From NCBI GenBank assembly GCA_038064535.1, contig JBBTSX010000005.1, positions 13,051-77,050 of the forward strand: DNA of 64,000 nucleotides, read 5' to 3'. The notes under the pieces were generated by a model. The model saw only the letters and a list, made by a program, of their open reading frames with translations. It was not told where the DNA came from and did no database searches. The stretch's first letter is position 1. Each line of letters starts with the position of its first letter. Positions 1-64,000 of the stretch are shown here, in pieces. Made by a program: the position numbers and the translations under genes. This DNA is from Patescibacteria group bacterium. Lineage in GTDB: Bacteria > Patescibacteriota > Minisyncoccia > Phycocordibacterales > UBA2100.

Positions 1-1682
1 ACGCGCTCGGTGTCCGGCTCCTGCGCGAACTCCACGCCGAGGCCAAGCTTCCTCGCGGGTTCGTCATTTGGGACCGCGACGACAGTATCCGCTCCATCAA
101 AGCGGTGCTTGAGAAGCTCGACAGCAAGCAATGGGCGCCGCGTAGCATGCTCTCGGCTATCTCGCGACAGAAAGGCGACGGGGTGGACGTGCACATGTAT
201 GCACAGGGCGCGAAGACATACCGGGAGAAAGCCGTCGCCCGCGTGTGGGAAGAGTACGAACGCGCACTCTCGGCAGACGGCGCGCTCGACTTCGACGATT
301 TACTCCTGCGCACGCTTGCGCTCCTGCGCGGGAGCGAACGGGTACGCTCGCTTCTGCAAAACCGCTGGTCGCACATCACCATTGACGAGTATCAGGATAC
401 CAATAAATCGCAGTACGAAATCGCGCGCATCCTCGCGGGGGAGAAGAAAAACATTTGTGTCGTCGGCGACACCGATCAGAACATTTACAGCTGGAGGGGC
501 GCGGACATCGAGCACCTGCTCGGATTCGAAGCGTCGTTCCCCGGCGCGCGCGTCATCGTACTCGAACAGAACTACCGTTCGACGCGCACCATCCTCGCCG
601 CCGCGAATTCCGTCATAGAAAAAAATCTTCGCCGCCGTCCGAAGCACCTCTTCACCGACAACCCGACGGGCGAGCCAATCGCACTCTATCCGGCACAGAA
701 TGAAATCGACGAGGCGTGGTTTGTCGCGCAAATCACACAGGAGGCGATCGGGCGGGGGGTGAGCGCCGGCGAGATAGCGGTCTTGTACCGTGAAAATTTT
801 CAATCCCGCGCGCTCGAGGAGGCGATGCTGCACTTCGGCATTCCGTATCGCGTGCTCGGCACGAAATTCTTCGAGCGCAAGGAGGTCAAAGACGTGCTCA
901 GCTACCTGCGCGCCGCGATGAATCCGCAAAGCGGCAACGATATCGCGCGCACGGTTGCCGTGCCGCCGCGCGGTATCGGCAAGGTGACCGTCGACAAGAT
1001 GTTGCGCGGCGAAGACGCGGCTCTTCCGGCTGCGGCCCGCGCGAAAGTCGCGGCATTCCGCGACACGCTCGCGCGCATCAAACATGCCATCGACACACTA
1101 CCGACCTCCGAGGCCGTGCGCTATGCAGTGGAAGCGAGCGGCATGGGAAAAATGTACGAGGCAAAACGCTCGGCGAAATCTGATGACGAAGCGCAGGAGC
1201 GTCTCGAAAATATTCACGAGCTTGTGAACCTCGCGACGAAGTACGACCATGAACTGCCGCCATCGGGCATCGAACGACTACTCGAAGAAGCCGCGCTGCA
1301 GAGCGACCAGGACGAACTGCCGGAAGAAAAGAGCGCCGTCTCGCTCATGACCGTACACGCCTCAAAGGGTCTTGAATTTGATGCCGTCTTCGTTACGGGC
1401 CTTGAACAGGGGCTTTTTCCGTCGCTGCGCGACCTGCCCGCGCGCGGCGCGCAGGCGGGGGGCGATTCCGACCGCGACCCCGAAGAAGAGCGGCGGCTCT
1501 TGTATGTGGCGCTTACGCGAGCGCGCAAACAGCTGTTTCTCACTTATGCCTCCGCCCGCATGAAGTACGGCTCGCGCGAGTACACACTGCCGTCGGAATT
1601 TCTCGAAGACATCGACCAACGGCTCCTCACAACAATCAACCTGTTCGCCTCGCAGGAGAAAGAGGAGGAAATACAAATATGA
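1..1682 (+). CDS. uvrD: ATP-dependent DNA helicase UvrD/PcrA family, 5' partial (continues upstream of window)
   Basis: Frame-3 translation is open from position 3. UvrD motifs present: IDEYQDTN, VVGDTDQNIYSWRGA, QNYRST, VTGLEQGLFP. Stop at 1680-1682. Confidence 0.85.
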   Translation, partial: ALGVRLLRELHAEAKLPRGFVIWDRDDSIRSIKAVLEKLDSKQWAPRSMLSAISRQKGDGVDVHMYAQGAKTYREKAVARVWEEYERALSADGALDFDDLLLRTLALLRGSERVRSLLQNRWSHITIDEYQDTNKSQYEIARILAGEKKNICVVGDTDQNIYSWRGADIEHLLGFEASFPGARVIVLEQNYRSTRTILAAANSVIEKNLRRRPKHLFTDNPTGEPIALYPAQNEIDEAWFVAQITQEAIGRGVSAGEIAVLYRENFQSRALEEAMLHFGIPYRVLGTKFFERKEVKDVLSYLRAAMNPQSGNDIARTVAVPPRGIGKVTVDKMLRGEDAALPAAARAKVAAFRDTLARIKHAIDTLPTSEAVRYAVEASGMGKMYEAKRSAKSDDEAQERLENIHELVNLATKYDHELPPSGIERLLEEAALQSDQDELPEEKSAVSLMTVHASKGLEFDAVFVTGLEQGLFPSLRDLPARGAQAGGDSDRDPEEERRLLYVALTRARKQLFLTYASARMKYGSREYTLPSEFLEDIDQRLLTTINLFASQEKEEEIQI

Positions 1683-1698
1683 CACGGCGTGGCGCCCG

Positions 1699-1796
1699 CC
1701 CCGTTAGAAGCCTTTTACAATCAAGTTCAACGGAGCGAATCGGAATATCAGAGCATATAATAAAAAACTATGGCGCGTAGAGCTTCTAACGGGGCA
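1699..1796. repeat. palindromic intergenic element, copy 1 (arms GCCCCGTTAGAAGC / GCTTCTAACGGGGC) between uvrD and rsmA; the loop contains the rsmA start codon
   Basis: Exact 14-nt inverted arms read directly; element family present at least 8 times in the window. Confidence 0.85.
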
Positions 1797-2585
1797 AGAC
1801 TCGGACAGCACTTCTTGAAACACGGCTGGGCCGCGCGTTCGCTCGCATACGCCGCCGCCATCCGTGATGGAGAAACATTTCTTGAAATAGGTCCCGGCAA
1901 GGGAATCCTGACCAAAGAACTGCTCACTCTCGGGCCTGTCGTCGCAGTAGAGAAAGACGAAATGCTCGTCGGACAATTGAAAGAAACTTTTGCCGAGGAC
2001 ATTGCGAGCGGGCGGTTGCGACTCGTTGCCGGCGACGTGCGCGATGCGACGCCGGAGAATCTCGGGCTTACCAAGTATGTGGTGGCGGCGAATATTCCGT
2101 ACTACATCACCGGTGAAATTATCCGGCAATTTCTGACGACTACGATACAACCGCGCGCCATGGCACTGCTTGTGCAAAAAGAGGTTGCACAACGTATCAT
2201 CGGTCACCCCTCGACTGCGCTCGGGGTCACGAAAGAGAGTATTCTCTCTCTTTCCGTGAAAGCGTACGGCACACCGCGACTTGTGGAAAAAGTTTCGCGC
2301 ACGCATTTCTCACCGCCGCCCTCGGTTGATTCTGCGATACTCGCCATCACTGACATCTCGAAAAAATTCTTTGACACCATATCGGAAGAAGACTTCTTCC
2401 GTGTGGTGCGCGCGGGATTTGCTTCCAAAAGAAAGATGCTTGCGAACAATCTCTCGGTGATATTCGATAAAGCTCGCGTGAACGAGTCACTACTCGCGTG
2501 CGACATCTCTGCGAAAGCACGGGCGGAGAATGTGCCGCTTGAGAAGTGGAAATCTATAACTCAACTACTGCTCGGTCACAGATAA
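1770..2585 (+). CDS. rsmA: 16S rRNA (adenine1518/1519-N6)-dimethyltransferase RsmA/KsgA
   Basis: LGQHFL and ANIPYYIT motifs with Rossmann GPGKG. N-terminal ARRASNGAR is an unusual extension encoded by a palindromic repeat arm. Confidence 0.9.
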   Translation: MARRASNGARLGQHFLKHGWAARSLAYAAAIRDGETFLEIGPGKGILTKELLTLGPVVAVEKDEMLVGQLKETFAEDIASGRLRLVAGDVRDATPENLGLTKYVVAANIPYYITGEIIRQFLTTTIQPRAMALLVQKEVAQRIIGHPSTALGVTKESILSLSVKAYGTPRLVEKVSRTHFSPPPSVDSAILAITDISKKFFDTISEEDFFRVVRAGFASKRKMLANNLSVIFDKARVNESLLACDISAKARAENVPLEKWKSITQLLLGHR

Positions 2586-2711
2586 TTTCCTCGCCGTCGC
2601 GGGAAAAACATATGGCTCGGCTACAACTCTCGCCGCGCCGTCGCGCGGCTCGGTCGCAGCCCCACCTCGCGGCGCCGCAAGCTTGCGGCGCATCGCTCCG
2701 GTCGACAAGCC

Positions 2712-2745
2712 AAGTACAAAAAGCTGCGCAGGCAGCTTTTTGTTA
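2712..2745. terminator. bidirectional terminator-like palindrome CAAAAAGCTGCGCAGGCAGCTTTTTG
   Basis: Perfect hairpin with flanking A and T runs between rsmA (+) and the small minus-strand gene. Confidence 0.55.
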
Positions 2746-3057
2746 CTGGCTTGTCCCAAGCATCGTAATCATGATGCCGGCACGGACGTCGATGGGAAGA
2801 ATTGAGATAATGCAGTAGTAGGGCGCCCCCGCGAGGCCGAGAAGCCACTGACCCGCGTGCGTCGGCGGACCGTTTTTGTACGTCTTTGTCGACGGCGTCC
2901 ATATGTACACGCCGCCGCGCGGCGGGCCGACGTAGGCGATGATGGCGTTGTTGTAGCAGGGGGAAACTTGCGAGGCTTGGCCGCCGAACGGGAAGGCAAG
3001 CGCGAGTGCGGGGAAGAGAAGGGTCACTATCGCGACTGCTGTAGCCGGTGCACGCAT
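2743..3057 (-). CDS. small hypothetical secreted protein (signal peptide MRAPATAVAIVTLLFPALALA)
   Basis: ORF 2743..3084; start re-picked at the internal Met preceding a signal-peptide-like segment. No recognisable homology. Confidence 0.35.
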   Translation of the reverse strand: MRAPATAVAIVTLLFPALALAFPFGGQASQVSPCYNNAIIAYVGPPRGGVYIWTPSTKTYKNGPPTHAGQWLLGLAGAPYYCIISILPIDVRAGIMITMLGTSQ

Positions 3058-3123
3058 GCATGTAGTATACGGTATTTCAGACACGGCGCGTGGTCTTGCG
3101 AGGTATACTTATTCTATATATGG

Positions 3124-3246
3124 ACCCCGTTAGAAACCGCGGTCGCTCGGCGGCAATCCCGTTCCAGTCGAACAAACCTATACAAGTATGAGTGACTTTA
3201 ACGACCCGCAAGACTTTCGACCGCGACCTGTTTCTAACGGGGTGGG
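3124..3246. repeat. palindromic intergenic element, copy 2 (ACCCCGTTAGAAACC ... GTTTCTAACGGGGTG) enclosing the start of the 3188 gene
   Basis: Arm variant GAAAC; extended imperfect pairing CGCGGTCG/CGACCGCG inside. Confidence 0.8.
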
Positions 3247-4126
3247 ATGGGCACGCCTACACCCGTACCTATCCGCCCTGATTGCGGCGGGTGCGTTCCT
3301 TGTGTTCGGCATACTCGTGGTGGGGTACCGTGCATCACAACCGCAAGGTGGCAATCTGCAAGTGTGGGGAGGCGGACCGGACGCTTTCCTCAATCCGACA
3401 TCGTATGCACCCGGAGCTACGGTGGGCACACAAATAGAGACCATCGGCGGCGGGAACACGCCGGTATTCAGTGCCCTGCGTCCGCAACAGCAAACCGGCG
3501 AACAAAATGAGACAAGTGGAGGGTTTGATATTTCTCTGTTCATCGCGGGACTTTCTCAACCAAACGCGGACACCGCGGCGGCACCTGTTTCGGGCCGGCC
3601 GGATCTGAGTCTCGCGTATTCTTTCATTCCGAGCGGGCTGGTCGCGACGACGACACCCGGACCGAAGCGAAGCGCACTGCAGGAATCGCTCTATCAATAC
3701 GGCAACGATGTAGGCTCGTACATATCCACATACGAGGCCGCCGGCGCGAATACCGGACAGGTGCTCACGGACCAATTGAACGACCGGCAAAACCCGCAAA
3801 AAGCGCAGGCGGTGCGCGATATCGGCACGGCATTGCAGGCGGCCGGTAAAACCTTACAAGGAATCGAAGCCGTCCCTTCTATTGTGTCTTCGGCGCATAC
3901 CGCTCTCGCGGAGAGTTACATAGAAGCCGGTATCAAGCTCTCGCGCGTGCCCGACGCGCAGAGCGACCAAGACTTCATCACCGCTATACAGGACTACAAC
4001 ACCGCCGCCGAACGGCTCGGGCGCAACTACGTCGCGCTCGCGAACGTTTTCTCGGGTGCAGGTGTGAGATTTGCACCGCAGGACCCGGGGTCGGTGTTCA
4101 ATTTCTCCGGCAATGCCGGACTGTAG
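3188..4126 (+). CDS. hypothetical membrane-anchored protein, first gene of the plus-strand secreted-protein/T4SS-like cluster
   Basis: 312-aa ORF with an N-terminal TM helix (LSALIAAGAFLVFGILVVG). Its start is overlapped by a repeat arm; alternative GTG start near 3238. Confidence 0.55.
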   Translation: MSDFNDPQDFRPRPVSNGVGWARLHPYLSALIAAGAFLVFGILVVGYRASQPQGGNLQVWGGGPDAFLNPTSYAPGATVGTQIETIGGGNTPVFSALRPQQQTGEQNETSGGFDISLFIAGLSQPNADTAAAPVSGRPDLSLAYSFIPSGLVATTTPGPKRSALQESLYQYGNDVGSYISTYEAAGANTGQVLTDQLNDRQNPQKAQAVRDIGTALQAAGKTLQGIEAVPSIVSSAHTALAESYIEAGIKLSRVPDAQSDQDFITAIQDYNTAAERLGRNYVALANVFSGAGVRFAPQDPGSVFNFSGNAGL

Positions 4127-4264
4127 TCGAGAATCCGCGCAACAGGGGAGCGGGGCTCGCCCTGTGAGATAGATACTCGGGGCGCGCAAGCAAAACGATT
4201 CACTCTCCCATTCCGACTGGGCAAACACACGGAAACGCGTTATCTCACGGGGTATACTTGTACT

Positions 4265-5086
4265 GTGCGCGTACTGCAACAAATATTCCGGTCCCCGCTG
4301 GGTGTAACTGCCGCACTTTCCGTGGTGCTCTTGCTCGGCGTCTCGGTCTCCCAGATTTCCTCACTCATGCATCAGAACCGACAGGTGCTCGCATTTGTCG
4401 CCATACCGGCGGCACAGACAGCCGCGGCCGATGGTGCCGACTGGCAACAGGAAATGACATTACTCGGACTGAATACGGAAAACAATCCAGCAGCGACTTC
4501 GACGACCGACAGTATCGCAATGATCGGCCATATTGTAATCGCCGAGATGGTGGGGCAATACGCCGGCCTGCAGGATAGGGGAACGTACACCACGGAGACC
4601 GGACAAAACGCGTCCGCTGACATCGCCGCGAATCTCCGCGCGAACATTTTGTACAAAACATACTCGACGACCGACTTCAAAACAGACACGGACGTTTCCT
4701 ACGACCGCATGCTTACGTACCGGAGTGATTTGCGCGCGGCGCTCGCGCCGCTGTTACAAAACACCGGCGCGGAATTGGAACTGTACGGCAAATATATCGA
4801 AACCGCGGACACGAAGTATCTCGGCCAACTCTCCTCTGCGGCGGCAAATTACCGCGCGGCCGCGGAAGGCGCGGCCGCGCTCACCATCCCGCGCGACGCG
4901 GTAAATTATCACAAAGATATTCTGAACGCGATGGAGAAATTCTCCGCGACGCTTGACCAGATGGCGACGCATGCCGCGGACCCGCTCGCCTCCGCCGCGC
5001 TCTTGCGTACGTTCAACCAAGCCGAAACGGACATGTACACTTCGTTCAACGCGCTTTCCAATTATTACGGCCAGAAGACACCATGA
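4265..5086 (+). CDS. hypothetical secreted/membrane-anchored protein
   Basis: 273-aa ORF with an N-terminal hydrophobic segment. Stop TGA overlaps the ATG of the next palindromic element (ATGA). Confidence 0.5.
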   Translation: MRVLQQIFRSPLGVTAALSVVLLLGVSVSQISSLMHQNRQVLAFVAIPAAQTAAADGADWQQEMTLLGLNTENNPAATSTTDSIAMIGHIVIAEMVGQYAGLQDRGTYTTETGQNASADIAANLRANILYKTYSTTDFKTDTDVSYDRMLTYRSDLRAALAPLLQNTGAELELYGKYIETADTKYLGQLSSAAANYRAAAEGAAALTIPRDAVNYHKDILNAMEKFSATLDQMATHAADPLASAALLRTFNQAETDMYTSFNALSNYYGQKTP

Positions 5087-5220
5087 GCCCCGTTAGAAGT
5101 CAGAACCAGATACGCAATACCCCCGTACGACCCACGGGAGATACTGTAATGCAACATGGAGAGCAGCGGACAAAAAATAATTTACGGAATTATTTTTTGC
5201 CAATGACTTCTAACGGGGTG
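5087..5220. repeat. palindromic intergenic element, copy 3 (GCCCCGTTAGAAGT ... ACTTCTAACGGGGTG) between the 4265 and 5203 genes
   Basis: Arms exact over 13 nt; inner nested palindrome AAAAAATAATT-TACGG-AATTATTTTTT. Confidence 0.8.
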
Positions 5221-6849
5221 AGAATTCAAAGCGGCATACTCATAGCACTGTTTGTCCTTGCGCCCACGCTTGTTTTCGCGCAGTCCGACGGATCTTCGCC
5301 GTCGTTCTCGAGAGAGGGGGTGTTCGGCTGCAGCCAGACCGGTTCATATTCCATGTCGGTCGGCGCGCTCTCGGCGGTGGGCGGAGCTTTCGTGCCGGTC
5401 AACGACGCGGCGGTCACCTTGAATACCGGTTATCTCGTCTACAAGGAGTGCGTCCTGCGCGGCATTGTGGACAGAATGCGCGAAAATGCGACCGCAAATC
5501 TCCAACGACAAATCCTCGTCGCCTACCAACGCGGACGCAACGGCCAGCCGCTCTTTTCGCAGAGTATTCCGCTCGAATCCAGGGCCGTCGCTGACAAAGC
5601 GGTTCTCGACTACACGCAGAGCGGCCAATTCAACACTCTCAACCCGGCGCTCAGGCAAGCCGTTTCGCGTGCGGTGGTGCAAAACTACATGGCCGCGCGC
5701 AACAAGCCCAGCGCGGCGTACGGTTGCTCATACTCCGGCAATCTCAATTCCGTCTACAAAGGCAACCCCGATGGCGGAGCGTGGGCCGGACTCTCCGCAC
5801 TGCAAAATCCGGCGTGCGACCCGATATTTGCCTACGGCATCGCCAACGAGCAGGTCCTCGGCTCCGCCGCCTACGCGGTCAACAACATGCTCACGCGACT
5901 CGAGTGGGACAACGGCAACTATCCCATCATGGGCGTCGACGCGGACGGTAACCCCATCGTGCTCACTCCCGGCTACATCGTGGGGGAAAACGCTCTGCAG
6001 GCACTGCAGACCGGTTTCGACCAGCTCTCGCGGGCGAACGACATCGACCAAATGGTGGGCGCGCTGTTTGCCGGCATTACCTCACAGGTCATCGGCGACA
6101 ACAAAGGTCTCGTCGGTCTCACCAAGTCGACCGGCGGCATACCGAGCTACCTTGATCAGGTGGTGTCGCAGTCCGCGCAGGGACTCCGCAACAGCGCCAT
6201 CAACGCCGGCATCGGAATACTCGTGGCACAACAAAAAATCGAAAGCCAGATACTCGGCTTTGCAAAAATGATTCTCGACAAAATCAAAGCCATTTCGCAA
6301 GCGCTCCAAGTCAAAGAGAACGCCTGCTGGAAACTCGTCGTAAGTAGCGTCTGCTCGTCCTCGCTCGCCTCCGACAACACGTGTACGGATGACGGTGGTA
6401 GTAGGTACAAAGTGGCGACATCGACCTTCCAATTCACGCAAAAAGCGCTGGACGCGTCGCAAGTCGCCGCCTACCAGCGGGTGCACCAGCAGGTCGCGAG
6501 CTCGTCGCAAATCATTCTCACACAAATAAGCGTCCTCATCGCACAGCTCACTGACACATCGTCGTATACCGCCCAGCTCGCCGCGCTTCAGGCGCTCGAC
6601 AGGCTCGCCAACGATGGTATTGTATTCCACACGCCGCAGGACGTGACGAACGAGCAGAGCGCGGCCGGTACGCTCGTCGGTCAAAACGGCGGCTCGGGCA
6701 CGCTCGACCAGCTTGTCACCGACACCGTGGCGGCGTGGGCGGATTCGACCAACACCAAGACCGGATGGTGCAACGTCACCAGACAGCCAGTCGTGGATGC
6801 TTGGAAAGACTGTTGGAGAGAGGGGAGCACCTCATGCCTATGGCCGTAA
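5203..6849 (+). CDS. hypothetical large secreted protein (signal peptide MTSNGVRIQSGILIALFVLAPTLVFA)
   Basis: ORF track gives 5083..6849. The start is re-picked at 5203 because the first 40 codons lie inside a palindromic element and a signal peptide begins at 5203. Confidence 0.55.
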   Translation: MTSNGVRIQSGILIALFVLAPTLVFAQSDGSSPSFSREGVFGCSQTGSYSMSVGALSAVGGAFVPVNDAAVTLNTGYLVYKECVLRGIVDRMRENATANLQRQILVAYQRGRNGQPLFSQSIPLESRAVADKAVLDYTQSGQFNTLNPALRQAVSRAVVQNYMAARNKPSAAYGCSYSGNLNSVYKGNPDGGAWAGLSALQNPACDPIFAYGIANEQVLGSAAYAVNNMLTRLEWDNGNYPIMGVDADGNPIVLTPGYIVGENALQALQTGFDQLSRANDIDQMVGALFAGITSQVIGDNKGLVGLTKSTGGIPSYLDQVVSQSAQGLRNSAINAGIGILVAQQKIESQILGFAKMILDKIKAISQALQVKENACWKLVVSSVCSSSLASDNTCTDDGGSRYKVATSTFQFTQKALDASQVAAYQRVHQQVASSSQIILTQISVLIAQLTDTSSYTAQLAALQALDRLANDGIVFHTPQDVTNEQSAAGTLVGQNGGSGTLDQLVTDTVAAWADSTNTKTGWCNVTRQPVVDAWKDCWREGSTSCLWP

Positions 6850-9392
6850 GTATGACTTCAGCTCATCAAAAGACGGGGGTTATTGTGGCCAGCTGCATCA
6901 TCACACTGCTGACTATCATCCTCTGGTTGCCCGGAACAGCAAGCGCCGCAGCTAGTGCATGTCCACTCAACGGCAGATTGAACACGGACACCGGTGCATG
7001 CACCGCGCCCAGCGGGATTGTATATGTGTACGCGGGAGACAGTGCGCCAACGGGCTTTGGCTGTGCTCAAGGATTTTCTCTCTGGCAAATACAAAGCGGG
7101 GGTACGGTTGGTGGCGGGAGCATGTTAGACCCCGCAACCGGAAATAGTTATCAATGCTTTAACACCGATGACGGTTCTGCTTCAACGGAACCGCCGACAG
7201 GGAAAGGAAAAGTTGTAACACCCGGTACAACTTCATGTGAAGGAGCGACGAACCAAATAATTAACCTGCCCGTGTGTATATTCCGCGCCGCGATGGCGGG
7301 CCTCGGGTCTGTCCTGATCACGCTCTCGGCATGGCTTCTCCAGGTGGCAGGCATTGTGTTCAATTGGCTTTTGTATTACACGGTCGTCGCGTTTGGTGCC
7401 GAGAATGGATTTTTAACTCCCAAGGTCCTTGACGCCATCAACGCCACATGGACAGTCTTTCGTGATATCGCCAACATCCTCATCATCGGTTTGTTCACCT
7501 TTATCGCTATTTCCACCATTCTAGGTAATCACGAATTCGGGGCAAAAAAAATGCTTGCCAAAGCGCTCATCATTGCGGTTCTCATCAACTTTAGTCTGTT
7601 ATTCACAAAGATGATTATCGACGGCTCCAACTTCTTCGCCTATCAGTTCTACAACGCAGCTGGGGGCCTAAAGGGAAATAGCGCCTCCCCCGTCGGGGAG
7701 CTCAGCAGTACACAATCTGTTGTTACCGACAAGGCCATCGAATTCAAACAAGACGGTATCGCCGGTAAATTTATTAATTACCTCGGCGTTACGAGTATAG
7801 GTAACACGTTCAACACGCTCAAGACAGGGGCGGATAATGTGAACAACGGATGGGTAGCCATCCTTCACGGTGTCTTTTCGGCAACATTGTTACTCGGTGT
7901 CGCACTTGTCTTGCTCTATGGCAGTTTCTTGCTGGTGAGTCGGGCAATACTTATTGTTTTCTTGCTTATTACATCATCGCTTGCGTTCGCGTCTTATCTC
8001 CTGCCCGTTTCAATGCAGGGATCATATGGGTGGGGCACGTGGTGGAATAGCCTTCTCAAGTCCGCACTCTTCGCTCCGCTTCTCATGATGTTCCTTTGGG
8101 TAACCATGAGCCTCGCGGACAAGCTACGCCCAGCCGAAGGGTCTCTTGGCGCGCTAATCAACGACCCGACGAATGCGGGGAATATGAGTGCGCTTTTCGG
8201 ATACATCATCATTCTCGGACTCCTTTTTGCCTCATTCAAACTATCGAGTAGTTTCGCTACCTCTATCACGGGCTTCAACTTTGCCGCGATGATCCCCGCA
8301 CTCGGTCTCGGGGCAATCGCCGGTATCGGCGGATTCCTCGGACGACAGACGGTCGGCCGCGCCGGGCTTGGCATTAGCCAGGGCCTGCAAAACCGCTCAA
8401 AAACTACCGACAATGCTTTTGCAAAACGCATGTATGACTTTGGCGCACAGCGATTTAAGGGCGTTGCGGGTCGTGATTTCAATTTGATGCGCACCGGTTT
8501 CGGCGCGGCCGTTGCCGGCACCGCGGGCAAGAAAGTTGATGACTTGGTAGGAAAGGAGCTGAAGGGCTTCGAAGGAACACAAAAAGCGTTCTTGAAGCGC
8601 ACCGGTGAAGCGGCACAGCGCATGGCATTGAGCGCCGACGAGAAAAAGGAAATAAAGGAAAAGGGTATCGACCAGGCGCTCAAAGAAAACGCCGGTCTCG
8701 CACAGCATTATGCTGAATCAGAAAAAGCACAAAAAGAAAACGAGGAGTTGGTCAAGGTCTTGGGTCGCGACAAGGACGCGACGGCGCAAAGCTTCGGCGA
8801 AGCTATAAAAGACCTGGAGACAAAGCTGATCACTCACGAGCGAACGAGAGACGCCCTCACTGCGGGCACAAGCGACCACGGCGAGGCGACAAGGCGGGTC
8901 GCTGAGACGGAGCGGGAGCTCGCCGAAACTCGCCGACGTGCGAACGAACAGATGCGTGAGCAAGGACAGCGAATTAAAGAGGCGAGCGCCGCGACGCAAC
9001 GCGCAGGACGAATGTTCAAAGATGCCGCTGCCGACGCCGAGACTGCCGCGCGAGCAACAGGCAAAATTCCGGCCGCAGCATATAAGGATGTGGGAGATAT
9101 CGCAAAAGAAAATATCCAATCGAGTCTTACGGCAATGCTGCTTCATTCTACCGGCCTGACGTCGGCGAGCCGTGCCAAGCTTGCCACGAAAGGCGGGAAA
9201 GAGGCCGGGAAGATGGCCGAACAGCACCGCTTCAAGGAGAAATATGGAGATGCCTTTAAAGAAATGACGAAAGACGACCATGCGGCTGAACACAAAGAAG
9301 AGAAGCCGAGCGGAGCGCCAGCAGCACACACACCTGCACCCGAAGAGCACACCGCACCGCCGAGCCCGGGAGGCGGACACGGGCGCGTCTAA
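6834..9392 (+). CDS. polytopic membrane protein, VirB6/TrbL-like T4SS channel component with a long charged C-terminal extension
   Basis: Signal peptide, a Cys-containing extracellular N-domain, at least 6 TM helices, then a Lys/Glu-rich coiled-coil tail. Directly upstream of PrgI-like and VirB4 genes. Start re-picked after the upstream stop at 6849. Confidence 0.55.
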   Translation: MPMAVSMTSAHQKTGVIVASCIITLLTIILWLPGTASAAASACPLNGRLNTDTGACTAPSGIVYVYAGDSAPTGFGCAQGFSLWQIQSGGTVGGGSMLDPATGNSYQCFNTDDGSASTEPPTGKGKVVTPGTTSCEGATNQIINLPVCIFRAAMAGLGSVLITLSAWLLQVAGIVFNWLLYYTVVAFGAENGFLTPKVLDAINATWTVFRDIANILIIGLFTFIAISTILGNHEFGAKKMLAKALIIAVLINFSLLFTKMIIDGSNFFAYQFYNAAGGLKGNSASPVGELSSTQSVVTDKAIEFKQDGIAGKFINYLGVTSIGNTFNTLKTGADNVNNGWVAILHGVFSATLLLGVALVLLYGSFLLVSRAILIVFLLITSSLAFASYLLPVSMQGSYGWGTWWNSLLKSALFAPLLMMFLWVTMSLADKLRPAEGSLGALINDPTNAGNMSALFGYIIILGLLFASFKLSSSFATSITGFNFAAMIPALGLGAIAGIGGFLGRQTVGRAGLGISQGLQNRSKTTDNAFAKRMYDFGAQRFKGVAGRDFNLMRTGFGAAVAGTAGKKVDDLVGKELKGFEGTQKAFLKRTGEAAQRMALSADEKKEIKEKGIDQALKENAGLAQHYAESEKAQKENEELVKVLGRDKDATAQSFGEAIKDLETKLITHERTRDALTAGTSDHGEATRRVAETERELAETRRRANEQMREQGQRIKEASAATQRAGRMFKDAAADAETAARATGKIPAAAYKDVGDIAKENIQSSLTAMLLHSTGLTSASRAKLATKGGKEAGKMAEQHRFKEKYGDAFKEMTKDDHAAEHKEEKPSGAPAAHTPAPEEHTAPPSPGGGHGRV

Positions 9393-9397
9393 CACAT

Positions 9398-10024
9398 ATG
9401 AACGACGACAAGGAATACGACGATTTGATAAAAGAGCAGTTCAAAAAACTGCCGCGCGTCGTGCAGGAAGCAATCGTGTCGGCCGACGTCGAGAAGCACC
9501 TGCGTGAGCTTGCGGAGACACATAAACTGCATCTCGACCAATGGACCGCTCTCGAAAACGAAGTGCAGATGACGCTTCTCGGCATCGACGATTCCGGCGA
9601 GCTCATGCAAAACATCAGAGACAAGGTGCACGTACCCGAAGAAACTGCAAAAGCACTCGTACAAAGTATCTCGGAGGTCGTATTCGAGCCAATCAGACAG
9701 GAGCTTGAGCGACAGCTGGAACATCCCGGTGCTGTCGCGAAGGCGACGAGCGGGGTGGAGGACATGCGCACACGCATCCTTGCCGACGCATCGGAAAATC
9801 AGCCGGTAGTCGTAAGCCTGCAGCCGGTAGAAAAAAAGAGTCCGGTTCCTGCTACTGGCTACGAGCTACAAGCCACGGGCTCCGTGGTAGCCGCCACACC
9901 ACCCGCACCCGCACCAACCGTGAAGGTGGAACGCGCTCCCGCCGCACCCCCCTCGTATGTTTCAGCGCCCAGTCACGAGCGAAAAACAGTAGAAGGGGAC
10001 CCGTATAGAGAACAAATCGAATAA
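9398..10024 (+). CDS. hypothetical acidic protein, T4SS-cluster associated
   Basis: 208-aa ORF in the same strand and cluster; Pro/Ala-rich C-terminus. Confidence 0.5.
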   Translation: MNDDKEYDDLIKEQFKKLPRVVQEAIVSADVEKHLRELAETHKLHLDQWTALENEVQMTLLGIDDSGELMQNIRDKVHVPEETAKALVQSISEVVFEPIRQELERQLEHPGAVAKATSGVEDMRTRILADASENQPVVVSLQPVEKKSPVPATGYELQATGSVVAATPPAPAPTVKVERAPAAPPSYVSAPSHERKTVEGDPYREQIE

Positions 10025-10065
10025 CAGCAGGGCCGCGTGCATGCGCTTGGTATACTTATAGAGCC

Positions 10066-10566
10066 ATGCAATTCCAAGTTCCTCAATTTATAGAAGTCGA
10101 AGACAAGATTTTCGGGCCCCTGACCTTCAGGCAGTTCATTTTTATCGCCGGAGGACTCGGAATGGCCTACGTACTGTGGCGATTACTGCCCATTTATTTC
10201 GCCGCGCCGCTCATCCTCGGGGTAGGAGCGCTCGCGGCGGCGCTTGCGTTCTTCCAATTCAACGGCCGCCCGTTTATCATCGCGCTTGAGAATGGTTTTT
10301 ACTACATAATCCGCTCGAAATTGTACCTTTGGAACAACGCTAACAAGAAACGGGCGGTGAAGACAGCCGCAGTCGCCACGAGGAACGATGTGTACATCCC
10401 CAAGATTTCCGACAGCAAACTGCATGAGCTCGCATGGAGCCTCGACATCAAAGAACGTATCGCCGCCGGCACCGCGGGGGACGACGAGCGCGGTAGCGCA
10501 CTCACCGGTGTCCGCACGCCAAAAGAAATCCTGTCGCACATGAGCACACGTACGGTCACGCAATAA
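10066..10566 (+). CDS. PrgI-like small membrane protein (VirB3 analogue of Gram-positive-type T4SS)
   Basis: N-terminus MQFQVPQFIEVEDKIFGPLTFRQFIFIAGG followed by two TM helices is typical of the PrgI family. Positioned just upstream of VirB4. Confidence 0.55.
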   Translation: MQFQVPQFIEVEDKIFGPLTFRQFIFIAGGLGMAYVLWRLLPIYFAAPLILGVGALAAALAFFQFNGRPFIIALENGFYYIIRSKLYLWNNANKKRAVKTAAVATRNDVYIPKISDSKLHELAWSLDIKERIAAGTAGDDERGSALTGVRTPKEILSHMSTRTVTQ

Positions 10567-10569
10567 CCT

Positions 10570-11238
10570 ATGGCAGAAACTCCAATCATGACGCCGCGCG
10601 CAAACGCCAAGTCGACACAGGACTTCGTGCCGATTTCCGAAGTACGCGATGGCGTCGTGGTCCTCAAAGACGGCGGACTGCGCGCGATCCTGCTCGCGTC
10701 GAGTATCAACTTCGCACTCAAGAGCGAGGATGAGCAAACCGCGTTCATCGTGCAATTCCAAAATTTCCTCAACTCTCTCGACTTTTCGGTGCAAATATTC
10801 GTGCAGTCGCGCATGCTGGACATCCGTCCGTACGTCGCGACACTCGAAGCCGCATACAAGGAACAGCTCGACGACCTCATGCGTATCCAAATCCGCGAAT
10901 ATATCGAATTCATCAAGAGTTTCACCGAGGCCGCCAATATCATGACGAAAAACTTCTTCGTCGTCGTGCCGTATTCGCCCGCGGTCATCACGAAGCGCGG
11001 TGGTGCAAGCGCGCTGAATCCGTTCGGCAAAAAACAGACGGCGAGCGAGGCAGACCACTCATTCGAGGAGCAGGTGTCCCAGCTCGAGCAACGCATATCT
11101 ATCGTCCAGCAGGGCCTCGTGCGTACCGGTGTGCGCACCGTGCAACTCGGTACCGAAGAAGCAATAGAGCTACTCTACAAAATGTTCAACCCCGGCGAGG
11201 AGGGAAAACCGATGCCCGTAGAGACAGGGAATAGGTGA
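10570..11238 (+). CDS. hypothetical T4SS-associated protein
   Basis: 222-aa ORF between the PrgI-like and VirB4 genes. Contains a FVPISEVRDGVVVLKDGGLRAILL motif reminiscent of T4SS assembly proteins. Confidence 0.5.
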   Translation: MAETPIMTPRANAKSTQDFVPISEVRDGVVVLKDGGLRAILLASSINFALKSEDEQTAFIVQFQNFLNSLDFSVQIFVQSRMLDIRPYVATLEAAYKEQLDDLMRIQIREYIEFIKSFTEAANIMTKNFFVVVPYSPAVITKRGGASALNPFGKKQTASEADHSFEEQVSQLEQRISIVQQGLVRTGVRTVQLGTEEAIELLYKMFNPGEEGKPMPVETGNR

Positions 11239-11319
11239 TAGGGATTAGGGAATAGTAAAATACAATACACCACCATGCCCTCACTACAACCTACAACCTA
11301 CAACCTATAACCTATTCCT

Positions 11320-13239
11320 ATGGCATTCAGCGACCTTCTTCCGTTCAAGAAAAAAACCGCCGCAGGACCGGATATTTTGCCGGTACTACCCGAAGAAATC
11401 TACCAGACGGGGGTACTCGACCTGCAAGACGTCATCGCGCCGCACGCGCTCAAAGTAAACTCGCGCGAACTCGACTTGGGCGAGAAAATCGCGCGCACCT
11501 TCTTCGTCATCTCATACCCCAGATTCCTCACGACGGGATGGTTTGCCCCCATCATCAACATGGACAAGGTCATCGACATCTCCATCTTCGTACACCCGAT
11601 GGATACCAATGAAATGCTCCGTAAATTCCAGAAAAAAGTCGCCGAGGTGCAGAGCCAGATTTCGACACGCGAGCAGAAGGGGATGGTCCGCGACCCGATG
11701 CTCGACACGGCGTACTCCGACCTCGAACAGTTGCGCGACAGCCTTCAACAGGCGCAGGAGCGCATTTTTGACGTCGGACTCTATCTCACCATCTACGGCA
11801 ACACGCGCGAGGAAATCGACAAAGTGGAGAGCGATGTACGTTCCATTCTCGAGTCGCGTCTCGTGTACATCCGACCCGCGCTCTTCCAGCAGGAACAGGG
11901 CTTCCGCTCCGTCCTGCCGCTGTGCACCGACGAGCTCGACGTGCACACGAAGCTCAATTCCGCGCCGCTCTCGTCCATCTTTCCGTTCATCTCGTTCGAC
12001 CTCACGTCGGACCGCGGCATTCTCTACGGCATCAACCGTCACAATTCGTCTCTGATTCTCTTCGACCGTTTCTCGCTCGAAAACTATAACTCCGTGACAT
12101 TCGCAAAATCCGGCGCCGGCAAAAGCTACACGACAAAACTCGAGATTTTGCGCTCTCTCATGTTTGATACCGAGGTCATCGTCATCGACCCCGAGCGCGA
12201 ATACGAATACCTCGCCGAGACCGTCGGCGGGCGCTACTTCAACATTTCGCTTTCCTCCGAGCACCACATTAATCCTTTCGACCTCGCCATTCCGCGCGAA
12301 GATGAAAATCCGAGCGACGTGCTACGCAACAACATCATCACGCTCGTGGGGCTCTTCCGCATCATGCTCGGCGGGCTCACGCCGGAGGAAGACGCTGTTA
12401 TCGACAAGGCGATAACGGAAACCTACGCGCTCAAAGACATCACCTCGGATACCAACTTCGCGCAGGTCGAGCCGCCGCTTCTCTCCGACTTCGAGCTTGT
12501 ACTCTCCGGCATGGAAGGGAGCGAATCTCTCGTGCAACGTCTCTCCAAATACACCAAGGGCACGTGGTCGGGATTCATGAACCGCCCGACCAATGTTGAC
12601 ATGAACAAAAAACTCGTCGTCTTCTCGGTGCGCGACATGGAAGACGACCTCAAGCCGGTCGCGATGTACATCATTACGCACCACATCTGGAATCAGGTGC
12701 GCAAAGAGCTCCGCAAGCGCCTCCTCGTCATCGACGAGGCGTGGTGGATGATGCGTAGCGAAGACACCGCGTCGTTCCTCTTCTCCATCGCAAAGCGCGG
12801 CCGCAAATACTACCTCGGCATTTCGACCATCACGCAGGACGTCTCGGACTTCTTGAATTCCCCGTACGGTATCCCGATGATAACCAACTCTTCCATCCAG
12901 CTTCTTTTGCGTCAGTCACCGACATCGGTCGACCTTGTGCAGAGCACGTTCAAACTCTCCGACGAGGAGAAATACCTACTGCTCGAGAGTGACGTGGGGG
13001 AGGGCATATTCTTCGCCGGTCTCAAGCACGTCGCGCTCAAGGTCATCGCCTCGTATACCGAAGACCAAATCATCACCTCGGACCCGTCGCAAATTCTCGC
13101 AATCAAAAAAGCGAAGCAGGATCTCGAAAAATCGAGTGATGTCCCTGCGCCGGTGCGCCCCATCGCTCCTCACGCGCCGGGTACCGACACCGCGCCCGCG
13201 CCGCAAGCTCCTTCAAGCAACGCCTTACGGGAGGTATGA
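11320..13239 (+). CDS. virB4: type IV secretion ATPase VirB4/TraC/PrgJ-like
   Basis: Walker A AKSGAGKSYTT. Gram-positive VirB4 N-domain pattern KIARTFFVISYPRFLTTGWFAPIINMDKVIDISIFVHP. Walker B-like LLVIDEAWWMM. Confidence 0.85.
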   Translation: MAFSDLLPFKKKTAAGPDILPVLPEEIYQTGVLDLQDVIAPHALKVNSRELDLGEKIARTFFVISYPRFLTTGWFAPIINMDKVIDISIFVHPMDTNEMLRKFQKKVAEVQSQISTREQKGMVRDPMLDTAYSDLEQLRDSLQQAQERIFDVGLYLTIYGNTREEIDKVESDVRSILESRLVYIRPALFQQEQGFRSVLPLCTDELDVHTKLNSAPLSSIFPFISFDLTSDRGILYGINRHNSSLILFDRFSLENYNSVTFAKSGAGKSYTTKLEILRSLMFDTEVIVIDPEREYEYLAETVGGRYFNISLSSEHHINPFDLAIPREDENPSDVLRNNIITLVGLFRIMLGGLTPEEDAVIDKAITETYALKDITSDTNFAQVEPPLLSDFELVLSGMEGSESLVQRLSKYTKGTWSGFMNRPTNVDMNKKLVVFSVRDMEDDLKPVAMYIITHHIWNQVRKELRKRLLVIDEAWWMMRSEDTASFLFSIAKRGRKYYLGISTITQDVSDFLNSPYGIPMITNSSIQLLLRQSPTSVDLVQSTFKLSDEEKYLLLESDVGEGIFFAGLKHVALKVIASYTEDQIITSDPSQILAIKKAKQDLEKSSDVPAPVRPIAPHAPGTDTAPAPQAPSSNALREV

Positions 13240-14282
13240 AACGGCTCGCGCTCGCAGTCGTTGTTATCGTATGCGCGGTCGCTCCCGCGTATCTGCCCGC
13301 GCAGGCGCGCGCCCAGTTCTCGATTCCGGGCGCGGAAAGCGTTCTCTCTATTTCGTTCTCTCCACAGTATCCGGCCCCGCAGAGCACTGTCAGACTCACT
13401 CTGCAGAGTTCGCTGTACGACCTCGGCTCGAGCTCTGTTACATGGACGGTCAACGGGCAAGAGGTGGCTCAAGGAGACGCGGTAACGTTCATCGACGTGA
13501 AGACAGGCTCGCTCGGAAGCAAGACCGAGGTACAGGCCGACATCACAAGTGCGGGCGGCACGGCTTTTGCTACCGCGACCGTGGTTCCGACCTCCATCGA
13601 CCTCCTGTGGGAATCCGACTCGTACGTCCCTCCTTTTTACAACGGTCGCGCACTGCCGTCCGCGGGTTCTCGCGTGCACCTTGTCGCGCTCACACATTTT
13701 GTGCGTCCGGACGGCGGAGAAATCCCCGCGAACCAGATTGTTTTCACATGGACAAGGGATAGCGAAGTTCTGGGCAACCTCTCCGGCCGCGGTAAATCAT
13801 CGATAACAGTCGACGGACCGACCCTCTTCGGAACGGAGACGATTGTAGTGGAAGCGGCGTCCGTCGACGGAAGCATTGCGGGGCAGGCACTTCTGCGCAT
13901 TCCCGATACGGAGCCGAGGCTTATGCTGTACGAAGACCATCCGCTGTTCGGGGTGCTCTACCATCAGGCGCTTGGCGTCACCACGTTCGTGCCGAAAAAC
14001 GAAATGTCGTTCATCGCAATTCCGTACTTCGCCTCCGCCGTCTCCTCCGGCGACACGGGTTTGCAATACGAGTGGCAGGTCAATCAAAGTTCCGTCACCA
14101 CCAACGCGGCGTACAGCAACGAAATAACCGTCAACGCCGCCTCGTCTACCGGACTTATGGCACTCATCAATCTCTCGCTCACGCATGTGTCGAATTATTT
14201 CCTGAGTGCTGCGGGCTCGTGGAGCGTTACGTTCAACAAGAGTAGCGCCGGTTCATCCGGCGGGGACGTCTTTCATCAATAA
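13236..14282 (+). CDS. hypothetical secreted protein (signal peptide)
   Basis: 348-aa ORF, ATGA overlap with virB4. N-terminal MKRLALAVVVIVCAVAPAYLPAQA. Confidence 0.55.
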   Translation: MKRLALAVVVIVCAVAPAYLPAQARAQFSIPGAESVLSISFSPQYPAPQSTVRLTLQSSLYDLGSSSVTWTVNGQEVAQGDAVTFIDVKTGSLGSKTEVQADITSAGGTAFATATVVPTSIDLLWESDSYVPPFYNGRALPSAGSRVHLVALTHFVRPDGGEIPANQIVFTWTRDSEVLGNLSGRGKSSITVDGPTLFGTETIVVEAASVDGSIAGQALLRIPDTEPRLMLYEDHPLFGVLYHQALGVTTFVPKNEMSFIAIPYFASAVSSGDTGLQYEWQVNQSSVTTNAAYSNEITVNAASSTGLMALINLSLTHVSNYFLSAAGSWSVTFNKSSAGSSGGDVFHQ

Positions 14283-14288
14283 CGTCGT

Positions 14289-15506
14289 ATGCCAGCTTCA
14301 CACCATTTATTCAGGTACGCGGTTGCCGCCGTCATCGTGATGGTGCTCGGTGGGCTTCTCGGTTGGTATGTATTTGTGCGTTCGCAGGTCAGGACGACAC
14401 AGGCAAACGACAGCGCGCGCGGCTTCGGCACGGCCGCATCGTTCGGGTCGCCTGCAGGAAGCACGTACACAAACTCCGCCGGGTCTGTTCCTTCGACTGA
14501 CATACAGTCCGCGTCCGGTAATCCGGCGCCGCGTCTCTGGAAAGTAACCGCGACGCCGGTTGCCGGTGCGGGCTTTGCCGCGTCTTCGACCCAACTGTAC
14601 TTCGCCGAGCGTTCGTCGGGCAATGTCTTACTCGCGGACCCGTCCGTATCCTCGGTGACCCGCCTCACGAATACATTGTTCCCGAAGGTATACGACGCGC
14701 TATTCGCATCCGACGGCTCCGTCTTGCTCCGCTCGGCGACGGACGCGGGCATTGTCACCACCTACGCCGGCACGATAAGCACGACGACTGCCGAGGGTCC
14801 CGTACCGCTCGCCGGTACCTATTTGCCGCAACACATCAAAGCGGTGAGCGTGCGCTCTCCGCAACAACTGTTCTTTCTCGTGGCTACGCCCACGGGCGGC
14901 ACTGCCGGTGTCACGGCAAATTGGAAGGGTGCGTCGCAAAAACCCGTCTTCGCTTCCACGCTACAGCAATGGCGTGTGTGGTGGCTCTCCGACGGACGCA
15001 TGTATGTCGCGCAACAGCCGTCCGACGGTATCATGGGGTACGCATTCACGCTCAAGGGTGGCGCACTGCAAAGCCTCGTGAGCGCCCCCGGTCTCTCGAT
15101 ATTGCCGCGCACCGGTTCTACCGCGCTCATCTACAGCAGTTCGGCCGGCGGCGTAAACCTGTTCGGGCAGACTTCGGCAAGCACCACGCCGGTGCGGTTT
15201 ACCGTTCGTACTCTTGCCGAGAAGTGTGTCTGGGCCCCCGGCAAAGATCTCGTTGCCTACTGTGCAGTGCCGCAGGTTCTGCCTACGAGAGCCGGTTATA
15301 TGGAAGAATGGTACCGCGGCGCGACGCACACGTCGGATGCGTGGTGGAAGGTAGACGTATCCGCCGGCACCGCACAAAGCCTGTTCACACCTGACTCCGG
15401 CACCTCGTTCGACGTTGAGCGTCCTGCCATTGACGGCAACGGCAGTTATATCGCTTTCATGAACGCCGCCGACAAATCACTCTGGATGCTTCGCATAACA
15501 CCATGA
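14289..15506 (+). CDS. hypothetical membrane-anchored extracellular protein
   Basis: 405-aa ORF with one N-terminal TM helix; overlaps the next gene by 4 nt. Confidence 0.55.
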   Translation: MPASHHLFRYAVAAVIVMVLGGLLGWYVFVRSQVRTTQANDSARGFGTAASFGSPAGSTYTNSAGSVPSTDIQSASGNPAPRLWKVTATPVAGAGFAASSTQLYFAERSSGNVLLADPSVSSVTRLTNTLFPKVYDALFASDGSVLLRSATDAGIVTTYAGTISTTTAEGPVPLAGTYLPQHIKAVSVRSPQQLFFLVATPTGGTAGVTANWKGASQKPVFASTLQQWRVWWLSDGRMYVAQQPSDGIMGYAFTLKGGALQSLVSAPGLSILPRTGSTALIYSSSAGGVNLFGQTSASTTPVRFTVRTLAEKCVWAPGKDLVAYCAVPQVLPTRAGYMEEWYRGATHTSDAWWKVDVSAGTAQSLFTPDSGTSFDVERPAIDGNGSYIAFMNAADKSLWMLRITP

Positions 15507-15928
15507 CATCGCTTCGTTCACACGTTCGTGTCGCCCTCGCGTTACTCGCGTTTTGTATCGTATTCGTCGCCGCGGCTGTACACGCAGAGGCACCGCTGTG
15601 CGACGGGAAGGGTTTCTGTGCGCTTGCGATTCCTCCCACCTCGTCAAAACTGGGACAGCTCTATGGCACGACAAGCCTCGCCGGATTTCTCAACGGCCTC
15701 TTTACCGCCGCAATTTCCATCGGCGCGATACTCGCGGTGCTCAGAATTGCCTACGCGGGATATGAATACATGACGAGCGATGCGTGGGGGAACAAAGCGC
15801 GCGCAAAAGAAATCATCGGTGACGTTGTCCTCGGATTGATGCTCCTCCTCGGCACGTACCTGATTCTCAACCAAATCAATCCGCAACTGCTCAACTTAAA
15901 TATTCTGCAAAACCTCGGGGGCAAGTAG
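15503..15928 (+). CDS. T4SS pilin-like small protein (signal peptide plus two TM helices)
   Basis: 141 aa with a cleavable signal peptide, a conserved Cys pair and two hydrophobic helices. Architecture matches conjugative/CPR-type T4SS pilins. Confidence 0.45.
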   Translation: MTSLRSHVRVALALLAFCIVFVAAAVHAEAPLCDGKGFCALAIPPTSSKLGQLYGTTSLAGFLNGLFTAAISIGAILAVLRIAYAGYEYMTSDAWGNKARAKEIIGDVVLGLMLLLGTYLILNQINPQLLNLNILQNLGGK

Positions 15929-15933
15929 ACCGG

Positions 15934-16437
15934 TTACTCCGTCGAATACTTGATGACGACGCGGCGATTTCGCCCCTCTCCTTGTGATTCTGTTTTTACG
16001 TTCGGTGCATCTTGAAGCGTTGTGTGAATAATGAGGCGCTCATAGGCACTCATCGGCGTGAGCTCCACGTCGTATTGAAAAGAGCGTGCGCGCTCCGCGA
16101 GCATGAGCGCTTTGGTCTGCAAATCTTTTATCTGCTTCGCGCGGTAGTCGTTGATGTCAACGAGGAACATCGGACTATCCGCTCCCTCTACGAGCGGTTG
16201 CCGCTTTTCCAAAATCTTTTTCACGAGCATGTCGAGCGCGTAAATGGTGTCGCCGTGCGCGCCGATGAGCGTACGCGCATCATCGGTCTCTATCGTGAAA
16301 ATGGTCTGGCCGGCGATTTCGGTGCGGGTGACACCCTTGTAGGAAACACCGAGCGCGGTCAACATCTCTTTGAGGATTGTTTCGACAGTGTCGGCGTACG
16401 TGTCCACCCCGTTAGAAGCTGACGTTGATTGGGTCAT
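15934..16437 (-). CDS. jag: RNA-binding protein Jag/KhpB (KH + R3H domains)
   Basis: Position downstream of yidC. C-terminal R3H-like region. ORF track start 16491 lies inside a palindromic element; start re-picked at the Met at 16437. Confidence 0.8.
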   Translation of the reverse strand: MTQSTSASNGVDTYADTVETILKEMLTALGVSYKGVTRTEIAGQTIFTIETDDARTLIGAHGDTIYALDMLVKKILEKRQPLVEGADSPMFLVDINDYRAKQIKDLQTKALMLAERARSFQYDVELTPMSAYERLIIHTTLQDAPNVKTESQGEGRNRRVVIKYSTE

Positions 16438-16488
16438 AAAAAATTGTTGTCCCACCGAGAGTCGCTCCGGGGAGCTTCTAACGGGGTC
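16406..16488. repeat. palindromic intergenic element, copy 4 (ACCCCGTTAGAAGCT ... AGCTTCTAACGGGGT) between yidC and jag, enclosing the jag start
   Basis: 18-nt perfect arms including the ATG/CAT. Confidence 0.85.
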
Positions 16489-16532
16489 CATTGGGGCACT
16501 ATACGCTATTTTCCCGCGCCGTGCGAATACCC

Positions 16533-17273
16533 CTATGTTGAGCCCTTTTTTGAGTGTCCAAAGCGGCGACCGGTCATGAGCTCCTGCGCAATCATAAAGA
16601 TGTTGCCGGTAATCCAGTAGAGCGGCGCGGCTGCGGCTATGAAGTAGGCGATAACTCCGACCATCACAGGAAGCATGTAGCGGGCCTGCAAATCGAAGCT
16701 TCTCGCCATGTCGTTGCTGAACGAGGCTTCGGTCGCCGTCTTTTCTCCGCGCGGCCCCATGGAGAGGCGCGTGTAGATGAACTGCGCGACGACCGCGAGC
16801 ACGGCAAGCACGAGCGAGCGACTCGACATGTTGATGAGACCGAGAAATTCCATATTCACGGCATCCGGTACTGTGACGAACGGGTAGAGGATGACTGTGT
16901 GTATTTCGGGCAATCCGCCGAGCGCGAATACCCAGTAGAGGCCGAGCAGTATGGGGAGTTGAATGAGAATGAGCAAAAAGCCGGAGAACGGTTTGACCCC
17001 CCGCTCACGGTACAGTGCAAAGATTGCCTTGCTTTGCTCTTCGGGCTTATCTTTGAGTCTTTTCTTGAGCTCTTCGACCTCGGGAGCGACCTCTTTCATT
17101 TTCATCTGTGTCTTGATGGCGCTCCTCGATAGCGGATAGAGCACGATGCGGACAATAATGGTCACGATGATGACGGCGATACCGACATCGTGAGTCGGTA
17201 GAATGCCTACAAAATAAACAAGCCCGTTGTATATCGGGTTGTAGACGAGCGTGTCGAATACGGCGCTTATCAT
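16533..17273 (-). CDS. yidC: membrane protein insertase YidC (short form)
   Basis: Multi-TM protein in the conserved rpmH-rnpA-yidC-jag arrangement. Confidence 0.85.
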   Translation of the reverse strand: MISAVFDTLVYNPIYNGLVYFVGILPTHDVGIAVIIVTIIVRIVLYPLSRSAIKTQMKMKEVAPEVEELKKRLKDKPEEQSKAIFALYRERGVKPFSGFLLILIQLPILLGLYWVFALGGLPEIHTVILYPFVTVPDAVNMEFLGLINMSSRSLVLAVLAVVAQFIYTRLSMGPRGEKTATEASFSNDMARSFDLQARYMLPVMVGVIAYFIAAAAPLYWITGNIFMIAQELMTGRRFGHSKKGST

Positions 17274-17318
17274 AATTCAACGATTGTATACCGTATCCCG
17301 CCGCGCGTACACAGTAAG

Positions 17319-17600
17319 CTAACAGCGGCTGATGAGCGCAGCGATATCGTCGCGGATATCCGCGAACGAGGCTCCGGCGGCATCACGCTTGGCGACGAAT
17401 ACATACGTGCCGGCGGGAGCGACGCCGAGATGCTTGAGAAGGGAAGCGCGGAAGCGGCGTTTGATGAGATTGCGGTCGACGGCTTTCGCGGCGACTTTCT
17501 TGGAAACGACTATGCCGAAGCGCGCGGTTTTGCCGCCGGAGGTGGCCGAAACGGAGAAAAAAGCTCCGCTCACGCGACGAGCGGCTCGAGTGTTCCTCAT
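17319..17600 (-). CDS. rnpA: ribonuclease P protein component RnpA (short)
   Basis: Motif ARFGIVVSKKVAAKAVDRNLIKRRFR. Start re-picked at the Met just after the rpmH stop; ORF track 17319..17807 over-extends into rpmH. Confidence 0.75.
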   Translation of the reverse strand: MRNTRAARRVSGAFFSVSATSGGKTARFGIVVSKKVAAKAVDRNLIKRRFRASLLKHLGVAPAGTYVFVAKRDAAGASFADIRDDIAALISRC

Positions 17601-17632
17601 TTCTGCTCCGGTGAGACGGTGCTTGGGAGGCA

Positions 17633-17767
17633 TTACACGGAAAGGCGGGCGCGACCTTTGCGACGGCGGCGCTGTAAGAGCTTGCGGCCTGTCGGCGTGG
17701 AGCTCCTCACGCGGAACCCATGCGTCTTCTGGCGCTTGCGCTTTTTCGGCTGGTACGTGCGTTTCAT
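17633..17767 (-). CDS. rpmH: 50S ribosomal protein L34
   Basis: Hand translation of the minus strand: [44 protein letters not shown]. Not in the ORF track because it is shorter than the cutoff. Confidence 0.9.
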
Positions 17768-17830
17768 GACCCGAACTATACGGGTAAATGCACCGAATTA
17801 CAAGCATTTTTCTCTTTCCACCTCAAACAA

Positions 17831-17932
17831 GGACGGTTGCGTGCGTTTGCCGTGTTCGCAGCCGCGTCGGCGGCGAGATTCAGCGCTGCGCGAGCACGCG
17901 CAGACAGCGACGGCAAACGCACGCAACCGTCC
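17831..17932. repeat. perfect 23-bp inverted repeat (GGACGGTTGCGTGCGTTTGCCGT / ACGGCAAACGCACGCAACCGTCC) with a 56-nt loop containing nested palindromes, in the rpmH-dnaA intergenic region
   Basis: Read directly from the sequence; cruciform/long hairpin capable. Confidence 0.8.
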
Positions 17933-17950
17933 GCCGCACTTCTCCCCACT

Positions 17951-17959
17951 TTATCCACA
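17951..17959 (+). promoter_or_regulatory. perfect DnaA box TTATCCACA upstream of dnaA
   Basis: Exact consensus 9-mer about 90 bp upstream of the dnaA ATG. Confidence 0.7.
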
Positions 17960-17992
17960 CGTTGTTCACCCCATCCGGAAAATCGCGAACGC

Positions 17993-18020
17993 TTCACGGA
18001 AGACAAACGGCGCGTATAAT
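17993..18020 (+). promoter_or_regulatory. putative dnaA promoter: -35 TTCACG, about 16-nt spacer, -10 TATAAT
   Basis: Sigma70-like hexamers about 30 bp upstream of the dnaA start at 18050. Confidence 0.45.
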
Positions 18021-18049
18021 GTCTGAGCTTACGACATGCGCATGACACT

Positions 18050-19399
18050 ATGACGACAAACAGAGAATTATGGCAAAATGCGCTCGTTCAGATCGAATTG
18101 GGAACATCGCAGGCATCGTTCCGCACGTGGTTCAGGAACACCGACATCGCCTCGCGCGATACGGGCACCGTCCAGGTGGCTGTCCCGTCAAAAATCGTGA
18201 AAGAATGGCTCATGGAGAAGCACCACAAGCTCATACTGAAGGCGCTCCGCGGTCTCGACAACACCGTACGAACCGTTGAGTACGTCGTGCACCGCACACC
18301 ACCTTCGGCAGAGCGTAAGGTGCCGCGTCCTCAGCCGGCGGAAAATGCTTCATTCGATCTTCAGTCTCTTTATATAGACAAGCGCGACAATTTAAACCCG
18401 AGGTATACGTTCGAAACCTTCGTCGTGGGTCCGTTCAACCAACTCGCGCACGCAGCGGCAAAGGCCGTGCTCGAACGACCGGGTCTTGCATACAATCCGC
18501 TTTTCATCTATGGGCAAACCGGCCACGGTAAGACGCACCTCATCCAAGCGGTAGGGAACTATTTCAAAAAATCGCACGCAAACAAAAAAGTGCTGTATGT
18601 TACCTCGGAGCGGTTTGCCGTTGATTACATTAATTCGGTGCGCGCGGGTCGCGCCAACAGCTTCAAAGACCAGTACCGGCAGTACGACGTACTCATCATG
18701 GACGACGTGCAGTTCATCGCCAACACGGAAAAGACACAGGAGGAATTGTTTCACCTGTTCAACGCGCTTCACGACAACAACAAGCAAATCGTGTTCTCCA
18801 GCGACAAGCACCCGACACTGCTCCCCGGATTTGAAGACCGGCTCAAAGGGCGCTTCTCGGCCGGCATGATAGCGGAGATACCGGAGCCGGACGTGGAGTC
18901 GAGAATTGCCATAATTAAAGCCAAGATAGAGCAACACGGCTTCTCGCTTCCCGACGACATCATCCAGTACATCGCCGAGAACGTGCGCGGCAACATCCGC
19001 GAGCTTGAGGGTGCACTCAATATGATTGTCTGCAAGTCACAGCTCAAAGGCAAGGCGATATCGCACGCCGACGTGCGCGCGCTCATCAAACACAACGTGA
19101 AGCCAAACAGGGGTGTCTCCGTTGACGAAGTGGTACGGAGAATCGCGCAGTACTACGAGATACCGGAGAAGAGCATCTACGAGAAGACCCGTAAGAAGGA
19201 GGTGGTGAAACCGCGCCAGATTATTATGTACATGTTGCGCGAAGAATTCAGTGTCTCGTACCCCTCGATAGGGGAGAAGCTCGGTGGACGCGACCACACG
19301 ACGGTCATTCACTCGTGTGAAAAAATAAAAGAGGAGTTGAAAATGAACAATTCGCTTGAGCAGGAGATCGACCACATCCGCACACTCATTCACGCATAA
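18050..19399 (+). CDS. dnaA: chromosomal replication initiator protein DnaA
   Basis: AAA+ Walker A GQTGHGKTHL. Box VII and C-terminal DNA-binding helix GGRDHTTVIHSCEKI. Confidence 0.95.
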   Translation: MTTNRELWQNALVQIELGTSQASFRTWFRNTDIASRDTGTVQVAVPSKIVKEWLMEKHHKLILKALRGLDNTVRTVEYVVHRTPPSAERKVPRPQPAENASFDLQSLYIDKRDNLNPRYTFETFVVGPFNQLAHAAAKAVLERPGLAYNPLFIYGQTGHGKTHLIQAVGNYFKKSHANKKVLYVTSERFAVDYINSVRAGRANSFKDQYRQYDVLIMDDVQFIANTEKTQEELFHLFNALHDNNKQIVFSSDKHPTLLPGFEDRLKGRFSAGMIAEIPEPDVESRIAIIKAKIEQHGFSLPDDIIQYIAENVRGNIRELEGALNMIVCKSQLKGKAISHADVRALIKHNVKPNRGVSVDEVVRRIAQYYEIPEKSIYEKTRKKEVVKPRQIIMYMLREEFSVSYPSIGEKLGGRDHTTVIHSCEKIKEELKMNNSLEQEIDHIRTLIHA

Positions 19400-19638
19400 T
19401 GTCGCCGATAACCCTGTGGACAAACCCTGCGTAGAGCACTCACAACACACCGAACAACATCATGATAACTTCACCAAACAGTATCCGGAGTGAGTTGTCC
19501 CCGTTCTCTGCACATTTCGCACATCAGTTCTCAACAGTTCAAAATATCCAAACCACCTAATCAAACATTCACTTTAATTCACTTCTCCACATTATCCCCA
19601 GTACTAATAGAAGTAATAGTATTTAAATAAGAAAAGGT
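19400..19638. promoter_or_regulatory. oriC-like region between dnaA and dnaN: degenerate DnaA boxes (TGTGGACAA, TTATCCCCA, ATATCCAAA) and an AT-rich unwinding-element-like stretch at 19600-19640
   Basis: One-mismatch DnaA boxes plus TAATAGAAGTAATAGTATTTAAATAAGAAAAGG immediately before dnaN. Confidence 0.5.
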
Positions 19639-20736
19639 ATGAAGATAATAACAACAAAAGAAAAAATTCTAAACACCATTCTTATGGCAGAGAGAGTTAC
19701 GGGAAAAAAAGAGTCTCTTCCTGTTCTTGCTTGCATTTTCGTTGAAGCCGCAAAAGATATTACCCTCCGCGCGACGAATCTCGAGGCAGGCTTCGAATCA
19801 GTGGTGCCGGGAGAAGTTGGTGAAGTGGGGGCCGTTGCGGTACCGGCCGCCATCCTTTCACAAACGATACGCTCAATCGGCAGTGACAAGGTCGCCTTTT
19901 CTACCGATGATTCGAATCTCCTCGTGGAGTCACGGGGGACCAAAACACTCATAAAAGCGATACCACACGACGAGTTTCCTGCGTTACCGAAAAGCGCCGG
20001 GAAGAATAAAATTTCTCTTTCACGCGAGCGACTTATACACGGGATACAGGCGGTTTGCTACGCCGCTTCACCATCAATGATTCGTCCCGATCTTGGCTCT
20101 GTATACCTTTCGATCAAGGACGGTGCGATGGTATGTGTCGCGACCGACTCGTTCCGTTTGGCCGAGAAAACAGTGAGTGAAAGCGGTGCCAAGGCCGAGG
20201 GCGACGTGCTTATCCCCTTGAAGCACGCGCTCGAGCTTGTGCATATTCTCGAACACGCCGGTGACGACTCGGTGTCGCTCTCCGCCGAAGAATCACAGCT
20301 ATCGGTTTCGGCCGGGGGCATGCGTTACGTGTCCCGCGTGGTGGATGCGACGTTCCCGAACTACAAAGAAATTATTCCGAAAAAATTTACGACCGAGGCG
20401 ACGGTACTCAAAGGCGACCTCGTTGAAATGTTACGCAAGGCGCGTGTGTTTGCGGGGAACGACATGCACGTGGGTCTCCACATTTATCCGAAGAAGAAAA
20501 TATTTTCCGCGCTCGCACGCAGCTCCGATGTGGGAGAAATGTCCGACTCAATCGATGCGGCGCTCTCCGGCGAGGACCTCGACATCAATTTCCATATCGG
20601 CTACATCGCCGACTGTCTCTCATCCGTAGAATCCGATTCCGTGACACTCGGTTTTGCCGGTGCCGGTAAACCACTCGTCATCCGCGGCGTCTCCGATTCC
20701 TCTTTTCTCTATCTCGTCATGCCGCTGAACCGGTAA
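19639..20736 (+). CDS. dnaN: DNA polymerase III beta sliding clamp
   Basis: 365 aa directly after dnaA; clamp-like three-domain length. Confidence 0.9.
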   Translation: MKIITTKEKILNTILMAERVTGKKESLPVLACIFVEAAKDITLRATNLEAGFESVVPGEVGEVGAVAVPAAILSQTIRSIGSDKVAFSTDDSNLLVESRGTKTLIKAIPHDEFPALPKSAGKNKISLSRERLIHGIQAVCYAASPSMIRPDLGSVYLSIKDGAMVCVATDSFRLAEKTVSESGAKAEGDVLIPLKHALELVHILEHAGDDSVSLSAEESQLSVSAGGMRYVSRVVDATFPNYKEIIPKKFTTEATVLKGDLVEMLRKARVFAGNDMHVGLHIYPKKKIFSALARSSDVGEMSDSIDAALSGEDLDINFHIGYIADCLSSVESDSVTLGFAGAGKPLVIRGVSDSSFLYLVMPLNR

Positions 20737-20743
20737 TTCCGAT

Positions 20744-21127
20744 ATGCACACACAAACCCTTTCCAGATTGTTGTTGTGGCTGATCGCGGCCATTGTCGTT
20801 TTGTCCGGACTGAGCTTGACCGCTGACAACTGGCTGTGGCCCCACTGGGACGCATCACAGGGCGCGTGGGTGACGTCAACGAGTGATGCGTATTGGGACA
20901 ACTCGATGGGGCGATGGCAGGCCGACAAGAGCGCGATGTTTTGGAATGAAGAACGCGGCGTGTGGATGTATCAAAACGGCGTGTACTGGGACGATTCTCG
21001 CGGTGTTTGGCTCGACAAATTCGGTGACCATATCGATGCGCAGTTGAACGTGTGGGTGAGCGCCGCAGGCGATGCCTACTGGGACTCAGTCCGCCGTGAG
21101 TGGCGCCCCCTCGTCATCGCTCAGTGA
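20744..21127 (+). CDS. hypothetical membrane-anchored protein with three Trp-rich about 20-aa repeats (W..YWD.S.G.W)
   Basis: N-terminal TM helix, then repeats AWVTSTSDAYWDNSMGRW / GVWMYQNGVYWDDSRGVW / NVWVSAAGDAYWDSVRREW. Confidence 0.5.
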   Translation: MHTQTLSRLLLWLIAAIVVLSGLSLTADNWLWPHWDASQGAWVTSTSDAYWDNSMGRWQADKSAMFWNEERGVWMYQNGVYWDDSRGVWLDKFGDHIDAQLNVWVSAAGDAYWDSVRREWRPLVIAQ

Positions 21128-21228
21128 GCCGAGAGCGCGTCGTATATATCTATCCACGGTGCGTTTGTGAGAAATGATTTGCCACATCGCGTGCAACCAA
21201 TAACCGCGATGATGTTCCCCGGCATACG

Positions 21229-23664
21229 CTACTGAATCGTGAAGTTGATTTGCGTTGAGTCGTTGCCGCCGTTTACGAGCGCGGCCATTGCCTGCAGTAT
21301 CGACGGGCCGCGGGAGTTGGGGACGTACGTGATTGTGTACGGCGGCTGTGTCGCAGTGCCAACGGGTGCGCCGTTGAGGAAGTATGTCATTTTGGTGACA
21401 TTTTGCGGACTCGGATATGAGGAACTAAAGATTATAGAAGTATTCGCCGGTACGTATGAGCTCGGTGCCGGCGAGGTAATTTGGAATCCCTGCGTGATCG
21501 CGGTGCCTACTCCTGGCCCCGCCGGACCAGCGACATTGCCGACGAGAGCTTGCCCCGCGGCCCACAGCGAGACGGGGTAATCCCACGCCGCCGTTTGGCC
21601 GTCGGCAAACGGGTTCAACGGCGGCGCACCACGCGGGTCGCTCTTGTTGACCCAGTAGAGGATGTCGTGCACGCCTCGCTCGGGATGACTATTCCAGTTG
21701 CCGGTGAGGACCGGAGGCAGAGACGTTTGCGCCGGGTCGGGAGATGGCGGCGGGAAATCGCCGGACGGATATTTCTCAAGCGCATAGGCGACGAATTCGT
21801 GCCACATCGGCGCGATGATGAACGCCGCGATTTTTTTCGCCATCGGAGAGTTGTCGTTGTTGCCCGCCCACGCCCCCACCGCGATGCCGGGCGTGTAGCC
21901 CAGTATCCAGACGTCGCGGAAATCGTTGGTTGTGCCCGTCTTGTCGGCGACGTGGTAGCCATCGAACTGGAGCGGCGAATCGGCTCCAAATTCCGGCGTG
22001 CGCGCCACGTTGTCGGAGAGAATGTCGTTTATTTCACGGGCTATTTGGGGCTCAAGCACACGCGTCGCAGTGTTTTGGTATTCCTCCAAGACGTTCCCCT
22101 TCCCGTCTTCTACGCGGAGGATGCCGGTCGGCGGATTGCGTACGCCGTCATTCGCAAAGACGCTGTACGCGCCGGTCATTTCGAGAAGAGTCACTTCACC
22201 GCCGCCGAGTACGAGCGTAAGTCCGTAGCGCGCCGCGTTACCGAGCGTGGTAATGCCGAGCGATTGCGCGGTTGAAATGGCGTCCTGAATACCGGAGAGG
22301 TAGAGCGTTTTGACCGCCGCCACGTTTATCGATTGTGCAAGAGCGTTTCGCAGAGTCATCGGGCCCTTGAAGTTGCCGTCGAAGTTGGATGGCGAATAAC
22401 ACGGTGGCGCGTCGTTGAGGTTGTCGGTCGGCGCACACGCGGTCGAAAACTGTGTCGGTAGGTCGAAGACCACGGTCTCCGGCGTGTATCCTTTTGCAAA
22501 CGCGGTCGCGTAGACGAACGGCTTGAACGAAGAGCCCGGCTGGCGGTGGCTCGTCGCGATGTTGACCTTGCCGTCGATGGTGTCGTCGAAATAGCCGCGT
22601 GAGCCGACCATGACGAGAATTTGTCCGGTCGTCGGGTCGATGGCCACGAGCCCTTCGTTGGTCGCGTTGAAGTTCTCCTGCATCCGCGGCGCCCACTTGG
22701 ACACAATGTCTTCCGCCTTCTTCTGGAGGTCGTAATCGAGTGTCGTGATGACACGCAAGCCGCCCTGCGCGACCACATCCGCGCCGTACTTCTGTTCGAG
22801 ATATTCGCGGACGTAGAAGACGAAGTGCGGCGCCTTGATACCCACCTCTCTCTCATCGCGGAATTGGACCTGTTCGGAGACGGCCTGCGTGTATTCGGCA
22901 TCGGTGATGACGCCGAGCGACTTCATGCGTGAGAGTACGAATTTGGCGCGTGCGTCGAGGGCGGCGCGGTGACTGCCGTAGGGCGAGAAGTAGGTGGGCG
23001 CCTGCGGAAGCGCGGCGAGGTAGCTCGCTTGCGCGAGGTCCACGTCTTTGGCGTCGACGCCGAAGAAGTACTGACTCGCTTCCTGTACGCCGTAGATAGT
23101 GCCGCCGTACGGCGTCTCGTTGAGATACGTCTCGAGAATTTTTTCTTTCGGGTACGTTCTGGTGAGGCGAAGAGCGAGTATGATCTCTTCGATTTTGCGC
23201 GCGATGGTTTTGTTCTGTGTCAGCAGCGCGTTTTTTACCACTTGCTGGGTGATGGTCGAACCGCCCTGCGTGTACGAACCCGTCGTGATGTTTACGAAGA
23301 CCGCGCGGGCGAACGAGACCGGACGGAAACCGGCGTTTGCGTAAAACGTGTCGTCTTCGGTAGCGATTGCCGCCTTTTGAATGAACGGACTTATCTGGTC
23401 GAGCGTGACCGACGTGCGGCGCACGGAGCCGTGTACGTCGTAGAGGACGACATTGCCCGTGCGGTCGTATATCTTGGTCGACTGCGAGACCTGCCGGTTC
23501 TCGAAATTCTCTATCGACGGGATGGGGGTAAACAGCGCCCACACAATGATTCCGCCGATTCCGAAAAAGAAGAGACCCATCGCCGCGGCGATAGAAAGGC
23601 GCATCCACTCGGGGACGCGGTTGAACAAACGGCGCGTACGCCGGAACCTGCGAGACTCACTCAT
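21229..23664 (-). CDS. ponA: class A penicillin-binding protein (glycosyltransferase + transpeptidase) with a C-terminal extension
   Basis: GT51 motifs (GGSTITQQVVKN), transpeptidase SSFKPF, SxN and KTGTT. N-terminal TM anchor. Confidence 0.9.
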   Translation of the reverse strand: MSESRRFRRTRRLFNRVPEWMRLSIAAAMGLFFFGIGGIIVWALFTPIPSIENFENRQVSQSTKIYDRTGNVVLYDVHGSVRRTSVTLDQISPFIQKAAIATEDDTFYANAGFRPVSFARAVFVNITTGSYTQGGSTITQQVVKNALLTQNKTIARKIEEIILALRLTRTYPKEKILETYLNETPYGGTIYGVQEASQYFFGVDAKDVDLAQASYLAALPQAPTYFSPYGSHRAALDARAKFVLSRMKSLGVITDAEYTQAVSEQVQFRDEREVGIKAPHFVFYVREYLEQKYGADVVAQGGLRVITTLDYDLQKKAEDIVSKWAPRMQENFNATNEGLVAIDPTTGQILVMVGSRGYFDDTIDGKVNIATSHRQPGSSFKPFVYATAFAKGYTPETVVFDLPTQFSTACAPTDNLNDAPPCYSPSNFDGNFKGPMTLRNALAQSINVAAVKTLYLSGIQDAISTAQSLGITTLGNAARYGLTLVLGGGEVTLLEMTGAYSVFANDGVRNPPTGILRVEDGKGNVLEEYQNTATRVLEPQIAREINDILSDNVARTPEFGADSPLQFDGYHVADKTGTTNDFRDVWILGYTPGIAVGAWAGNNDNSPMAKKIAAFIIAPMWHEFVAYALEKYPSGDFPPPSPDPAQTSLPPVLTGNWNSHPERGVHDILYWVNKSDPRGAPPLNPFADGQTAAWDYPVSLWAAGQALVGNVAGPAGPGVGTAITQGFQITSPAPSSYVPANTSIIFSSSYPSPQNVTKMTYFLNGAPVGTATQPPYTITYVPNSRGPSILQAMAALVNGGNDSTQINFTIQ

Positions 23665-23709
23665 GGTACAGTCAGTTTAGCTTTTTTTGCGCTTTGCGGC
23701 GACCCCGTA

Positions 23710-24210
23710 CTAGACGCGAGCATCAGTACGGGGCGAGGCACTGCGAGAACGGGCCAAATGCGTGACGCCGATGGCTATCGCGTCGTACTCGTCGTCATGG
23801 CGGATGACCTTGTCGATTTTTACGAGCGCATGCAACATTTTGGCGACTTGTGTCTTGTCTGCGGAGCCCGAGCCCGCGGCCGCGCTTTTCACTTCACCCG
23901 GCGAGTACTCGAACACCGGTATTGCGGTAGAGCCCGCGAGCGAGAGAAGCGCGCCGCGCACCTCGGCGACCCGCATTGCCGTCTTCTGGTTCTTCGCGAA
24001 GAACAGTTTTTCCATCGCAATACAATCGGGCGCATGTGCTTTCACCAGCCGCTCGCACGCACGCACCACCTGCTGGAGCCGCTCTGCGAAGTCTTCTTCT
24101 GCGGACGTCTCGATGCATTCCGAATAGATGAGCACGTTTTTTACGCCGTCACGTTCCACTATGGCAACCCCACAGCGGCCGTACCCAGGGTCAATGGCAA
24201 GCACTTTCAT
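23710..24210 (-). CDS. ruvC: crossover junction endodeoxyribonuclease RuvC
   Basis: MKVLAIDPGYGRCGVAIVE and catalytic acidic residues; 166 aa. Confidence 0.88.
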   Translation of the reverse strand: MKVLAIDPGYGRCGVAIVERDGVKNVLIYSECIETSAEEDFAERLQQVVRACERLVKAHAPDCIAMEKLFFAKNQKTAMRVAEVRGALLSLAGSTAIPVFEYSPGEVKSAAAGSGSADKTQVAKMLHALVKIDKVIRHDDEYDAIAIGVTHLARSRSASPRTDARV

Positions 24211-24357
24211 ACTACAAGTATACAGGCAAAGGAAAAGGACCGTAGCTTCCTCGTCGTGCGTCAGAAGTTATGGAACGCACTCGAACCGGTCGTCGGACAA
24301 CACGGTGCGTAATAGAGCTAGTGGTCGTACCGTTTCCTTGTGTATCGATTCAAAATC

Positions 24358-24387
24358 CCTATACTTAGGTTTATGACTAAGTATTGG
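24358..24387. promoter_or_regulatory. palindromic operator-like site ATACTTAGG..CTAAGTAT overlapping the start codon of the ArsR-family gene
   Basis: Inverted repeat centred on the ATG at 24373; same half-sites as the downstream palindrome 24773-24808. Confidence 0.5.
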
Positions 24388-24771
24388 AACCCGAGAAGGA
24401 TTAAACGTATCAAAGAACGTGAAAATCGGACGGCGGAACTTGCCGCAGAAAAAGCAGTCGCGCTACGAGAGCGCACGCGTTCACATACTCCGGGCGATAC
24501 ACGAAAAAATACAGTGCTCATACTAGACGCTCTTGGCCTACCTCTACGGCGACGGATGATTGGGCGACTCAAGCGGGGAGGTGCGATGTCAGTTTCCAAA
24601 TTGGCTGAACCGTTTCGCATAACGCTTCCGTCGGCGCTCGAACAAGTCCGCATCCTGGAGCGTTCAGGCATCATTTCAACGCATAAGCACGGCCGCGTCC
24701 GTCTGTGCGTCTACAGGCCGCAAGCGCTGAGAGAACTCGCGCACGGGCTCACCACTGGGGAAGTAGATTAA
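24373..24771 (+). CDS. ArsR/SmtB-family HTH transcriptional regulator
   Basis: Winged-HTH pattern ILDALG...VSKLAEPFRITLPSALEQVRILERSGIIS. Start re-picked at the ATG inside the upstream palindrome. Confidence 0.7.
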   Translation: MTKYWNPRRIKRIKERENRTAELAAEKAVALRERTRSHTPGDTRKNTVLILDALGLPLRRRMIGRLKRGGAMSVSKLAEPFRITLPSALEQVRILERSGIISTHKHGRVRLCVYRPQALRELAHGLTTGEVD

Positions 24772-24772
24772 C

Positions 24773-24830
24773 ATCCCAATACTTAGGTAAAAACCTAAGT
24801 ATTGGGATAGGGTCGAGTCGATTTTTTGGG
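24773..24830 (+). terminator. perfect 15-bp-arm palindrome ATCCCAATACTTAGG TAAAAA CCTAAGTATTGGGAT followed by a T-run; probable terminator and operator for the downstream VIT gene
   Basis: Hairpin plus TTTTTT at about 24821-24827. Shares half-sites with the 24358-24387 site. Confidence 0.55.
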
Positions 24831-24858
24831 GAGCGTGCAGAAGTGGTACGATACTGGA

Positions 24859-25356
24859 ATGAAAGCAACGGCTCTACGCAGTGCTCTGTTCTTGCGCAAC
24901 TTGGTGTTTGGAGTGGAAGACGGCCTCGTTTCTACGGTGGGTCTGCTCTCCGGCATCGCCATCGCCGGCGTGGACCGCGAAACCATTTTTCTCACAGGAG
25001 TGGTGCTCATTTTTGTGGAGGCGTTCTCGATGGCCGCCGGTAGTTTCCTCTCGGAGGCATCGGTCGAAGAAATGGGCGGGGGAGTTGACGATACCCGCGG
25101 TTCAGTGGCGGCGGGGGCTGTCATGTTCACCTCATATTTTGCGGCGGGCCTCGTCCCGCTCTTGCCGTACCTTTTCTTCAGCGTCGCGACGGCATTCGCC
25201 ACGTCGGTTGCGTGCTCTATTCTCGCGCTCTTTATACTCGGGTATTGGAGTGGGAGGGAAACGAGGGCCGTCTGGCGCAAGACATTACGGATGGGACTTG
25301 TAGGCGGACTCGCGATACTTGTGGGCGCGCTTGCGGGTACATTCGTGCATTTATAA
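24859..25356 (+). CDS. VIT1/CCC1-family iron/manganese transporter
   Basis: FGVEDGLVSTVGLLSGIAIAG motif and 5 TM segments are typical of the VIT family. Start re-picked at MKATALR. Confidence 0.7.
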   Translation: MKATALRSALFLRNLVFGVEDGLVSTVGLLSGIAIAGVDRETIFLTGVVLIFVEAFSMAAGSFLSEASVEEMGGGVDDTRGSVAAGAVMFTSYFAAGLVPLLPYLFFSVATAFATSVACSILALFILGYWSGRETRAVWRKTLRMGLVGGLAILVGALAGTFVHL

Positions 25357-25461
25357 GGAGCGGCGCTTTTGGCGTCGGTGGCGAAAAATCTCGTACCTCT
25401 GGCTTAGCGTAGAAATCGGTATAGGATACGTACAGCAAATAATAAGAAGGGTGAGACGGCC

Positions 25462-25857
25462 ATGACATATAAATACTTCGCCGGAGCCTACCTGGCGGCC
25501 GCGCTGTACTCGGAGAATCTGGAACGGCAATGCAGACTGCCGAATGGCGCATGGAGCTGCGAGGCGGGCAGGATCCTCACGGATGAGTTCACTCGCCATA
25601 CCGAAGACGCTCTGCGATGCGATACGGCAGCGCTCCTACGCATCCGTGCGATTGCCGGGCTCGTCGCACAAGCACCGAAAGATTGCTTGCGCCCCGAAGC
25701 GCGTCTGTATATGACTGTCCTGCTCGAGCACGCGAAACACGTGACCGAGAACTATCACCGCTTGTTCCACCGCAATCGCGAATTGGAACCGACGATGAGC
25801 AGTCTCGCAGAGCGGTTTGCAGCTGGCATAGAACAATTGAGAAAGGCGGGCGCATAG
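25462..25857 (+). CDS. hypothetical protein
   Basis: 131-aa ORF convergent with the HD-domain gene; no homology recognised. Confidence 0.3.
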   Translation: MTYKYFAGAYLAAALYSENLERQCRLPNGAWSCEAGRILTDEFTRHTEDALRCDTAALLRIRAIAGLVAQAPKDCLRPEARLYMTVLLEHAKHVTENYHRLFHRNRELEPTMSSLAERFAAGIEQLRKAGA

Positions 25858-25898
25858 GCGCCAAAGGGAACGGGCCACTCCATGGGAGCGGCCCGTCT

Positions 25899-26561
25899 TC
25901 ATGTGTCACCGTTAGCGAGCTCGGTGGCAAGAAGTTCCATACTGCTTCGCAATCCTGCCGAGAGCTTCCTGAACGGTTCGAGGTCGTGTTCTTCGATAAG
26001 CGGGAGTATGAACTCCCACGTTTCGACGAGCTTTGCCGCACGTTCTTTCGCCGTGTGTTTCCACATAGTGAGAACGTTGTCCCACCGGTCGACGCCTTTG
26101 AGGAGCTTTGTATAACGGCGTGCGCCCGCGAGCTGGAGATGGTAGAGAACATCGACAGCGCGCTTATTCAGTTTGCGTGTCTCCTTGGGTCGCGTCATTT
26201 CGGCGATGTGGGTCGCGGCATTCTCGTTGAACTCGCGAACAAGCCGCTCGTAACGCCAGCGATTCCGGTGTTTTTCCATGATGTCGTGCAGCAGCGCCCC
26301 CACGACGAGGTCGGGGTCCCACACGTCCAAGTACAGCATCAGTATGAGCGCGATTCTCACCGAATGACGGGAATATGGTTCCCCGCTCTTCCTGCGCTCA
26401 TGCTTGAAAGCCGACTCGTTAATCCGGTATGCCTTTTTCACCTGCTCGTAAGCGGCACTTCCAACCGGATGCTTCGTTTCCACCACCTCAAGGAATTGCG
26501 TTTCGGTCTTGATTTCGAACAAGAATGCAAGCTCGGGGCGCATCGCTGACGACAGGCTCAT
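25899..26561 (-). CDS. HD-domain phosphohydrolase, RelA/SpoT-hydrolase-like (small (p)ppGpp hydrolase-like)
   Basis: SGEPYSRHSVRIALILMLYLDVWDPDLVVGALLHDIMEKH matches the HD motif of the SpoT hydrolase domain. Start uncertain. Confidence 0.55.
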   Translation of the reverse strand: MSLSSAMRPELAFLFEIKTETQFLEVVETKHPVGSAAYEQVKKAYRINESAFKHERRKSGEPYSRHSVRIALILMLYLDVWDPDLVVGALLHDIMEKHRNRWRYERLVREFNENAATHIAEMTRPKETRKLNKRAVDVLYHLQLAGARRYTKLLKGVDRWDNVLTMWKHTAKERAAKLVETWEFILPLIEEHDLEPFRKLSAGLRSSMELLATELANGDT

Positions 26562-26708
26562 TCGCTTGAACACCGTCTTGGCATGCGGACCGCGTAGCTT
26601 GAATCGGGCGGAGCCATTGCCGCCCACATGATTGGGCATGGCATGTCTCCTTCATGAAGTCTATGCACTGCCCGCGACAGTATCATCAGCCCCCGTGTGC
26701 GGCAATAG

Positions 26709-27242
26709 TCAGGCCGCGTTGGTGTAGACGTTCTCCACGTCGTCGTGTGCGTCGATTTTTTCCAGAACTTCCATGAGCTTCGCACTATCTGTGTCAGAAA
26801 GGGGAACGGTGGTCTTGGGCACACACCCTTCCTCAATACTTTTTTCGAATGCCCACATCGCGGAGCCGGGCGCGGCGAGCGCGAGACCGTTTTCGGTGAG
26901 CAGGTGCTTTATTTCCTGCGCAGTCCTGTTGCGGCTATCGGTGAGCGCTTCGATGAGGATGGCCGCGCCACCGGGACCGTATGTCTCGTAGGTGATTGAT
27001 TCGAGCGACGCCGCATCGGCCGAGGTGCCTTTTGCAACCGCGCGGTCGATAGTGTCTTTGGGCATGTTGGCTTTTTTGGCGGTCTCGATGATGGCGCGAA
27101 GCCCCGGCAAACTGGTGTCACCGCCGGCTTTTTTGCTCTCCACCGCAATGCGCCTGCCGAGCTTGCCCCACAAATTGCTCTTGGCCGCATCGGCCGCGCC
27201 CTTCTGCCGTTTGATTTGCGCCCATTTGTTGTGACCTGACAT
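26709..27242 (-). CDS. yebC: YebC/PmpR-family transcriptional regulator (short form)
   Basis: MSGHNKWAQIKRQKGAADAAK ... ITYETYGPGGAAILIEALTDSRNRTAQEI. Start re-picked at MSGHNKW. Confidence 0.8.
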   Translation of the reverse strand: MSGHNKWAQIKRQKGAADAAKSNLWGKLGRRIAVESKKAGGDTSLPGLRAIIETAKKANMPKDTIDRAVAKGTSADAASLESITYETYGPGGAAILIEALTDSRNRTAQEIKHLLTENGLALAAPGSAMWAFEKSIEEGCVPKTTVPLSDTDSAKLMEVLEKIDAHDDVENVYTNAA

Positions 27243-27297
27243 GGGGAACAGTTTATAGTTTTTAGTCGGTAGTGAACAGGGGGGGGGTATGTAAAAA

Positions 27298-27326
27298 ATG
27301 TCGGCGGCCATGGGCCGCCGTTTTTT
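27298..27326. terminator. bidirectional intrinsic terminator (CGGCGGCCATGGGCCGCCG flanked by an A-run and a T-run)
   Basis: Perfect GC-rich hairpin with AAAAAA on the 5' side and TTTTTT on the 3' side. Confidence 0.6.
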
Positions 27327-27346
27327 ATTCGTTGCAATCAGGCGGC

Positions 27347-27733
27347 TCACTGGAGCCTGAAGACGCCCTTGTCCACATTGCGGTATTCAACGGGACGCCA
27401 GTCCCGCGAATGTGCAACATCGACCGCGAAGATCTTGCCGTCAAGTGTCGCCTGCCACCAGTCGAGATAATTTGAGAGCTTCGGAAAGTTCGGCAACATG
27501 TCGTCGGTCTGCCACGCCATGGTTTGCAGTAACCAAGGGCGGTCCGGCCGCCAGAATAGAATCTTTGCGAGTACCAGCACCGGAGCCGTGACCCGTTCGG
27601 GCGCACCAATCAGATAGGCCATTGTCGCACTCCCTCTCTCGAGAGACTCAACTGTCCCCATGTAAGTAGACGCCCGCGCGAGGGCTCGGTCAATGCACAT
27701 ATTGTGCACAGCATTATGCACATAGTTATCCAC
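27347..27733 (-). CDS. hypothetical protein
   Basis: 128-aa ORF, Trp-rich; no homology recognised. Confidence 0.4.
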   Translation of the reverse strand: MDNYVHNAVHNMCIDRALARASTYMGTVESLERGSATMAYLIGAPERVTAPVLVLAKILFWRPDRPWLLQTMAWQTDDMLPNFPKLSNYLDWWQATLDGKIFAVDVAHSRDWRPVEYRNVDKGVFRLQ

Positions 27734-28021
27734 CTACTTATACAGTGGTTTTCCACTGAAACGCGATATTTGCTCCAAACGGCGGCTTACAGAAAAGTTT
27801 TATACTCTACGAACTGATGCGCTTTACCGTGCGTCGGTCGCTCACTTGGGGGCGGTGGCAACATCGAGAATCCCGGAGAGCAGTTCCCAGAGTATATCGG
27901 AGCGTACGTTCCGAGACAGTGCGGGAATCGTCGGCTAGAGCACAGAGGTGTCGGGCGCGCAGCGAGGAGATCATATCGATTTGCTCCGGACCTAGCACTT
28001 ACTCGAAATAGTCGAGAACGA

Positions 28022-28050
28022 AAAAGCCTCCCGCAAGGGAGGCTTTTCGT
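28022..28050. terminator. intrinsic terminator hairpin AAAAAGCCTCCCGCAAGGGAGGCTTTTCG
   Basis: Stem-loop with flanking A and T runs in a gene-free stretch. Confidence 0.6.
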
Positions 28051-28162
28051 ACCGTGCGTACGTGCACCTATTGTACGCGCTCAATTTTCAATATTTCCTC
28101 TTATCCACAAAAAGAATCACGGCCGCCTCTGTTGAGGCGGCCGTTCAATTGGTGTCCCGACC

Positions 28163-28909
28163 CTACATTTTCTTTGGGTCGAATTCGAACAGCATGCACA
28201 CTTTCAGTATTTTTGTCTTGAATGGCGTCACCAAAGGGTTTGTGAGCTCCTTATGCACACGGGCTACGGCGATGCAGACGGTGTTATGCGCCTTTCTGAG
28301 ATACCGCGCGACAAGGCCTTGGTAACTTGACTCGACGACCATATGGTAGAGGACAGCGATAACGATATAGCGTGCCTGAGAGGCCTCAGGAGTCGGGCTT
28401 GGTCCCAGCACGTCGTCACGCGTTGCATCTCCGAGACACAAGAGAGTTTTCGCAATAAACTCTTCGCCCTGCTCTTTTAGTTTTGCTTCAAGTTGCGCTT
28501 TTCGTTTCGCGCCCAGCTCACCCGTACTCGGCTTCTTCGGCGCACCATCCGCATTGACGGCGGCGAGCAGTTTTTTCAACTGGTCCATCTCGTTGGCGTT
28601 TCCGAGCGTGTCGATATGGTGCACCATATGCGCCATGAGCCTTAGAAGGTCGCCAGTGTGAATGCGCAGCAGTCTGGCCGTTGGTGTCGGGTCGAGACCC
28701 ACGCGCCTCCGTATGGCGTAGGCAAGCGTGCCGACCAAGCTATTCTTCGGTGCCCGTCCCAATATCCTGGGAATTTCTTCTGCAGTGCATCCGTGGACGC
28801 TGCACCACACGTTGAGAAGCCGCTGTGCACGAACTTCTTTACTGTCCGGCACGGCGGCCACAGGTTCGTGCGCGTCTTGAAGCGCGAGCTCACTCATGAT
28901 GGGCTCCAT
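28163..28909 (-). CDS. hypothetical protein with two DnaA-C-terminal-like helix-turn-helix repeats
   Basis: Segments LAYAIRRRVGLDPTPTARLLRIHTGDLL and LVARYLRKAHNTVCIAVARVHKEL resemble the DnaA domain IV helix. Confidence 0.4.
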   Translation of the reverse strand: MEPIMSELALQDAHEPVAAVPDSKEVRAQRLLNVWCSVHGCTAEEIPRILGRAPKNSLVGTLAYAIRRRVGLDPTPTARLLRIHTGDLLRLMAHMVHHIDTLGNANEMDQLKKLLAAVNADGAPKKPSTGELGAKRKAQLEAKLKEQGEEFIAKTLLCLGDATRDDVLGPSPTPEASQARYIVIAVLYHMVVESSYQGLVARYLRKAHNTVCIAVARVHKELTNPLVTPFKTKILKVCMLFEFDPKKM

Positions 28910-29048
28910 TGTTTCGTTCAAACCTCTTGCGCTATGGTATGTCGGGCACGCCACCACCGCAAGACTTAGAGCAATGGTTTTTGTGTTGCGGGCGAGTCAG
29001 CGCCGAGGTGCTCGTAGGATTTCTTTGTCGCGGACGCGCGGAGCGCGT

Positions 29049-29435
29049 TTACTGCACAGCCTCGGGTGTCTTCAGGGAGTTCATATAGAGAACGGTCGCG
29101 GCGGGTGTGAGCGCGACGACCGCGTACTCTATCCACACATACGACGTGAGGAATGCGGCGAAGCCGGCGGCAGGGACGACATAGACGGCGTCGAGCGCCA
29201 TATGTAGTATCGCCCACCCGAGTCCCGCGAGGATTGCGAATTGTAGAGAACCAATCGGGAACATGCGCGTCGCAATTGTCATTGCGAGCGCGGTCACCGC
29301 GTAGCTCACAATCTGCGCACCCAAGCCGTAGCTCATACCGTATGCTGCGAGCAATGACCACAACATGAAGATGGTGGCGTAGGTCAGGAAGCCGTACAAT
29401 AGAAAGCGAGTATAAGGAAAACCCTGCATATGCAA
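29049..29435 (-). CDS. small polytopic membrane protein, paralog A (partner of the divergent HExxH secreted protein)
   Basis: 128 aa, about 4 TM helices. Clear paralog of 31702..32103 (YATIFMLWSL..AQIVSYAVTALAM vs YATVFMLWSL..AQLASYAVTALMT). Confidence 0.55.
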   Translation of the reverse strand: MHMQGFPYTRFLLYGFLTYATIFMLWSLLAAYGMSYGLGAQIVSYAVTALAMTIATRMFPIGSLQFAILAGLGWAILHMALDAVYVVPAAGFAAFLTSYVWIEYAVVALTPAATVLYMNSLKTPEAVQ

Positions 29436-29459
29436 ATTCTACCATCCAATCAGTAGCAT

Positions 29460-31709
29460 ATGTCATTTCAAGAAGCTTCACGTTGGGTACTTGTCGCCGT
29501 TTTCCTTGTGGCGGGACAGTGGGCGTTCTCTTTTCCCGTCCGGCAACAGCAGGCCGCATTTCTGGCGCAAGCGGCGACTCCGGTGGTTTGTCAGAGTAAG
29601 ACAAAGGCGCCAAGTGTTGAAGAAGAGTGCAGGCCGGGTTGCGAGTACTTCGTGCGGCCGAGCTACTCCAAGCAGGGGTCCGTGGATGTCATCGCATCCG
29701 TCTCGGACCCCACGGGCAAACTGCCCGGCATCGTGAAGTACAAAGACGGCAAAGGCACCGTCATCATGCTGTGCAACGGGACGGTGGGAAAGTCGCTCGA
29801 CAATCACGCGGGAGTTCTACAGTCGGGAGCACCTCTTCAGCCACAGGGACAGGAAATCACGACACTTCTAACGGGAGTGCCAACCCCCGCATCCGGTTAT
29901 TCCGGAGTCAGCGAGGCCTTTTCGGTCTCGGGTGGATATACGCCGACTCCGCTTGAGCACCGCGAATCAGTTCCGAGTGATTTCTTCGGCGCAGGGTCTT
30001 CGGGCTCGCTCGGAGCCGCGCCCAACCCCGCCGTGAGTTTCGACGGCTATCTCGGGGGGAACTACTGCCTCGGGCAGTTTTGTCCTGTAGAAGGAGAGGG
30101 CGTGCAACGGAATTTTGATGCGCTACCGAATGACGGAAACCCGAATACGAACCCTTTCGGAAACATCGCGGAAATGAACTCCGCTCGCGTTCCGCAAAAT
30201 GTCGGCATAGAGAACGCGCTAATCGCGGACAGGGCGCGTCTGAACATGTCCACAGACGTGCGGATGAATTCCGCCGTAGAGCAGTGGAGCGGTTTCGAGC
30301 GGAGTGGACAATTGGATCGGCCACAGTATGAGGGCGTCGATGGTGAGCGCACGGTCGCTCAGTCAATCAATGCGGCCGTCCGCGACTATGCGCAACAGGA
30401 TGTCGGCTACGCCGTAGCGCAGGTGACCGGAGAAACCGCCGCGGGCGAGCCGGGTGTGTTAGTTTCGTACACGAAGGACGGAGTGCTCGCGCGCGACCCG
30501 TACGACGGCTCGCTTCTGTTCGCTCACACCAAAGAGCAATTGCCGGTTCTCTACACGGCAGAGGGTGAGGCGGTGCCGACGTCGAATCAGTCCGGAGAGT
30601 GGTTGGGGGTGATGAAGGAGAGGATTCAGACTCCGGCGGAGTTGCGGGAATTTGAGAGGGCATATACCGGAACCTATTCGGCGGTATTTACGCCCGCCGA
30701 TATCAAGGTTCCCGGATTGAACCTCAATATGTTACCGGATGATGTGAGGAACAGACTCGATAGTTATGCGAGATGGGACGGCAACGGTCCGGAGTCGATG
30801 GGCGCATCAAACGATGTGATTATACGCAGCTTGAGCGGAGAGGAGAAGTTACGAATATCAGATGACGTATTTCGGGCTATCCAAACACACGAGAACGAGG
30901 TTTACGGCATCGACGCGACCGCGAGTCGTATCGAGCGCGACACGCAAGGGAAAATGAATCTCAACATCTCCGGCCTTCCGCAAGAGACAAGTGCCGGGGG
31001 CGCGCTTGCTCCAGCGTACGCGCTCGTGCCACTGCCCGGCGAGTTACGGGCGTGGACGGCAAGCGCTATTGAAACCGAACTGGGCAAATACCCGCCGGAG
31101 TATTGGGAGAATGCGAACAAGGGTGCCCTATACGACTTTATGCCGCGCCCTGATATGCAGGGTGTTGTGCGGGAGGGCGGACATGCGACCGCTCCCGGGG
31201 ATCCCAAGGCGCATATGTATATCAATGGCTTGAATAGCGCCGCCGGTATTGCAGTAATCCTTAATCACGAACTCTCCCACTACAACGATAACAAGACTTT
31301 TGTGTCGGACAGCACATTCGGAACTGTAGTATACGGGTCATCGTACGGAATGTCGTATGCGGGCTCCAGCGGGTACGAAGCCATCACGTCGGGGAAGTTT
31401 GACATAGGACGACCCGATGGGTTCGCGGACAGTTACGGCTACCGCGGCGGCGTGCAGGAAGACAAAGCGAGCATCGTGGAAGCGATGTTCACCAATTATT
31501 CTGTCGTTCGAGAAGCGATGCTGACGGACCCGATTCTCGCCCAGAAGGTACAGATTCTCCAAAGCGGATTTGAAAAAAGCACGAACGGCGTCATGAATGA
31601 GGCCTACTGGCAGAATCTAAAACCGATTGACCCGTGGTACCGCCTGTCTCCCGCGGTGTCGAGACCGAATTTCTTCCGGACATTGCTATCGAAACTTTGG
31701 TTCAAATAG
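29460..31709 (+). CDS. large secreted protein with HExxH motif (putative zincin-like metallopeptidase), paralog A
   Basis: Signal peptide. HELSH motif, then a conserved Y.GG..E.KA block shared with the 32118 ORF. Confidence 0.6.
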   Translation: MSFQEASRWVLVAVFLVAGQWAFSFPVRQQQAAFLAQAATPVVCQSKTKAPSVEEECRPGCEYFVRPSYSKQGSVDVIASVSDPTGKLPGIVKYKDGKGTVIMLCNGTVGKSLDNHAGVLQSGAPLQPQGQEITTLLTGVPTPASGYSGVSEAFSVSGGYTPTPLEHRESVPSDFFGAGSSGSLGAAPNPAVSFDGYLGGNYCLGQFCPVEGEGVQRNFDALPNDGNPNTNPFGNIAEMNSARVPQNVGIENALIADRARLNMSTDVRMNSAVEQWSGFERSGQLDRPQYEGVDGERTVAQSINAAVRDYAQQDVGYAVAQVTGETAAGEPGVLVSYTKDGVLARDPYDGSLLFAHTKEQLPVLYTAEGEAVPTSNQSGEWLGVMKERIQTPAELREFERAYTGTYSAVFTPADIKVPGLNLNMLPDDVRNRLDSYARWDGNGPESMGASNDVIIRSLSGEEKLRISDDVFRAIQTHENEVYGIDATASRIERDTQGKMNLNISGLPQETSAGGALAPAYALVPLPGELRAWTASAIETELGKYPPEYWENANKGALYDFMPRPDMQGVVREGGHATAPGDPKAHMYINGLNSAAGIAVILNHELSHYNDNKTFVSDSTFGTVVYGSSYGMSYAGSSGYEAITSGKFDIGRPDGFADSYGYRGGVQEDKASIVEAMFTNYSVVREAMLTDPILAQKVQILQSGFEKSTNGVMNEAYWQNLKPIDPWYRLSPAVSRPNFFRTLLSKLWFK

Positions 31710-32103
31710 TATTCTGCTGAGTGCCGGCGGCTCCTCTTTGCACGAGCATGCCCGCTATCGCCGCCACGATTATAGGTATAAGGAGAATGACACCGTAGCT
31801 GATGAGATTGAATGATGTGCCCAATGACTCTATTCCGGCAACGGGGACGACGAGCACAACGTCGAGCGCGATATATATGAGAGCCCAGATAGCGCCGTAC
31901 ACCCATGCGTTTGCATTTGTCGCGTCGACAAATCTCGTCGCGAAGAATGTCATGAGCGCGGTTACCGCGTAGCTCGCGAGTTGTGCCTGTATCCCGTACA
32001 CAAAATCGTACGTCGTCATCAGAGACCACAACATAAACACCGTCGCGTAGATGAAAAATCCGGCAGCTGTTAAATATCGGTAGTTGACCTGCATACCATC
32101 CAA
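31702..32103 (-). CDS. small polytopic membrane protein, paralog B
   Basis: 133 aa; paralog of 29049..29435; divergent from the 32118 gene. Confidence 0.55.
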   Translation of the reverse strand: MDGMQVNYRYLTAAGFFIYATVFMLWSLMTTYDFVYGIQAQLASYAVTALMTFFATRFVDATNANAWVYGAIWALIYIALDVVLVVPVAGIESLGTSFNLISYGVILLIPIIVAAIAGMLVQRGAAGTQQNTI

Positions 32104-32117
32104 TATACCATTGCCTC

Positions 32118-34478
32118 ATGAAGCGCAATGCGAATGGAAGAACATCCGCTTTTGTTCTAGTCGCCGTCGCGTTGTCTCTCGGCACGGGGGCGACCCTCTT
32201 TGTTGGCGAGGCATCACGACTCTCCGGATTCGACGGACTCCAGCTGGTCGCACAGGCGGCCGCATCCGCGGAACCCTCGAGTACGATTACGAAGGATGTT
32301 TTGAAGCACCCGTGTGAGAGCGGATATCTCTACGAAATCCTTACCGCACCGGCGGGCTCCAAGGAACCGTTCTCAATAAAAAAGTCGCCGAATCCAAACG
32401 ATCCCGAAAAACGGTGGTCCGGAGTCGTGAAATTCAGGAAACCGGCGAGAACCGCGGGAGGGAAAGCGACAATTACGACCATGTCGTGTTCCGGCGGAGC
32501 CGCCGCGTCCATGCTCACGCTGATGAAAGAAACTTCATCTTACGGAGGCGGGGTGGCGTTGTCCTATACCGATTTTGCCGTCAACACGCCGCTCGACCCG
32601 CGGAATACCGACCAGCTGACCTCCGCGTTTACGCCTCCGGCCAACAACACGAATACGGCGGTCGCGCCCGCCGGCAATCTCGACAAGACTCCGCCCGTCG
32701 TGGGGGAGATGCCGGCGGGCGCGACCGCACCTCCGGCAAATCGTGAACTGTATGAAGAAAACAATCAGGGCACAATCGCTCCTCCCGCAAAGAATTCCTC
32801 CGGACGGACGTCATCCGAGTGTCCTACGTGCGGAGTCGAGTTAAGAAGTTCACCGAGTTCCCCCGCCGCGCCCCCGGCCGGTTCGCCCACTCCGGAATAT
32901 ATAACCAATCTCAATAACCGCGTTTCGAGTGTCGCGACCGCCGCTCTCGAGAAACATCCGGACGTGGCGGCATTTGGCGGTGCGGATGTCGTCAAGGCGT
33001 GCGTCGCCGCACAAAATTGCGATGAGGTGGTACCGAAGACGAAGGGAATTGAATCGTTCTTCAAGACAGAAAACGACGCCAACGAAAAATATTCAAAAAT
33101 CGTATCGGATACCACGTATGCGGCAATCAAGGCGCAACCCGGGCTCGGTTCTGTCGACCGCCCGAATCAGGAAATTGCGCGGGCGTTGAGCATGATAAAT
33201 CTGGAGAGCGGTAGCTCGTGGCGCGGCGGGAGCAATGAGAACTGGGGACGAACCACGTTTAATCTGAACGACGCGGATAACCCGGCGTTCATGTGGACCG
33301 ACAAGATGCAAGCTACGAACAGAACCCCCTCCGACATTGTCGTGTACAAAGGCGACGGTTCCAGTGTGAGCGTGCGGGCGAACGGCGAGCTGGTAAACCC
33401 GGGCGGATTCGTCTCACAGGTGGAGGACAGGATTACTACGGAGAAGACGTACAATGAGTTTTTCTCGGCGATGGTCGGGGCCAACAAATCCGCCGCCGAT
33501 AAGGCCAACTTCACGTTGGAAGATTCTTCGCTCCCTGCCGGCGAGAGGACCGTAAAGGTGGTGAACGATACCCGCGTTCAGTTGGCGACTCTCCCGGAGA
33601 AGGCCTATGGGGCACTGCAGGGGTGGGGCGATAGGGTATACGAAAACAACTTCCAGGACGAAATAAAGAAGGCGACGGAGGGCAAACTGTCGTTTGTTCC
33701 ATCTGGCGCCTTTCCCAAAGACGTCAATATTGACTTCAGGTTTGCGCCCGCGGGGGCCCTCTCGCCACTGACGCCGGACCAGCGGTATGAAAAACAGGAA
33801 GCATTACTGGCGGCGGTCCAACGGTATACGCCGGAGTATTGGGCAAACCTTCGCGAACCCGCAATACTCGCCGATTTCGGTACGATTCCCGGTAATGCAC
33901 AGGTCAAAGCGGGGGCATATACGGGTCTCGGGACCGGCAACATGCGCATGTGGATCAACGGTAACTACCCGACGGACTGGCTGAATGCTTCCTTTGATCA
34001 CGAGACTCTGCATCTCGTGGAAGGACCGAGCGGAAGCCGTTTCTATCCGTCGGACAGGGAGTGGGGAACAACAATGTTTGGTGAACAGTACGGAAGAGTG
34101 TACACAGCGGAGTCGGGGGTGGACTCCATGGCCGCGGGAGGGACGACGGGTTCCTCCGACTGTTCGCAGTTCAACCGGCCGGAGGGGTTCCCCACATGCT
34201 ACGCCTATAAGGGCGGTCCGACCGAGCATAAGGCGGACATGCAAAAATTTGTGATGGGCAATTATGCGCTTGCCCAGCAGGAGGCCCAGAGGAATCCGAC
34301 CTTCAAAAAGGCTTTCGATCTCATGGTGCAAAGTCTCTACAAGGCGTCGAACGGCACGATGACCGTCGAGTACCTGGCGTCTCTTCCCCCGACGCTTCCT
34401 GCCTCGGAGCTCAGACCGGTTAATATTCCGCTGACCATGAGGATCGACATGATTCTCAGGTCGCTCGGTCGCCGGTAG
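32118..34478 (+). CDS. large secreted protein with HExxH motif (putative zincin-like metallopeptidase), paralog B
   Basis: Signal peptide, HETLH motif, C-terminal block homologous to the 29460 ORF. Confidence 0.6.
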   Translation: MKRNANGRTSAFVLVAVALSLGTGATLFVGEASRLSGFDGLQLVAQAAASAEPSSTITKDVLKHPCESGYLYEILTAPAGSKEPFSIKKSPNPNDPEKRWSGVVKFRKPARTAGGKATITTMSCSGGAAASMLTLMKETSSYGGGVALSYTDFAVNTPLDPRNTDQLTSAFTPPANNTNTAVAPAGNLDKTPPVVGEMPAGATAPPANRELYEENNQGTIAPPAKNSSGRTSSECPTCGVELRSSPSSPAAPPAGSPTPEYITNLNNRVSSVATAALEKHPDVAAFGGADVVKACVAAQNCDEVVPKTKGIESFFKTENDANEKYSKIVSDTTYAAIKAQPGLGSVDRPNQEIARALSMINLESGSSWRGGSNENWGRTTFNLNDADNPAFMWTDKMQATNRTPSDIVVYKGDGSSVSVRANGELVNPGGFVSQVEDRITTEKTYNEFFSAMVGANKSAADKANFTLEDSSLPAGERTVKVVNDTRVQLATLPEKAYGALQGWGDRVYENNFQDEIKKATEGKLSFVPSGAFPKDVNIDFRFAPAGALSPLTPDQRYEKQEALLAAVQRYTPEYWANLREPAILADFGTIPGNAQVKAGAYTGLGTGNMRMWINGNYPTDWLNASFDHETLHLVEGPSGSRFYPSDREWGTTMFGEQYGRVYTAESGVDSMAAGGTTGSSDCSQFNRPEGFPTCYAYKGGPTEHKADMQKFVMGNYALAQQEAQRNPTFKKAFDLMVQSLYKASNGTMTVEYLASLPPTLPASELRPVNIPLTMRIDMILRSLGRR

Positions 34479-34503
34479 CTGTTGAGAGATAAGGAACATT
34501 GAT

Positions 34504-37056
34504 ATGCAAACGATCCGTCAACCATTCTCCTCGCGCGGTATGATACTCAACATGACCCGCTCGCAGGCAGTCGGAGGGCTGCTCGTATTCGTAGCGATGT
34601 TCATGTTTGCCGGCGTTACCGACGCAGCCACGACCCCGCCCGACAACTCCAACACCTGTCCTGCATTCGGTAAGACGGGCAAAGGTGCGGAGAAACGCCC
34701 GTGCCGTCCGGGGAGCACGCACAAGGTGGCGTTCGGTGTCGGAGGAAAATATACGCCCGCGGTGGGTGTGAAATCGAGATGTCTCAGCGCAGAACAGGAG
34801 GCACAGTACATCAAGGAACACGGAGCGAGATGTACTGTGGAGTACTGCACACCGGCTCAAGACGGCAAAGAGAAGTGCACAAAGAAAACAGTCAAGATTG
34901 ACCTCAACAAACCGGACCCATACGGCGGAGTCTCCCCGTTCTCGCAACAAGCACAGGCCGACAGCACGCGGTTGGCCGCATACTCGGCGATGAACGATAC
35001 GGCCGCCGCGTACCGCGCGGGCGATACGGCAAAGGTTCAGGAGATTGCAAATCAGACAAAGGCCAATCCCGAGGTCAGCGCCCTCATCAACAGCGCGTTT
35101 TCAAACATCAAAACTACCACTGCGGGAGGTGCCCCCGTCGCTCTCAGCGACCAGGACAAACTCAACGCCGTTATTGCGAGTCTCGACCCGGAGCAGCCCA
35201 CCGTTGCTCAACAGCCCAAAAAAGACGTGGTGACTCCAAAGAGTGAAACCATTGCAGTCGACGTGACATTCGAAAAGCCCCCAAAAGAAACCGCAAACAT
35301 TCCGTGTCCCGCCGGTACACCCTGTGATGCGCCGGCGAAGACCACGGGTCCCGCATCCACCTTCCAGCCCGCCACTGAAGCGAACAAGAAAACGACGACA
35401 CAACCGGCTCAGCAAACGTCGTGGTGGAACACGGCCACCAACAAAGTGAGCGACTATCTTCCCGCTTCCGTGAACCGCTGGCTTGGTCTCGCCAATGCTC
35501 CGACGTTCCGGCCGTACGACCCCCAGACCGACGTGCCGCTTCTGGTGAAGGAAAGCGACTCGGCGTCTTTGAAAGACAAACCACATCTGGACCCATTCGA
35601 CACTGGGAGTCCCATTGTGCTCATGAACAAAGATGTAAGTGTCAGCGGTGGCGAAACTGCATTGCAAGCGATGACAAAGAGACAATCACAAGCTGTGCAG
35701 ACTGCGGACTTTGACCCGGACACGCCGGTCCCTTCCGGCGGCATTGTGGTCACGCCGCTTAGTGCAAACGGCACACCCGATATTGCCGCGTCAAAGGTGA
35801 TGGAAGTGGGAACGTGGAGAGATTTCCTCAACGAGGTGGGGAGCAACCGTGACTACGAGAAAACAGTTATATCGGTGAATATACCGGCTTCGGAGAAGAA
35901 GGCGGAGGCTCCCGCGGGGGTGGACGTCGTGACGACACCGTTCAATGATTTGCCGGCATCAGTGAAGGAAGTGTTTAAGAAACAAGATGAATTAAACAAA
36001 AGTACGATAGTGCCGCCGAGAGTGGCGGATAACCCGCCGCCGCCCGGTAAAGAAATACCGGTAACAGAAGCCGCCCCAGCGGGAAATCCGCAGGATAAAG
36101 ATGAGCCGGTGCCGCCGGCTCAACAACCGCCCACGCCAACCGTTGAACAACCAACGCCACCCACGCCCACGCCGCTTCCTCCCGTCCCCCCGGAGGTGTC
36201 CACGGAAGAACCTACTCCTCCGAAAGAACCGCCAAAGACCGAAGAGCCGAAGCCGGTGGAAGAAAAACCGGTTCAGCCGCCTATACCTATCCTCTCGTCG
36301 CCGACAAAATTAGCGGAATCCGTGCCCACGCCACTACCCGAACCGGAGCTGAAGGACAAACTCCCCACAACCGAAGAGCCGAAGAAAGAAAAACTCCCTA
36401 CGTCCGAACCGGCCGTTCAACCGACGCCGGAAACGCCTGACGACTGCAAGGGTAATATCGACTGCAGGCTCAATGCCCTCAAACAATGGGTGAAGGATTT
36501 GGATAGCCCAAAAGAGCCTCCGAAAGAATCTTCAGTGACCGCCCCGCCATCAGCATCGTCGCTAAACGACATTTTCAATCCATATCCCAAGCGACTTTTC
36601 GGCGAGTCCAATGAAGACTTTGACAAGAGGGTTGACGCATGGAGAGAGCGCTCGAACAGTCAGTCGTTAGAGAGTTTTATAAACAGCCGTGGCGGCCGAG
36701 TGGGTCAATGCGAAAGCTGTCACAATCCCCAGATGGGTGGCGGTGCCGGTCCGCAGACAGACTATGACGGTGTCGGAATCAGAATACAGTACGAAAGAAA
36801 AGAATTTGACGGGAAGGTTTCCCCCGGGGGAATGGTTCTCAGTGTATTCCCTAATACTCCGGCGGAGCGGGCGGGACTGCGGGCGGGCGACTTCTTGTTG
36901 AGTCTTGATAGAGGACGTACGTCTATGATCTCCGGATTTAGGGGGACCCCCGGCACGGCAATCGAAGTCAGGTATATACCGCAGGGCTCGACGGTACAGA
37001 GGACCATAACGGTTAAACGGGCAACCATCCAATGCAGTATCTACGGTTGCCCCTAA
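34504..37056 (+). CDS. large secreted Pro/Lys-rich protein with a C-terminal PDZ domain
   Basis: Signal peptide. Long PT/PE/PK low-complexity region. C-terminal GMVLSVFPNTPAERAGLRAGDFLLSLD PDZ-like segment. Confidence 0.6.
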   Translation: MQTIRQPFSSRGMILNMTRSQAVGGLLVFVAMFMFAGVTDAATTPPDNSNTCPAFGKTGKGAEKRPCRPGSTHKVAFGVGGKYTPAVGVKSRCLSAEQEAQYIKEHGARCTVEYCTPAQDGKEKCTKKTVKIDLNKPDPYGGVSPFSQQAQADSTRLAAYSAMNDTAAAYRAGDTAKVQEIANQTKANPEVSALINSAFSNIKTTTAGGAPVALSDQDKLNAVIASLDPEQPTVAQQPKKDVVTPKSETIAVDVTFEKPPKETANIPCPAGTPCDAPAKTTGPASTFQPATEANKKTTTQPAQQTSWWNTATNKVSDYLPASVNRWLGLANAPTFRPYDPQTDVPLLVKESDSASLKDKPHLDPFDTGSPIVLMNKDVSVSGGETALQAMTKRQSQAVQTADFDPDTPVPSGGIVVTPLSANGTPDIAASKVMEVGTWRDFLNEVGSNRDYEKTVISVNIPASEKKAEAPAGVDVVTTPFNDLPASVKEVFKKQDELNKSTIVPPRVADNPPPPGKEIPVTEAAPAGNPQDKDEPVPPAQQPPTPTVEQPTPPTPTPLPPVPPEVSTEEPTPPKEPPKTEEPKPVEEKPVQPPIPILSSPTKLAESVPTPLPEPELKDKLPTTEEPKKEKLPTSEPAVQPTPETPDDCKGNIDCRLNALKQWVKDLDSPKEPPKESSVTAPPSASSLNDIFNPYPKRLFGESNEDFDKRVDAWRERSNSQSLESFINSRGGRVGQCESCHNPQMGGGAGPQTDYDGVGIRIQYERKEFDGKVSPGGMVLSVFPNTPAERAGLRAGDFLLSLDRGRTSMISGFRGTPGTAIEVRYIPQGSTVQRTITVKRATIQCSIYGCP

Positions 37057-37088
37057 GGACTGGTATCAGCCAGCGTACGACGCGAGTA

Positions 37089-38099
37089 TCATAGTAATGA
37101 CGACTCCGATGGTGTAGTGATACCCAAATGCTCGTATGCTTTCGTCGTTGCTGTACGACCTCTTGGAGTCCTCTCCAGCAATCCGTTTTGCATCAGGTAC
37201 GGCTCGTTCACTTCTTCTATCGTTGCTTCTTCTTCCGAGAGCGCGGCCGCAATCGTTTTCAGGCCCACGGGGCCGCCGCCGAATTTCTCGATGATGACGG
37301 TGAGAATGTCGCGGTCCGTCTGGTTGAGTCCGCCCTCATCTATTTCGAGAAGTGCGAGCGCTTTTTTCACCGTCTTGAGGTCGAGATCCTCTTCATTCAC
37401 CGACGCAAAATCGCGCGCACGCTTCAGCAGATAGTTCGCGGTGCGCGGCGTCGAGCGCGAGCGGTGCGAGATTTCCATCAGCGAATCCGCGTCAATGACG
37501 ATGTTCAGTATTTTTGCCGAGCGGCGGAGGATTTCGGCGATTTCCGCGTCGGTGTAGTACTGCAGGCGGAACGTGCCGCCGGAAAAACGCGAGCGGAGTG
37601 GTGCGCTAAGCATCGAAATTCTTGTTGTTGCAGAAATCAGGGTGAACGGAGGGAGCTCTAATTGCACGGTGCGCGCGGCAGGACCTTTGCCTATCACAAT
37701 ATCGAGCACACCCGCTTCCATCGCGGGGTAGAGGACTTCTTCAATCGTGTGATTGAGGCGGTGGATTTCATCTATAAATAGAACATCACCCGGCGAGAGG
37801 TTGGTCAGTATCGAGGCGAGGTCGCCAACGCGCTCGATGGCGGGGCCGGAAGTGCTGCGCAAATTTGCGCCGAGTTCTTTGGCGATGAGGTGCGCGAGCG
37901 TGGTCTTGCCCAAGCCGGGCGGCCCGTAGAGGAGGACGTGCTCGGGCTGATGATTGCGGCCCTTGGCTGCCGTGAGAAGGATGCGGAGGTTTTCTTTGAT
38001 ACCCTCCTGACCCACGTATTCAGCCCACGAAACAGGGCGAAGCGCCTGGTCGAGGGAACGGGGAGACTTTTCTATTGAATTTTCGGCTTGCTTGGTCAT
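37089..38099 (-). CDS. ruvB: Holliday junction branch migration ATPase RuvB
   Basis: AAA+ motifs [17 protein letters not shown] and a C-terminal winged helix. Confidence 0.92.
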
Positions 38100-38187
38100 A
38101 ATTTCGGCTCCTTAGCTCATTATTATGAGGCAAGAAGGCGGATACTTGTCCCGTTAGATGGCTTGAAATAAGCCTATCTAATGGGAT

Positions 38188-38215
38188 TGACAAATGGCTC
38201 TAATATGCTATACTT
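38188..38215 (+). promoter_or_regulatory. strong sigma70-like promoter TTGACA-N16-TATACT in the ruvB upstream region. No plus-strand CDS follows, so it may drive a small RNA.
   Basis: Consensus -35 with near-consensus -10. Downstream 200 nt are lower-GC, structured and non-coding. Confidence 0.35.
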
Positions 38216-38431
38216 CACGCCAGTCCTCCATAGCTTTAGCGACGGAGGATTTCTGTTTTCTCCTGCTTCGCCGAAGGCTTCGCAGGACTCCGGAGACGCA
38301 CAGCTTTGGGCAATGGTGATTTTTCCGAGGACGCGGAGGTTTCGGCTCCCGCTATCCTTAGGTCCTTATCGCAACATTCTCCCGAATGCATTGCCCAAAC
38401 TTGTGCATCTCCATCTGATTTGAACCATAGC

Positions 38432-38531
38432 ACCCCGTTAGAAAATGCAAAGCGCGTTCTTGATTAGGACGCGCTTTGTTCGCATTGGCAAATTATCGGC
38501 CTGTTGTCGTTCACACTAATTTCTAACGGGG
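38432..38531. repeat. palindromic intergenic element, copy 5 (CACCCCGTTAGAAAATGC ... AATTTCTAACGGGGCG) in the ruvB upstream region, with an inner hairpin AAAGCGCG...CGCGCTTT
   Basis: Plus a degenerate solo arm at 38150-38161 (CCCGTTAGATGG). Confidence 0.75.
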
Positions 38532-38566
38532 CGAGCCCGATAGCAGGCGCAAGGGGCTTTGCCTGC

Positions 38567-38600
38567 CCCGTTGGAAGCGAAGCTTTCCAACCGGGGTGGT
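38567..38600. repeat. compact variant of the palindromic element (CCCCGTTGGAAGC-GA-AGCTTTCCAACCGGGG)
   Basis: Tight hairpin with A to G arm variant. Confidence 0.65.
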
Positions 38601-38665
38601 CTAGAAATAAATGAATCTGGCGCCGGCAGAATTGCCGGCGCCGTGTTGTATGAGTACGTGCGCAC

Positions 38666-39070
38666 TCAGTGTTTCTTTTCGAGACGCGTGAGCGTGTCGT
38701 TGACGACTTTCAATGCCACGAGGCGAGTCGGTTCCGACGCCATGCCGGTGACGCCCTCGAAAACTGCCTTCAGGTTTAGCACTCCGGTCAGCCCGAAGTA
38801 TTTCCCGATGGTGAGGCGCACTTCCGGTTCGACAAAGTCCTTGACCATAGTTTCGCTGACCTTGAACAGGTCGCCGAGTTCCGCGGCCCAAGTGTCGTAG
38901 CTGCCGACGCTTCCTTCATTCAGCCTGTTGCGTAACGTGCGAAGAATATTGACCGTCAGCAACCGATGCGCGTCCTGAAAACTTGGCTCCGGTACAACAC
39001 ATGCAGGATTCGCGGGCTTTTTCGGCTCTTGGCGTGATGGTTTGGTCGGGCGTTTCGCTTCCTTCGCCAT
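38666..39070 (-). CDS. hypothetical protein co-oriented with pilB
   Basis: ORF 38666..39133; start re-picked at MAKEAKRPTKPS. Confidence 0.45.
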   Translation of the reverse strand: MAKEAKRPTKPSRQEPKKPANPACVVPEPSFQDAHRLLTVNILRTLRNRLNEGSVGSYDTWAAELGDLFKVSETMVKDFVEPEVRLTIGKYFGLTGVLNLKAVFEGVTGMASEPTRLVALKVVNDTLTRLEKKH

Positions 39071-39136
39071 TGAGGGGTCCCTCCCGTTGGCTTCAACTTC
39101 GCACGTAGTACCACGCGGGGAACAATTGCGCAAAGA

Positions 39137-40828
39137 CTATGCAATCGTCTCGAGCATCACTTCATCATTGAGGTCTACAACGCGGGAGAGTTCGTCGAAC
39201 GAGGTAACGCCCTGCAAAATTTTCACCGCACCGTCTTGTGCCATGCGGCGGATGTTCTGATGCTTGGCTGCGTGCCAGATGTCGCGCTCGGACGACGTGT
39301 GACGCACGCATTCTTCGATTTCTCTGTCCATCAAAATCACTTCCACCACGGCGATGCGGCCCTTGTAGCCGAGGCCGCCGCATTTTTCGCAGCCCTTCGG
39401 TATCCACATCTGTTCGCGATTCGCGGGCAGGTCTTCGGTATGCGGGACATTTTTCAGCAGGAAATTCATTTTCTCAAGCACTTTGCCGGTAATCGGCGCG
39501 GCCTGCCTACAATTGGTGCAGAGTTTGCGCACGAGGCGCTGTGCCATCGCGGTCGTTACCGCCGCACCGAGCACCTCGGCCCCCACGCCCATGTCTATGA
39601 GTCGCGGGAAGGTACCGGCGGCGTCGTTGGTGTGGAGCGTTGAGAACACGAGGTGACCGGTGAGCGAGGCATGCACGGCGGTCGACGCCACTTCGGCATC
39701 GCGGATTTCGCCGACCATTATCACGTCGGGGTCTTGGCGCAATGTGCTACGCAAACCCTGTGCGAATGAATAGTCTTTGGAAACCTGTGTCTGCACGATA
39801 CCGGGGAGGTGATACTCGACCGGGTCTTCGATGGTGACGATTTTGATTTCCGGTTTGTGTACCTTGCGCAAGAATGCGTAGAGCGTCGTCGTCTTACCGC
39901 TACCGGTCGGGCCGGTGTTGAGAATCATGCCGTTTGGCTTCGCGATTTCGCGGTCGAAAATATCCATGAGGTATTTGTCGAAGCCGAGCGCCTCCATCGG
40001 GAGTGCGATAGTCGTCGGGTCGAGGAGACGCATGACGATGGTTTCCGCATACGAACCGGGCAAAACGCTAGTGCGTATCTCGACTTCTTTGCCGCCGACG
40101 ACGATGGAGAAGCGGCCGTCTTGTGCCGCATTTTTTATGTTGAGCTTGAGGCCTGACAAGAGTTTGAGACGGCTTGAGATGAGCGCATAGGTCGGTGTGT
40201 CGAATATCAGCACTTCGACAAGCACACCGTCGAGGCGATAGCGCATGCGCACGCCCACCTCTTCGGGCTCGAGGTGCACATCGGAGGCACCGAGCGAGAG
40301 CGCTCCGGCCATGATGATTTCCAGGACGCGCGATATGCGGTGCGTGTCTTTGCTCGCGGTGTGCGAATTGATTTCGACGCGCACATCGTCGAGTGTCTTG
40401 AGCTTCTGCAACATCTGCTGGATGGTGTCGTTGGAGAGCGTGAGGATGCCGGCTTCGGTCTCGGTGGCGTATGAAATATCGTGGAATCGGTCCCACGCAT
40501 GTTCGAGCGAGGCCTGCGAGACGATAAACCGCCGCGGTTCGTAGCCGAGATGCTCGAGGTCTTTGAGCACTTCCAGCGCGTCGGCGCGCTCAGGTGCGCG
40601 CATACCCACGAAGAGCAGTTTGTTCACTTTGTGGAACGGTGCCACCTCGGTTGCGCGCGCCTGCGCTTCGGGAACGAGGCGAAGCGCGTCGGTGTCGATG
40701 GATTTGTTCGTCAGGTCCACGTACTCGATGCCGTATTTGCCGGCAAGCATCGAGGCGAGCTGTTCCTCTTCCTTGGCGCGCAATTCACGCACCCGCTCCT
40801 CCTGCTTTTTCTCGTTGAACTGCGTCAT
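39137..40828 (-). CDS. pilB: type IV pilus/type II secretion assembly ATPase PilB/GspE
   Basis: Walker A GPTGSGKTT, Asp box, His box, tetracysteine CxxC...CxxC. ORF track 39137..41422 has a spurious 198-codon N-terminal extension; start re-picked at MTQFNEKK. Confidence 0.88.
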   Translation of the reverse strand: MTQFNEKKQEERVRELRAKEEEQLASMLAGKYGIEYVDLTNKSIDTDALRLVPEAQARATEVAPFHKVNKLLFVGMRAPERADALEVLKDLEHLGYEPRRFIVSQASLEHAWDRFHDISYATETEAGILTLSNDTIQQMLQKLKTLDDVRVEINSHTASKDTHRISRVLEIIMAGALSLGASDVHLEPEEVGVRMRYRLDGVLVEVLIFDTPTYALISSRLKLLSGLKLNIKNAAQDGRFSIVVGGKEVEIRTSVLPGSYAETIVMRLLDPTTIALPMEALGFDKYLMDIFDREIAKPNGMILNTGPTGSGKTTTLYAFLRKVHKPEIKIVTIEDPVEYHLPGIVQTQVSKDYSFAQGLRSTLRQDPDVIMVGEIRDAEVASTAVHASLTGHLVFSTLHTNDAAGTFPRLIDMGVGAEVLGAAVTTAMAQRLVRKLCTNCRQAAPITGKVLEKMNFLLKNVPHTEDLPANREQMWIPKGCEKCGGLGYKGRIAVVEVILMDREIEECVRHTSSERDIWHAAKHQNIRRMAQDGAVKILQGVTSFDELSRVVDLNDEVMLETIA

Positions 40829-40853
40829 TGTCCCTGTATTGTACACTGGCGGG

Positions 40854-41309
40854 ATGCAGAGGCGGACACATTCGGGCGAGCAATTGAAATCGTTTGCACA
40901 GGAGTACGTACGGACGCTGTCTCCGCGCTCATATGCGACAGTCGTTGCACTCTCCGGCGAGCTCGGGGCAGGGAAGACCACGTTTGTGCAGGGAGTGGCC
41001 GCGGCGCTTGGGGTGCAAGAAACAGTCGCAAGCCCGACGTTTGTTATAGAGAAAGTGTATGAACTGTCGAGGCAAAAATGGGAACGGCTCATACATATAG
41101 ATGCATACCGCCTGAAAAGCGCACACGAGCTCGAAGTTCTCGGCTGGAAAGAAATCACCGAGGACCCCGCGAACCTCATACTGCTGGAGTGGCCGGAACG
41201 CGTGGAAGAAGCGATACCGGATGAAGCAATACATATCCGTATAGACATCGAGGGCGACGGGCGTATCATCTCAATTGAACATGGCAAAAAAGACGGCGAA
41301 AAAAACTGA
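40854..41309 (+). CDS. tsaE: tRNA threonylcarbamoyladenosine biosynthesis protein TsaE
   Basis: GELGAGKTTFVQG P-loop and SPTF motif. Start re-picked downstream of the antisense overlap with pilB. Confidence 0.8.
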   Translation: MQRRTHSGEQLKSFAQEYVRTLSPRSYATVVALSGELGAGKTTFVQGVAAALGVQETVASPTFVIEKVYELSRQKWERLIHIDAYRLKSAHELEVLGWKEITEDPANLILLEWPERVEEAIPDEAIHIRIDIEGDGRIISIEHGKKDGEKN

Positions 41310-43746
41310 AACCTCGGGTAAAAAACTACGGCTCGTACTGCTCGACAGCCACGCGATATTGCACCGTGCGTATCACGCGCTGCCGGATTTCTCGTCGAGC
41401 AAGGGCGAACCGACGGGCGCACTCTACGGGCTCATTCTGATGCTCCTCAAAATCAAGAGCGATTTGAAGCCCGATTACATCGTCGCCGCGCGCGACTTGC
41501 CCGGCACGACGTATCGTCACGAATTGTTCGCGGACTACAAAGCGAAGCGGGTGAAAGCCGAAGACGAGCTCGTCGCACAGCTCAAGCGCGCGCCGAAAGT
41601 TTTTGAGGCATTCGGTATTCCCGTCTACCAGAAAGAAGGGTACGAGGCCGACGATGTGTTGGGTACCATTGTGAAAGAGCTTCGCGGGCGCTCCGATATC
41701 GAAACCATCATCGCCTCCGGCGACATGGACACGCTGCAGCTTGTGGGCGAGCGCGTAAAAGTATTCACCCTGCGCAAAGGTCTCTCGGATACGGTCATGT
41801 ACGACATCGACCGCGTGAAAGAGCGCTACGGATTCGGTCCGGAGTGTGTTGTCGATTACAAAGCACTGCGCGGTGACCCGTCCGACAACATCCCCGGCGT
41901 CAAAGGCATCGGCGAGAAAACTGCGACCGAGCTCATTCAGCAATTCGGCTCGGTGGATGCGATATACAAAGTGCTCAACAAGAATCCGAAAGAAATGGAG
42001 AAAGCCGGCGTGAAGCCGCGCGTCGTCGAGCTGTTGCGCGCGGGCAAGGAGAACGCCGCGTTTTCCAAACAGCTGGCGACCATTCACCCCGACGTGCCGA
42101 TACATTTCGCACTACCGGACCACAAGTGGGACATGCCCGAGCATGTCGCGACCATCGATGCGCTGTGCGACGAACTCGAATTCCGCTCGGTCAAAGAACG
42201 ACTGCACAGTGTGCTTCACAGCGGCGAAGCGAAAGCAGAATCTGCGGACGAGATGTCGGTGGACCCCGCGGCGCTCGAGGAGACGTCAGTCGCACTCTGG
42301 CTCCTGCGTAGCGACCTCACGAGCCCGACGCTCGACGATATCTTGCAGTATGCGGAAACAAAAGATTTTGAAGAGGCGCGGAAGAAAGTATTTGCCGACC
42401 TCAAGAAAACGGGACGTCTCGCCGACGTGTATGAGCACATAGAAAAGCCGCTTATTCCGGTCGTTCACCGTATGAACGAAACGGGTGTCTATATCGACGT
42501 AAAATATCTTGCGGGTCTTTCAAAAGAGTACGGAGATGAGCTCGGCAAAATCGCCGCACGCATCTACAAGCACGCGGGACACGAGTTCAATATCAATTCA
42601 CCCAAACAGCTTGGTGTCATTCTGTATGATGAGCTTAAGATAACGCCCGCAAAGCAGAAGAAAACGGCGACGGGCCTGCCTGTGCGGGCGGAAGTCCGCC
42701 GCACGCAGACAGGCGCGCGCACCACGCGCGAGGAAGAGCTCCAAAAGATGGCCGATTTGCATCCCGTCATCGCCGATATTTTGGCGTATCGCGAATTGCA
42801 GAAGCTTCTTTCGACCTACATCGAAAAAATCCCGCCGCTCATAGCGGAAGATAAGCGCCTGCACGCGCAATTTCTCCAAACAGGGACAGTGACCGGCCGT
42901 ATGGGATGTCAGGACCCGAACCTGCAGAACATTCCCATCCGCACGGAGTACGGCAAACGCATCCGTTCCGCATTCTCAGCCGAAAAAGGTTTCGTACTGG
43001 CGTCGATTGATTACTCGCAAATAGAACTTCGCATCGCGGCGGGTCTTTCGGGCGATGAAAACCTCGTGCGCGTATTCAAAGAGAGTCGCGACGTACACAC
43101 CGAAGTTGCGTCGAAAGTATTCAACGTGCCGGCGGACAAGGTGGATTATGAAATGCGGCGCAGGGCGAAAATAATCAACTTCGGCATTCTCTACGGCATG
43201 GGGGTCAATGCACTGCGCGCGAATTTGGGCGCTTCCGTTACACGCGACGAAGCGGCGCGTTACCTCGACGATTATTTCAAGAATTTTTCCGGACTCGCGC
43301 GTTTCATCGAGAAAACGAAAGCGGACGCCGCGCGGCTCGGCTACACCGAAACACTTTTCGGTCGCCGGCGGTATTTCAGCGGATTCAAATCTTCGTTGCC
43401 GGGTCTGCGTGCACAGGCGGAGCGCATGGCGATGAACGCGCCGATGCAGGGAACGCAGGCCGACATCATCAAGCTCGCGATGGTGGAGGCGGATGCGCTC
43501 ATCGAGAAAAACGGCTGGCGCGCCCCTTCGACGGGCTCAGGGCAGGCAAAAGTGCGGCTCCTGATGCAGGTGCACGACGAACTTGTCTACGAAGTTGATG
43601 AAAAAGAAGCGGAAAGCATTGCGCGTACACTGCGCGACGTGATGGAGAGTGTTGTCGACATTAAACTGTTGTCGGGTGTTCCTGTCGTTGCTGAAATTGC
43701 CATCGGGCCGGACTGGGGTAACGTGAAGAGGATAGAGCGTTCATAA
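41275..43746 (+). CDS. polA: DNA polymerase I
   Basis: 5'-3' exonuclease N-domain and a family A polymerase domain (DYSQIELR, QVHDELV). 823 aa. Confidence 0.92.
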   Translation: MNMAKKTAKKTETSGKKLRLVLLDSHAILHRAYHALPDFSSSKGEPTGALYGLILMLLKIKSDLKPDYIVAARDLPGTTYRHELFADYKAKRVKAEDELVAQLKRAPKVFEAFGIPVYQKEGYEADDVLGTIVKELRGRSDIETIIASGDMDTLQLVGERVKVFTLRKGLSDTVMYDIDRVKERYGFGPECVVDYKALRGDPSDNIPGVKGIGEKTATELIQQFGSVDAIYKVLNKNPKEMEKAGVKPRVVELLRAGKENAAFSKQLATIHPDVPIHFALPDHKWDMPEHVATIDALCDELEFRSVKERLHSVLHSGEAKAESADEMSVDPAALEETSVALWLLRSDLTSPTLDDILQYAETKDFEEARKKVFADLKKTGRLADVYEHIEKPLIPVVHRMNETGVYIDVKYLAGLSKEYGDELGKIAARIYKHAGHEFNINSPKQLGVILYDELKITPAKQKKTATGLPVRAEVRRTQTGARTTREEELQKMADLHPVIADILAYRELQKLLSTYIEKIPPLIAEDKRLHAQFLQTGTVTGRMGCQDPNLQNIPIRTEYGKRIRSAFSAEKGFVLASIDYSQIELRIAAGLSGDENLVRVFKESRDVHTEVASKVFNVPADKVDYEMRRRAKIINFGILYGMGVNALRANLGASVTRDEAARYLDDYFKNFSGLARFIEKTKADAARLGYTETLFGRRRYFSGFKSSLPGLRAQAERMAMNAPMQGTQADIIKLAMVEADALIEKNGWRAPSTGSGQAKVRLLMQVHDELVYEVDEKEAESIARTLRDVMESVVDIKLLSGVPVVAEIAIGPDWGNVKRIERS

Positions 43747-43748
43747 CC

Positions 43749-44420
43749 ATGCTGTATTTTTTCACCGGCACCGATACGGAAAAAGCGCGCGAGGCGATGA
43801 GCACCGCCGTCACAAAGACGAAACAAAAAAATATCGTCCGCATCACCGATGCGCACTCCGCCGCCGACCTTGATGCGGCGCTCGGGGGAGCGGGGATGTT
43901 CGGGGAAGATCGTGTCGTCGTTCTCGACAACGTGCTGGGGAACGATGAGTTGCGGGAGAGGCTTCTTGCCAGGCTCAAAGACTTTTCAAAGTCCGATGAT
44001 GTATTTTTTATGCTCGAGAGTGGCATAGATACGGATACGCGCAAATCGGTGGAGAAGTTTGCGGCAAAAACAGAACGGTTCGATGTGCCAAAAAGAGACC
44101 GCGACAACTCGATTTTCGCGCTCGCGAATGCACTGCAACGTGGACAACGCAAAGAGCTTTGGGTGGGTTACCAGCGGGAATTGCTCAAGGGGAGCGCGCC
44201 CGAGGCAATTCACGGGACGCTGTTTTGGGCCGCAAAACAAGCGTTTTTGCGCTCCGACACCCCCCGCAGTCGCAAACTCGTGGCACAGCTCGCCGAGCTT
44301 CCTCATGAAGCCCGCCGCAAGGGATTTGACCTCGAATATGCGCTCGAGCACTTTGTGCTGTCGCGGGCCTGCCCCGCACCAAAATCAGCCTATTCTGGGC
44401 CGAGGAAGAGTAGCCATTAG
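43749..44420 (+). CDS. possible DNA polymerase III delta subunit HolA-like protein (short)
   Basis: Weak resemblance of the N-terminus to HolA; the call rests mainly on position after polA. Confidence 0.35.
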   Translation: MLYFFTGTDTEKAREAMSTAVTKTKQKNIVRITDAHSAADLDAALGGAGMFGEDRVVVLDNVLGNDELRERLLARLKDFSKSDDVFFMLESGIDTDTRKSVEKFAAKTERFDVPKRDRDNSIFALANALQRGQRKELWVGYQRELLKGSAPEAIHGTLFWAAKQAFLRSDTPRSRKLVAQLAELPHEARRKGFDLEYALEHFVLSRACPAPKSAYSGPRKSSH

Positions 44421-44498
44421 GCGCAATACCATATCGGCTGTCCACTGTTGTCCTTGCGGTGAGATTTTTGGTGCTGGGGTGTGATATCGTTTTAGTAT

Positions 44499-45800
44499 AT
44501 GACCTCTGTAACCCGAGCGCCTCTGTTTTTTGTGGCGGTCTTTTTCGTAGGTACATTGCTCCTTTTGTTTGTGCCAAATCGAACAGACGCTCTTGGATTA
44601 GATGCGGATAAAATGTGTAATCCCGTCATCCTGCAGTGTGGGTGCGGACAAATAATGGGTCCAAAAGGTTGTATCGGCGGTCCCAACATGTGGAAATGTC
44701 CGTGCTACGACACGACGAACACATTTGGTTCCAGCGGAATATGTGTTGCGCCCATGAAATGTTTAGCGCAATCCACCGGCGGGCCCGATGGGTTCGGACT
44801 CGACATTGTTAAATCAATGCTCGGCGAGCTGATGAAAAAGCTCATGCAACAGGGTAGTGGTGGCGGGGGTGGCGGCGGGGGTGGCACCGGCACAGGTATC
44901 GACGGCACAACAGGTCCGACCGGTTGCGGCTCATACGTCGCGACATCCGACGTCACACAAGTTTCCACGTCCAACACCGGAGGAGTTTGCTACTACTATC
45001 AGTCATCGGTCTCGGACCTGCTCGGTGGGAACGATACGACCAACGGCAACGGGTTGAGTCTGTCCGACCAACTCAATGCACTCACCGACTCCAATGCAAA
45101 CACGCTTACCAACAACAATGCCAACACGAGTAGTACTCTTAATCGTCAGTTGAACGAGCGCGCCGCTACCTCCACACCGACAACTACGCGGACAATTTTG
45201 ACACAAGGCGTTCAGGGGGGTCTCATGTCGGGAATTCGGGGCGACATGCAGGTCCTCGGCAACGGGGTCACCATTCTCGCAGCCTCGGTGGACGCGCAGG
45301 GCAACAGCAGCACTGCCGGATTCTACGGTGCGAGCTCCGTCACGGGTCAGCCGGTGAGTACGATAGTAAATCTCTGCAAGGGCCGCCCGTGGTCGAAACA
45401 TATGCTCTCGTATGCACTCCCGCCGACGTTCTTTGACAGTCTGTGTATCATGCGCGGCTATTCAGTGGGTACCGCACAAGCCGCCGCGCCAAGCGTCAAA
45501 ATAGTGCAGAAGATTGCTACATCGAGCGCCACCACGACGCCTCCCGTCCTGCCGCCGAAAGTCGATATCTGGGCGGTGCCGGCATCTGTGCCGCTCGGCT
45601 CGCGTGCGTCGGTATTCTGGACCTCGCAGGGAGTGAAGGACTGCACGATTACGTCGCCCGACGGCGCCTTCTCCCAAGCAGCTCCCTCCGGAAGCGCTTC
45701 GACGGTGGCACTCACGAAGACGACGACATTCACTATCTCCTGCACCGCACCGGACGGAAAGCCGGTCAACAAGTCGGTAACAGTGAACCTTTCGCAGTAA
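44499..45800 (+). CDS. secreted Cys-containing protein with poly-Gly run, family member 1
   Basis: Signal peptide. GLDIVKSMLGELMKKLMQQG then G9. C-terminal 140 aa nearly collinear with the 45947 ORF. Confidence 0.6.
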   Translation: MTSVTRAPLFFVAVFFVGTLLLLFVPNRTDALGLDADKMCNPVILQCGCGQIMGPKGCIGGPNMWKCPCYDTTNTFGSSGICVAPMKCLAQSTGGPDGFGLDIVKSMLGELMKKLMQQGSGGGGGGGGGTGTGIDGTTGPTGCGSYVATSDVTQVSTSNTGGVCYYYQSSVSDLLGGNDTTNGNGLSLSDQLNALTDSNANTLTNNNANTSSTLNRQLNERAATSTPTTTRTILTQGVQGGLMSGIRGDMQVLGNGVTILAASVDAQGNSSTAGFYGASSVTGQPVSTIVNLCKGRPWSKHMLSYALPPTFFDSLCIMRGYSVGTAQAAAPSVKIVQKIATSSATTTPPVLPPKVDIWAVPASVPLGSRASVFWTSQGVKDCTITSPDGAFSQAAPSGSASTVALTKTTTFTISCTAPDGKPVNKSVTVNLSQ

Positions 45801-45900
45801 ACCCCGTTAGAAGCTCACGCGAGGCATTGGTTCTGCGTCCGCAATCTTTTTGCGTTCATCCCCGCGGCAAGCAGTGGGGCGCCCTGCTTCTAACGGGGTA
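45801..45900. repeat. palindromic intergenic element, copy 7 (ACCCCGTTAGAAGCTC ... CTGCTTCTAACGGGGTA) between the two Gly-run paralogs
   Basis: Starts immediately after the TAA stop of the 44499 gene. Confidence 0.85.
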
Positions 45901-45946
45901 AAAGAAGTTCTCTGTATACAACAGGGTACGTTGCACTCCCGCGGGC

Positions 45947-47671
45947 GTGCTACTATTTAGTGACATGAGTACGGTGCACAAAGTTGCTCTAGGCACATTT
46001 CTCGTTTTTGGTTTCGCGCTAACGGCATTTGCCCTCCTGCCGGTCTCGGTCACTGCGCAAAATCTCGGCAGTCCCGAGGACATCCGCTGCGTGAAAGAGT
46101 GCGCGGTCGCCGCGTCGAAGAAAAAACCGTGTCCCACGCCCACGAAAATTGTGTGTCATGTTACGGTAAACGGCGGCACTTCTTTCGGGTTTTGCATGCC
46201 CAACGGCTGCAAGGCAACGGGCTATGGTGGCGGCGGGGGAGGTTCGGGCAACGTCGGACTCGACTTGATCAAGCAGGTTCTCGGCAGTCTGATGCAAAAA
46301 CTCATGCAAGGGGGTCAGGGAAGTGGAAGCGGCAGTGGAAGCGGTTCGGGTTCGGGCGGCACCCCCATAAACACGACTCAGCCGACCTGCTCGCTTACGT
46401 CCACGACAGACTCTACCGACGCCTCAAGTACAAAAGCGACACTATCGTGGACATCTTCATATGATGTGACAAGCGCAACAATCAGTCCGGACATTGGTTC
46501 TGTCTCGCCGAATGGTTCCCAACAGGTTACCGTCACAAGTGCCCTCGGCATCTACAGTATGACGGTGACGGGGCCCGGCGGAACGGGGGCATGCTACAAA
46601 ACCATTTCCGGTCCCGGCGGCGGAGGTGAGTGCGATGCCGTCAGTCAGGCGCTGGGTCTGTGCGGAGGAGGTGGTGGAGGTGCGGACACTACGACGGGGG
46701 ATTTGAGTGTCGAAACCTCGACGGGCGAAGTGCCGTTCCAGGCGGTGTTCTCGGTATCCGCCGGTGCATGCCGAACGGCCGATCTGTTGCTCAACTACGG
46801 CGACGGAAGTTCTCCCGTGACGGTGTTTGTGGCGAATGAGACAACCATGCCCGGCACGTGCACGGGCGACTCCATTTCCGCTTCGCCGGAGCACGCGTAT
46901 CACAATCCCGGCTCGTACACGGCAGAGCTCACTAATTCCGTAAGCCGCGCTTCGGTATCGTCGGTCAACATCACGGCGACTACTCCCGCCAATTCCTCAA
47001 ATAACAACAATGGAAGAACGATTACATCTACACCGAGCAGCACTCTACCGGTCATCGTGCCGCAGGGCGTGATACAAGGACTTACGTCGGGTGTGAGCGG
47101 CGATATCCGGATACTCGGAAACAGCGGGACGATTCTCGCGGGTTCGGTGGACCCGGGAGGCAACAGTGTCACTGCCGGTTTCTTCGGCTCCAACACCTTC
47201 ACCGGCCAGCCGACCGGAGTCATCGCTAATCTTTGCAAGAGCCGTCCGTGGGCGGGCAATATCCTCTCGTACATCCTTCCGGCGACATTCTTTGACAGCC
47301 TGTGCGTGCTGCGCGGCTATCAGGTGGGTACGCCGAAGCCGGCCGCCCCGACCGTCACCGTATTCCAAAGTGCACCCAAAAAAGTGACGAAGACACCCGT
47401 CGCGACGACGACACCCGCCGTCCCACCGAAAGTCGATATCTGGGCGGTGCCCTCTTCCGTGCCCTTGGGCTCGCGCACGTCGGTATTCTGGAGTTCGCAG
47501 GGCGTGACGAACTGCACCGAAACATCACCCGACGGTAGCTTCTCGCAGAACACGCTCTCCGGCGGCGCTTCTACGGTCGCTCTCACCGGCGCGACGACGT
47601 TTACGATGTCCTGCATCGCTCCCGACGGCTCACACGTGACGGACTACGTGACGGTGAACCTCTCGATCTAG
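45947..47671 (+). CDS. secreted Cys-containing protein with Gly/Ser run, family member 2 (tandem paralog)
   Basis: GLDLIKQVLGSLMQKLMQGG then (GS)n. C-terminal LCKSRPWAGNILSYILPATFFDSLCVLRGYQVG... matches the previous gene. Confidence 0.6.
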   Translation: MLLFSDMSTVHKVALGTFLVFGFALTAFALLPVSVTAQNLGSPEDIRCVKECAVAASKKKPCPTPTKIVCHVTVNGGTSFGFCMPNGCKATGYGGGGGGSGNVGLDLIKQVLGSLMQKLMQGGQGSGSGSGSGSGSGGTPINTTQPTCSLTSTTDSTDASSTKATLSWTSSYDVTSATISPDIGSVSPNGSQQVTVTSALGIYSMTVTGPGGTGACYKTISGPGGGGECDAVSQALGLCGGGGGGADTTTGDLSVETSTGEVPFQAVFSVSAGACRTADLLLNYGDGSSPVTVFVANETTMPGTCTGDSISASPEHAYHNPGSYTAELTNSVSRASVSSVNITATTPANSSNNNNGRTITSTPSSTLPVIVPQGVIQGLTSGVSGDIRILGNSGTILAGSVDPGGNSVTAGFFGSNTFTGQPTGVIANLCKSRPWAGNILSYILPATFFDSLCVLRGYQVGTPKPAAPTVTVFQSAPKKVTKTPVATTTPAVPPKVDIWAVPSSVPLGSRTSVFWSSQGVTNCTETSPDGSFSQNTLSGGASTVALTGATTFTMSCIAPDGSHVTDYVTVNLSI

Positions 47672-47687
47672 ACTTTCTCACACACAC

Positions 47688-47722
47688 AAAACACCTGCCG
47701 CAGGGCAGGTGTTTTTGTCTTT
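47688..47722 (+). terminator. intrinsic terminator ACACCTGCCGCAGGGCAGGTGT + TTTTGTCTTTGTGG
   Basis: Hairpin plus a T-rich tail 17 nt after the stop of the 45947 gene. Confidence 0.65.
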
Positions 47723-47853
47723 GTGGTCACACATAATTTTCTGCTGAAAATTTGCGCGACCCCGGCTCGCGGTTTTGCCTGCTGGCAAAACATCGCTCCG
47801 CCTCGCACAAAAGCAGAAAACCTGGCCGTTGTGGCAGGTGTTTCTATCTTTTG

Positions 47854-47926
47854 TGCGCCCGGTTGGAATCGAACCAACGACCCTCTGCTTAAAAGGCAGG
47901 TGCTCTACCGACTGAGCTACGGGCGC
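47854..47926 (-). tRNA. tRNA-Lys (anticodon TTT)
   Basis: Cloverleaf folded by hand: acceptor GCGCCCG/CGGGCGC, anticodon loop CTTTTAA, T-loop GGTTCGATTCC. Confidence 0.85.
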
Positions 47927-48053
47927 GCACGAGGAACAAAAAAAGAATACCGCATTTTCTCACTTTCTCCGAACATCCCGCCCGAACGAAGTACCGGCGG
48001 ACGACGCTTGATTCTATGCGAGACCGGAACGTACGTCCACGTTGAATTGCACT

Positions 48054-48437
48054 TTAGAGAGGTAAGTCGAAGGCGAGAGCGCCGGCACCTGTCACCAAAA
48101 GCGAGAAGCACATGACGAGCGCAAGGAGCGCCGTCGAACGGGGACCTGTGCGTAGCGAGGGCACGAACAATCCGGCAAGTAGCAACACTGCCGCACCGAG
48201 CGCGACCGCCTGCGTCCACGTGCCGGAGAGGAGCGCCGCCGCGACCGCGATTTCAATAATAGCGAACACGCGCATCATGATGGCGGGCTCTGAAATGTGC
48301 CGCCATGATGCACCGGCAAAGAGTATGGCGAGGGCAATACGGATAATGAACGCCGAGAGCGGGGCGAGAAAAAGTATTTGCGGGAACAGCGATAACATAC
48401 AAGACAGTATAGCGTATTCCGCCTGCCTGCCGTGCTT
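48054..48437 (-). CDS. DoxX-like small membrane protein
   Basis: 3-4 TM helices. Start re-picked to avoid the antisense overlap with the methyltransferase gene. Confidence 0.4.
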   Translation of the reverse strand, partial: KHGRQAEYAILSCMLSLFPQILFLAPLSAFIIRIALAILFAGASWRHISEPAIMMRVFAIIEIAVAAALLSGTWTQAVALGAAVLLLAGLFVPSLRTGPRSTALLALVMCFSLLVTGAGALAFDLPL

Positions 48438-48471
48438 CATTTCCGGCGCAGGCAGGTATACAGTATCCCGC

Positions 48472-48936
48472 ATGGAGATAGCGGTGCTTTTGCACAACGT
48501 GCGCAGTGCGCACAATGTCGGTTCAATATTCCGCACGTGTGACGCCGCGGGCGTCTCCCGTGTGTATCTCACCGGCTACACGCCGGCGCCGACAGACCGT
48601 TTCGGGCGTGCGCAAAAAGATATCGCCAAAACAGCCCTCGGCGCAGAGCACAACGTGCCGTGGGAATACCGGAAATCGCCGACGGCTGTCATCGCGCGGC
48701 TGAACAAAACTCGTTGGCGGATTGTTGGAGTTGAACAGTCCCCGCGGGCAGTTCCATATATGGAACTGCCCGCCCAAGACAAGTCACTGTACATTTTCGG
48801 AAACGAAGTGCGGGGGATTTCAAAAAGCATCCTGAATGCGTGCGACTCCGTCATCGAAATTCCGATGCACGGAAAGAAAGAGTCACTCAACGTCTCCGTC
48901 GCGGCAGGAATTATTCTGTTTTCAACGGTACGCTGA
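48472..48936 (+). CDS. SpoU/TrmH-family RNA 2'-O-methyltransferase
   Basis: VRSAHNVGSIFRTCDAAG ... IFGNEVRGIS ... IPMHGKKESLNVSVAAGIILF SPOUT motifs. Start re-picked at MEIAVLL within ORF 48112..48936. Confidence 0.8.
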   Translation: MEIAVLLHNVRSAHNVGSIFRTCDAAGVSRVYLTGYTPAPTDRFGRAQKDIAKTALGAEHNVPWEYRKSPTAVIARLNKTRWRIVGVEQSPRAVPYMELPAQDKSLYIFGNEVRGISKSILNACDSVIEIPMHGKKESLNVSVAAGIILFSTVR

Positions 48937-49022
48937 TTTGGCGAGGCCCGCATTTTTTGCCTGCGGAACTCGCTTCGCTCAAACAGGTCCTCGGCTTCAA
49001 AACGCGGGCCTCGCCTAGGGCG

Positions 49023-49991
49023 TCAGTAGCTTATTGCGGCAACCGTGCGCCCTTGTGCATCGAGGAGGCGGATGATGTCGTGCTGATTATCCCAAAGCTC
49101 GGAAGCGGACGAGAGGTAGATGCGCCACGTGTCGAGCTCAAACGACGACCGCGAGCGCTCGATGTCGACGCAGTTGCTGTAGGTAAATGTGTTCACGAGG
49201 TATGCGCGGCAACCCGGCGTGAGCGAGGAGGGAAGATTGGTCGGGAAACTGCATTGTGGCAGTGAGCGGGCAAAATCCATACAGTCGCTTCCGTACTGGT
49301 GCAAGTTCTCCGCTGTAAGCGGGGCCAGTTCGGAAGATGCGGGGCACGCATTTGCAAGCGAAGGCTCGAACGACTGCACCTGTTCCAAAAATCCCGTACA
49401 GCGGTTCTCGCGGAATGAAACGCCGACGGGCGAGGGACCTGTCACGACGAGCGCGGAGTGTCCCGGAGAGAGCACGACGGGCGAGAGCTGATTCACGACA
49501 CCGATAATAAACGGTGCAGCCGCTCCGGGGATGGGGACGCGTACGCCGCTTACCATGCTCTGTAGCGACCATCCCGTGAGCGGGACGGCCGATATGCCTT
49601 CGCGCGCATCGAGCCCAATGTATTCGTGGGCGGTGCCGCTCTCCGTCGCGTTTGCCTGCGAGAGTGTGACCATGCCGCGATAGGGCGAGGGTACCCCGTA
49701 CGACGTTTGCGCCGTAGCACCGGTAGTCCCGCTTTGTTCGTCCGGCGTTTGGTCGAGCTGGGCATCGCCTGCGTCGGTGAGGCCCGAGATGTCAGGTCCC
49801 TGCGGGATGGCTTGTTGCCACGGCAGATTTATCTGATACGTCGACGTCGCATTGCCCCAGATGATGTCAAGGGGATTCGGAATGGTGCGTACGAAGTTCC
49901 TGACGCTGGTAAATCCGCCGGCCCATAGCCACAGGAGGATGAGCAGAATAACGGCCGAGATGAGTACCCACTTGATGACGGTCCGTATCAT
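49023..49991 (-). CDS. hypothetical membrane-anchored extracellular protein (downstream of murE)
   Basis: Start re-picked at MIRTVIKWVLISAVILLILLWLWAGG, a TM anchor. Confidence 0.5.
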   Translation of the reverse strand: MIRTVIKWVLISAVILLILLWLWAGGFTSVRNFVRTIPNPLDIIWGNATSTYQINLPWQQAIPQGPDISGLTDAGDAQLDQTPDEQSGTTGATAQTSYGVPSPYRGMVTLSQANATESGTAHEYIGLDAREGISAVPLTGWSLQSMVSGVRVPIPGAAAPFIIGVVNQLSPVVLSPGHSALVVTGPSPVGVSFRENRCTGFLEQVQSFEPSLANACPASSELAPLTAENLHQYGSDCMDFARSLPQCSFPTNLPSSLTPGCRAYLVNTFTYSNCVDIERSRSSFELDTWRIYLSSASELWDNQHDIIRLLDAQGRTVAAISY

Positions 49992-49998
49992 ATCCGCA

Positions 49999-51285
49999 TT
50001 ATACCCGCCGGGCGGCGCCCCCCGCGACGAGCCTCTTGAGCTCCTCCTGCGTGACCCTGATGTCGCTCCACGGGATTTTCGCACCGTCCGGCGCGCTGAC
50101 TTCCGTGTCTATTCCCATACCGGTGATGAGCACCGCAACATCTTTGCGGACTGTGTGACTCTGCGCGAGTTCGAGTGCGCGGCGTATTGCGGCGCGTCTG
50201 TCCAAAATAATTTCCGGTTTCGTGCTCATGTCGCGGGCGATGTCGTCGGCGATTTTTTTCGGATTCTCATCATATGCGATGTCGTTCGTCACGATGACTG
50301 TTTCGCAATAGGTCCCGGCAAGCTTCCCGAGCACCGGACGTTTCCACTTGTCGCGTCCCCCGCCGGTGCATCCGAATACGCAGATTTTTTTCGCCGAACC
50401 GAACGTCTTGTACAAAGCCTCGAGTGCTTCCGGCGTGAGCGCGTAGTCCACGATGACCGAAAACTCCTGCCCTGCGTCAATGCGGTCCATACGGCCGGGG
50501 ATTTTTGTTACTCGCGCGATGCCTTTTTGTATCGCGTCCACTCCGATACCGAGTGCGTGAGCCAATTCCGCTGCTGCGAGCGCGTTTTTGATATAAAACT
50601 GACCGCCGAGCTTGACGGACATTTCGGTGCCCTCGAAGGTGAAGGTGCCGCCGCGTTCATCGGCTTTCCACGGCGTCTGTTTGCCCAGAGAAAATGCGCG
50701 CCGTTTTTCCGCGCGGAGTGCGAGATAGCGGGCACCCTGCGAGTCGTCACCGTTTGCGACGATAATACGCGGCCGTTTACCCGACCTCTCCAGTGCACGG
50801 CCGATTTCGAACTTCGCGTCCGCGTAGGCCGCAAATGACCCGTGCGATTCTATATGCTCCGGCGAGAGATTGGTGAACACGAGCGCGTCCAGCTCAATTC
50901 CGCGGTGCCGGTACTGCTTGACTCCCTCCGAGGTCATTTCGACTATTGCTACGGTACAGCCGCTTTGGAGTGCGCGGCGGAAGAATCGTTGGATAAAAAA
51001 CCTGCCGGGCATGGAGCGGCCGGTCGACGGCAGAGAATGAGCGTCGATTTTGACCCGGATGGAATTCGACATGGCCGTCTTGTATCCGGCTGTCTCGAAT
51101 ATCGCGTTGATATATTCGGCGGTCGAGGACTTACCATCCGTTCCGGTGATACCGATGACGGTGAGTTTGCGCGACGGGAATCCGTACACAAGCGCACCGA
51201 GCATCGCGAGGCAGAAGTGATATGCCGAGAGCAGTGGTCGCGGCACAAATCGTCTTACAAATTTCTTGATGCCGGACATGTTCAT
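49999..51285 (-). CDS. murE: Mur ligase, probably UDP-N-acetylmuramoyl-L-alanyl-D-glutamate--2,6-diaminopimelate ligase MurE
   Basis: GITGTDGKSST P-loop and DYALTPEAL (MurE DYAHTP-like) motif. Confidence 0.8.
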   Translation of the reverse strand: MNMSGIKKFVRRFVPRPLLSAYHFCLAMLGALVYGFPSRKLTVIGITGTDGKSSTAEYINAIFETAGYKTAMSNSIRVKIDAHSLPSTGRSMPGRFFIQRFFRRALQSGCTVAIVEMTSEGVKQYRHRGIELDALVFTNLSPEHIESHGSFAAYADAKFEIGRALERSGKRPRIIVANGDDSQGARYLALRAEKRRAFSLGKQTPWKADERGGTFTFEGTEMSVKLGGQFYIKNALAAAELAHALGIGVDAIQKGIARVTKIPGRMDRIDAGQEFSVIVDYALTPEALEALYKTFGSAKKICVFGCTGGGRDKWKRPVLGKLAGTYCETVIVTNDIAYDENPKKIADDIARDMSTKPEIILDRRAAIRRALELAQSHTVRKDVAVLITGMGIDTEVSAPDGAKIPWSDIRVTQEELKRLVAGGAARRV

Positions 51286-51851
51286 TTCCCGAGAAGCTTG
51301 AGCGCGGCACGCAAACGGTCGCTTCCGTTTTCTATATCGTTCGGTACTTTTCGCAGTGCATCGCGTGCCTCTGCGGCGGAGTAACCGAGGCTTCGCATCG
51401 CCTCGAGCGCCTCTTGGTCGCCCTTGAGCGCGGCGGGAGAATCTCCCATTTCCGCTACCACCTTGTCCTTGAGCTCGAGCACGATTTTCTCGGCCGTCTT
51501 TTTGCCGATGCCCGACACGGTAGTGAGGTAGCCGGCATTGCCTGCGGATATTGCACTACGCAGTGTCTCCACCGACGCGATGTCGAGAACGGCGAGCGCG
51601 GATTTAGGGCCGATGCCTGAGACGGTGAGCAGGAGTTCGAAAAAACGCAGTTCTTCTTCGTGCAGGAATCCGTAGAGGTCGAGCGCGTCTTCGCGCACCG
51701 CAAGATAGGTCCACAAAGAAATGTTTGAATCTGTCTTAGTGCGGGCGAGACACTCCTTGAGCACGGCAACTTTGTAGCCGACACCACCCACTGATACGAT
51801 TAAAAAACTTTGTCGCACGGCTATAATCTCACCAGTCAAATGTCCTATCAT
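51282..51851 (-). CDS. ruvA: Holliday junction DNA helicase RuvA
   Basis: MIGHLTGEI... ELLLTVSGIGPKSALAVL HhH motifs. Start re-picked; 4-nt overlap with murE. Confidence 0.85.
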   Translation of the reverse strand: MIGHLTGEIIAVRQSFLIVSVGGVGYKVAVLKECLARTKTDSNISLWTYLAVREDALDLYGFLHEEELRFFELLLTVSGIGPKSALAVLDIASVETLRSAISAGNAGYLTTVSGIGKKTAEKIVLELKDKVVAEMGDSPAALKGDQEALEAMRSLGYSAAEARDALRKVPNDIENGSDRLRAALKLLGK

Positions 51852-52009
51852 CGCTCTATAGTAGCAGTCAGAAGTACCAAGCTCCAAAACCCAAATCACA
51901 AACAATTTTCAAGCTCCAATTTTCAAATGCCTTACACTTTTATATCGTTTGATATTGTTTGGAATCTGGTACTTGATTATTGAGATTTCCGCATGTACTA
52001 TGCGGCCTC

Positions 52010-52276
52010 ATGGCAAATACATCTTCAGCCAAAAAGGCCCACCGCGGCAGCGTACGCAAGTACGTGTTTAATGCACGCCGCAAAAAGGCGATGAAAGACG
52101 CCGTCAAAGAACTCGGTAAACTCATTACCAAAAAGAGCGCGAAAGATGCCACGGCCGCTCTTCCGGAGCTCTACCAGACGATAGACAAGGCCGCCAAGAA
52201 CGGCACCATCAAGAAAAATACCGCGGCCCGCATGAAGTCGCGCCTCACCAAGCGCGCCGCCGCCCTCTCGAAATAG
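52010..52276 (+). CDS. rpsT: 30S ribosomal protein S20
   Basis: MANTSSAKKAHRGSVRKYVFNARRK... typical S20. Start re-picked inside ORF 51980..52276. Confidence 0.85.
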   Translation: MANTSSAKKAHRGSVRKYVFNARRKKAMKDAVKELGKLITKKSAKDATAALPELYQTIDKAAKNGTIKKNTAARMKSRLTKRAAALSK

Positions 52277-52332
52277 TTTCCTGACTGTCAATCGCGGCGG
52301 ACAAACCCCGCGTATGCTAGAATGTCCTTTCT

Positions 52333-53091
52333 ATGCTGAAAGAACTGCAGGACATGGGACTTTCGGAAAAAGAGGCGCGTGTCTACCTCGCCGCTTTGGA
52401 ATTGGGCCAGACGACGGCCGAGAAACTCGCGAAACACGCCAAGGTCAACCGCTCAACGACCTACGTGCAGCTCGAATCGCTCATGAAAATGGGCCTCATG
52501 AGTACGCATGAAGAGGGCAAGAAAACGATGTTCGCTCCCGAATCACCCGAGCTCCTCAAGCGTCTTCTCCTCAAGCAGAGGGACGAGGTCAGCATGAAAG
52601 AGAGCCATCTTGTGGAGCTCTTGCCCGCGCTTTTACAGCAATACGAAGGTGCAGGGGAGCGCCCAGTGGTACGGTTCTTCCCTGGTAAAGAGGGGATTGC
52701 AACGGTGCGTGAGGAGGTTTTGAGTACGAAAGATAAACAACTGTACGTGATAATGTCCTCCGATAATATGTCAAAACTATTCACTGAAAAAGAGCTTGAT
52801 GGGTATACCGCAAGACGAACGGCTCTCAATATAAGTTCGAAGGCCATTTATACGCACCGCGGCTATTTCGACCAGGCCGGAGCCGACGCACTTACCGAGC
52901 ACCGCTTCCTGCCCAATCTCCCGCTCACTATCGATATCCGCATATTCGACGACAAAACTGCGCTTTTCTCGCTGCAGGGTGCACTTTTTGCGATGGTTAT
53001 CGAGAGCAAGCAAATCGCTTCAAGTATGAAAATGATATTCAATCTCCTGTGGAATCAGGGTGAGCGTTCGAAGAAAGACGCGAAAAGATAA
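52333..53091 (+). CDS. TrmB-family transcriptional regulator
   Basis: N-terminal HTH GLSEKEARVYLAALELGQTTAEKLAKHAKVNRSTTYVQLESL. Confidence 0.7.
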   Translation: MLKELQDMGLSEKEARVYLAALELGQTTAEKLAKHAKVNRSTTYVQLESLMKMGLMSTHEEGKKTMFAPESPELLKRLLLKQRDEVSMKESHLVELLPALLQQYEGAGERPVVRFFPGKEGIATVREEVLSTKDKQLYVIMSSDNMSKLFTEKELDGYTARRTALNISSKAIYTHRGYFDQAGADALTEHRFLPNLPLTIDIRIFDDKTALFSLQGALFAMVIESKQIASSMKMIFNLLWNQGERSKKDAKR

Positions 53092-53445
53092 AAAGAATGT
53101 CGGGGACGTGTTACGGCCCCCGACGACGCTTCTCAACTTGCTAGCACCACGTGGCTAGCGGTGGCTCCGCAGAGGAGCCAAAAAGTGACAACGACTTCTG
53201 CAGCTAGTCGCCGCCGAACAGCCACGGTTGCTTCGTTTCCTGTGCCATGATGTCCCCGCCGATGATCGCCGGGACGCACAGGGTGGGAAGCAGCGTGGCG
53301 GTCTGATATTTCATCAGGTCCTCCATTGCCGACTTACGAGCCTGAGAATTTGCGGCAGGCCCTGTATAACCGCATCGAGGACAAGAAAGAACACCTCGAT
53401 ACCAAGAGACTATCATAGTCAAAGTAAATTGACAACTTATGTGTC

Positions 53446-53532
53446 TGTGGATAACGGTATTTGTTATACGATACTGATGTTTCTATATGTCAAATAGGGC
53501 TCTATTTAGAGCCAAAATGGACTTATCCACAC
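53446..53532. promoter_or_regulatory. pair of perfect, inverted DnaA boxes (TGTGGATAA at 53446-53454; TTATCCACA at 53524-53532) in an AT-rich non-coding island
   Basis: Exact consensus 9-mers about 70 bp apart, followed by a perfect 20-bp palindrome CTGTCAACGCGCGTTGACAG at 53538-53557. Confidence 0.5.
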
Positions 53533-53684
53533 AACAACTGTCAACGCGCGTTGACAGAAATACAACTGGGTATAAAGTGCAGATGTCTATGAATAATAAC
53601 AACAAAGCACCGCCGTAGGTTCTAGGTTGTCAGTGTTCAGGGACAGGTCGAAATTACAAGGTTTGTATAGAGAAAAGACGGATT

Positions 53685-53980
53685 ATGACAAAAGATAACG
53701 GGCCGCCGAGCGATGGGAAGGAAGAGGAGGGGAAGGAAGAGGAAAAAGAAAGTGAGAAAGAAGAGTTGGGAGGCAGGGGGGATTAATCAACTAACAGCAT
53801 CAGTATGGAACAAAGTAAGAATCATGGGCCGCCGGAAGGAGAAGCGTGAGGATGAATTATCAACATAACAAGAATCGATATGAAAGGAGGAAGAGGTAAG
53901 CCATCTGGTGACGGAAACGACTAATATGGACACCAGTGGGATACATGGGCCGCCGGACGCCCACGAAGAAAATCGTCCGA
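53685..53980 (+). repeat. about 2.5 degenerate tandem repeats of roughly 120 bp, each containing (A/T)GGGCCGCCG(G)A and a purine-rich tract. In one frame they encode short acidic peptides sharing H/N-G-P-P-(E/D/S).
   Basis: Core copies at about 53697, 53824 and 53945. Tiny ORFs MTKDNGPPSDGKEEE..., MEQSKNHGPPEGEA, MDTSGIHGPPDAHEENRPTPR. Confidence 0.45.
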
Positions 53981-53981
53981 C

Positions 53982-54056
53982 ACCGAGGTAGCTCAACGGG
54001 CAGAGCATCAAGTTCGGAACTTGACCGCGGAGGTTCGATTCCTCCCCTCGGAACCA
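53982..54056 (+). tRNA. tRNA-Pro (anticodon CGG), CCA encoded
   Basis: Cloverleaf by hand: D-arm GCTC/GAGC, anticodon loop TTCGGAA, T-arm GGAGGTTCGATTCCTCC, 3' CCTCGGA-A-CCA. Position 1:72 is an A.A mismatch. Confidence 0.75.
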
Positions 54057-54059
54057 AAA

Positions 54060-54096
54060 ACAGAAAACACCTCTTGGGAGGTGTTTTCTGTTTTTC
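54060..54096 (+). terminator. intrinsic terminator AGAAAACACCTCTTGGGAGGTGTTTTCTGTTTTTCC
   Basis: Perfect hairpin followed by a T-run immediately after tRNA-Pro. Confidence 0.75.
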
Positions 54097-54292
54097 CGCG
54101 AGGGAGCGAGACATCTGCATGTCTCGCGTGGGGATTCGAACGCCGGAGCGATGTGCGGCGAGCTCGCCGCACCGCGCGTCGGTGCCCAGACAAAGCTGCG
54201 CGTCGGCGCGGTTTTAGTCGAGGGAGAATCCTCGCCTGGCTATGCGAAGCACAGTATCCGTGACCGGATCCTCCCCTCGGAACAAAATGTGT

Positions 54293-54883
54293 TCAAGAAA
54301 CTTTTTTAACTATCAAGAGACCAAGCTCCTTTCCGAATTTCGACGACATTGCGCGGTCAAGCATGGCGAGGTCGACAGTAAGACGCTGTTTTCTTGTAGG
54401 TTTTGGGTCTACGAGGACAGCCGTCCGGGATTGCAGGTCGACGGACTCAACAAGAGCGTCATGTATGCGTGCCACAGACTCCTTCCCTGCATGGATTTCG
54501 TGCGAATGATACTCGACCCAGACGTCCTCGTTATATTTGATATGTTCCGCGATGAGATTCGAGAGACCTCGTATCTCGGAGTGCATATGCGCCTCAAGCG
54601 TGAGGCCGATGTTTTTACTTTTGAGCAACGCGTTGATTGTGTCACAAGAATTGACCGTGGAAATTCCCTCGTCGAAGTTGAAACGCGTCATGATAGGCAT
54701 GTCGACGCGGAATGCGTTTACGTCATCAAGACCAATCTTGGCGCCGAGTTGTATTGCCAAGTCCTCTTGGTCGTACAGGCCGAATCCGCCGCGATAGAGA
54801 ACCATCTGCAAACATGCAGCCGCACAACATTTCGGTTTTTGTACCAGCGGAATATACCTGGGATTCAAAGTAATCGCGCTCAT
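54293..54883 (-). CDS. papain-like cysteine peptidase, C39-like (bacteriocin-processing peptidase family-like)
   Basis: QKPKCCAAACLQMVLYRGG resembles the C39 catalytic Cys motif (Q...CGAACL). Lower-GC gene between two tRNAs. The opposite-strand ORF 54242..54949 is judged spurious. Confidence 0.45.
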   Translation of the reverse strand: MSAITLNPRYIPLVQKPKCCAAACLQMVLYRGGFGLYDQEDLAIQLGAKIGLDDVNAFRVDMPIMTRFNFDEGISTVNSCDTINALLKSKNIGLTLEAHMHSEIRGLSNLIAEHIKYNEDVWVEYHSHEIHAGKESVARIHDALVESVDLQSRTAVLVDPKPTRKQRLTVDLAMLDRAMSSKFGKELGLLIVKKVS

Positions 54884-55010
54884 GAAATCGGTGCGCGAAT
54901 CGTAGCATCCTTCAGAAGTGCAGCAATTCATTCCGTCAAAATCTCCTGACGTTTTGAGCAGCTAAAATGCGGCGCTCGTAAAGAGAGAGAATGTATAGTA
55001 TTCTCTCCTT

Positions 55011-55072
55011 GTTTCTCGTTCGCTCCCGTAAGCATAGCTTTCGGAAGCGTCAGTCGGGAGAAATGAAAGCAA
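55011..55072 (+). pseudogene. mini pseudo-tRNA: duplicate of the tRNA-Arg 5' flank and acceptor (CTCGTTCGCTCCCGT) and 3' acceptor and flank (CGGGAGAAATGAAAG), with the tRNA body replaced by about 26 nt
   Basis: 15-nt and about 15-nt direct repeats of the ends of the tRNA at 55095-55166, located 75 bp upstream. Confidence 0.5.
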
Positions 55073-55094
55073 GCTTTCGTTTCGTCCCTCGTTC

Positions 55095-55166
55095 GCTCCC
55101 GTCGTTCAATGGATAGGACGCATCCTTGCGGAGGATGCAATGTAGGTTCGATTCCTACCGGGAGCA
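55095..55166 (+). tRNA. tRNA-Arg-like (anticodon read as GCG)
   Basis: Acceptor GCTCCCG/CGGGAGC, anticodon arm CATCC-TTGCGGA-GGATG, T-arm GTAGGTTCGATTCCTAC. The GCG anticodon is unusual for bacteria. Confidence 0.6.
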
Positions 55167-55249
55167 ATGAAAAGAAAAGGACTTTGCTTTTCATCCGATT
55201 CTGCGAAGCAGAAAACGCCGATGTCGAGCGTAGCGAGACTGGCGTTAGG

Positions 55250-55285
55250 GTGACGCACAAGACCTGCCCTGCGGCAGGTTTTCTG
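55250..55285 (+). terminator. intrinsic terminator ACCTGCCCTGCGGCAGGT + TTTCTGCTTTTGTG
   Basis: Hairpin plus T-rich tail downstream of tRNA-Arg. Same stem family as the terminators at 47688 and 47826. Confidence 0.6.
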
Positions 55286-55506
55286 CTTTTGTGCTGGGCG
55301 GAGCGATGCCGAGCCAACGGGCGAGGCCGCGAGCCGGGGCCTGCGACCGAGCTTTGCGACGGCAAAGCGAGAGTCGTGGGCCACTGTGTGCTGGGCGGAG
55401 CGTTGTGAGGCAAGCGTGCCGAACCGTGATCCGAGGTCGGGGAATTTTGATTGCGACGGCAATCAAAATATCCGTGACCACAAACAGCTACAGAGAAGAA
55501 TACTTA

Positions 55507-55540
55507 ATAACAAACTTGTCCGACCGGACGAGTTTGTTAT
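55507..55540. repeat. 34-bp palindromic repeat ATAACAAACTTGTCCGACCGGACGAGTTTGTTAT, left copy flanking the PaaX-like gene
   Basis: Near-identical copy at 56150-56183 (one mismatch). Confidence 0.8.
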
Positions 55541-55554
55541 GTTACGATGGGCCC

Positions 55555-56145
55555 ATGGGCATTGAGAAGCGGGTGGCCGTGCGCGCTCGCAGGGGCGAGA
55601 TCAAAAATGCCGTTCTTCAAGTTGCAGCTCTCGCTGGGTTACTTTCTATTGCTTTTGTCGCCCCCAATGTGCCAAAAGTTATTCCACGAAGCCTGCTTAA
55701 TAAGGTGTTTGGTCGCTCGCGGAGTGCAAGAGACGTGACCGTGAGTCGTTTGCTGAAGGATGGATTGCTTGCGGTGGAAATGCGCGATGGTACGCGGATG
55801 TTACGCATAACCGAGAAAGGGAAGCGATATCTCGCAAAAACAAAGTTACGCGCCGCGAATGTGCCGCGGCGGTGGGACCGTCGATGGCGCGTTGTCATAT
55901 TCGACATCAAGGAGCATAGGCGGCATGTTCGTAGGAATTTAAGAAGTGAGCTTCAGGCGTATGGATTCTACCGATTGCAGGACAGCGTATGGGTGTTCCC
56001 ATATGCGTGTGAGGATTTTATCGCGCTTCTCAAGGCCGACCTACATGTCGGAAAGGATATTTTGTATCTTGTGGCCGAGGAGGTCGAAAACGAGCGTCAT
56101 TTGAGAGATTATTTTGGCATAGGAACTGGCGGCCGCTCTGCATGA
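55555..56145 (+). CDS. PaaX-family-like transcriptional regulator
   Basis: C-terminal WDRRWRVVIFDIKEHRRHVRRNLRSELQAYGFYRLQDSVWVFP resembles the PaaX_C fold. Start re-picked at MGIEKR inside ORF 55291..56145. Confidence 0.55.
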   Translation: MGIEKRVAVRARRGEIKNAVLQVAALAGLLSIAFVAPNVPKVIPRSLLNKVFGRSRSARDVTVSRLLKDGLLAVEMRDGTRMLRITEKGKRYLAKTKLRAANVPRRWDRRWRVVIFDIKEHRRHVRRNLRSELQAYGFYRLQDSVWVFPYACEDFIALLKADLHVGKDILYLVAEEVENERHLRDYFGIGTGGRSA

Positions 56146-56149
56146 GGAA

Positions 56150-56183
56150 ATAACAAACTTGTCCGACCGGACAAGTTTGTTAT
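56150..56183. repeat. 34-bp palindromic repeat ATAACAAACTTGTCCGACCGGACAAGTTTGTTAT, right copy
   Basis: Perfect 14-bp arms; direct repeat of 55507-55540. Confidence 0.8.
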
Positions 56184-56338
56184 AAGGGTACGGGTGACGG
56201 TGAGAGATGGTTAGAGGTTGGGAATGTGTTCGGAGTTGGCGGCGCGGTGTGGCAGGGGTGGAAAGCGGGTAAGTTGGAATTGTCGAGGCTCAAAGAGTCC
56301 GTTTTTCCACATTTCGCGCAGTTATTCGCATTGCACAG

Positions 56339-58984
56339 ATGGCCTGCGGGGCGCATCATGGCGATATGTACGCGTTTTTCAGCCGCGGCCTGCCTGTGCG
56401 TATGCAACGCACGCAGACAGGCTCTTCAGTCCTTGCCGCACTGGTGCTTGTCGGAGGCCTCGCCGTTGCCACACTCGCCGTGCAGGCCCTTTCGGGCCCG
56501 CAGAATTCTCAAGCACAAAGTGCTCAGGTGGCCGTACCTATCGTACCGCCGGTGGTTAGAGTCGCCGCTCCACGCATCACGTCACGCTCACCCGCTACGT
56601 GCAAAGATGCAATAGAGGCGGCTATGAAAGAGAAGCGTAGCGAAGACCCGGAGGCAGAAAGTTATACCAATGGAAAATCGGGAGTCCTCGACAAGTGCTA
56701 CGGAGCGATAATAAAAACCGGCAAAGACCCCGCCAAGGCAACGGCGGCTGATTACAACTGCACAGGCAGATTCGGTTACGCAGATGTTACAAGAAGGTCA
56801 GTGTCTGTCGTTACCAAACCGGACCCCAAAAACATACTAAAGGCGGGAGCGAAGGGTAGCTGCAAAATCACCATTTGTGAATATTTAGCGGAAGATGACG
56901 CCCATAAGTGCGGGCCGGCAAAAGTATTCGAGGGGGGGATAACGCTCCCAACGGAGCTTACGCCGAGAAGCAGTGTCGACGAGGTTGCGAGCAGTTTGAA
57001 GAACGATGCAGGTAAGCTTCCAACGCTGACGGGAAATCCCACCGACGCGGCGGCGATAAGCAGAGTTTTTGGTGAGGCGACACCGGAAGAAATCAAGGCC
57101 ATTGATGACGACCTGAAGAGACAGACAGCTAATTTGCAGGAGCTAGAGAAGTACGTAGGCGACTGCACTAAAGCGGGGGAAACGGATGGTTGTGGCCCAG
57201 GTAAGGACCAGACTCTCGAACAGCTCACTAGAGAGAGAGATGCGGCCGCCGCACTAGAGGCTGAATTGAAACAACAGTCCGATGCCCTCAAGCTGTCGCA
57301 AACACAGGATTTGACGTCGCTGTATAAGGACTGTAGTGGTTCCGACTGTATTGCAGTTGCCTATAAGCCGGAAGATGTCGCGGCGCTCAAAAAGGATGGT
57401 TATGAATGCGGAAGTCCGGAGTCGGATGGAAGTATTGCGTGCTACAAAGACAAGGCTTCCACACCTGACCCAAGCAAAGACTATTGGGTTCAACAGCGAG
57501 ACGGTCAGTGGTGCAATCAGAAGGCGGAATGCAGGCCGGCGTCGACGTTTACTCCGCCGCCCAAACAGTCAACAGGATGCACGGGTCCGAACTGCGACAA
57601 GGGAGGTGGCGGTGGAGGAGGGGGTGGAGGCGGACAACAGCAGACACCCGAGAAGCCAGGCGGTGGTGGCGGTGGAGGATTCAACGACATCATGAAAGCG
57701 ATTTTGGGCGGACTGGCAAAAGGTCTCGCGCAGGGGCTCGCACAACAGCCGGCGCAAGCGTGCCCGTCGGACCCCAATGCATATGCGCAACAACAACAGC
57801 AATACAATCAGCAGATGCAGCAATACAACTACCAGCTCCAGCAGTTCAACTACCAACAGCAGTTGAGCTACATGAACGGCATGCCCGCTCCGACTCCTCC
57901 GATTGCACCGCAGCCATGCACGCCGAACTCAAACTCCAATACATGCTCGGCCGCACCTGCGCAACCTAATCCGGCGGGATGCACCAATGGCACATGGAGA
58001 CCGATAACAACTCAGCAGGGCAACGGTTATCAGTGCACCTCGGGTTGGCAGTGCGTGCCGGGGGGCGGCACCGTGCCCACGGCACAGATTTCCTGCAGTC
58101 CCAAAGTCGCCGACGTCGGCATGACGGTCACTATCGCGTACGGATGCGGCAACGCGACAGGCAGTACCGGTCAAGGATTCGACACGAATAATCAGTTGTC
58201 CGGTTCGACTACCACTGTCATCACGGCGCCGCCGGCGGGAGCGACCGGTGCAAACTTCGAACTGAATTGCACCAATCAGGGGGCATCGAAACGGGCACAG
58301 TGCACCGTGCAGATTGGGCGCCCGACCATCGTGCTAGTCGCCAATCCCAAGGTCGTTGACCCGGGCAAGGCATCGACCATCGGCTGGATAACGAGCGGTA
58401 TGCAATCGTGTGTCGTCTCCAGTCCCGAGGATGGCGCGTTTACCGCCGAGAACGCGACCAACACAAGCGTCAACGGCATGGCGAGCACATCGCCGCTCAC
58501 ATCTCCGATTCATATACTTCTGCACTGCGTCACCATAGGCGGCGGCACGCGCGATGCGACGACCACGGTGAGTGTCGTCGGACAACCGGATATCGACGAC
58601 CAGGATCCGAATAGCGGCACGGTGACGGTCCGGTCGACTGCCGACGGGGAGTCCACTTCCCGCGGTAGCACGGTCACCGTATCGTGGAATGCGACAAACC
58701 CGCCCTCGGGCGCGCACATCGCACTCTGGCTCTACGACGTGCGCCTCAACACGACGACCGCGCTCATCGCCGACGACCTCGCCGCAAGCAGTACCTATGC
58801 GTGGCACCTGCCGAACGCCAATAGCACATGTGACCCGGAGTCCATCGATGTCTGTGGCGCAGACCTTGTGCCGGGCAGGCAGTATGGCATCGAAGCCGAC
58901 CTCTATACCGACACTTCCGACCCGAATAACCCCAACATCGTTGATTACGGGTTTACGCCCGAGCCGTTCACAATAAGCAGTTAA
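56339..58984 (+). CDS. large secreted protein with poly-Gly and poly-Gln tracts and C-terminal beta-rich repeats; family member 3 of the Gly-run secreted proteins
   Basis: TM/signal anchor. G13 and G7 runs. FNDIMKAILGGLAKGLAQGL helix motif shared with the 44499 and 45947 ORFs. Q-rich QQQQQYNQQMQQYNYQLQQFNYQQQ. Confidence 0.6.
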   Translation: MACGAHHGDMYAFFSRGLPVRMQRTQTGSSVLAALVLVGGLAVATLAVQALSGPQNSQAQSAQVAVPIVPPVVRVAAPRITSRSPATCKDAIEAAMKEKRSEDPEAESYTNGKSGVLDKCYGAIIKTGKDPAKATAADYNCTGRFGYADVTRRSVSVVTKPDPKNILKAGAKGSCKITICEYLAEDDAHKCGPAKVFEGGITLPTELTPRSSVDEVASSLKNDAGKLPTLTGNPTDAAAISRVFGEATPEEIKAIDDDLKRQTANLQELEKYVGDCTKAGETDGCGPGKDQTLEQLTRERDAAAALEAELKQQSDALKLSQTQDLTSLYKDCSGSDCIAVAYKPEDVAALKKDGYECGSPESDGSIACYKDKASTPDPSKDYWVQQRDGQWCNQKAECRPASTFTPPPKQSTGCTGPNCDKGGGGGGGGGGGQQQTPEKPGGGGGGGFNDIMKAILGGLAKGLAQGLAQQPAQACPSDPNAYAQQQQQYNQQMQQYNYQLQQFNYQQQLSYMNGMPAPTPPIAPQPCTPNSNSNTCSAAPAQPNPAGCTNGTWRPITTQQGNGYQCTSGWQCVPGGGTVPTAQISCSPKVADVGMTVTIAYGCGNATGSTGQGFDTNNQLSGSTTTVITAPPAGATGANFELNCTNQGASKRAQCTVQIGRPTIVLVANPKVVDPGKASTIGWITSGMQSCVVSSPEDGAFTAENATNTSVNGMASTSPLTSPIHILLHCVTIGGGTRDATTTVSVVGQPDIDDQDPNSGTVTVRSTADGESTSRGSTVTVSWNATNPPSGAHIALWLYDVRLNTTTALIADDLAASSTYAWHLPNANSTCDPESIDVCGADLVPGRQYGIEADLYTDTSDPNNPNIVDYGFTPEPFTISS

Positions 58985-59135
58985 CGGGTGCGTAAAAAAC
59001 TCGGCTGCATCGTTGCGTCTCCTTACAGGAGCGGTACACCTTTTGGATATTTTCTTCGCAGGAGCTCGAAAATACCTCAAAAGGTCTTGCGGAAGCTCCG
59101 TGTATTCGCTTCCTCACCTCGCGTCGTTCATTCAC

Positions 59136-59675
59136 CTAGAGCCCGAGGAACTCGAGGATTTTGTGCGGGAGCGGCTCTTTCATGTGCCGCTCTTCCGCAT
59201 GCTCTTTGAGGTAGCTGCGAATCTCGCGCGGGTCGACGTGTTCAATCGGAATGATGAGATTGGGCGCGAGGATTTTTGTGGTGTCGACGAGCAGAAGCGG
59301 ACGGTGGTGCGGATGTTCGTCCTCCACCCAGAAGGCGATAATCTCGCGATAGCGATGCAAGGTGCCGTTGATGCGGATGCCGCGGTCGGAAATCTCGAAT
59401 TGCGTGATGTCCGGCGCCTGCCGCGACTGCAGTGCGATGGTAATCGCCGCGACGAGAATCAGAATCGCAAAAAGGACGTCGTGAAAGAGAATGCTCGTGA
59501 CGGCGATGGACACAGCAACGATACCGAGTGCCAAATACCAGTCACTTCCGCGCTCGACATGTTCGTGCTCATACGCACTCCAATGCAAAACTACGTTCTG
59601 GTTGGGCATGTAGGATATTGTATCGCGTTTCCAGTGAATATCTTCCAGATATAGAGCAATTTGCTTGTGGTACAC
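59136..59675 (-). CDS. hypothetical membrane protein (two TM helices plus a bacterial PH-like C-domain?)
   Basis: 179-aa ORF; hydrophobic pair LALGIVAVSIAVTSILF / AILILVAAITIAL. Confidence 0.4.
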   Translation of the reverse strand: MYHKQIALYLEDIHWKRDTISYMPNQNVVLHWSAYEHEHVERGSDWYLALGIVAVSIAVTSILFHDVLFAILILVAAITIALQSRQAPDITQFEISDRGIRINGTLHRYREIIAFWVEDEHPHHRPLLLVDTTKILAPNLIIPIEHVDPREIRSYLKEHAEERHMKEPLPHKILEFLGL

Positions 59676-60168
59676 TGGATGGATGGCTGAGCGGTATAAA
59701 AGAAATCCGAACGTGAACTGTTTTGTCTGCCATAAACCCGTATACAGACGACCGTCTCTGCTCAGAGCCAGTAGTGGTCGAGCGTTTTGTGGGCAGCTTT
59801 GCTATGGCATTTCACAAAGAATAGAAACGCCGTGTATCGTTTGCGGTTCGCCAATTGTCGCCAGCAAGAACGCACAGACCTGTAGCAGGGCGTGCGCCAA
59901 CAAACATAGAGCAGGTATTAAATATAAAATTGGTCGACCGCGGGACAAGGTCGTGAGAGAACGCTCTATGAAGATTCGACTTATTGAGCAGCGAGGTGCG
60001 AAATGTGAACGATGCGGCTATAGCAAGGTTGAAATATTGCATGTGCATCACAGAGACAGAAACCGGAAAAATAATACATTAGAGAATTTGGAGTTGGTTT
60101 GTCCGAATTGCCACTACGAGGAACATTATTTAGAAAAAAGCTGGCTTAGTGATACTGTAAACGATTGA
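59665..60168 (+). CDS. HNH endonuclease with an N-terminal Cys-rich zinc-finger-like region
   Basis: CERCGYSKVEILHVHHRDRNRKNNTLENLELVCPNCH is a canonical HNH motif. AT-richer than its surroundings; abuts tRNA-Ser. Confidence 0.7.
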   Translation: MWYTGWMAERYKRNPNVNCFVCHKPVYRRPSLLRASSGRAFCGQLCYGISQRIETPCIVCGSPIVASKNAQTCSRACANKHRAGIKYKIGRPRDKVVRERSMKIRLIEQRGAKCERCGYSKVEILHVHHRDRNRKNNTLENLELVCPNCHYEEHYLEKSWLSDTVND

Positions 60169-60172
60169 ACAG

Positions 60173-60257
60173 GGAGGGGTGGCTGAGCGGTCTAAAGCAC
60201 CGGTCCTGAAAACCGGCGTGGGGAAACCCACCGTGAGTTCGAATCTCACCCCCTCCG
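60173..60257 (+). tRNA. tRNA-Ser (anticodon TGA), type II with long variable arm
   Basis: Acceptor GGAGGGG/CCCCTCC, D-arm GCTGAGCGGTCTAAAGCAC, anticodon arm CCGGT-CCTGAAA-ACCGG, variable stem GCGTGGGGAAACCCACC, T-arm GTGAGTTCGAATCTCAC. C at position 33. Confidence 0.75.
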
Positions 60258-60261
60258 CACG

Positions 60262-60292
60262 TGATGCAAAGATACCCCGCACGGGGTATTCT
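60262..60292 (+). terminator. intrinsic terminator AGATACCCCGCACGGGGTATTCTTTGTG
   Basis: Hairpin plus T-rich tail after tRNA-Ser. Confidence 0.65.
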
Positions 60293-60387
60293 TTGTGTCA
60301 CGAGGACGAGATTCGAAAGGCGGAGGCCGTAGGCCGAGCCAGGGCAGTGAGCACTTAGCGAGTGAAACAAGCTTAGTGACTCACGCC

Positions 60388-60406
60388 GAATCTCACCCCC
60401 TCCGCA
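60388..60406 (+). repeat. 19-bp exact direct repeat of the tRNA-Ser 3' end (GAATCTCACCCCCTCCGCA)
   Basis: Identical to 60241-60259; 128 bp downstream, ending 1 nt before the riboflavin kinase ATG. Confidence 0.85.
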
Positions 60407-60407
60407 T

Positions 60408-60746
60408 ATGCATTCTTTTACCGGTATTGTTCAACGGAGCTCAAAGCGGGCGACTGCACTTGGATATCCGACGGTGAACATTCCCTTGGGCGACGATTCT
60501 TCCGGCGTGTATGCGGCACGTGTTTTTGTCGACGACCGAGTCTACCGTGCGGCGGCATTTGCCGACCCGAAGCGCAAAATACTCGAAGCGCACATCGTGG
60601 ATTTCGAGGGTGACTTGTACAACAAAGAGGTAACTATTGAGCTTGTAAGGAAACTCCGTGATACGCAGACATTTGATACAGACGCAAAATTGCGGACGGC
60701 AATAGCGGACGACATTGCAAAAGTCCGGGAATACTTTAAGAATTGA
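60408..60746 (+). CDS. riboflavin kinase (stand-alone RibF C-terminal-domain homolog)
   Basis: ALGYPTVNI ... EAHIVDFEGDLYNKEVTIELVRKLRDTQTFD pattern of the riboflavin kinase domain; 112 aa. Confidence 0.7.
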   Translation: MHSFTGIVQRSSKRATALGYPTVNIPLGDDSSGVYAARVFVDDRVYRAAAFADPKRKILEAHIVDFEGDLYNKEVTIELVRKLRDTQTFDTDAKLRTAIADDIAKVREYFKN

Positions 60747-60749
60747 GCA

Positions 60750-61331
60750 ATGTTTACCGGAATCGTTGAGCGACAGGGCCGAATACGCGCTGTTTCGGGC
60801 ATCAAGAACAAGCGCTTTACGGTAGAGAAACCGGTTTCTTGGAAGTTGAAGACAGGTGCCAGCGTCGCCGTCGACGGCATCTGCGTGACGGTAACGTCTC
60901 ATACAAAGAATTCGTTTTCGTGCGACCTGATGCCCGAAACGCTCTCACGTACAACTGCGAGACAATTCCGTGTCGGCGCTACGGTGAATCTCGAACGGCC
61001 GTTAAAACTCGGCGACGAGCTCGGCGGGCACATCGTGCTCGGGCATGTTGATGTGCGGGGAAAGATTATGCGAGTCTACAAACGCGGCACTGCGCGCGAA
61101 GCGACCGTTTCAGTTCCGGCACGTTTTATGCGACTCGTAGCTGAAAAAGGCTCAATCGTTCTCAACGGAGTCTCGCTCACCGTATCAAAGAAGCAACGGA
61201 ACACGTTTGCGGTCGCGCTCATTCCGCACACACTCAAGGCGACGAACCTCGGTTCATTGCAGAAAGGTGACGGGGTAAATGTCGAATTTGACGCGACAAT
61301 GCGATATCTGGCAGCACGCAAAAAAAAGTGA
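60750..61331 (+). CDS. ribE: riboflavin synthase (alpha subunit)
   Basis: MFTGIVE... internal duplication with GHIVLGHVD / NGVSLTV lumazine-binding repeats. Confidence 0.85.
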   Translation: MFTGIVERQGRIRAVSGIKNKRFTVEKPVSWKLKTGASVAVDGICVTVTSHTKNSFSCDLMPETLSRTTARQFRVGATVNLERPLKLGDELGGHIVLGHVDVRGKIMRVYKRGTAREATVSVPARFMRLVAEKGSIVLNGVSLTVSKKQRNTFAVALIPHTLKATNLGSLQKGDGVNVEFDATMRYLAARKKK

Positions 61332-61343
61332 TACCGTGCGCTC

Positions 61344-61808
61344 ATGCAACGCAAAGAATTTCTGAAAAAAACAGCACCGCGCGATGCCTCGAAACTCAGC
61401 ATCGGCATCGTTGTCGCGGAATTCAACCCTGATATCACGGGAAGTTTGTTCGAGGGTGCCTTGAAAGCGCTCAAAGAGTGGGGCGTAAAGGAACGCAATA
61501 TCAATATATTTCGCGTGTACGGCTCGTTTGACCTCACGTACGGGTGTGACCTCATGTTTCGCAAGCATAAGCCGGATGCGGTAGTCGCACTCGGTTGCAT
61601 CATCAAAGGGGAGACCAATCACGACCACTACATTGCTTCGGCCTTGTCGCACGGACTTACCGGCCTCGCCATCAAGTACGGCAAGCCCGTTTCGTTCGGC
61701 GTTATCACGACCAATAATCTCGCGCAGGCAAAAGCGCGTTCGCGCGGCAAGACAAATCACGGCGAGAAGGCCGCTGTCGCCGCGCTCCAGGCGGCACTTT
61801 TGAAGTAG
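61344..61808 (+). CDS. ribH: 6,7-dimethyl-8-ribityllumazine synthase
   Basis: [20 protein letters not shown] ... [17 protein letters not shown] typical RibH. Confidence 0.88.
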
Positions 61809-61816
61809 ACATGACC

Positions 61817-61878
61817 CGCCCCGTTAGAGGCCCGCAAAGAGGCAGTCGCCAACGGCGACTTGCCTCTAACGGGGCCCG
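61817..61878. repeat. palindromic intergenic element, copy 8 (CGCCCCGTTAGAGGCC ... GCCTCTAACGGGGCCCG) between ribH and the nucleotidyltransferase gene; inner stem GCAGTCGCC-AACG-GCGACTTGC
   Basis: Arm variant AGAGGC; continuous about 28-bp hairpin. Confidence 0.85.
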
Positions 61879-61882
61879 TATC

Positions 61883-62284
61883 ATGGTATTCGGTACCTTC
61901 GACATGCTCCACGAGGGGCATCTCGACTTTTTCCGGCAAGCCCGCAATCTCGCACCGGAGCCGCATCTCATCGTTTCCGTCGCGCGCGACGCGAGTGCCG
62001 CGCGCACCAAAGGTACGAAGCCGCGGCGCACAGAGACCGAGCGGCTCGCACTGGTGCAAGTCTGCGGATTAGTCGATGAAGCGGTACTTGGCGACGAGAC
62101 GGGATACATCGAACACATTCATGCCGCGCGGCCGGATATCATCGCGCTCGGCTACGATCAGAGTGGAGAATATGTGGAGCATTTGGAAAACGATTTGATG
62201 CGCGCCGGCGTCAGCGCGAAGGTGATGAGACTCAAGGCTTTCAGACCGGAGACCTTCAAGACATCAAAACTGCAGATTGAATAA
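61883..62284 (+). CDS. cytidylyltransferase-like nucleotidyltransferase, candidate FMN adenylyltransferase (RibL-like FAD synthetase)
   Basis: [13 protein letters not shown] (HxGH) nucleotidyltransferase motif; directly follows ribH. ORF track start 61811 lies in a palindromic element; start re-picked at 61883. Confidence 0.55.
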
Positions 62285-62422
62285 TTCCCGTATTTGTTGC
62301 TATAGCAACAAATACGGGAATTAGAAATATTGCACCCAGCTTTGCTATACTCGCATCATGAATCCCGCCCTTTCAAATCTTCCGACTTGCGCAACTTCTC
62401 TTATGAGCGTAGAAATGGCGGG

Positions 62423-62812
62423 ATGAAATACCTCGGCATCGATTATGGGGCGAAACGCGTCGGCATCGCGGTTTCCGACGCCGACGGCACCATAGCGTTT
62501 CCGCGCGGCACACTTGAGAATGGTCCCGACATCGTCGAGCGCATCGCCCGGCGCGCTACGGAAGAGAACGCGGAGATGATAGTCGTCGGGGATACACGTT
62601 CGTTCTCGGGCCTTGAAAATCCGGTCACGAAGGAATCGGACGAATTTGTCGAACGCCTCAAAAAAACGACCGGTCTTCCGGTCGTCCGGGCGTGGGAAGC
62701 GGGAAGCTCTATCGAAGCTTCGCGTTATGCGCCGGAAGGACAGGAGCACGATGACGCGTCGGCCGCCGCCGTCATCCTGCAGAGATTTCTGGATATGCGG
62801 ACGGGGAAGTAG
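62423..62812 (+). CDS. ruvX: Holliday junction resolvase-like / pre-16S rRNA nuclease YqgF (RuvX)
   Basis: MKYLGIDYGAKRVGIAVSD motif. Start re-picked within ORF 62330..62812. Confidence 0.8.
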   Translation: MKYLGIDYGAKRVGIAVSDADGTIAFPRGTLENGPDIVERIARRATEENAEMIVVGDTRSFSGLENPVTKESDEFVERLKKTTGLPVVRAWEAGSSIEASRYAPEGQEHDDASAAAVILQRFLDMRTGK

Positions 62813-62821
62813 AATACTCCT

Positions 62822-63217
62822 ATGCCGGATGAAATCTCATACAGCGATTTTGCGAAGCTCGATATCCGCATCGGTATGGTGCTCGCCGCCGAGCGCGTGC
62901 CGGAGACCGACAAGCTCATCAAGTGCACGGTGGATTTCGGCCTAAAACCGTCTGCGAAAACAGACGGTTCGGCCGATTATCCGCCGATGGTGGATGATTT
63001 AGGCAAACACGATATTCGCACCATTGTGTCAGGCATCGCCGAATGGAAAACTCCCGAAGCGTTGGTCGGTAAACGATTGCCGTACATCGTGAATCTCGCT
63101 CCACGCGTGCTGAAGGGGATAGAAAGTCAGGGAATGTTGCTTGCGGCAAGCGACGAGAACGGTGTCGCGCTCCTCTATCCGGAGCGGGATGTCGCACCGG
63201 GCAGCCGACTTCGCTAA
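62822..63217 (+). CDS. tRNA-binding domain protein (CsaA/YgjH-like, EMAP-II/MetRS C-terminal fold)
   Basis: FAKLDIRIGMVLAAERVPETDKLIKCTVDFG ... IVSGIAEWKTPEALVGKRLPYIVNLAPRVLKGIESQGMLLAA. Confidence 0.75.
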   Translation: MPDEISYSDFAKLDIRIGMVLAAERVPETDKLIKCTVDFGLKPSAKTDGSADYPPMVDDLGKHDIRTIVSGIAEWKTPEALVGKRLPYIVNLAPRVLKGIESQGMLLAASDENGVALLYPERDVAPGSRLR

Positions 63218-63337
63218 AGCTTCGACGGCCACGGCAAAATTGCGCTGAGCGTGCCCCGCCGACGGCGGGGCGTGCAAACTTCTTGATATACTGTGCGCAT
63301 GCGGCCGTCTCAACAGCGGTCCTCTGCGCACACGCAG

Positions 63338-64000
63338 ATGGGCCGTTCACTCTTGCATTCGCTCGCGCGGGCGTTTCCCACCCCGCCGTTGCTTTTGCCG
63401 CGCGCGGCCGGAGTGGATATTTCGGACTCGTCCATCAAATGGCTCGCTTTTTCCGAGCGCGGCGGAGCGCGGCAGGTACAAACATACGGCGAGATTTCAC
63501 TCGAGAGCGGAATCGTCGTGAGCGGTGCGGTGCAGGATGTCGCAGGCCTCACCGCGGCGTTGAAAGAGCTCAAGAAAGAGCTTGGCAGTGTTTCGTGCGC
63601 GCATGCGGCGCTTCCCGAAGAGTTGGCCTACGTGTTCAGCATGCATATGCCGTATGGCACATCGCGCGAGCAGGCGCTCAAAATGATTGAGTTTGAATTT
63701 GAAGACCGCGTCCCCATTCCGCCTTCCGCCGCGGTGTACGACTACAACGAGCTCTCGCAGAACGGAATCGTAAGCGACGAAGTCGCCGTGGTCGTTTTTC
63801 CGCGTGACGTCGCGGAAGCGTATGTAGAGGCATTCGAGGGCGCCGGCATCACACTACTCTCGCTCGAAATCGAGGCGCGTTCAATCGCGCGCGCGGTATC
63901 TTCGGGCGCGCCCGACGAACCCATCACACTACTTGTCGATTTCGGGCGCGCCCGGACGGGGTTCGCGGTGCTCAAATACGGACTCCCTATTTTCACCTCT
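63338..64000 (+). CDS. pilM: type IV pilus assembly protein PilM (actin-like ATPase), 3' partial
   Basis: Hand translation of the open frame from 63299 runs to the end of the window without a stop: ...AAGVDISDSSIKWLAF...LLVDFGRARTGFAVLKYG. Absent from the ORF track because it has no stop. Confidence 0.65.
   Translation, partial: MGRSLLHSLARAFPTPPLLLPRAAGVDISDSSIKWLAFSERGGARQVQTYGEISLESGIVVSGAVQDVAGLTAALKELKKELGSVSCAHAALPEELAYVFSMHMPYGTSREQALKMIEFEFEDRVPIPPSAAVYDYNELSQNGIVSDEVAVVVFPRDVAEAYVEAFEGAGITLLSLEIEARSIARAVSSGAPDEPITLLVDFGRARTGFAVLKYGLPIFTS

Follow-up and report, generated by a model that had tools for sequence, protein, structure and literature searches.

The interval between the tRNA-Pro and tRNA-Ser genes of a Patescibacteria group bacterium is probably not one mobile island but a composite of three layers: a conserved backbone, lineage-variable cargo and tRNA-trailing modules. 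The segment occupies positions 53982–60406 of the 64,000-nt stretch of DNA that was analyzed (hereinafter the window; GCA_038064535.1, contig JBBTSX010000005.1, 13,051–77,050 of the forward strand), and was compared with seven related Patescibacteria (Kaiserbacteria-like) contigs, labelled L085, L087, etc. The backbone would comprise S20, tRNA-Arg(gcg), a large secreted protein, a small membrane protein, a zinc-ribbon/HNH protein and tRNA-Ser(tga); the cargo would occupy two slots, one between S20 and the large protein and the other after tRNA-Ser; and the third layer would consist of small non-coding modules trailing every tRNA of the window. An earlier note had viewed the interval either as a single decayed integrative element or as several independent insertions at a tRNA hotspot. 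The former is contradicted by the repeat geometry, synteny and composition across relatives. The latter is partly borne out, by the two variable slots, a TrmB block that lies elsewhere in two other genomes and the modules behind tRNA-Pro and tRNA-Ser.

A conserved gene backbone

The backbone features of the segment are as follows:
55095..55166, plus strand: tRNA-Arg(gcg) (ARAGORN)
56339..58984, plus strand: 881-aa secreted protein with poly-Gly and poly-Gln runs (orthologue in L085)
59136..59609, minus strand: 157-aa small membrane protein (orthologue in L085)
59683..60168, plus strand: 161-aa zinc-ribbon + HNH protein (Pfam HNH)
60173..60258, plus strand: intact tRNA-Ser(tga) (ARAGORN, Rfam)

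Their order is kept in L085, L087, L089, L285 and L286, and partly in L287. In the first five of these, tRNA-Arg(gcg) likewise sits between S20 and the large protein, while in L290 it adjoins a PaaX-like gene. Thus, the synteny comparison suggested in the earlier note goes against an island: gene order from tRNA-Arg to tRNA-Ser is conserved and only the two slots vary. The large protein is 47% identical to its L085 orthologue over the C-terminal 172 aa (E=1e-42), and an ORF of 690–780 aa is present at its position in five relatives. It had been described as the third Gly/Gln-rich secreted protein; it does contain poly-G and poly-Q runs but is the only such protein among the eight longest ORFs. 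The membrane protein (56% identity to the L085 orthologue, E=2e-64) is unchanged in position and strand in all relatives.

The HNH protein belongs to a family of more than 1000 homologues with 60–85% identity, and its gene lies directly 5′ of tRNA-Ser(tga) in every case (7 genomes), with a gap of 4 nt in the window. Across the 45 long ORFs of the window, GC3 has a mean of 0.642 (sd 0.057), and the three lowest values belong to the HNH (0.44–0.45), PaaX-like (0.54–0.56) and peptidase (0.55–0.57) genes. Hence, the earlier description of an AT-richer HNH gene abutting tRNA-Ser is accurate, and the three GC3-poorest genes do lie inside the interval; however, the HNH gene is low in GC3 in 6/7 genomes, so that the low value characterizes the gene family and does not signal recent import. 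A 24-nt look-alike of the tRNA-Ser 5′ end at the HNH start was rejected as a chance match.

Lineage-variable cargo in two slots

The contents of both slots differ among relatives. Here, slot 1 contains a block of TrmB, tRNA-Pro and a papain-fold peptidase together with a palindrome-flanked PaaX_M gene, and slot 2 contains riboflavin genes:
52333..53091, plus strand: TrmB-like regulator gene (Pfam TrmB; outside the segment)
54293..54883, minus strand: predicted papain-fold cysteine peptidase gene, 196 aa from the second Met (the longest ORF reaches 54931)
55506..55540, unstranded: upstream copy of the 35-nt palindrome, 14 nt 5′ of the PaaX-like start codon
55555..56145, plus strand: PaaX_M (wHTH + Cas2-like) gene, 196 aa (Pfam PF20803, 3e-19)
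56149..56183, unstranded: 35-nt palindrome, downstream copy, 3 nt past the PaaX-like stop and ~155 nt before the large-protein gene
60408..60746, plus strand: riboflavin kinase gene, start of slot 2 (Pfam Flavokinase; ribE and ribH follow)

In the first block, TrmB is followed by a ~0.9-kb spacer, tRNA-Pro and the peptidase. The block occurs at another genomic location in L288 and L289, with the TrmB-like protein being 75% identical to its L288 homologue in the same arrangement. The peptidase family is rare (17 homologues), with an invariant Q, C and H-D. Its AlphaFold model (pLDDT 90) displays a papain fold, for which the primitive phytochelatin synthase Alr0975 is the best structural match, ahead of the C39 double-glycine peptidases; accordingly, we predict a papain-fold cysteine peptidase. 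Of the earlier call of a lower-GC, C39-like cysteine peptidase on the minus strand, the low GC3 and strand are retained, whereas Pfam, NCBIfam and PDB sequence searches give no support for a C39 identity, which Alr0975 also outranks structurally.

The PaaX_M family is common in Patescibacteria (488 homologues), and the contig encoding P0148 carries such a gene in the same slot. The repeats noted to bracket it are palindromes of 35 nt (previously given as 34 bp) with 97% identity, found at just these two sites in the window and at none in the other loci. The PaaX-like homologue of L290 has an analogous pair of 38-nt palindromes of different sequence. At the position of the riboflavin kinase, relatives show no gene, a flavokinase alone or other genes.

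A family of structured modules behind tRNAs

We found a family of structured repeats with a covarying fold, which is associated with tRNAs, contains two kinds of copies of the tRNA end (X′ and X) and is missing from empty sites among relatives. With units of ~95–140 nt, the family appears to be undescribed: no Rfam family matches, even when short stretches are searched at E<=10. The module starts with a hairpin, T0, followed by a short antisense copy (X′) of the 3′ region of its own tRNA and a two-domain folded core of CGGAGCGAUG, a hairpin, CCGCGAG..GGG, a long hairpin and GUGACC. In type-B modules, X′ is an inverted copy of the tRNA T-loop and T-stem that always ends in ..TCGAA, and the core is followed by a near-exact copy (X) of the tRNA from C56 in the T-loop through to its 3′ end (at least 17 nt, at most one mismatch and a start at C56 in 12/13 cases). 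Type-A units show no clear long target duplication and are located behind terminator-like hairpins. In the window, units are present behind all four tRNAs (tRNA-Lys, tRNA-Pro, tRNA-Arg with two, and tRNA-Ser) and one protein gene:
2570..2712, minus strand: unit behind a protein-coding gene, far outside the segment (covariance-model match 2619–2712, 58.4 bits)
47720..47812, minus strand: type-A unit behind tRNA-Lys (47853–47926, minus), outside the segment (covariance-model match, 89.6 bits)
53982..54056, plus strand: intact tRNA-Pro(cgg) (ARAGORN; Rfam tRNA, 59.8 bits)
54056..54095, plus strand: hairpin T0 behind tRNA-Pro, an inverted repeat with 18-nt arms that are 100% complementary
54094..54268, plus strand: type-B unit behind tRNA-Pro (covariance-model match 54132–54230, 49.8 bits, E=1e-9)
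54269..54287, plus strand: direct copy X of the tRNA-Pro 3′ end, TCCTCCCCTCGGAAC + flank, directly before the peptidase stop codon
55015..55102, plus strand: 15-nt duplication of the tRNA-Arg 5′ end with a two-hairpin leader (fold z = -4.15)
55167..55286, plus strand: probable degenerate unit remnant ending in GGGTGACGCACAAG, then terminator hairpin T0 ACCTGCCCTGCGGCAGGTTTT (terminator-like site 55259–55282)
55287–55383 and 55384–55484, plus strand: tandem type-A units behind tRNA-Arg (covariance-model matches, 62.8 and 103.2 bits)
60260..60302, plus strand: long hairpin T0 behind tRNA-Ser, inner stem GATACCCCGCACGGGGTAT (terminator-like site 60271–60290)
60308..60386, plus strand: short, diverged type-B unit behind tRNA-Ser (covariance-model match 60309–60392, 24.3 bits, E=6e-5 with filters off)
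60387..60406, plus strand: exact 20-nt copy X of the tRNA-Ser 3′ end, from C56, abutting the flavokinase start codon

The duplication of the tRNA-Ser 3′ end reported earlier is real and exact, and spans 20 nt instead of 19 (60240–60259 = 60387–60406); the chance recurrence of a 19-mer within 300 nt is ~1e-9. It does not serve as the att scar of an island, as had been proposed, since both copies lie downstream of tRNA-Ser and enclose 127 nt, while the 6 kb in question lies upstream. Instead, the repeat is the right-hand edge of one module. The first bases of the unit, GAGATTCGAA, are the reverse complement of the T-loop and of the 3′ strand of the T-stem of tRNA-Ser, and the unit folds with GAGAUUC closed by GAAUCUC (z = -7.3 over 60259–60406). 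The insertion amounts to 147 bp (127 nt between the repeats and one 20-nt repeat copy) and would be equivalent to entry between T-loop positions 55 and 56, bringing a replacement tRNA 3′ end by which the tRNA stays intact. In L287, an intact tRNA-Ser directly adjoins the ATG of the orthologous flavokinase, and this locus is therefore an empty site; L085, L089 and L286 have a tRNA-Ser(tga) without a unit.

At tRNA-Pro, T0 has A- and T-runs resembling a bidirectional terminator. Within the unit, the antisense copies of the 3′ part of the tRNA are degenerate and split (TTCCGCGAGGGAG at 54094, GGGGATTCGAA at 54130); a core with CGGAGCGATG and hairpins follows and ends in GTATCCGTGACC. The 3′ end at 54040–54058 matches 54269–54287 at 18/19 positions, and at 15/15 when aligned to the tRNA. 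This copy had been overlooked in the first reading. In L288 and L289, only a terminator separates tRNA-Pro from the peptidase stop, making these empty sites. Precise deletion between direct repeats in the relatives could alternatively account for the difference between empty and filled sites.

The earlier note correctly placed tRNA-Pro, tRNA-Arg and tRNA-Ser in the segment (ARAGORN, Rfam). It had also paired tRNA-Arg with a mini pseudo-tRNA: tRNA-Arg(gcg) is genuine, but the latter is not tRNA-like by ARAGORN or Rfam and folds as two hairpins. The exact duplication there (55015–55029 = 55088–55102) comprises the tRNA-Arg 5′ end and seven leader bases, and is absent upstream of tRNA-Arg(gcg) in seven relatives. 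The T0 hairpin ACCTGCCCTGCGGCAGGTTTT recurs behind tRNA-Lys and in L085, and related units trail tRNA-Arg(gcg) in L085, L087, L168, L242 and L290.

Fold, spread and age of the family

Covariance-model E-values for the family reach 1e-24 at best. The RNAalifold structure from a six-sequence alignment shows compensatory changes in 18/32 pairs. Among 33 covariance-model matches, 93% of cells are paired, versus 66% in shuffled sequences and 30–40% with partners slid; both sides have changed in 31/32 pairs, and the covariation score is 0.54 versus 0.15, with 0/500 shuffles reaching the observed value; these counts come from an alignment that was fitted to the model and is biased towards its structure. 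A conserved G.U pair (21/27 sequences) indicates that the fold is read on the tRNA-sense strand.

About 27 of the 33 units lie just downstream of a same-strand tRNA. In metagenome loci most begin 35–85 nt past such a tRNA, spanning many specificities, with the taxonomic breadth being judged from ~20 loci retrieved by a motif-biased pattern. None of 74 viral loci has a covariance-model match, and more than 12 unit contexts show no consistent protein neighbour. The nearest relatives of most units are in other genomes: the tRNA-Arg(gcg) units of four genomes are 78–81% similar, as opposed to at most ~60–74% within the window. Thus, the copies that share a genome are old and diverged, whereas those trailing the same tRNA are alike across genomes; with no near-identical copies, recent mobility is not demonstrated. 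The tRNA-Ser(cga) of L175 carries two identical short units and a different full unit, each ending in X, an array that represents independent events at one tRNA.

Alternative explanations

It is possible, though in our estimate unlikely, that the units are host non-coding RNAs co-transcribed with the tRNA, with X′ and X acting at the RNA level and any DNA mobility being incidental or ancient. They might mediate 3′-end processing or protection, or allow the precursor to fold differently, with the distal X pairing to the tRNA 5′ half around an intron-like T-loop insertion. The strong compensatory covariation, conserved G.U pair and unpaired motifs, the age of the copies and their likeness at the same tRNA across genomes, and their close spacing to tRNAs on the tRNA strand all accord with such a role. 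The absence of a U-run from many type-B spacer hairpins could permit transcriptional read-through. Moreover, MFE folding of four type-B transcripts that span the tRNA and its unit (L195 Ala, L177 Gly, L230 Ser and the window tRNA-Ser) pairs X′ with the proximal 3′ part of the tRNA, and the distal X with the acceptor 5′ strand. However, good terminator-like hairpins precede type-A units, half of the examined tRNAs in one genome (L001) are without units, and some relatives lack any unit in 20 kb (L089). Further, the unit behind the protein gene uses the gene end as X′, its 5′ flank being the reverse complement of the last 12 nt of that gene, and X′ usually covers the T-loop and T-stem alone, which does not amount to mimicry of a full acceptor minihelix.

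We consider it improbable that each duplication of a tRNA end marks a separate tyrosine-integrase element internally deleted to attP arms, with ~130–210 bp left. The identity blocks do run from the T-loop to the tRNA 3′ end, as in many integrase attB sites, and tandem arrays such as that of L175 resemble element accretion at att sites. Nevertheless, the residual DNA is one conserved family over at least 11 tRNA specificities, whose repeated decay to an identical 95–140 nt is implausible. Its strand-specific covarying hairpins and conserved unpaired motifs are unexpected for double-stranded attP arm sites, no full-length element with these arms is found in any locus or viral contig, one unit trails a protein gene, and type-A units are without a long repeat.

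A single decayed integrase-type island from tRNA-Pro to tRNA-Ser, with the tRNA-Ser repeat as its att scar, is already contradicted and we regard it as very improbable. The tRNAs at both ends, the 3′-end repeat of typical att length and the concentration of the three lowest-GC3 genes made it attractive, but att repeats delimit an element whereas these are 127 nt apart beyond tRNA-Ser, and tRNA-Pro has its own separate 3′ copy 213 nt downstream. The core gene order is kept in 5–6 relatives, and the HNH gene is GC3-poor in 6/7 genomes. The segment is without an integrase, transposase or Cas1, in agreement with the earlier observation that no integrase is present (no integrase domain in the ORFs tested). 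Chance matches or ordinary terminators without a common origin can practically be dismissed: two-copy repeats of 13–17 nt are common in the region and the tRNA-Ser look-alike at the HNH start was indeed fortuitous, but the exact tRNA-Ser 20-mer within 150 nt (~1e-9), the E-values and covariation beyond any shuffle, and the recurrence of the pattern at 13 tRNAs in many genomes already contradict this.

Relationship to known systems

In tRNA-targeting islands, direct repeats delimit an element located downstream of the tRNA (bioRxiv 10.1101/2020.11.02.365908), and integration of Ms6 uses the T-loop of tRNA-Ala (PMC1762012). The modules share with tyrosine-integrase islands and prophages (attL/attR) a 15–20-nt repeat consisting of 3′ tRNA sequence that begins in the T-loop, insertion downstream that provides a new 3′ end and leaves the tRNA intact, and the capacity to accumulate as arrays at one tRNA. 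They differ in being ~130–230 bp and non-coding, in forming one conserved, covarying, folded family over many specificities, and in having an inverted target copy with no integrase here or beside other copies.

MITE- and REP-like repeats (REP/BIME, ERIC, Correia elements, RUP and BOX) are short, non-coding, multi-copy, intergenic and strongly folded, are frequently found right after genes or terminators and have no transposase gene of their own. The modules match them in shortness, folding, intergenic multi-copy state, placement and the missing transposase. However, module ends are built from the neighbouring tRNA (X′, X) instead of fixed terminal inverted repeats, modules occur almost exclusively behind same-strand tRNAs, and their copies are old and diverged with compensatory changes, unlike recent near-identical bursts.

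Casposons, which use the Cas1 casposase, integrate beside the T-psi-C loop region of tRNA-Pro (PMC5137440), and as in the modules the target is set by the tRNA 3′ end and T-loop. In both, the target is directly duplicated over an unusual length (15 bp for casposons, 15–20 nt for modules), the duplicated segment being beside the tRNA end in the former and inside the tRNA in the latter. In contrast to the modules, casposons are large, encode Cas1 and a polymerase and have fixed terminal inverted repeats; no Cas1 is seen here, and the Cas2-like domain found in the PaaX_M protein belongs to a regulator family.

Folded single-strand recombination sites include the integron attC and the CTX-phage attP used by XerCD. 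Like these, the modules have a strand-specific structure conserved above sequence, and an X/X′ hairpin would reproduce the chromosomal target as a duplex within one strand; integration of a circle at 55/56 would give the observed order tRNA..X, T0, X′, core, X. Unlike them, the modules target tRNA genes and not attI or dif, have conserved unpaired motifs in the core, and come with no identified IntI or dedicated Xer partner and no cassette ORFs.

Non-canonical archaeal tRNA introns in the T-loop and split tRNAs offer a further comparison. The predicted alternative fold would similarly place a structured insertion of ~150–200 nt in the T-loop, with exon–insert pairing provided by X′. In contrast to those introns, the host is bacterial, no splicing endonuclease or bulge-helix-bulge motif has been shown, and splicing is unnecessary given the intact tRNA copy that always lies ahead of the insert.

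To our knowledge, no known insertion mechanism leaves its target copied in inverted as well as direct orientation. We posit that the modules might have entered via a target-duplicating insertion process acting on one folded strand (ssDNA or RNA), after which selection for sense-strand folding would have retained them. These modules are most likely ancient target-duplicating insertions maintained for their fold on the sense strand.

The tRNA-Pro to tRNA-Ser interval

The interval between tRNA-Pro and tRNA-Ser (53982-60406), which an earlier note made from the sequence read as a possible integrative island, contains the following features alongside tRNA-Lys, the remaining one of the four tRNA genes detected by ARAGORN in the window:

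47853-47926, minus strand: tRNA-Lys(ttt) (ARAGORN)
53982-54056, plus strand: tRNA-Pro(cgg) (ARAGORN, Rfam)
54293-54931, minus strand: peptidase ORF, 196-212 aa
55095-55166, plus strand: tRNA-Arg(gcg) (ARAGORN, Rfam)
55555-56145, plus strand: PaaX_M-domain gene
56339-58984, plus strand: 881-aa secreted protein with poly-G and poly-Q runs
59136-59609, minus strand: membrane protein, 157 aa
59683-60168, plus strand: zinc-ribbon/HNH protein, 161 aa, 3' end 4 nt short of tRNA-Ser
60173-60258, plus strand: tRNA-Ser(tga) (ARAGORN, Rfam)

The genes for riboflavin kinase, RibE, RibH, a CTP-transferase-like protein and RuvX follow 3' of tRNA-Ser in that order. What had been described as a mini pseudo-tRNA beside tRNA-Arg is a 15-nt duplication with two hairpins that is seen in this window only. 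Identical sequence also occurs in GCA_964357015.1 and in Hainich groundwater assemblies, and the source names on the HNH and PaaX_M homologues include Candidatus Kaiserbacteria, Paceibacterota and Patescibacteria among others. The near-identical contigs L001-L004 come from the same population and are uninformative on polymorphism; their assemblies break inside the peptidase gene (L001, window 54555) and at or within tRNA-Ser (L002-L004, 60170-60229), likely owing to tRNA sequence common to different genomes.

The tRNA-Ser repeat does not delimit an island

The duplication of the tRNA-Ser 3' end that had been taken for an att-site scar is real, exact and 20 nt long (60240-60259 = 60387-60406), a 19-mer of this kind being expected to recur by chance within 300 nt with a probability of about 1e-9. 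An integrase-type island sits downstream of its tRNA and is marked off by the duplicated attB (bioRxiv 10.1101/2020.11.02.365908). Here, the two tRNA-Ser end copies enclose a stretch of 127 nt downstream of the tRNA, whereas the 6 kb in question lies upstream and thus cannot be bounded by them. The same feature is found at tRNA-Pro: its 3' end (54040-54058) is repeated 213 nt further downstream, at 54269-54287. Moreover, islands of this type carry a gene for an integrase or recombinase inside the element; in agreement with the earlier note, Pfam, NCBIfam and PADLOC detect none among the ORFs of 52.3-60.7 kb.

Gene order in relatives likewise speaks against a single island. Their contigs were chosen by the encoded HNH homologues (68-75% identity) and then scanned for tRNAs. 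L085, L087, L089 and L286 share the order RuvA (minus strand), S20, tRNA-Arg(gcg), a 690-780-aa protein, a 156-157-aa protein (minus strand), HNH and tRNA-Ser(tga), with RuvX, a tRNA_bind-domain gene and PilM beyond; a CTP-transferase-like gene lies directly 3' of tRNA-Ser in L085, L089 and L286. The tRNA-Arg(gcg) to tRNA-Ser run of L285 is identical in order and lies at a contig end, with other genes after tRNA-Ser, and the contig of L287 begins at HNH. The window's membrane protein and its counterpart in L085 share 56% identity, and the window's 881-aa protein has a C-terminal region in common with that of L085 at 47% identity. Thus, presence or absence of the segment as a whole is not seen: with the core order kept in L085, L087, L089, L285 and L286, the tRNA-Arg to tRNA-Ser part of the interval is conserved backbone in which only two slots vary, and we reject the reading of the interval as one island on both repeat geometry and gene order.

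The first slot, between S20 and the large protein, holds tRNA-Arg alone in L087 and L286, a ParE toxin pair in L085, and an uncharacterised 231-252-aa ORF in L089 and L285, for which comparison indicates no homology to the peptidase or the PaaX-like gene. A PaaX_M gene adjoins tRNA-Arg or S20 in the window, in the contig encoding protein P0148 and in L290. In the second slot, after tRNA-Ser, the CTP-transferase-like gene comes with no extra gene before it in L085, L089 and L286. The slot holds flavokinase alone in L287, flavokinase together with ribE and ribH in the window, and unrelated genes in L087 and L285. The closest relatives of RibE (window 60750-61808) among GTDB representative genomes are only alphaproteobacterial, at no more than 48% identity, and ribE and ribH lie beside the CTP-transferase-like gene in only some relatives; the riboflavin genes of the window may have been acquired horizontally. 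Between S20 and tRNA-Arg, the window further carries a block comprising a TrmB-like gene, a spacer of ~0.9 kb, tRNA-Pro(cgg) and the peptidase gene, which starts 1.6 kb upstream of the proposed island boundary. L288 and L289 have this block in the same internal arrangement (TrmB-like protein 75% identical) at another location, next to the CCA-adding enzyme and flanked by tRNA-Arg(tcg) and tRNA-Gly(gcc), implying that it was relocated or inserted in the window.

Composition points both ways. Against a mean GC3 of 0.642 (sd 0.057) across 45 long ORFs of the window, the three lowest values are those of HNH (0.44-0.45), the PaaX-like gene (0.54-0.56) and the peptidase locus (0.55-0.57). However, HNH is GC3-poor (0.40-0.47) in six of seven genomes, the neighbouring genes in relatives having 0.43-0.63, and its value thus looks like a trait of the gene family rather than a sign of recent arrival.

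In L287, a large serine recombinase gene (5294-6841, minus strand) overlaps tRNA-Arg(tct) (5312-5386) and is a conventional integrative element unrelated to the units described below. In L087, a bAvd and reverse-transcriptase pair resembling a diversity-generating retroelement occupies 18927-20356, ~9 kb downstream of the HNH locus.

Peptidase, PaaX_M, HNH and small ORFs

The peptidase family is rare, with 17 homologues that share an invariant Q15, C20 and H141-D142. Its structure model (pLDDT 90) adopts a papain fold, the best Foldseek match being the primitive phytochelatin synthase Alr0975 (E=7e-8, TM 0.62-0.65), with the C39 domains 6mpz and 3k8u ranking 13th and 31st. There is no Pfam or NCBIfam match to a C39 profile, and a PDB profile search gave no peptidase. 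The earlier description as C39-like therefore holds at the clan level, for a papain fold with Gln/Cys/His/Asp, and not for C39 itself.

The regulator contains a PaaX_M (Cas2-like) domain (PF20803, 69.3 bits, cut-off 24) and belongs to a large Patescibacteria family; it falls below the full-length PaaX equivalog (TIGR02277, 43.9 bits, cut-off 264.6), being 196 aa long as compared to a 279-position model. The repeats said to bracket it are present as 35-nt palindromes (55506-55540 and 56149-56183) that are 97% identical. A homologue in L290 (59% identity) is likewise bracketed by two palindrome copies (5956-5993 and 6603-6640), these being 38 nt long and unlike the window's in sequence. The start-to-start spacing is the same (643 nt in the window, 647 nt in L290), and the differing sequences indicate that the palindrome changes along with the protein. 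The palindromes would fit the regulator's own operator placed at both gene ends; a small cassette made up of the PaaX_M gene and its palindromes is also compatible with the arrangement.

The HNH protein (PF01844, 29.4 bits, cut-off 21.4) has over 1000 homologues at 60-85% identity. Its gene, correctly described as abutting tRNA-Ser, lies 0-5 nt upstream of or overlaps tRNA-Ser(tga) in all seven genomes (window, L085, L087, L089, L285, L286, L287). Hence, while it shares the motif of free-standing HNH homing endonucleases, it differs from them in lacking their sporadic presence at a locus. Insertion of HNH into a tRNA-Ser copy, suggested by a 5' fragment at 59677-59700 (21/24 matches), was rejected: the tRNA-Ser D-arms of relatives differ, yet their HNH genes have the same N-terminal codons (MxERYKR).

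Upstream of tRNA-Pro(cgg) is a tandem run of four very short ORFs (53517-53991, plus strand), with a promoter-like site TTGACA..TAAAGT (53551-53578) ahead of them. Each has a (G/A)-P-P motif encoded CCG-CCG, and their peptides read ..MSMNNNNKAPP, MTKDNGPPSDGKEEE..GGRGD, MEQSKNHGPPEGEA and MDTSGIHGPPDAHEENRPTPR, respectively, each closed by a stop codon, that of the last overlapping the tRNA start. ORFs with NNKGPPK and NNGPP also occur in L288 (8694-8921, minus strand) and L289 (8766-8897, minus strand). Because tRNA-Pro(CGG) reads CCG, these ORFs look, from their sequence, like a putative leader-peptide control of tRNA-Pro or like peptide substrates. The TrmB-to-tRNA-Pro spacer also contains a small GGD-repeat ORF without a Pfam match (window 53204-53422, minus strand; L288 9205-9471; L289 9190-9324), with the peptides ..AIIGGD..LFGGD, ILGGDLK..RFGGDMRGIMCGGGDIATQ and DIGGDMKVHTGGDIASQ, each ending at a stop codon. 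It adjoins the papain-fold peptidase and the TrmB-like regulator; the GGD ORF and the peptidase may form a peptide-plus-peptidase module.

A family of folded units behind tRNA genes

BLAST of intergenic pieces showed that the sequence behind tRNA-Arg resembles that behind the window's tRNA-Lys and likewise matched stretches behind tRNA-Lys and tRNA-Arg in L085 and L087. The consensus of these units consists of CGGAGCGATG, a hairpin, CCGCGAG..GGG, a long hairpin with a GACG loop, and ATCCGTGACC. A covariance model built from aligned unit copies identifies six units in the 64 kb:

2619-2712, minus strand: unit behind a protein gene (58 bits)
47720-47812, minus strand: unit behind tRNA-Lys (90 bits)
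54132-54230, plus strand: unit behind tRNA-Pro (50 bits)
55287-55383, plus strand: first unit behind tRNA-Arg (63 bits)
55384-55484, plus strand: second unit behind tRNA-Arg (103 bits)
60309-60392, plus strand: unit behind tRNA-Ser (24 bits, E=6e-5, filters off)

Thus, each of the window's tRNAs is trailed by a family member, that of tRNA-Ser being the 127 nt enclosed by the two end copies. For the six aligned copies from which the model was built, RNAalifold gives a fold of two domains, 18 of its 32 pairs showing compensatory changes. Among 33 model hits from 21 loci, whose alignment is model-fitted and so biased towards structure, a bias from which the six-sequence MAFFT/RNAalifold result is free, 93% of cells are paired as compared to 66% in shuffled alignments and 30-40% with slid partners, and both sides change in 31 of 32 pairs. 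The covariation score of 0.54, as against 0.15, was matched by none of 500 shuffles. A G.U pair kept in 21 of 27 unit sequences places the fold on the tRNA-sense strand.

Rfam 15 recovered only the tRNAs over 51-62 kb at E<=1 and gave no credible match for two short unit-containing stretches at E<=10, and we found no described equivalent in the literature searched. The units are apparently a hitherto undescribed family of structured tRNA-trailing elements. By-eye comparison, with Rfam giving no match, found that neither kink-turns, box C/D, hammerhead and hairpin ribozymes nor group II intron 5' ends and domain V fit the core; TIGR-Tas arrays (PMC12045711) differ in architecture. The palindromes flanking the PaaX_M gene reach just 7-9 bits with the covariance model and are not members.

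About 27 of the 33 units follow a tRNA on the same strand, either directly or as part of a tandem (ARAGORN and inspection), typically starting 35-85 nt past it; two of the others are truncated by contig ends and four have no nearby tRNA. The tRNAs concerned are Ala, Arg (two anticodons), Glu, Gly, Ile, Leu, Lys, Pro, Ser (three anticodons), Tyr and Val (two anticodons), while L001 has unit-free tRNAs (Arg-tct, Val, Leu and His) in the same genome as unit-bearing ones, and the relative L089 has no units across 20 kb by the covariance model. A motif-pattern scan of metagenomes gave 80 loci, 18 of them with model hits (including L209, a false positive); in viral contigs, all 74 motif-pattern loci were chance matches with no covariance-model hit. 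The window also has a unit (2570-2745, minus strand) behind a protein-coding gene with its stop codon at 2743-2745, and the 5' flank of this unit, TACTTGGCTTGTC, matches the final 12 nt of that gene in reverse complement. The family is thus not strictly tRNA-dependent. No consistent neighbouring gene of the units was seen in the window and the scattered contigs.

Unit architecture and empty sites

The units fall into two types. Type B has the order tRNA, spacer hairpin T0, X', core, X. Its X' is an inverted copy (reverse complement) of the T-loop and T-stem 3' strand of its own tRNA (9-19 nt, always ending in ..TCGAA). Its X repeats the tRNA directly from C56 to the 3' end and, in 12 of 13 cases, spans 17 nt or more with no more than one mismatch (e.g., L195 Ala 19/19, L177 Gly 19/19, L188 Tyr 20/20 and window Ser 19/19); window Pro has 15/15. 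In type A, found at Lys, Arg-gcg, Val-cac and Ile, X' complements the last 4-6 nt of the tRNA and the first trailer bases, such that the tRNA end falls within a long hairpin around T0, and the unit terminates in GTGACCACAA. The tRNA-Lys trailers vary by genome (AAAAGA, ATGACC, AACAAT), and X' varies in step. The unit at 2.6 kb makes similar use of the final 12 nt of its protein gene. A full acceptor/T minihelix for RNase P formed by X' and X was not generally supported, as X' usually covers the T-loop and T-stem only (10-13 nt).

Relatives provide the corresponding empty sites. In L287, an intact tRNA-Ser(tga) runs straight into the start codon of the flavokinase orthologue (..CCTCCGC, then ATG), and the same junction is formed in the window by the distal X (..CCTCCGCAT, then ATG). 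In L288 and L289, the terminator 3' of tRNA-Pro(cgg) overlaps the peptidase stop codon, while in the window T0, the unit and X are interposed between the two. The window state thus equals that of the relatives plus insertions of 147 bp at tRNA-Ser and ~230 bp at tRNA-Pro. Both are bounded by repeats and equivalent to insertion between T-loop positions 55 and 56. The empty sites may instead reflect precise deletion in the relatives, against which stands the lack of a unit at tRNA-Ser(tga) in six of seven genomes. At tRNA-Ser(cga) of L175 (4570-5120, minus strand), a full unit stands in tandem with two short ones that differ from it but are identical to each other, all three terminated by X, which is the pattern expected if the regenerated target is reusable.

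Origin of the units

The units combine a conserved strand-specific fold, X' and X derived from the tRNA, and insertion-like boundaries that spare the tRNA. Pairwise identities in the model alignment show no near-identical copies, those within the window being at most about 60-74% alike, while the tRNA-Arg(gcg) units of L085, L087, L168 and L242 are 78-81% alike; hence, the copies are old and partly inherited at orthologous positions. The maintenance of their helices by compensatory change argues for selection on the fold after insertion. Like MITE/REP-like elements, the units exist in many short non-coding copies with a common sequence and fold. However, such elements have fixed terminal inverted repeats and a short target-site duplication, whereas the unit ends X' and X are tRNA-specific, with a duplication of 15-20 nt.

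We infer that the modules most likely arose via a target-duplicating insertion process acting on a folded single strand. A single-stranded circle of X, T0, X' and core would fold with X pairing to X', so that the hairpin would mimic the chromosomal target in duplex form; replication after a single strand exchange at 55/56 would then yield tRNA..X, T0, X', core, X. This scheme reproduces the observed order of parts exactly. Integron attC sites and the attP of the CTX phage act via a folded single strand in a similar manner. Casposases also use the T-loop region of tRNA genes, with a 15-bp duplication (PMC5137440), but Cas1 and the fixed terminal repeats of casposons are absent here.

A role of the units at the RNA level is a serious rival, or a complement, to origin by insertion. 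In the MFE folds of four type-B tRNA-plus-unit transcripts (L195 Ala, L177 Gly, L230 Ser and the window's tRNA-Ser), the proximal tRNA 3' part pairs with X' and the tRNA 5' acceptor strand pairs with the distal X, giving a tRNA with a large T-loop insert. A purely RNA role is at odds with the terminator-like hairpins that precede type-A units, the patchy presence among tRNAs and the unit behind a protein gene.

Returning to insertion on a folded single strand, it is conceivable, if rather improbable, that the trailer units belong to a novel class of genetic element, one that fits itself to its target. A small folded ssDNA or RNA would base-pair via X' with the T-loop and 3' end of the tRNA gene and insert between 55 and 56, with the tRNA 3' end being regenerated. 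A related, similarly tentative idea is that the units serve as T-loop intervening sequences, such that the tRNA could be completed with either of two 3' ends. To our knowledge, neither such a self-matching element nor a tRNA arrangement with two 3' ends has been described in bacteria. A candidate for the partner enzyme is the conserved HNH protein whose gene adjoins tRNA-Ser.

Implications

The presence of tRNAs at both ends, low GC and a repeated tRNA end is insufficient to call an island, and in this respect the island claim is an ordinary one; such calls need a check of the repeat position and of the gene order in relatives. What the repeat marks is a ~100-nt folded, covarying family behind tRNA genes in the ultra-small genomes of Patescibacteria. 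If its members are insertion modules, they would represent a new way of targeting tRNA genes while keeping these active; in the case of RNAs, they would add a new layer of tRNA precursor biology in minimal-genome organisms. Either way, the units will lead att-site and island finders astray and cause breaks at tRNAs in metagenome assemblies.
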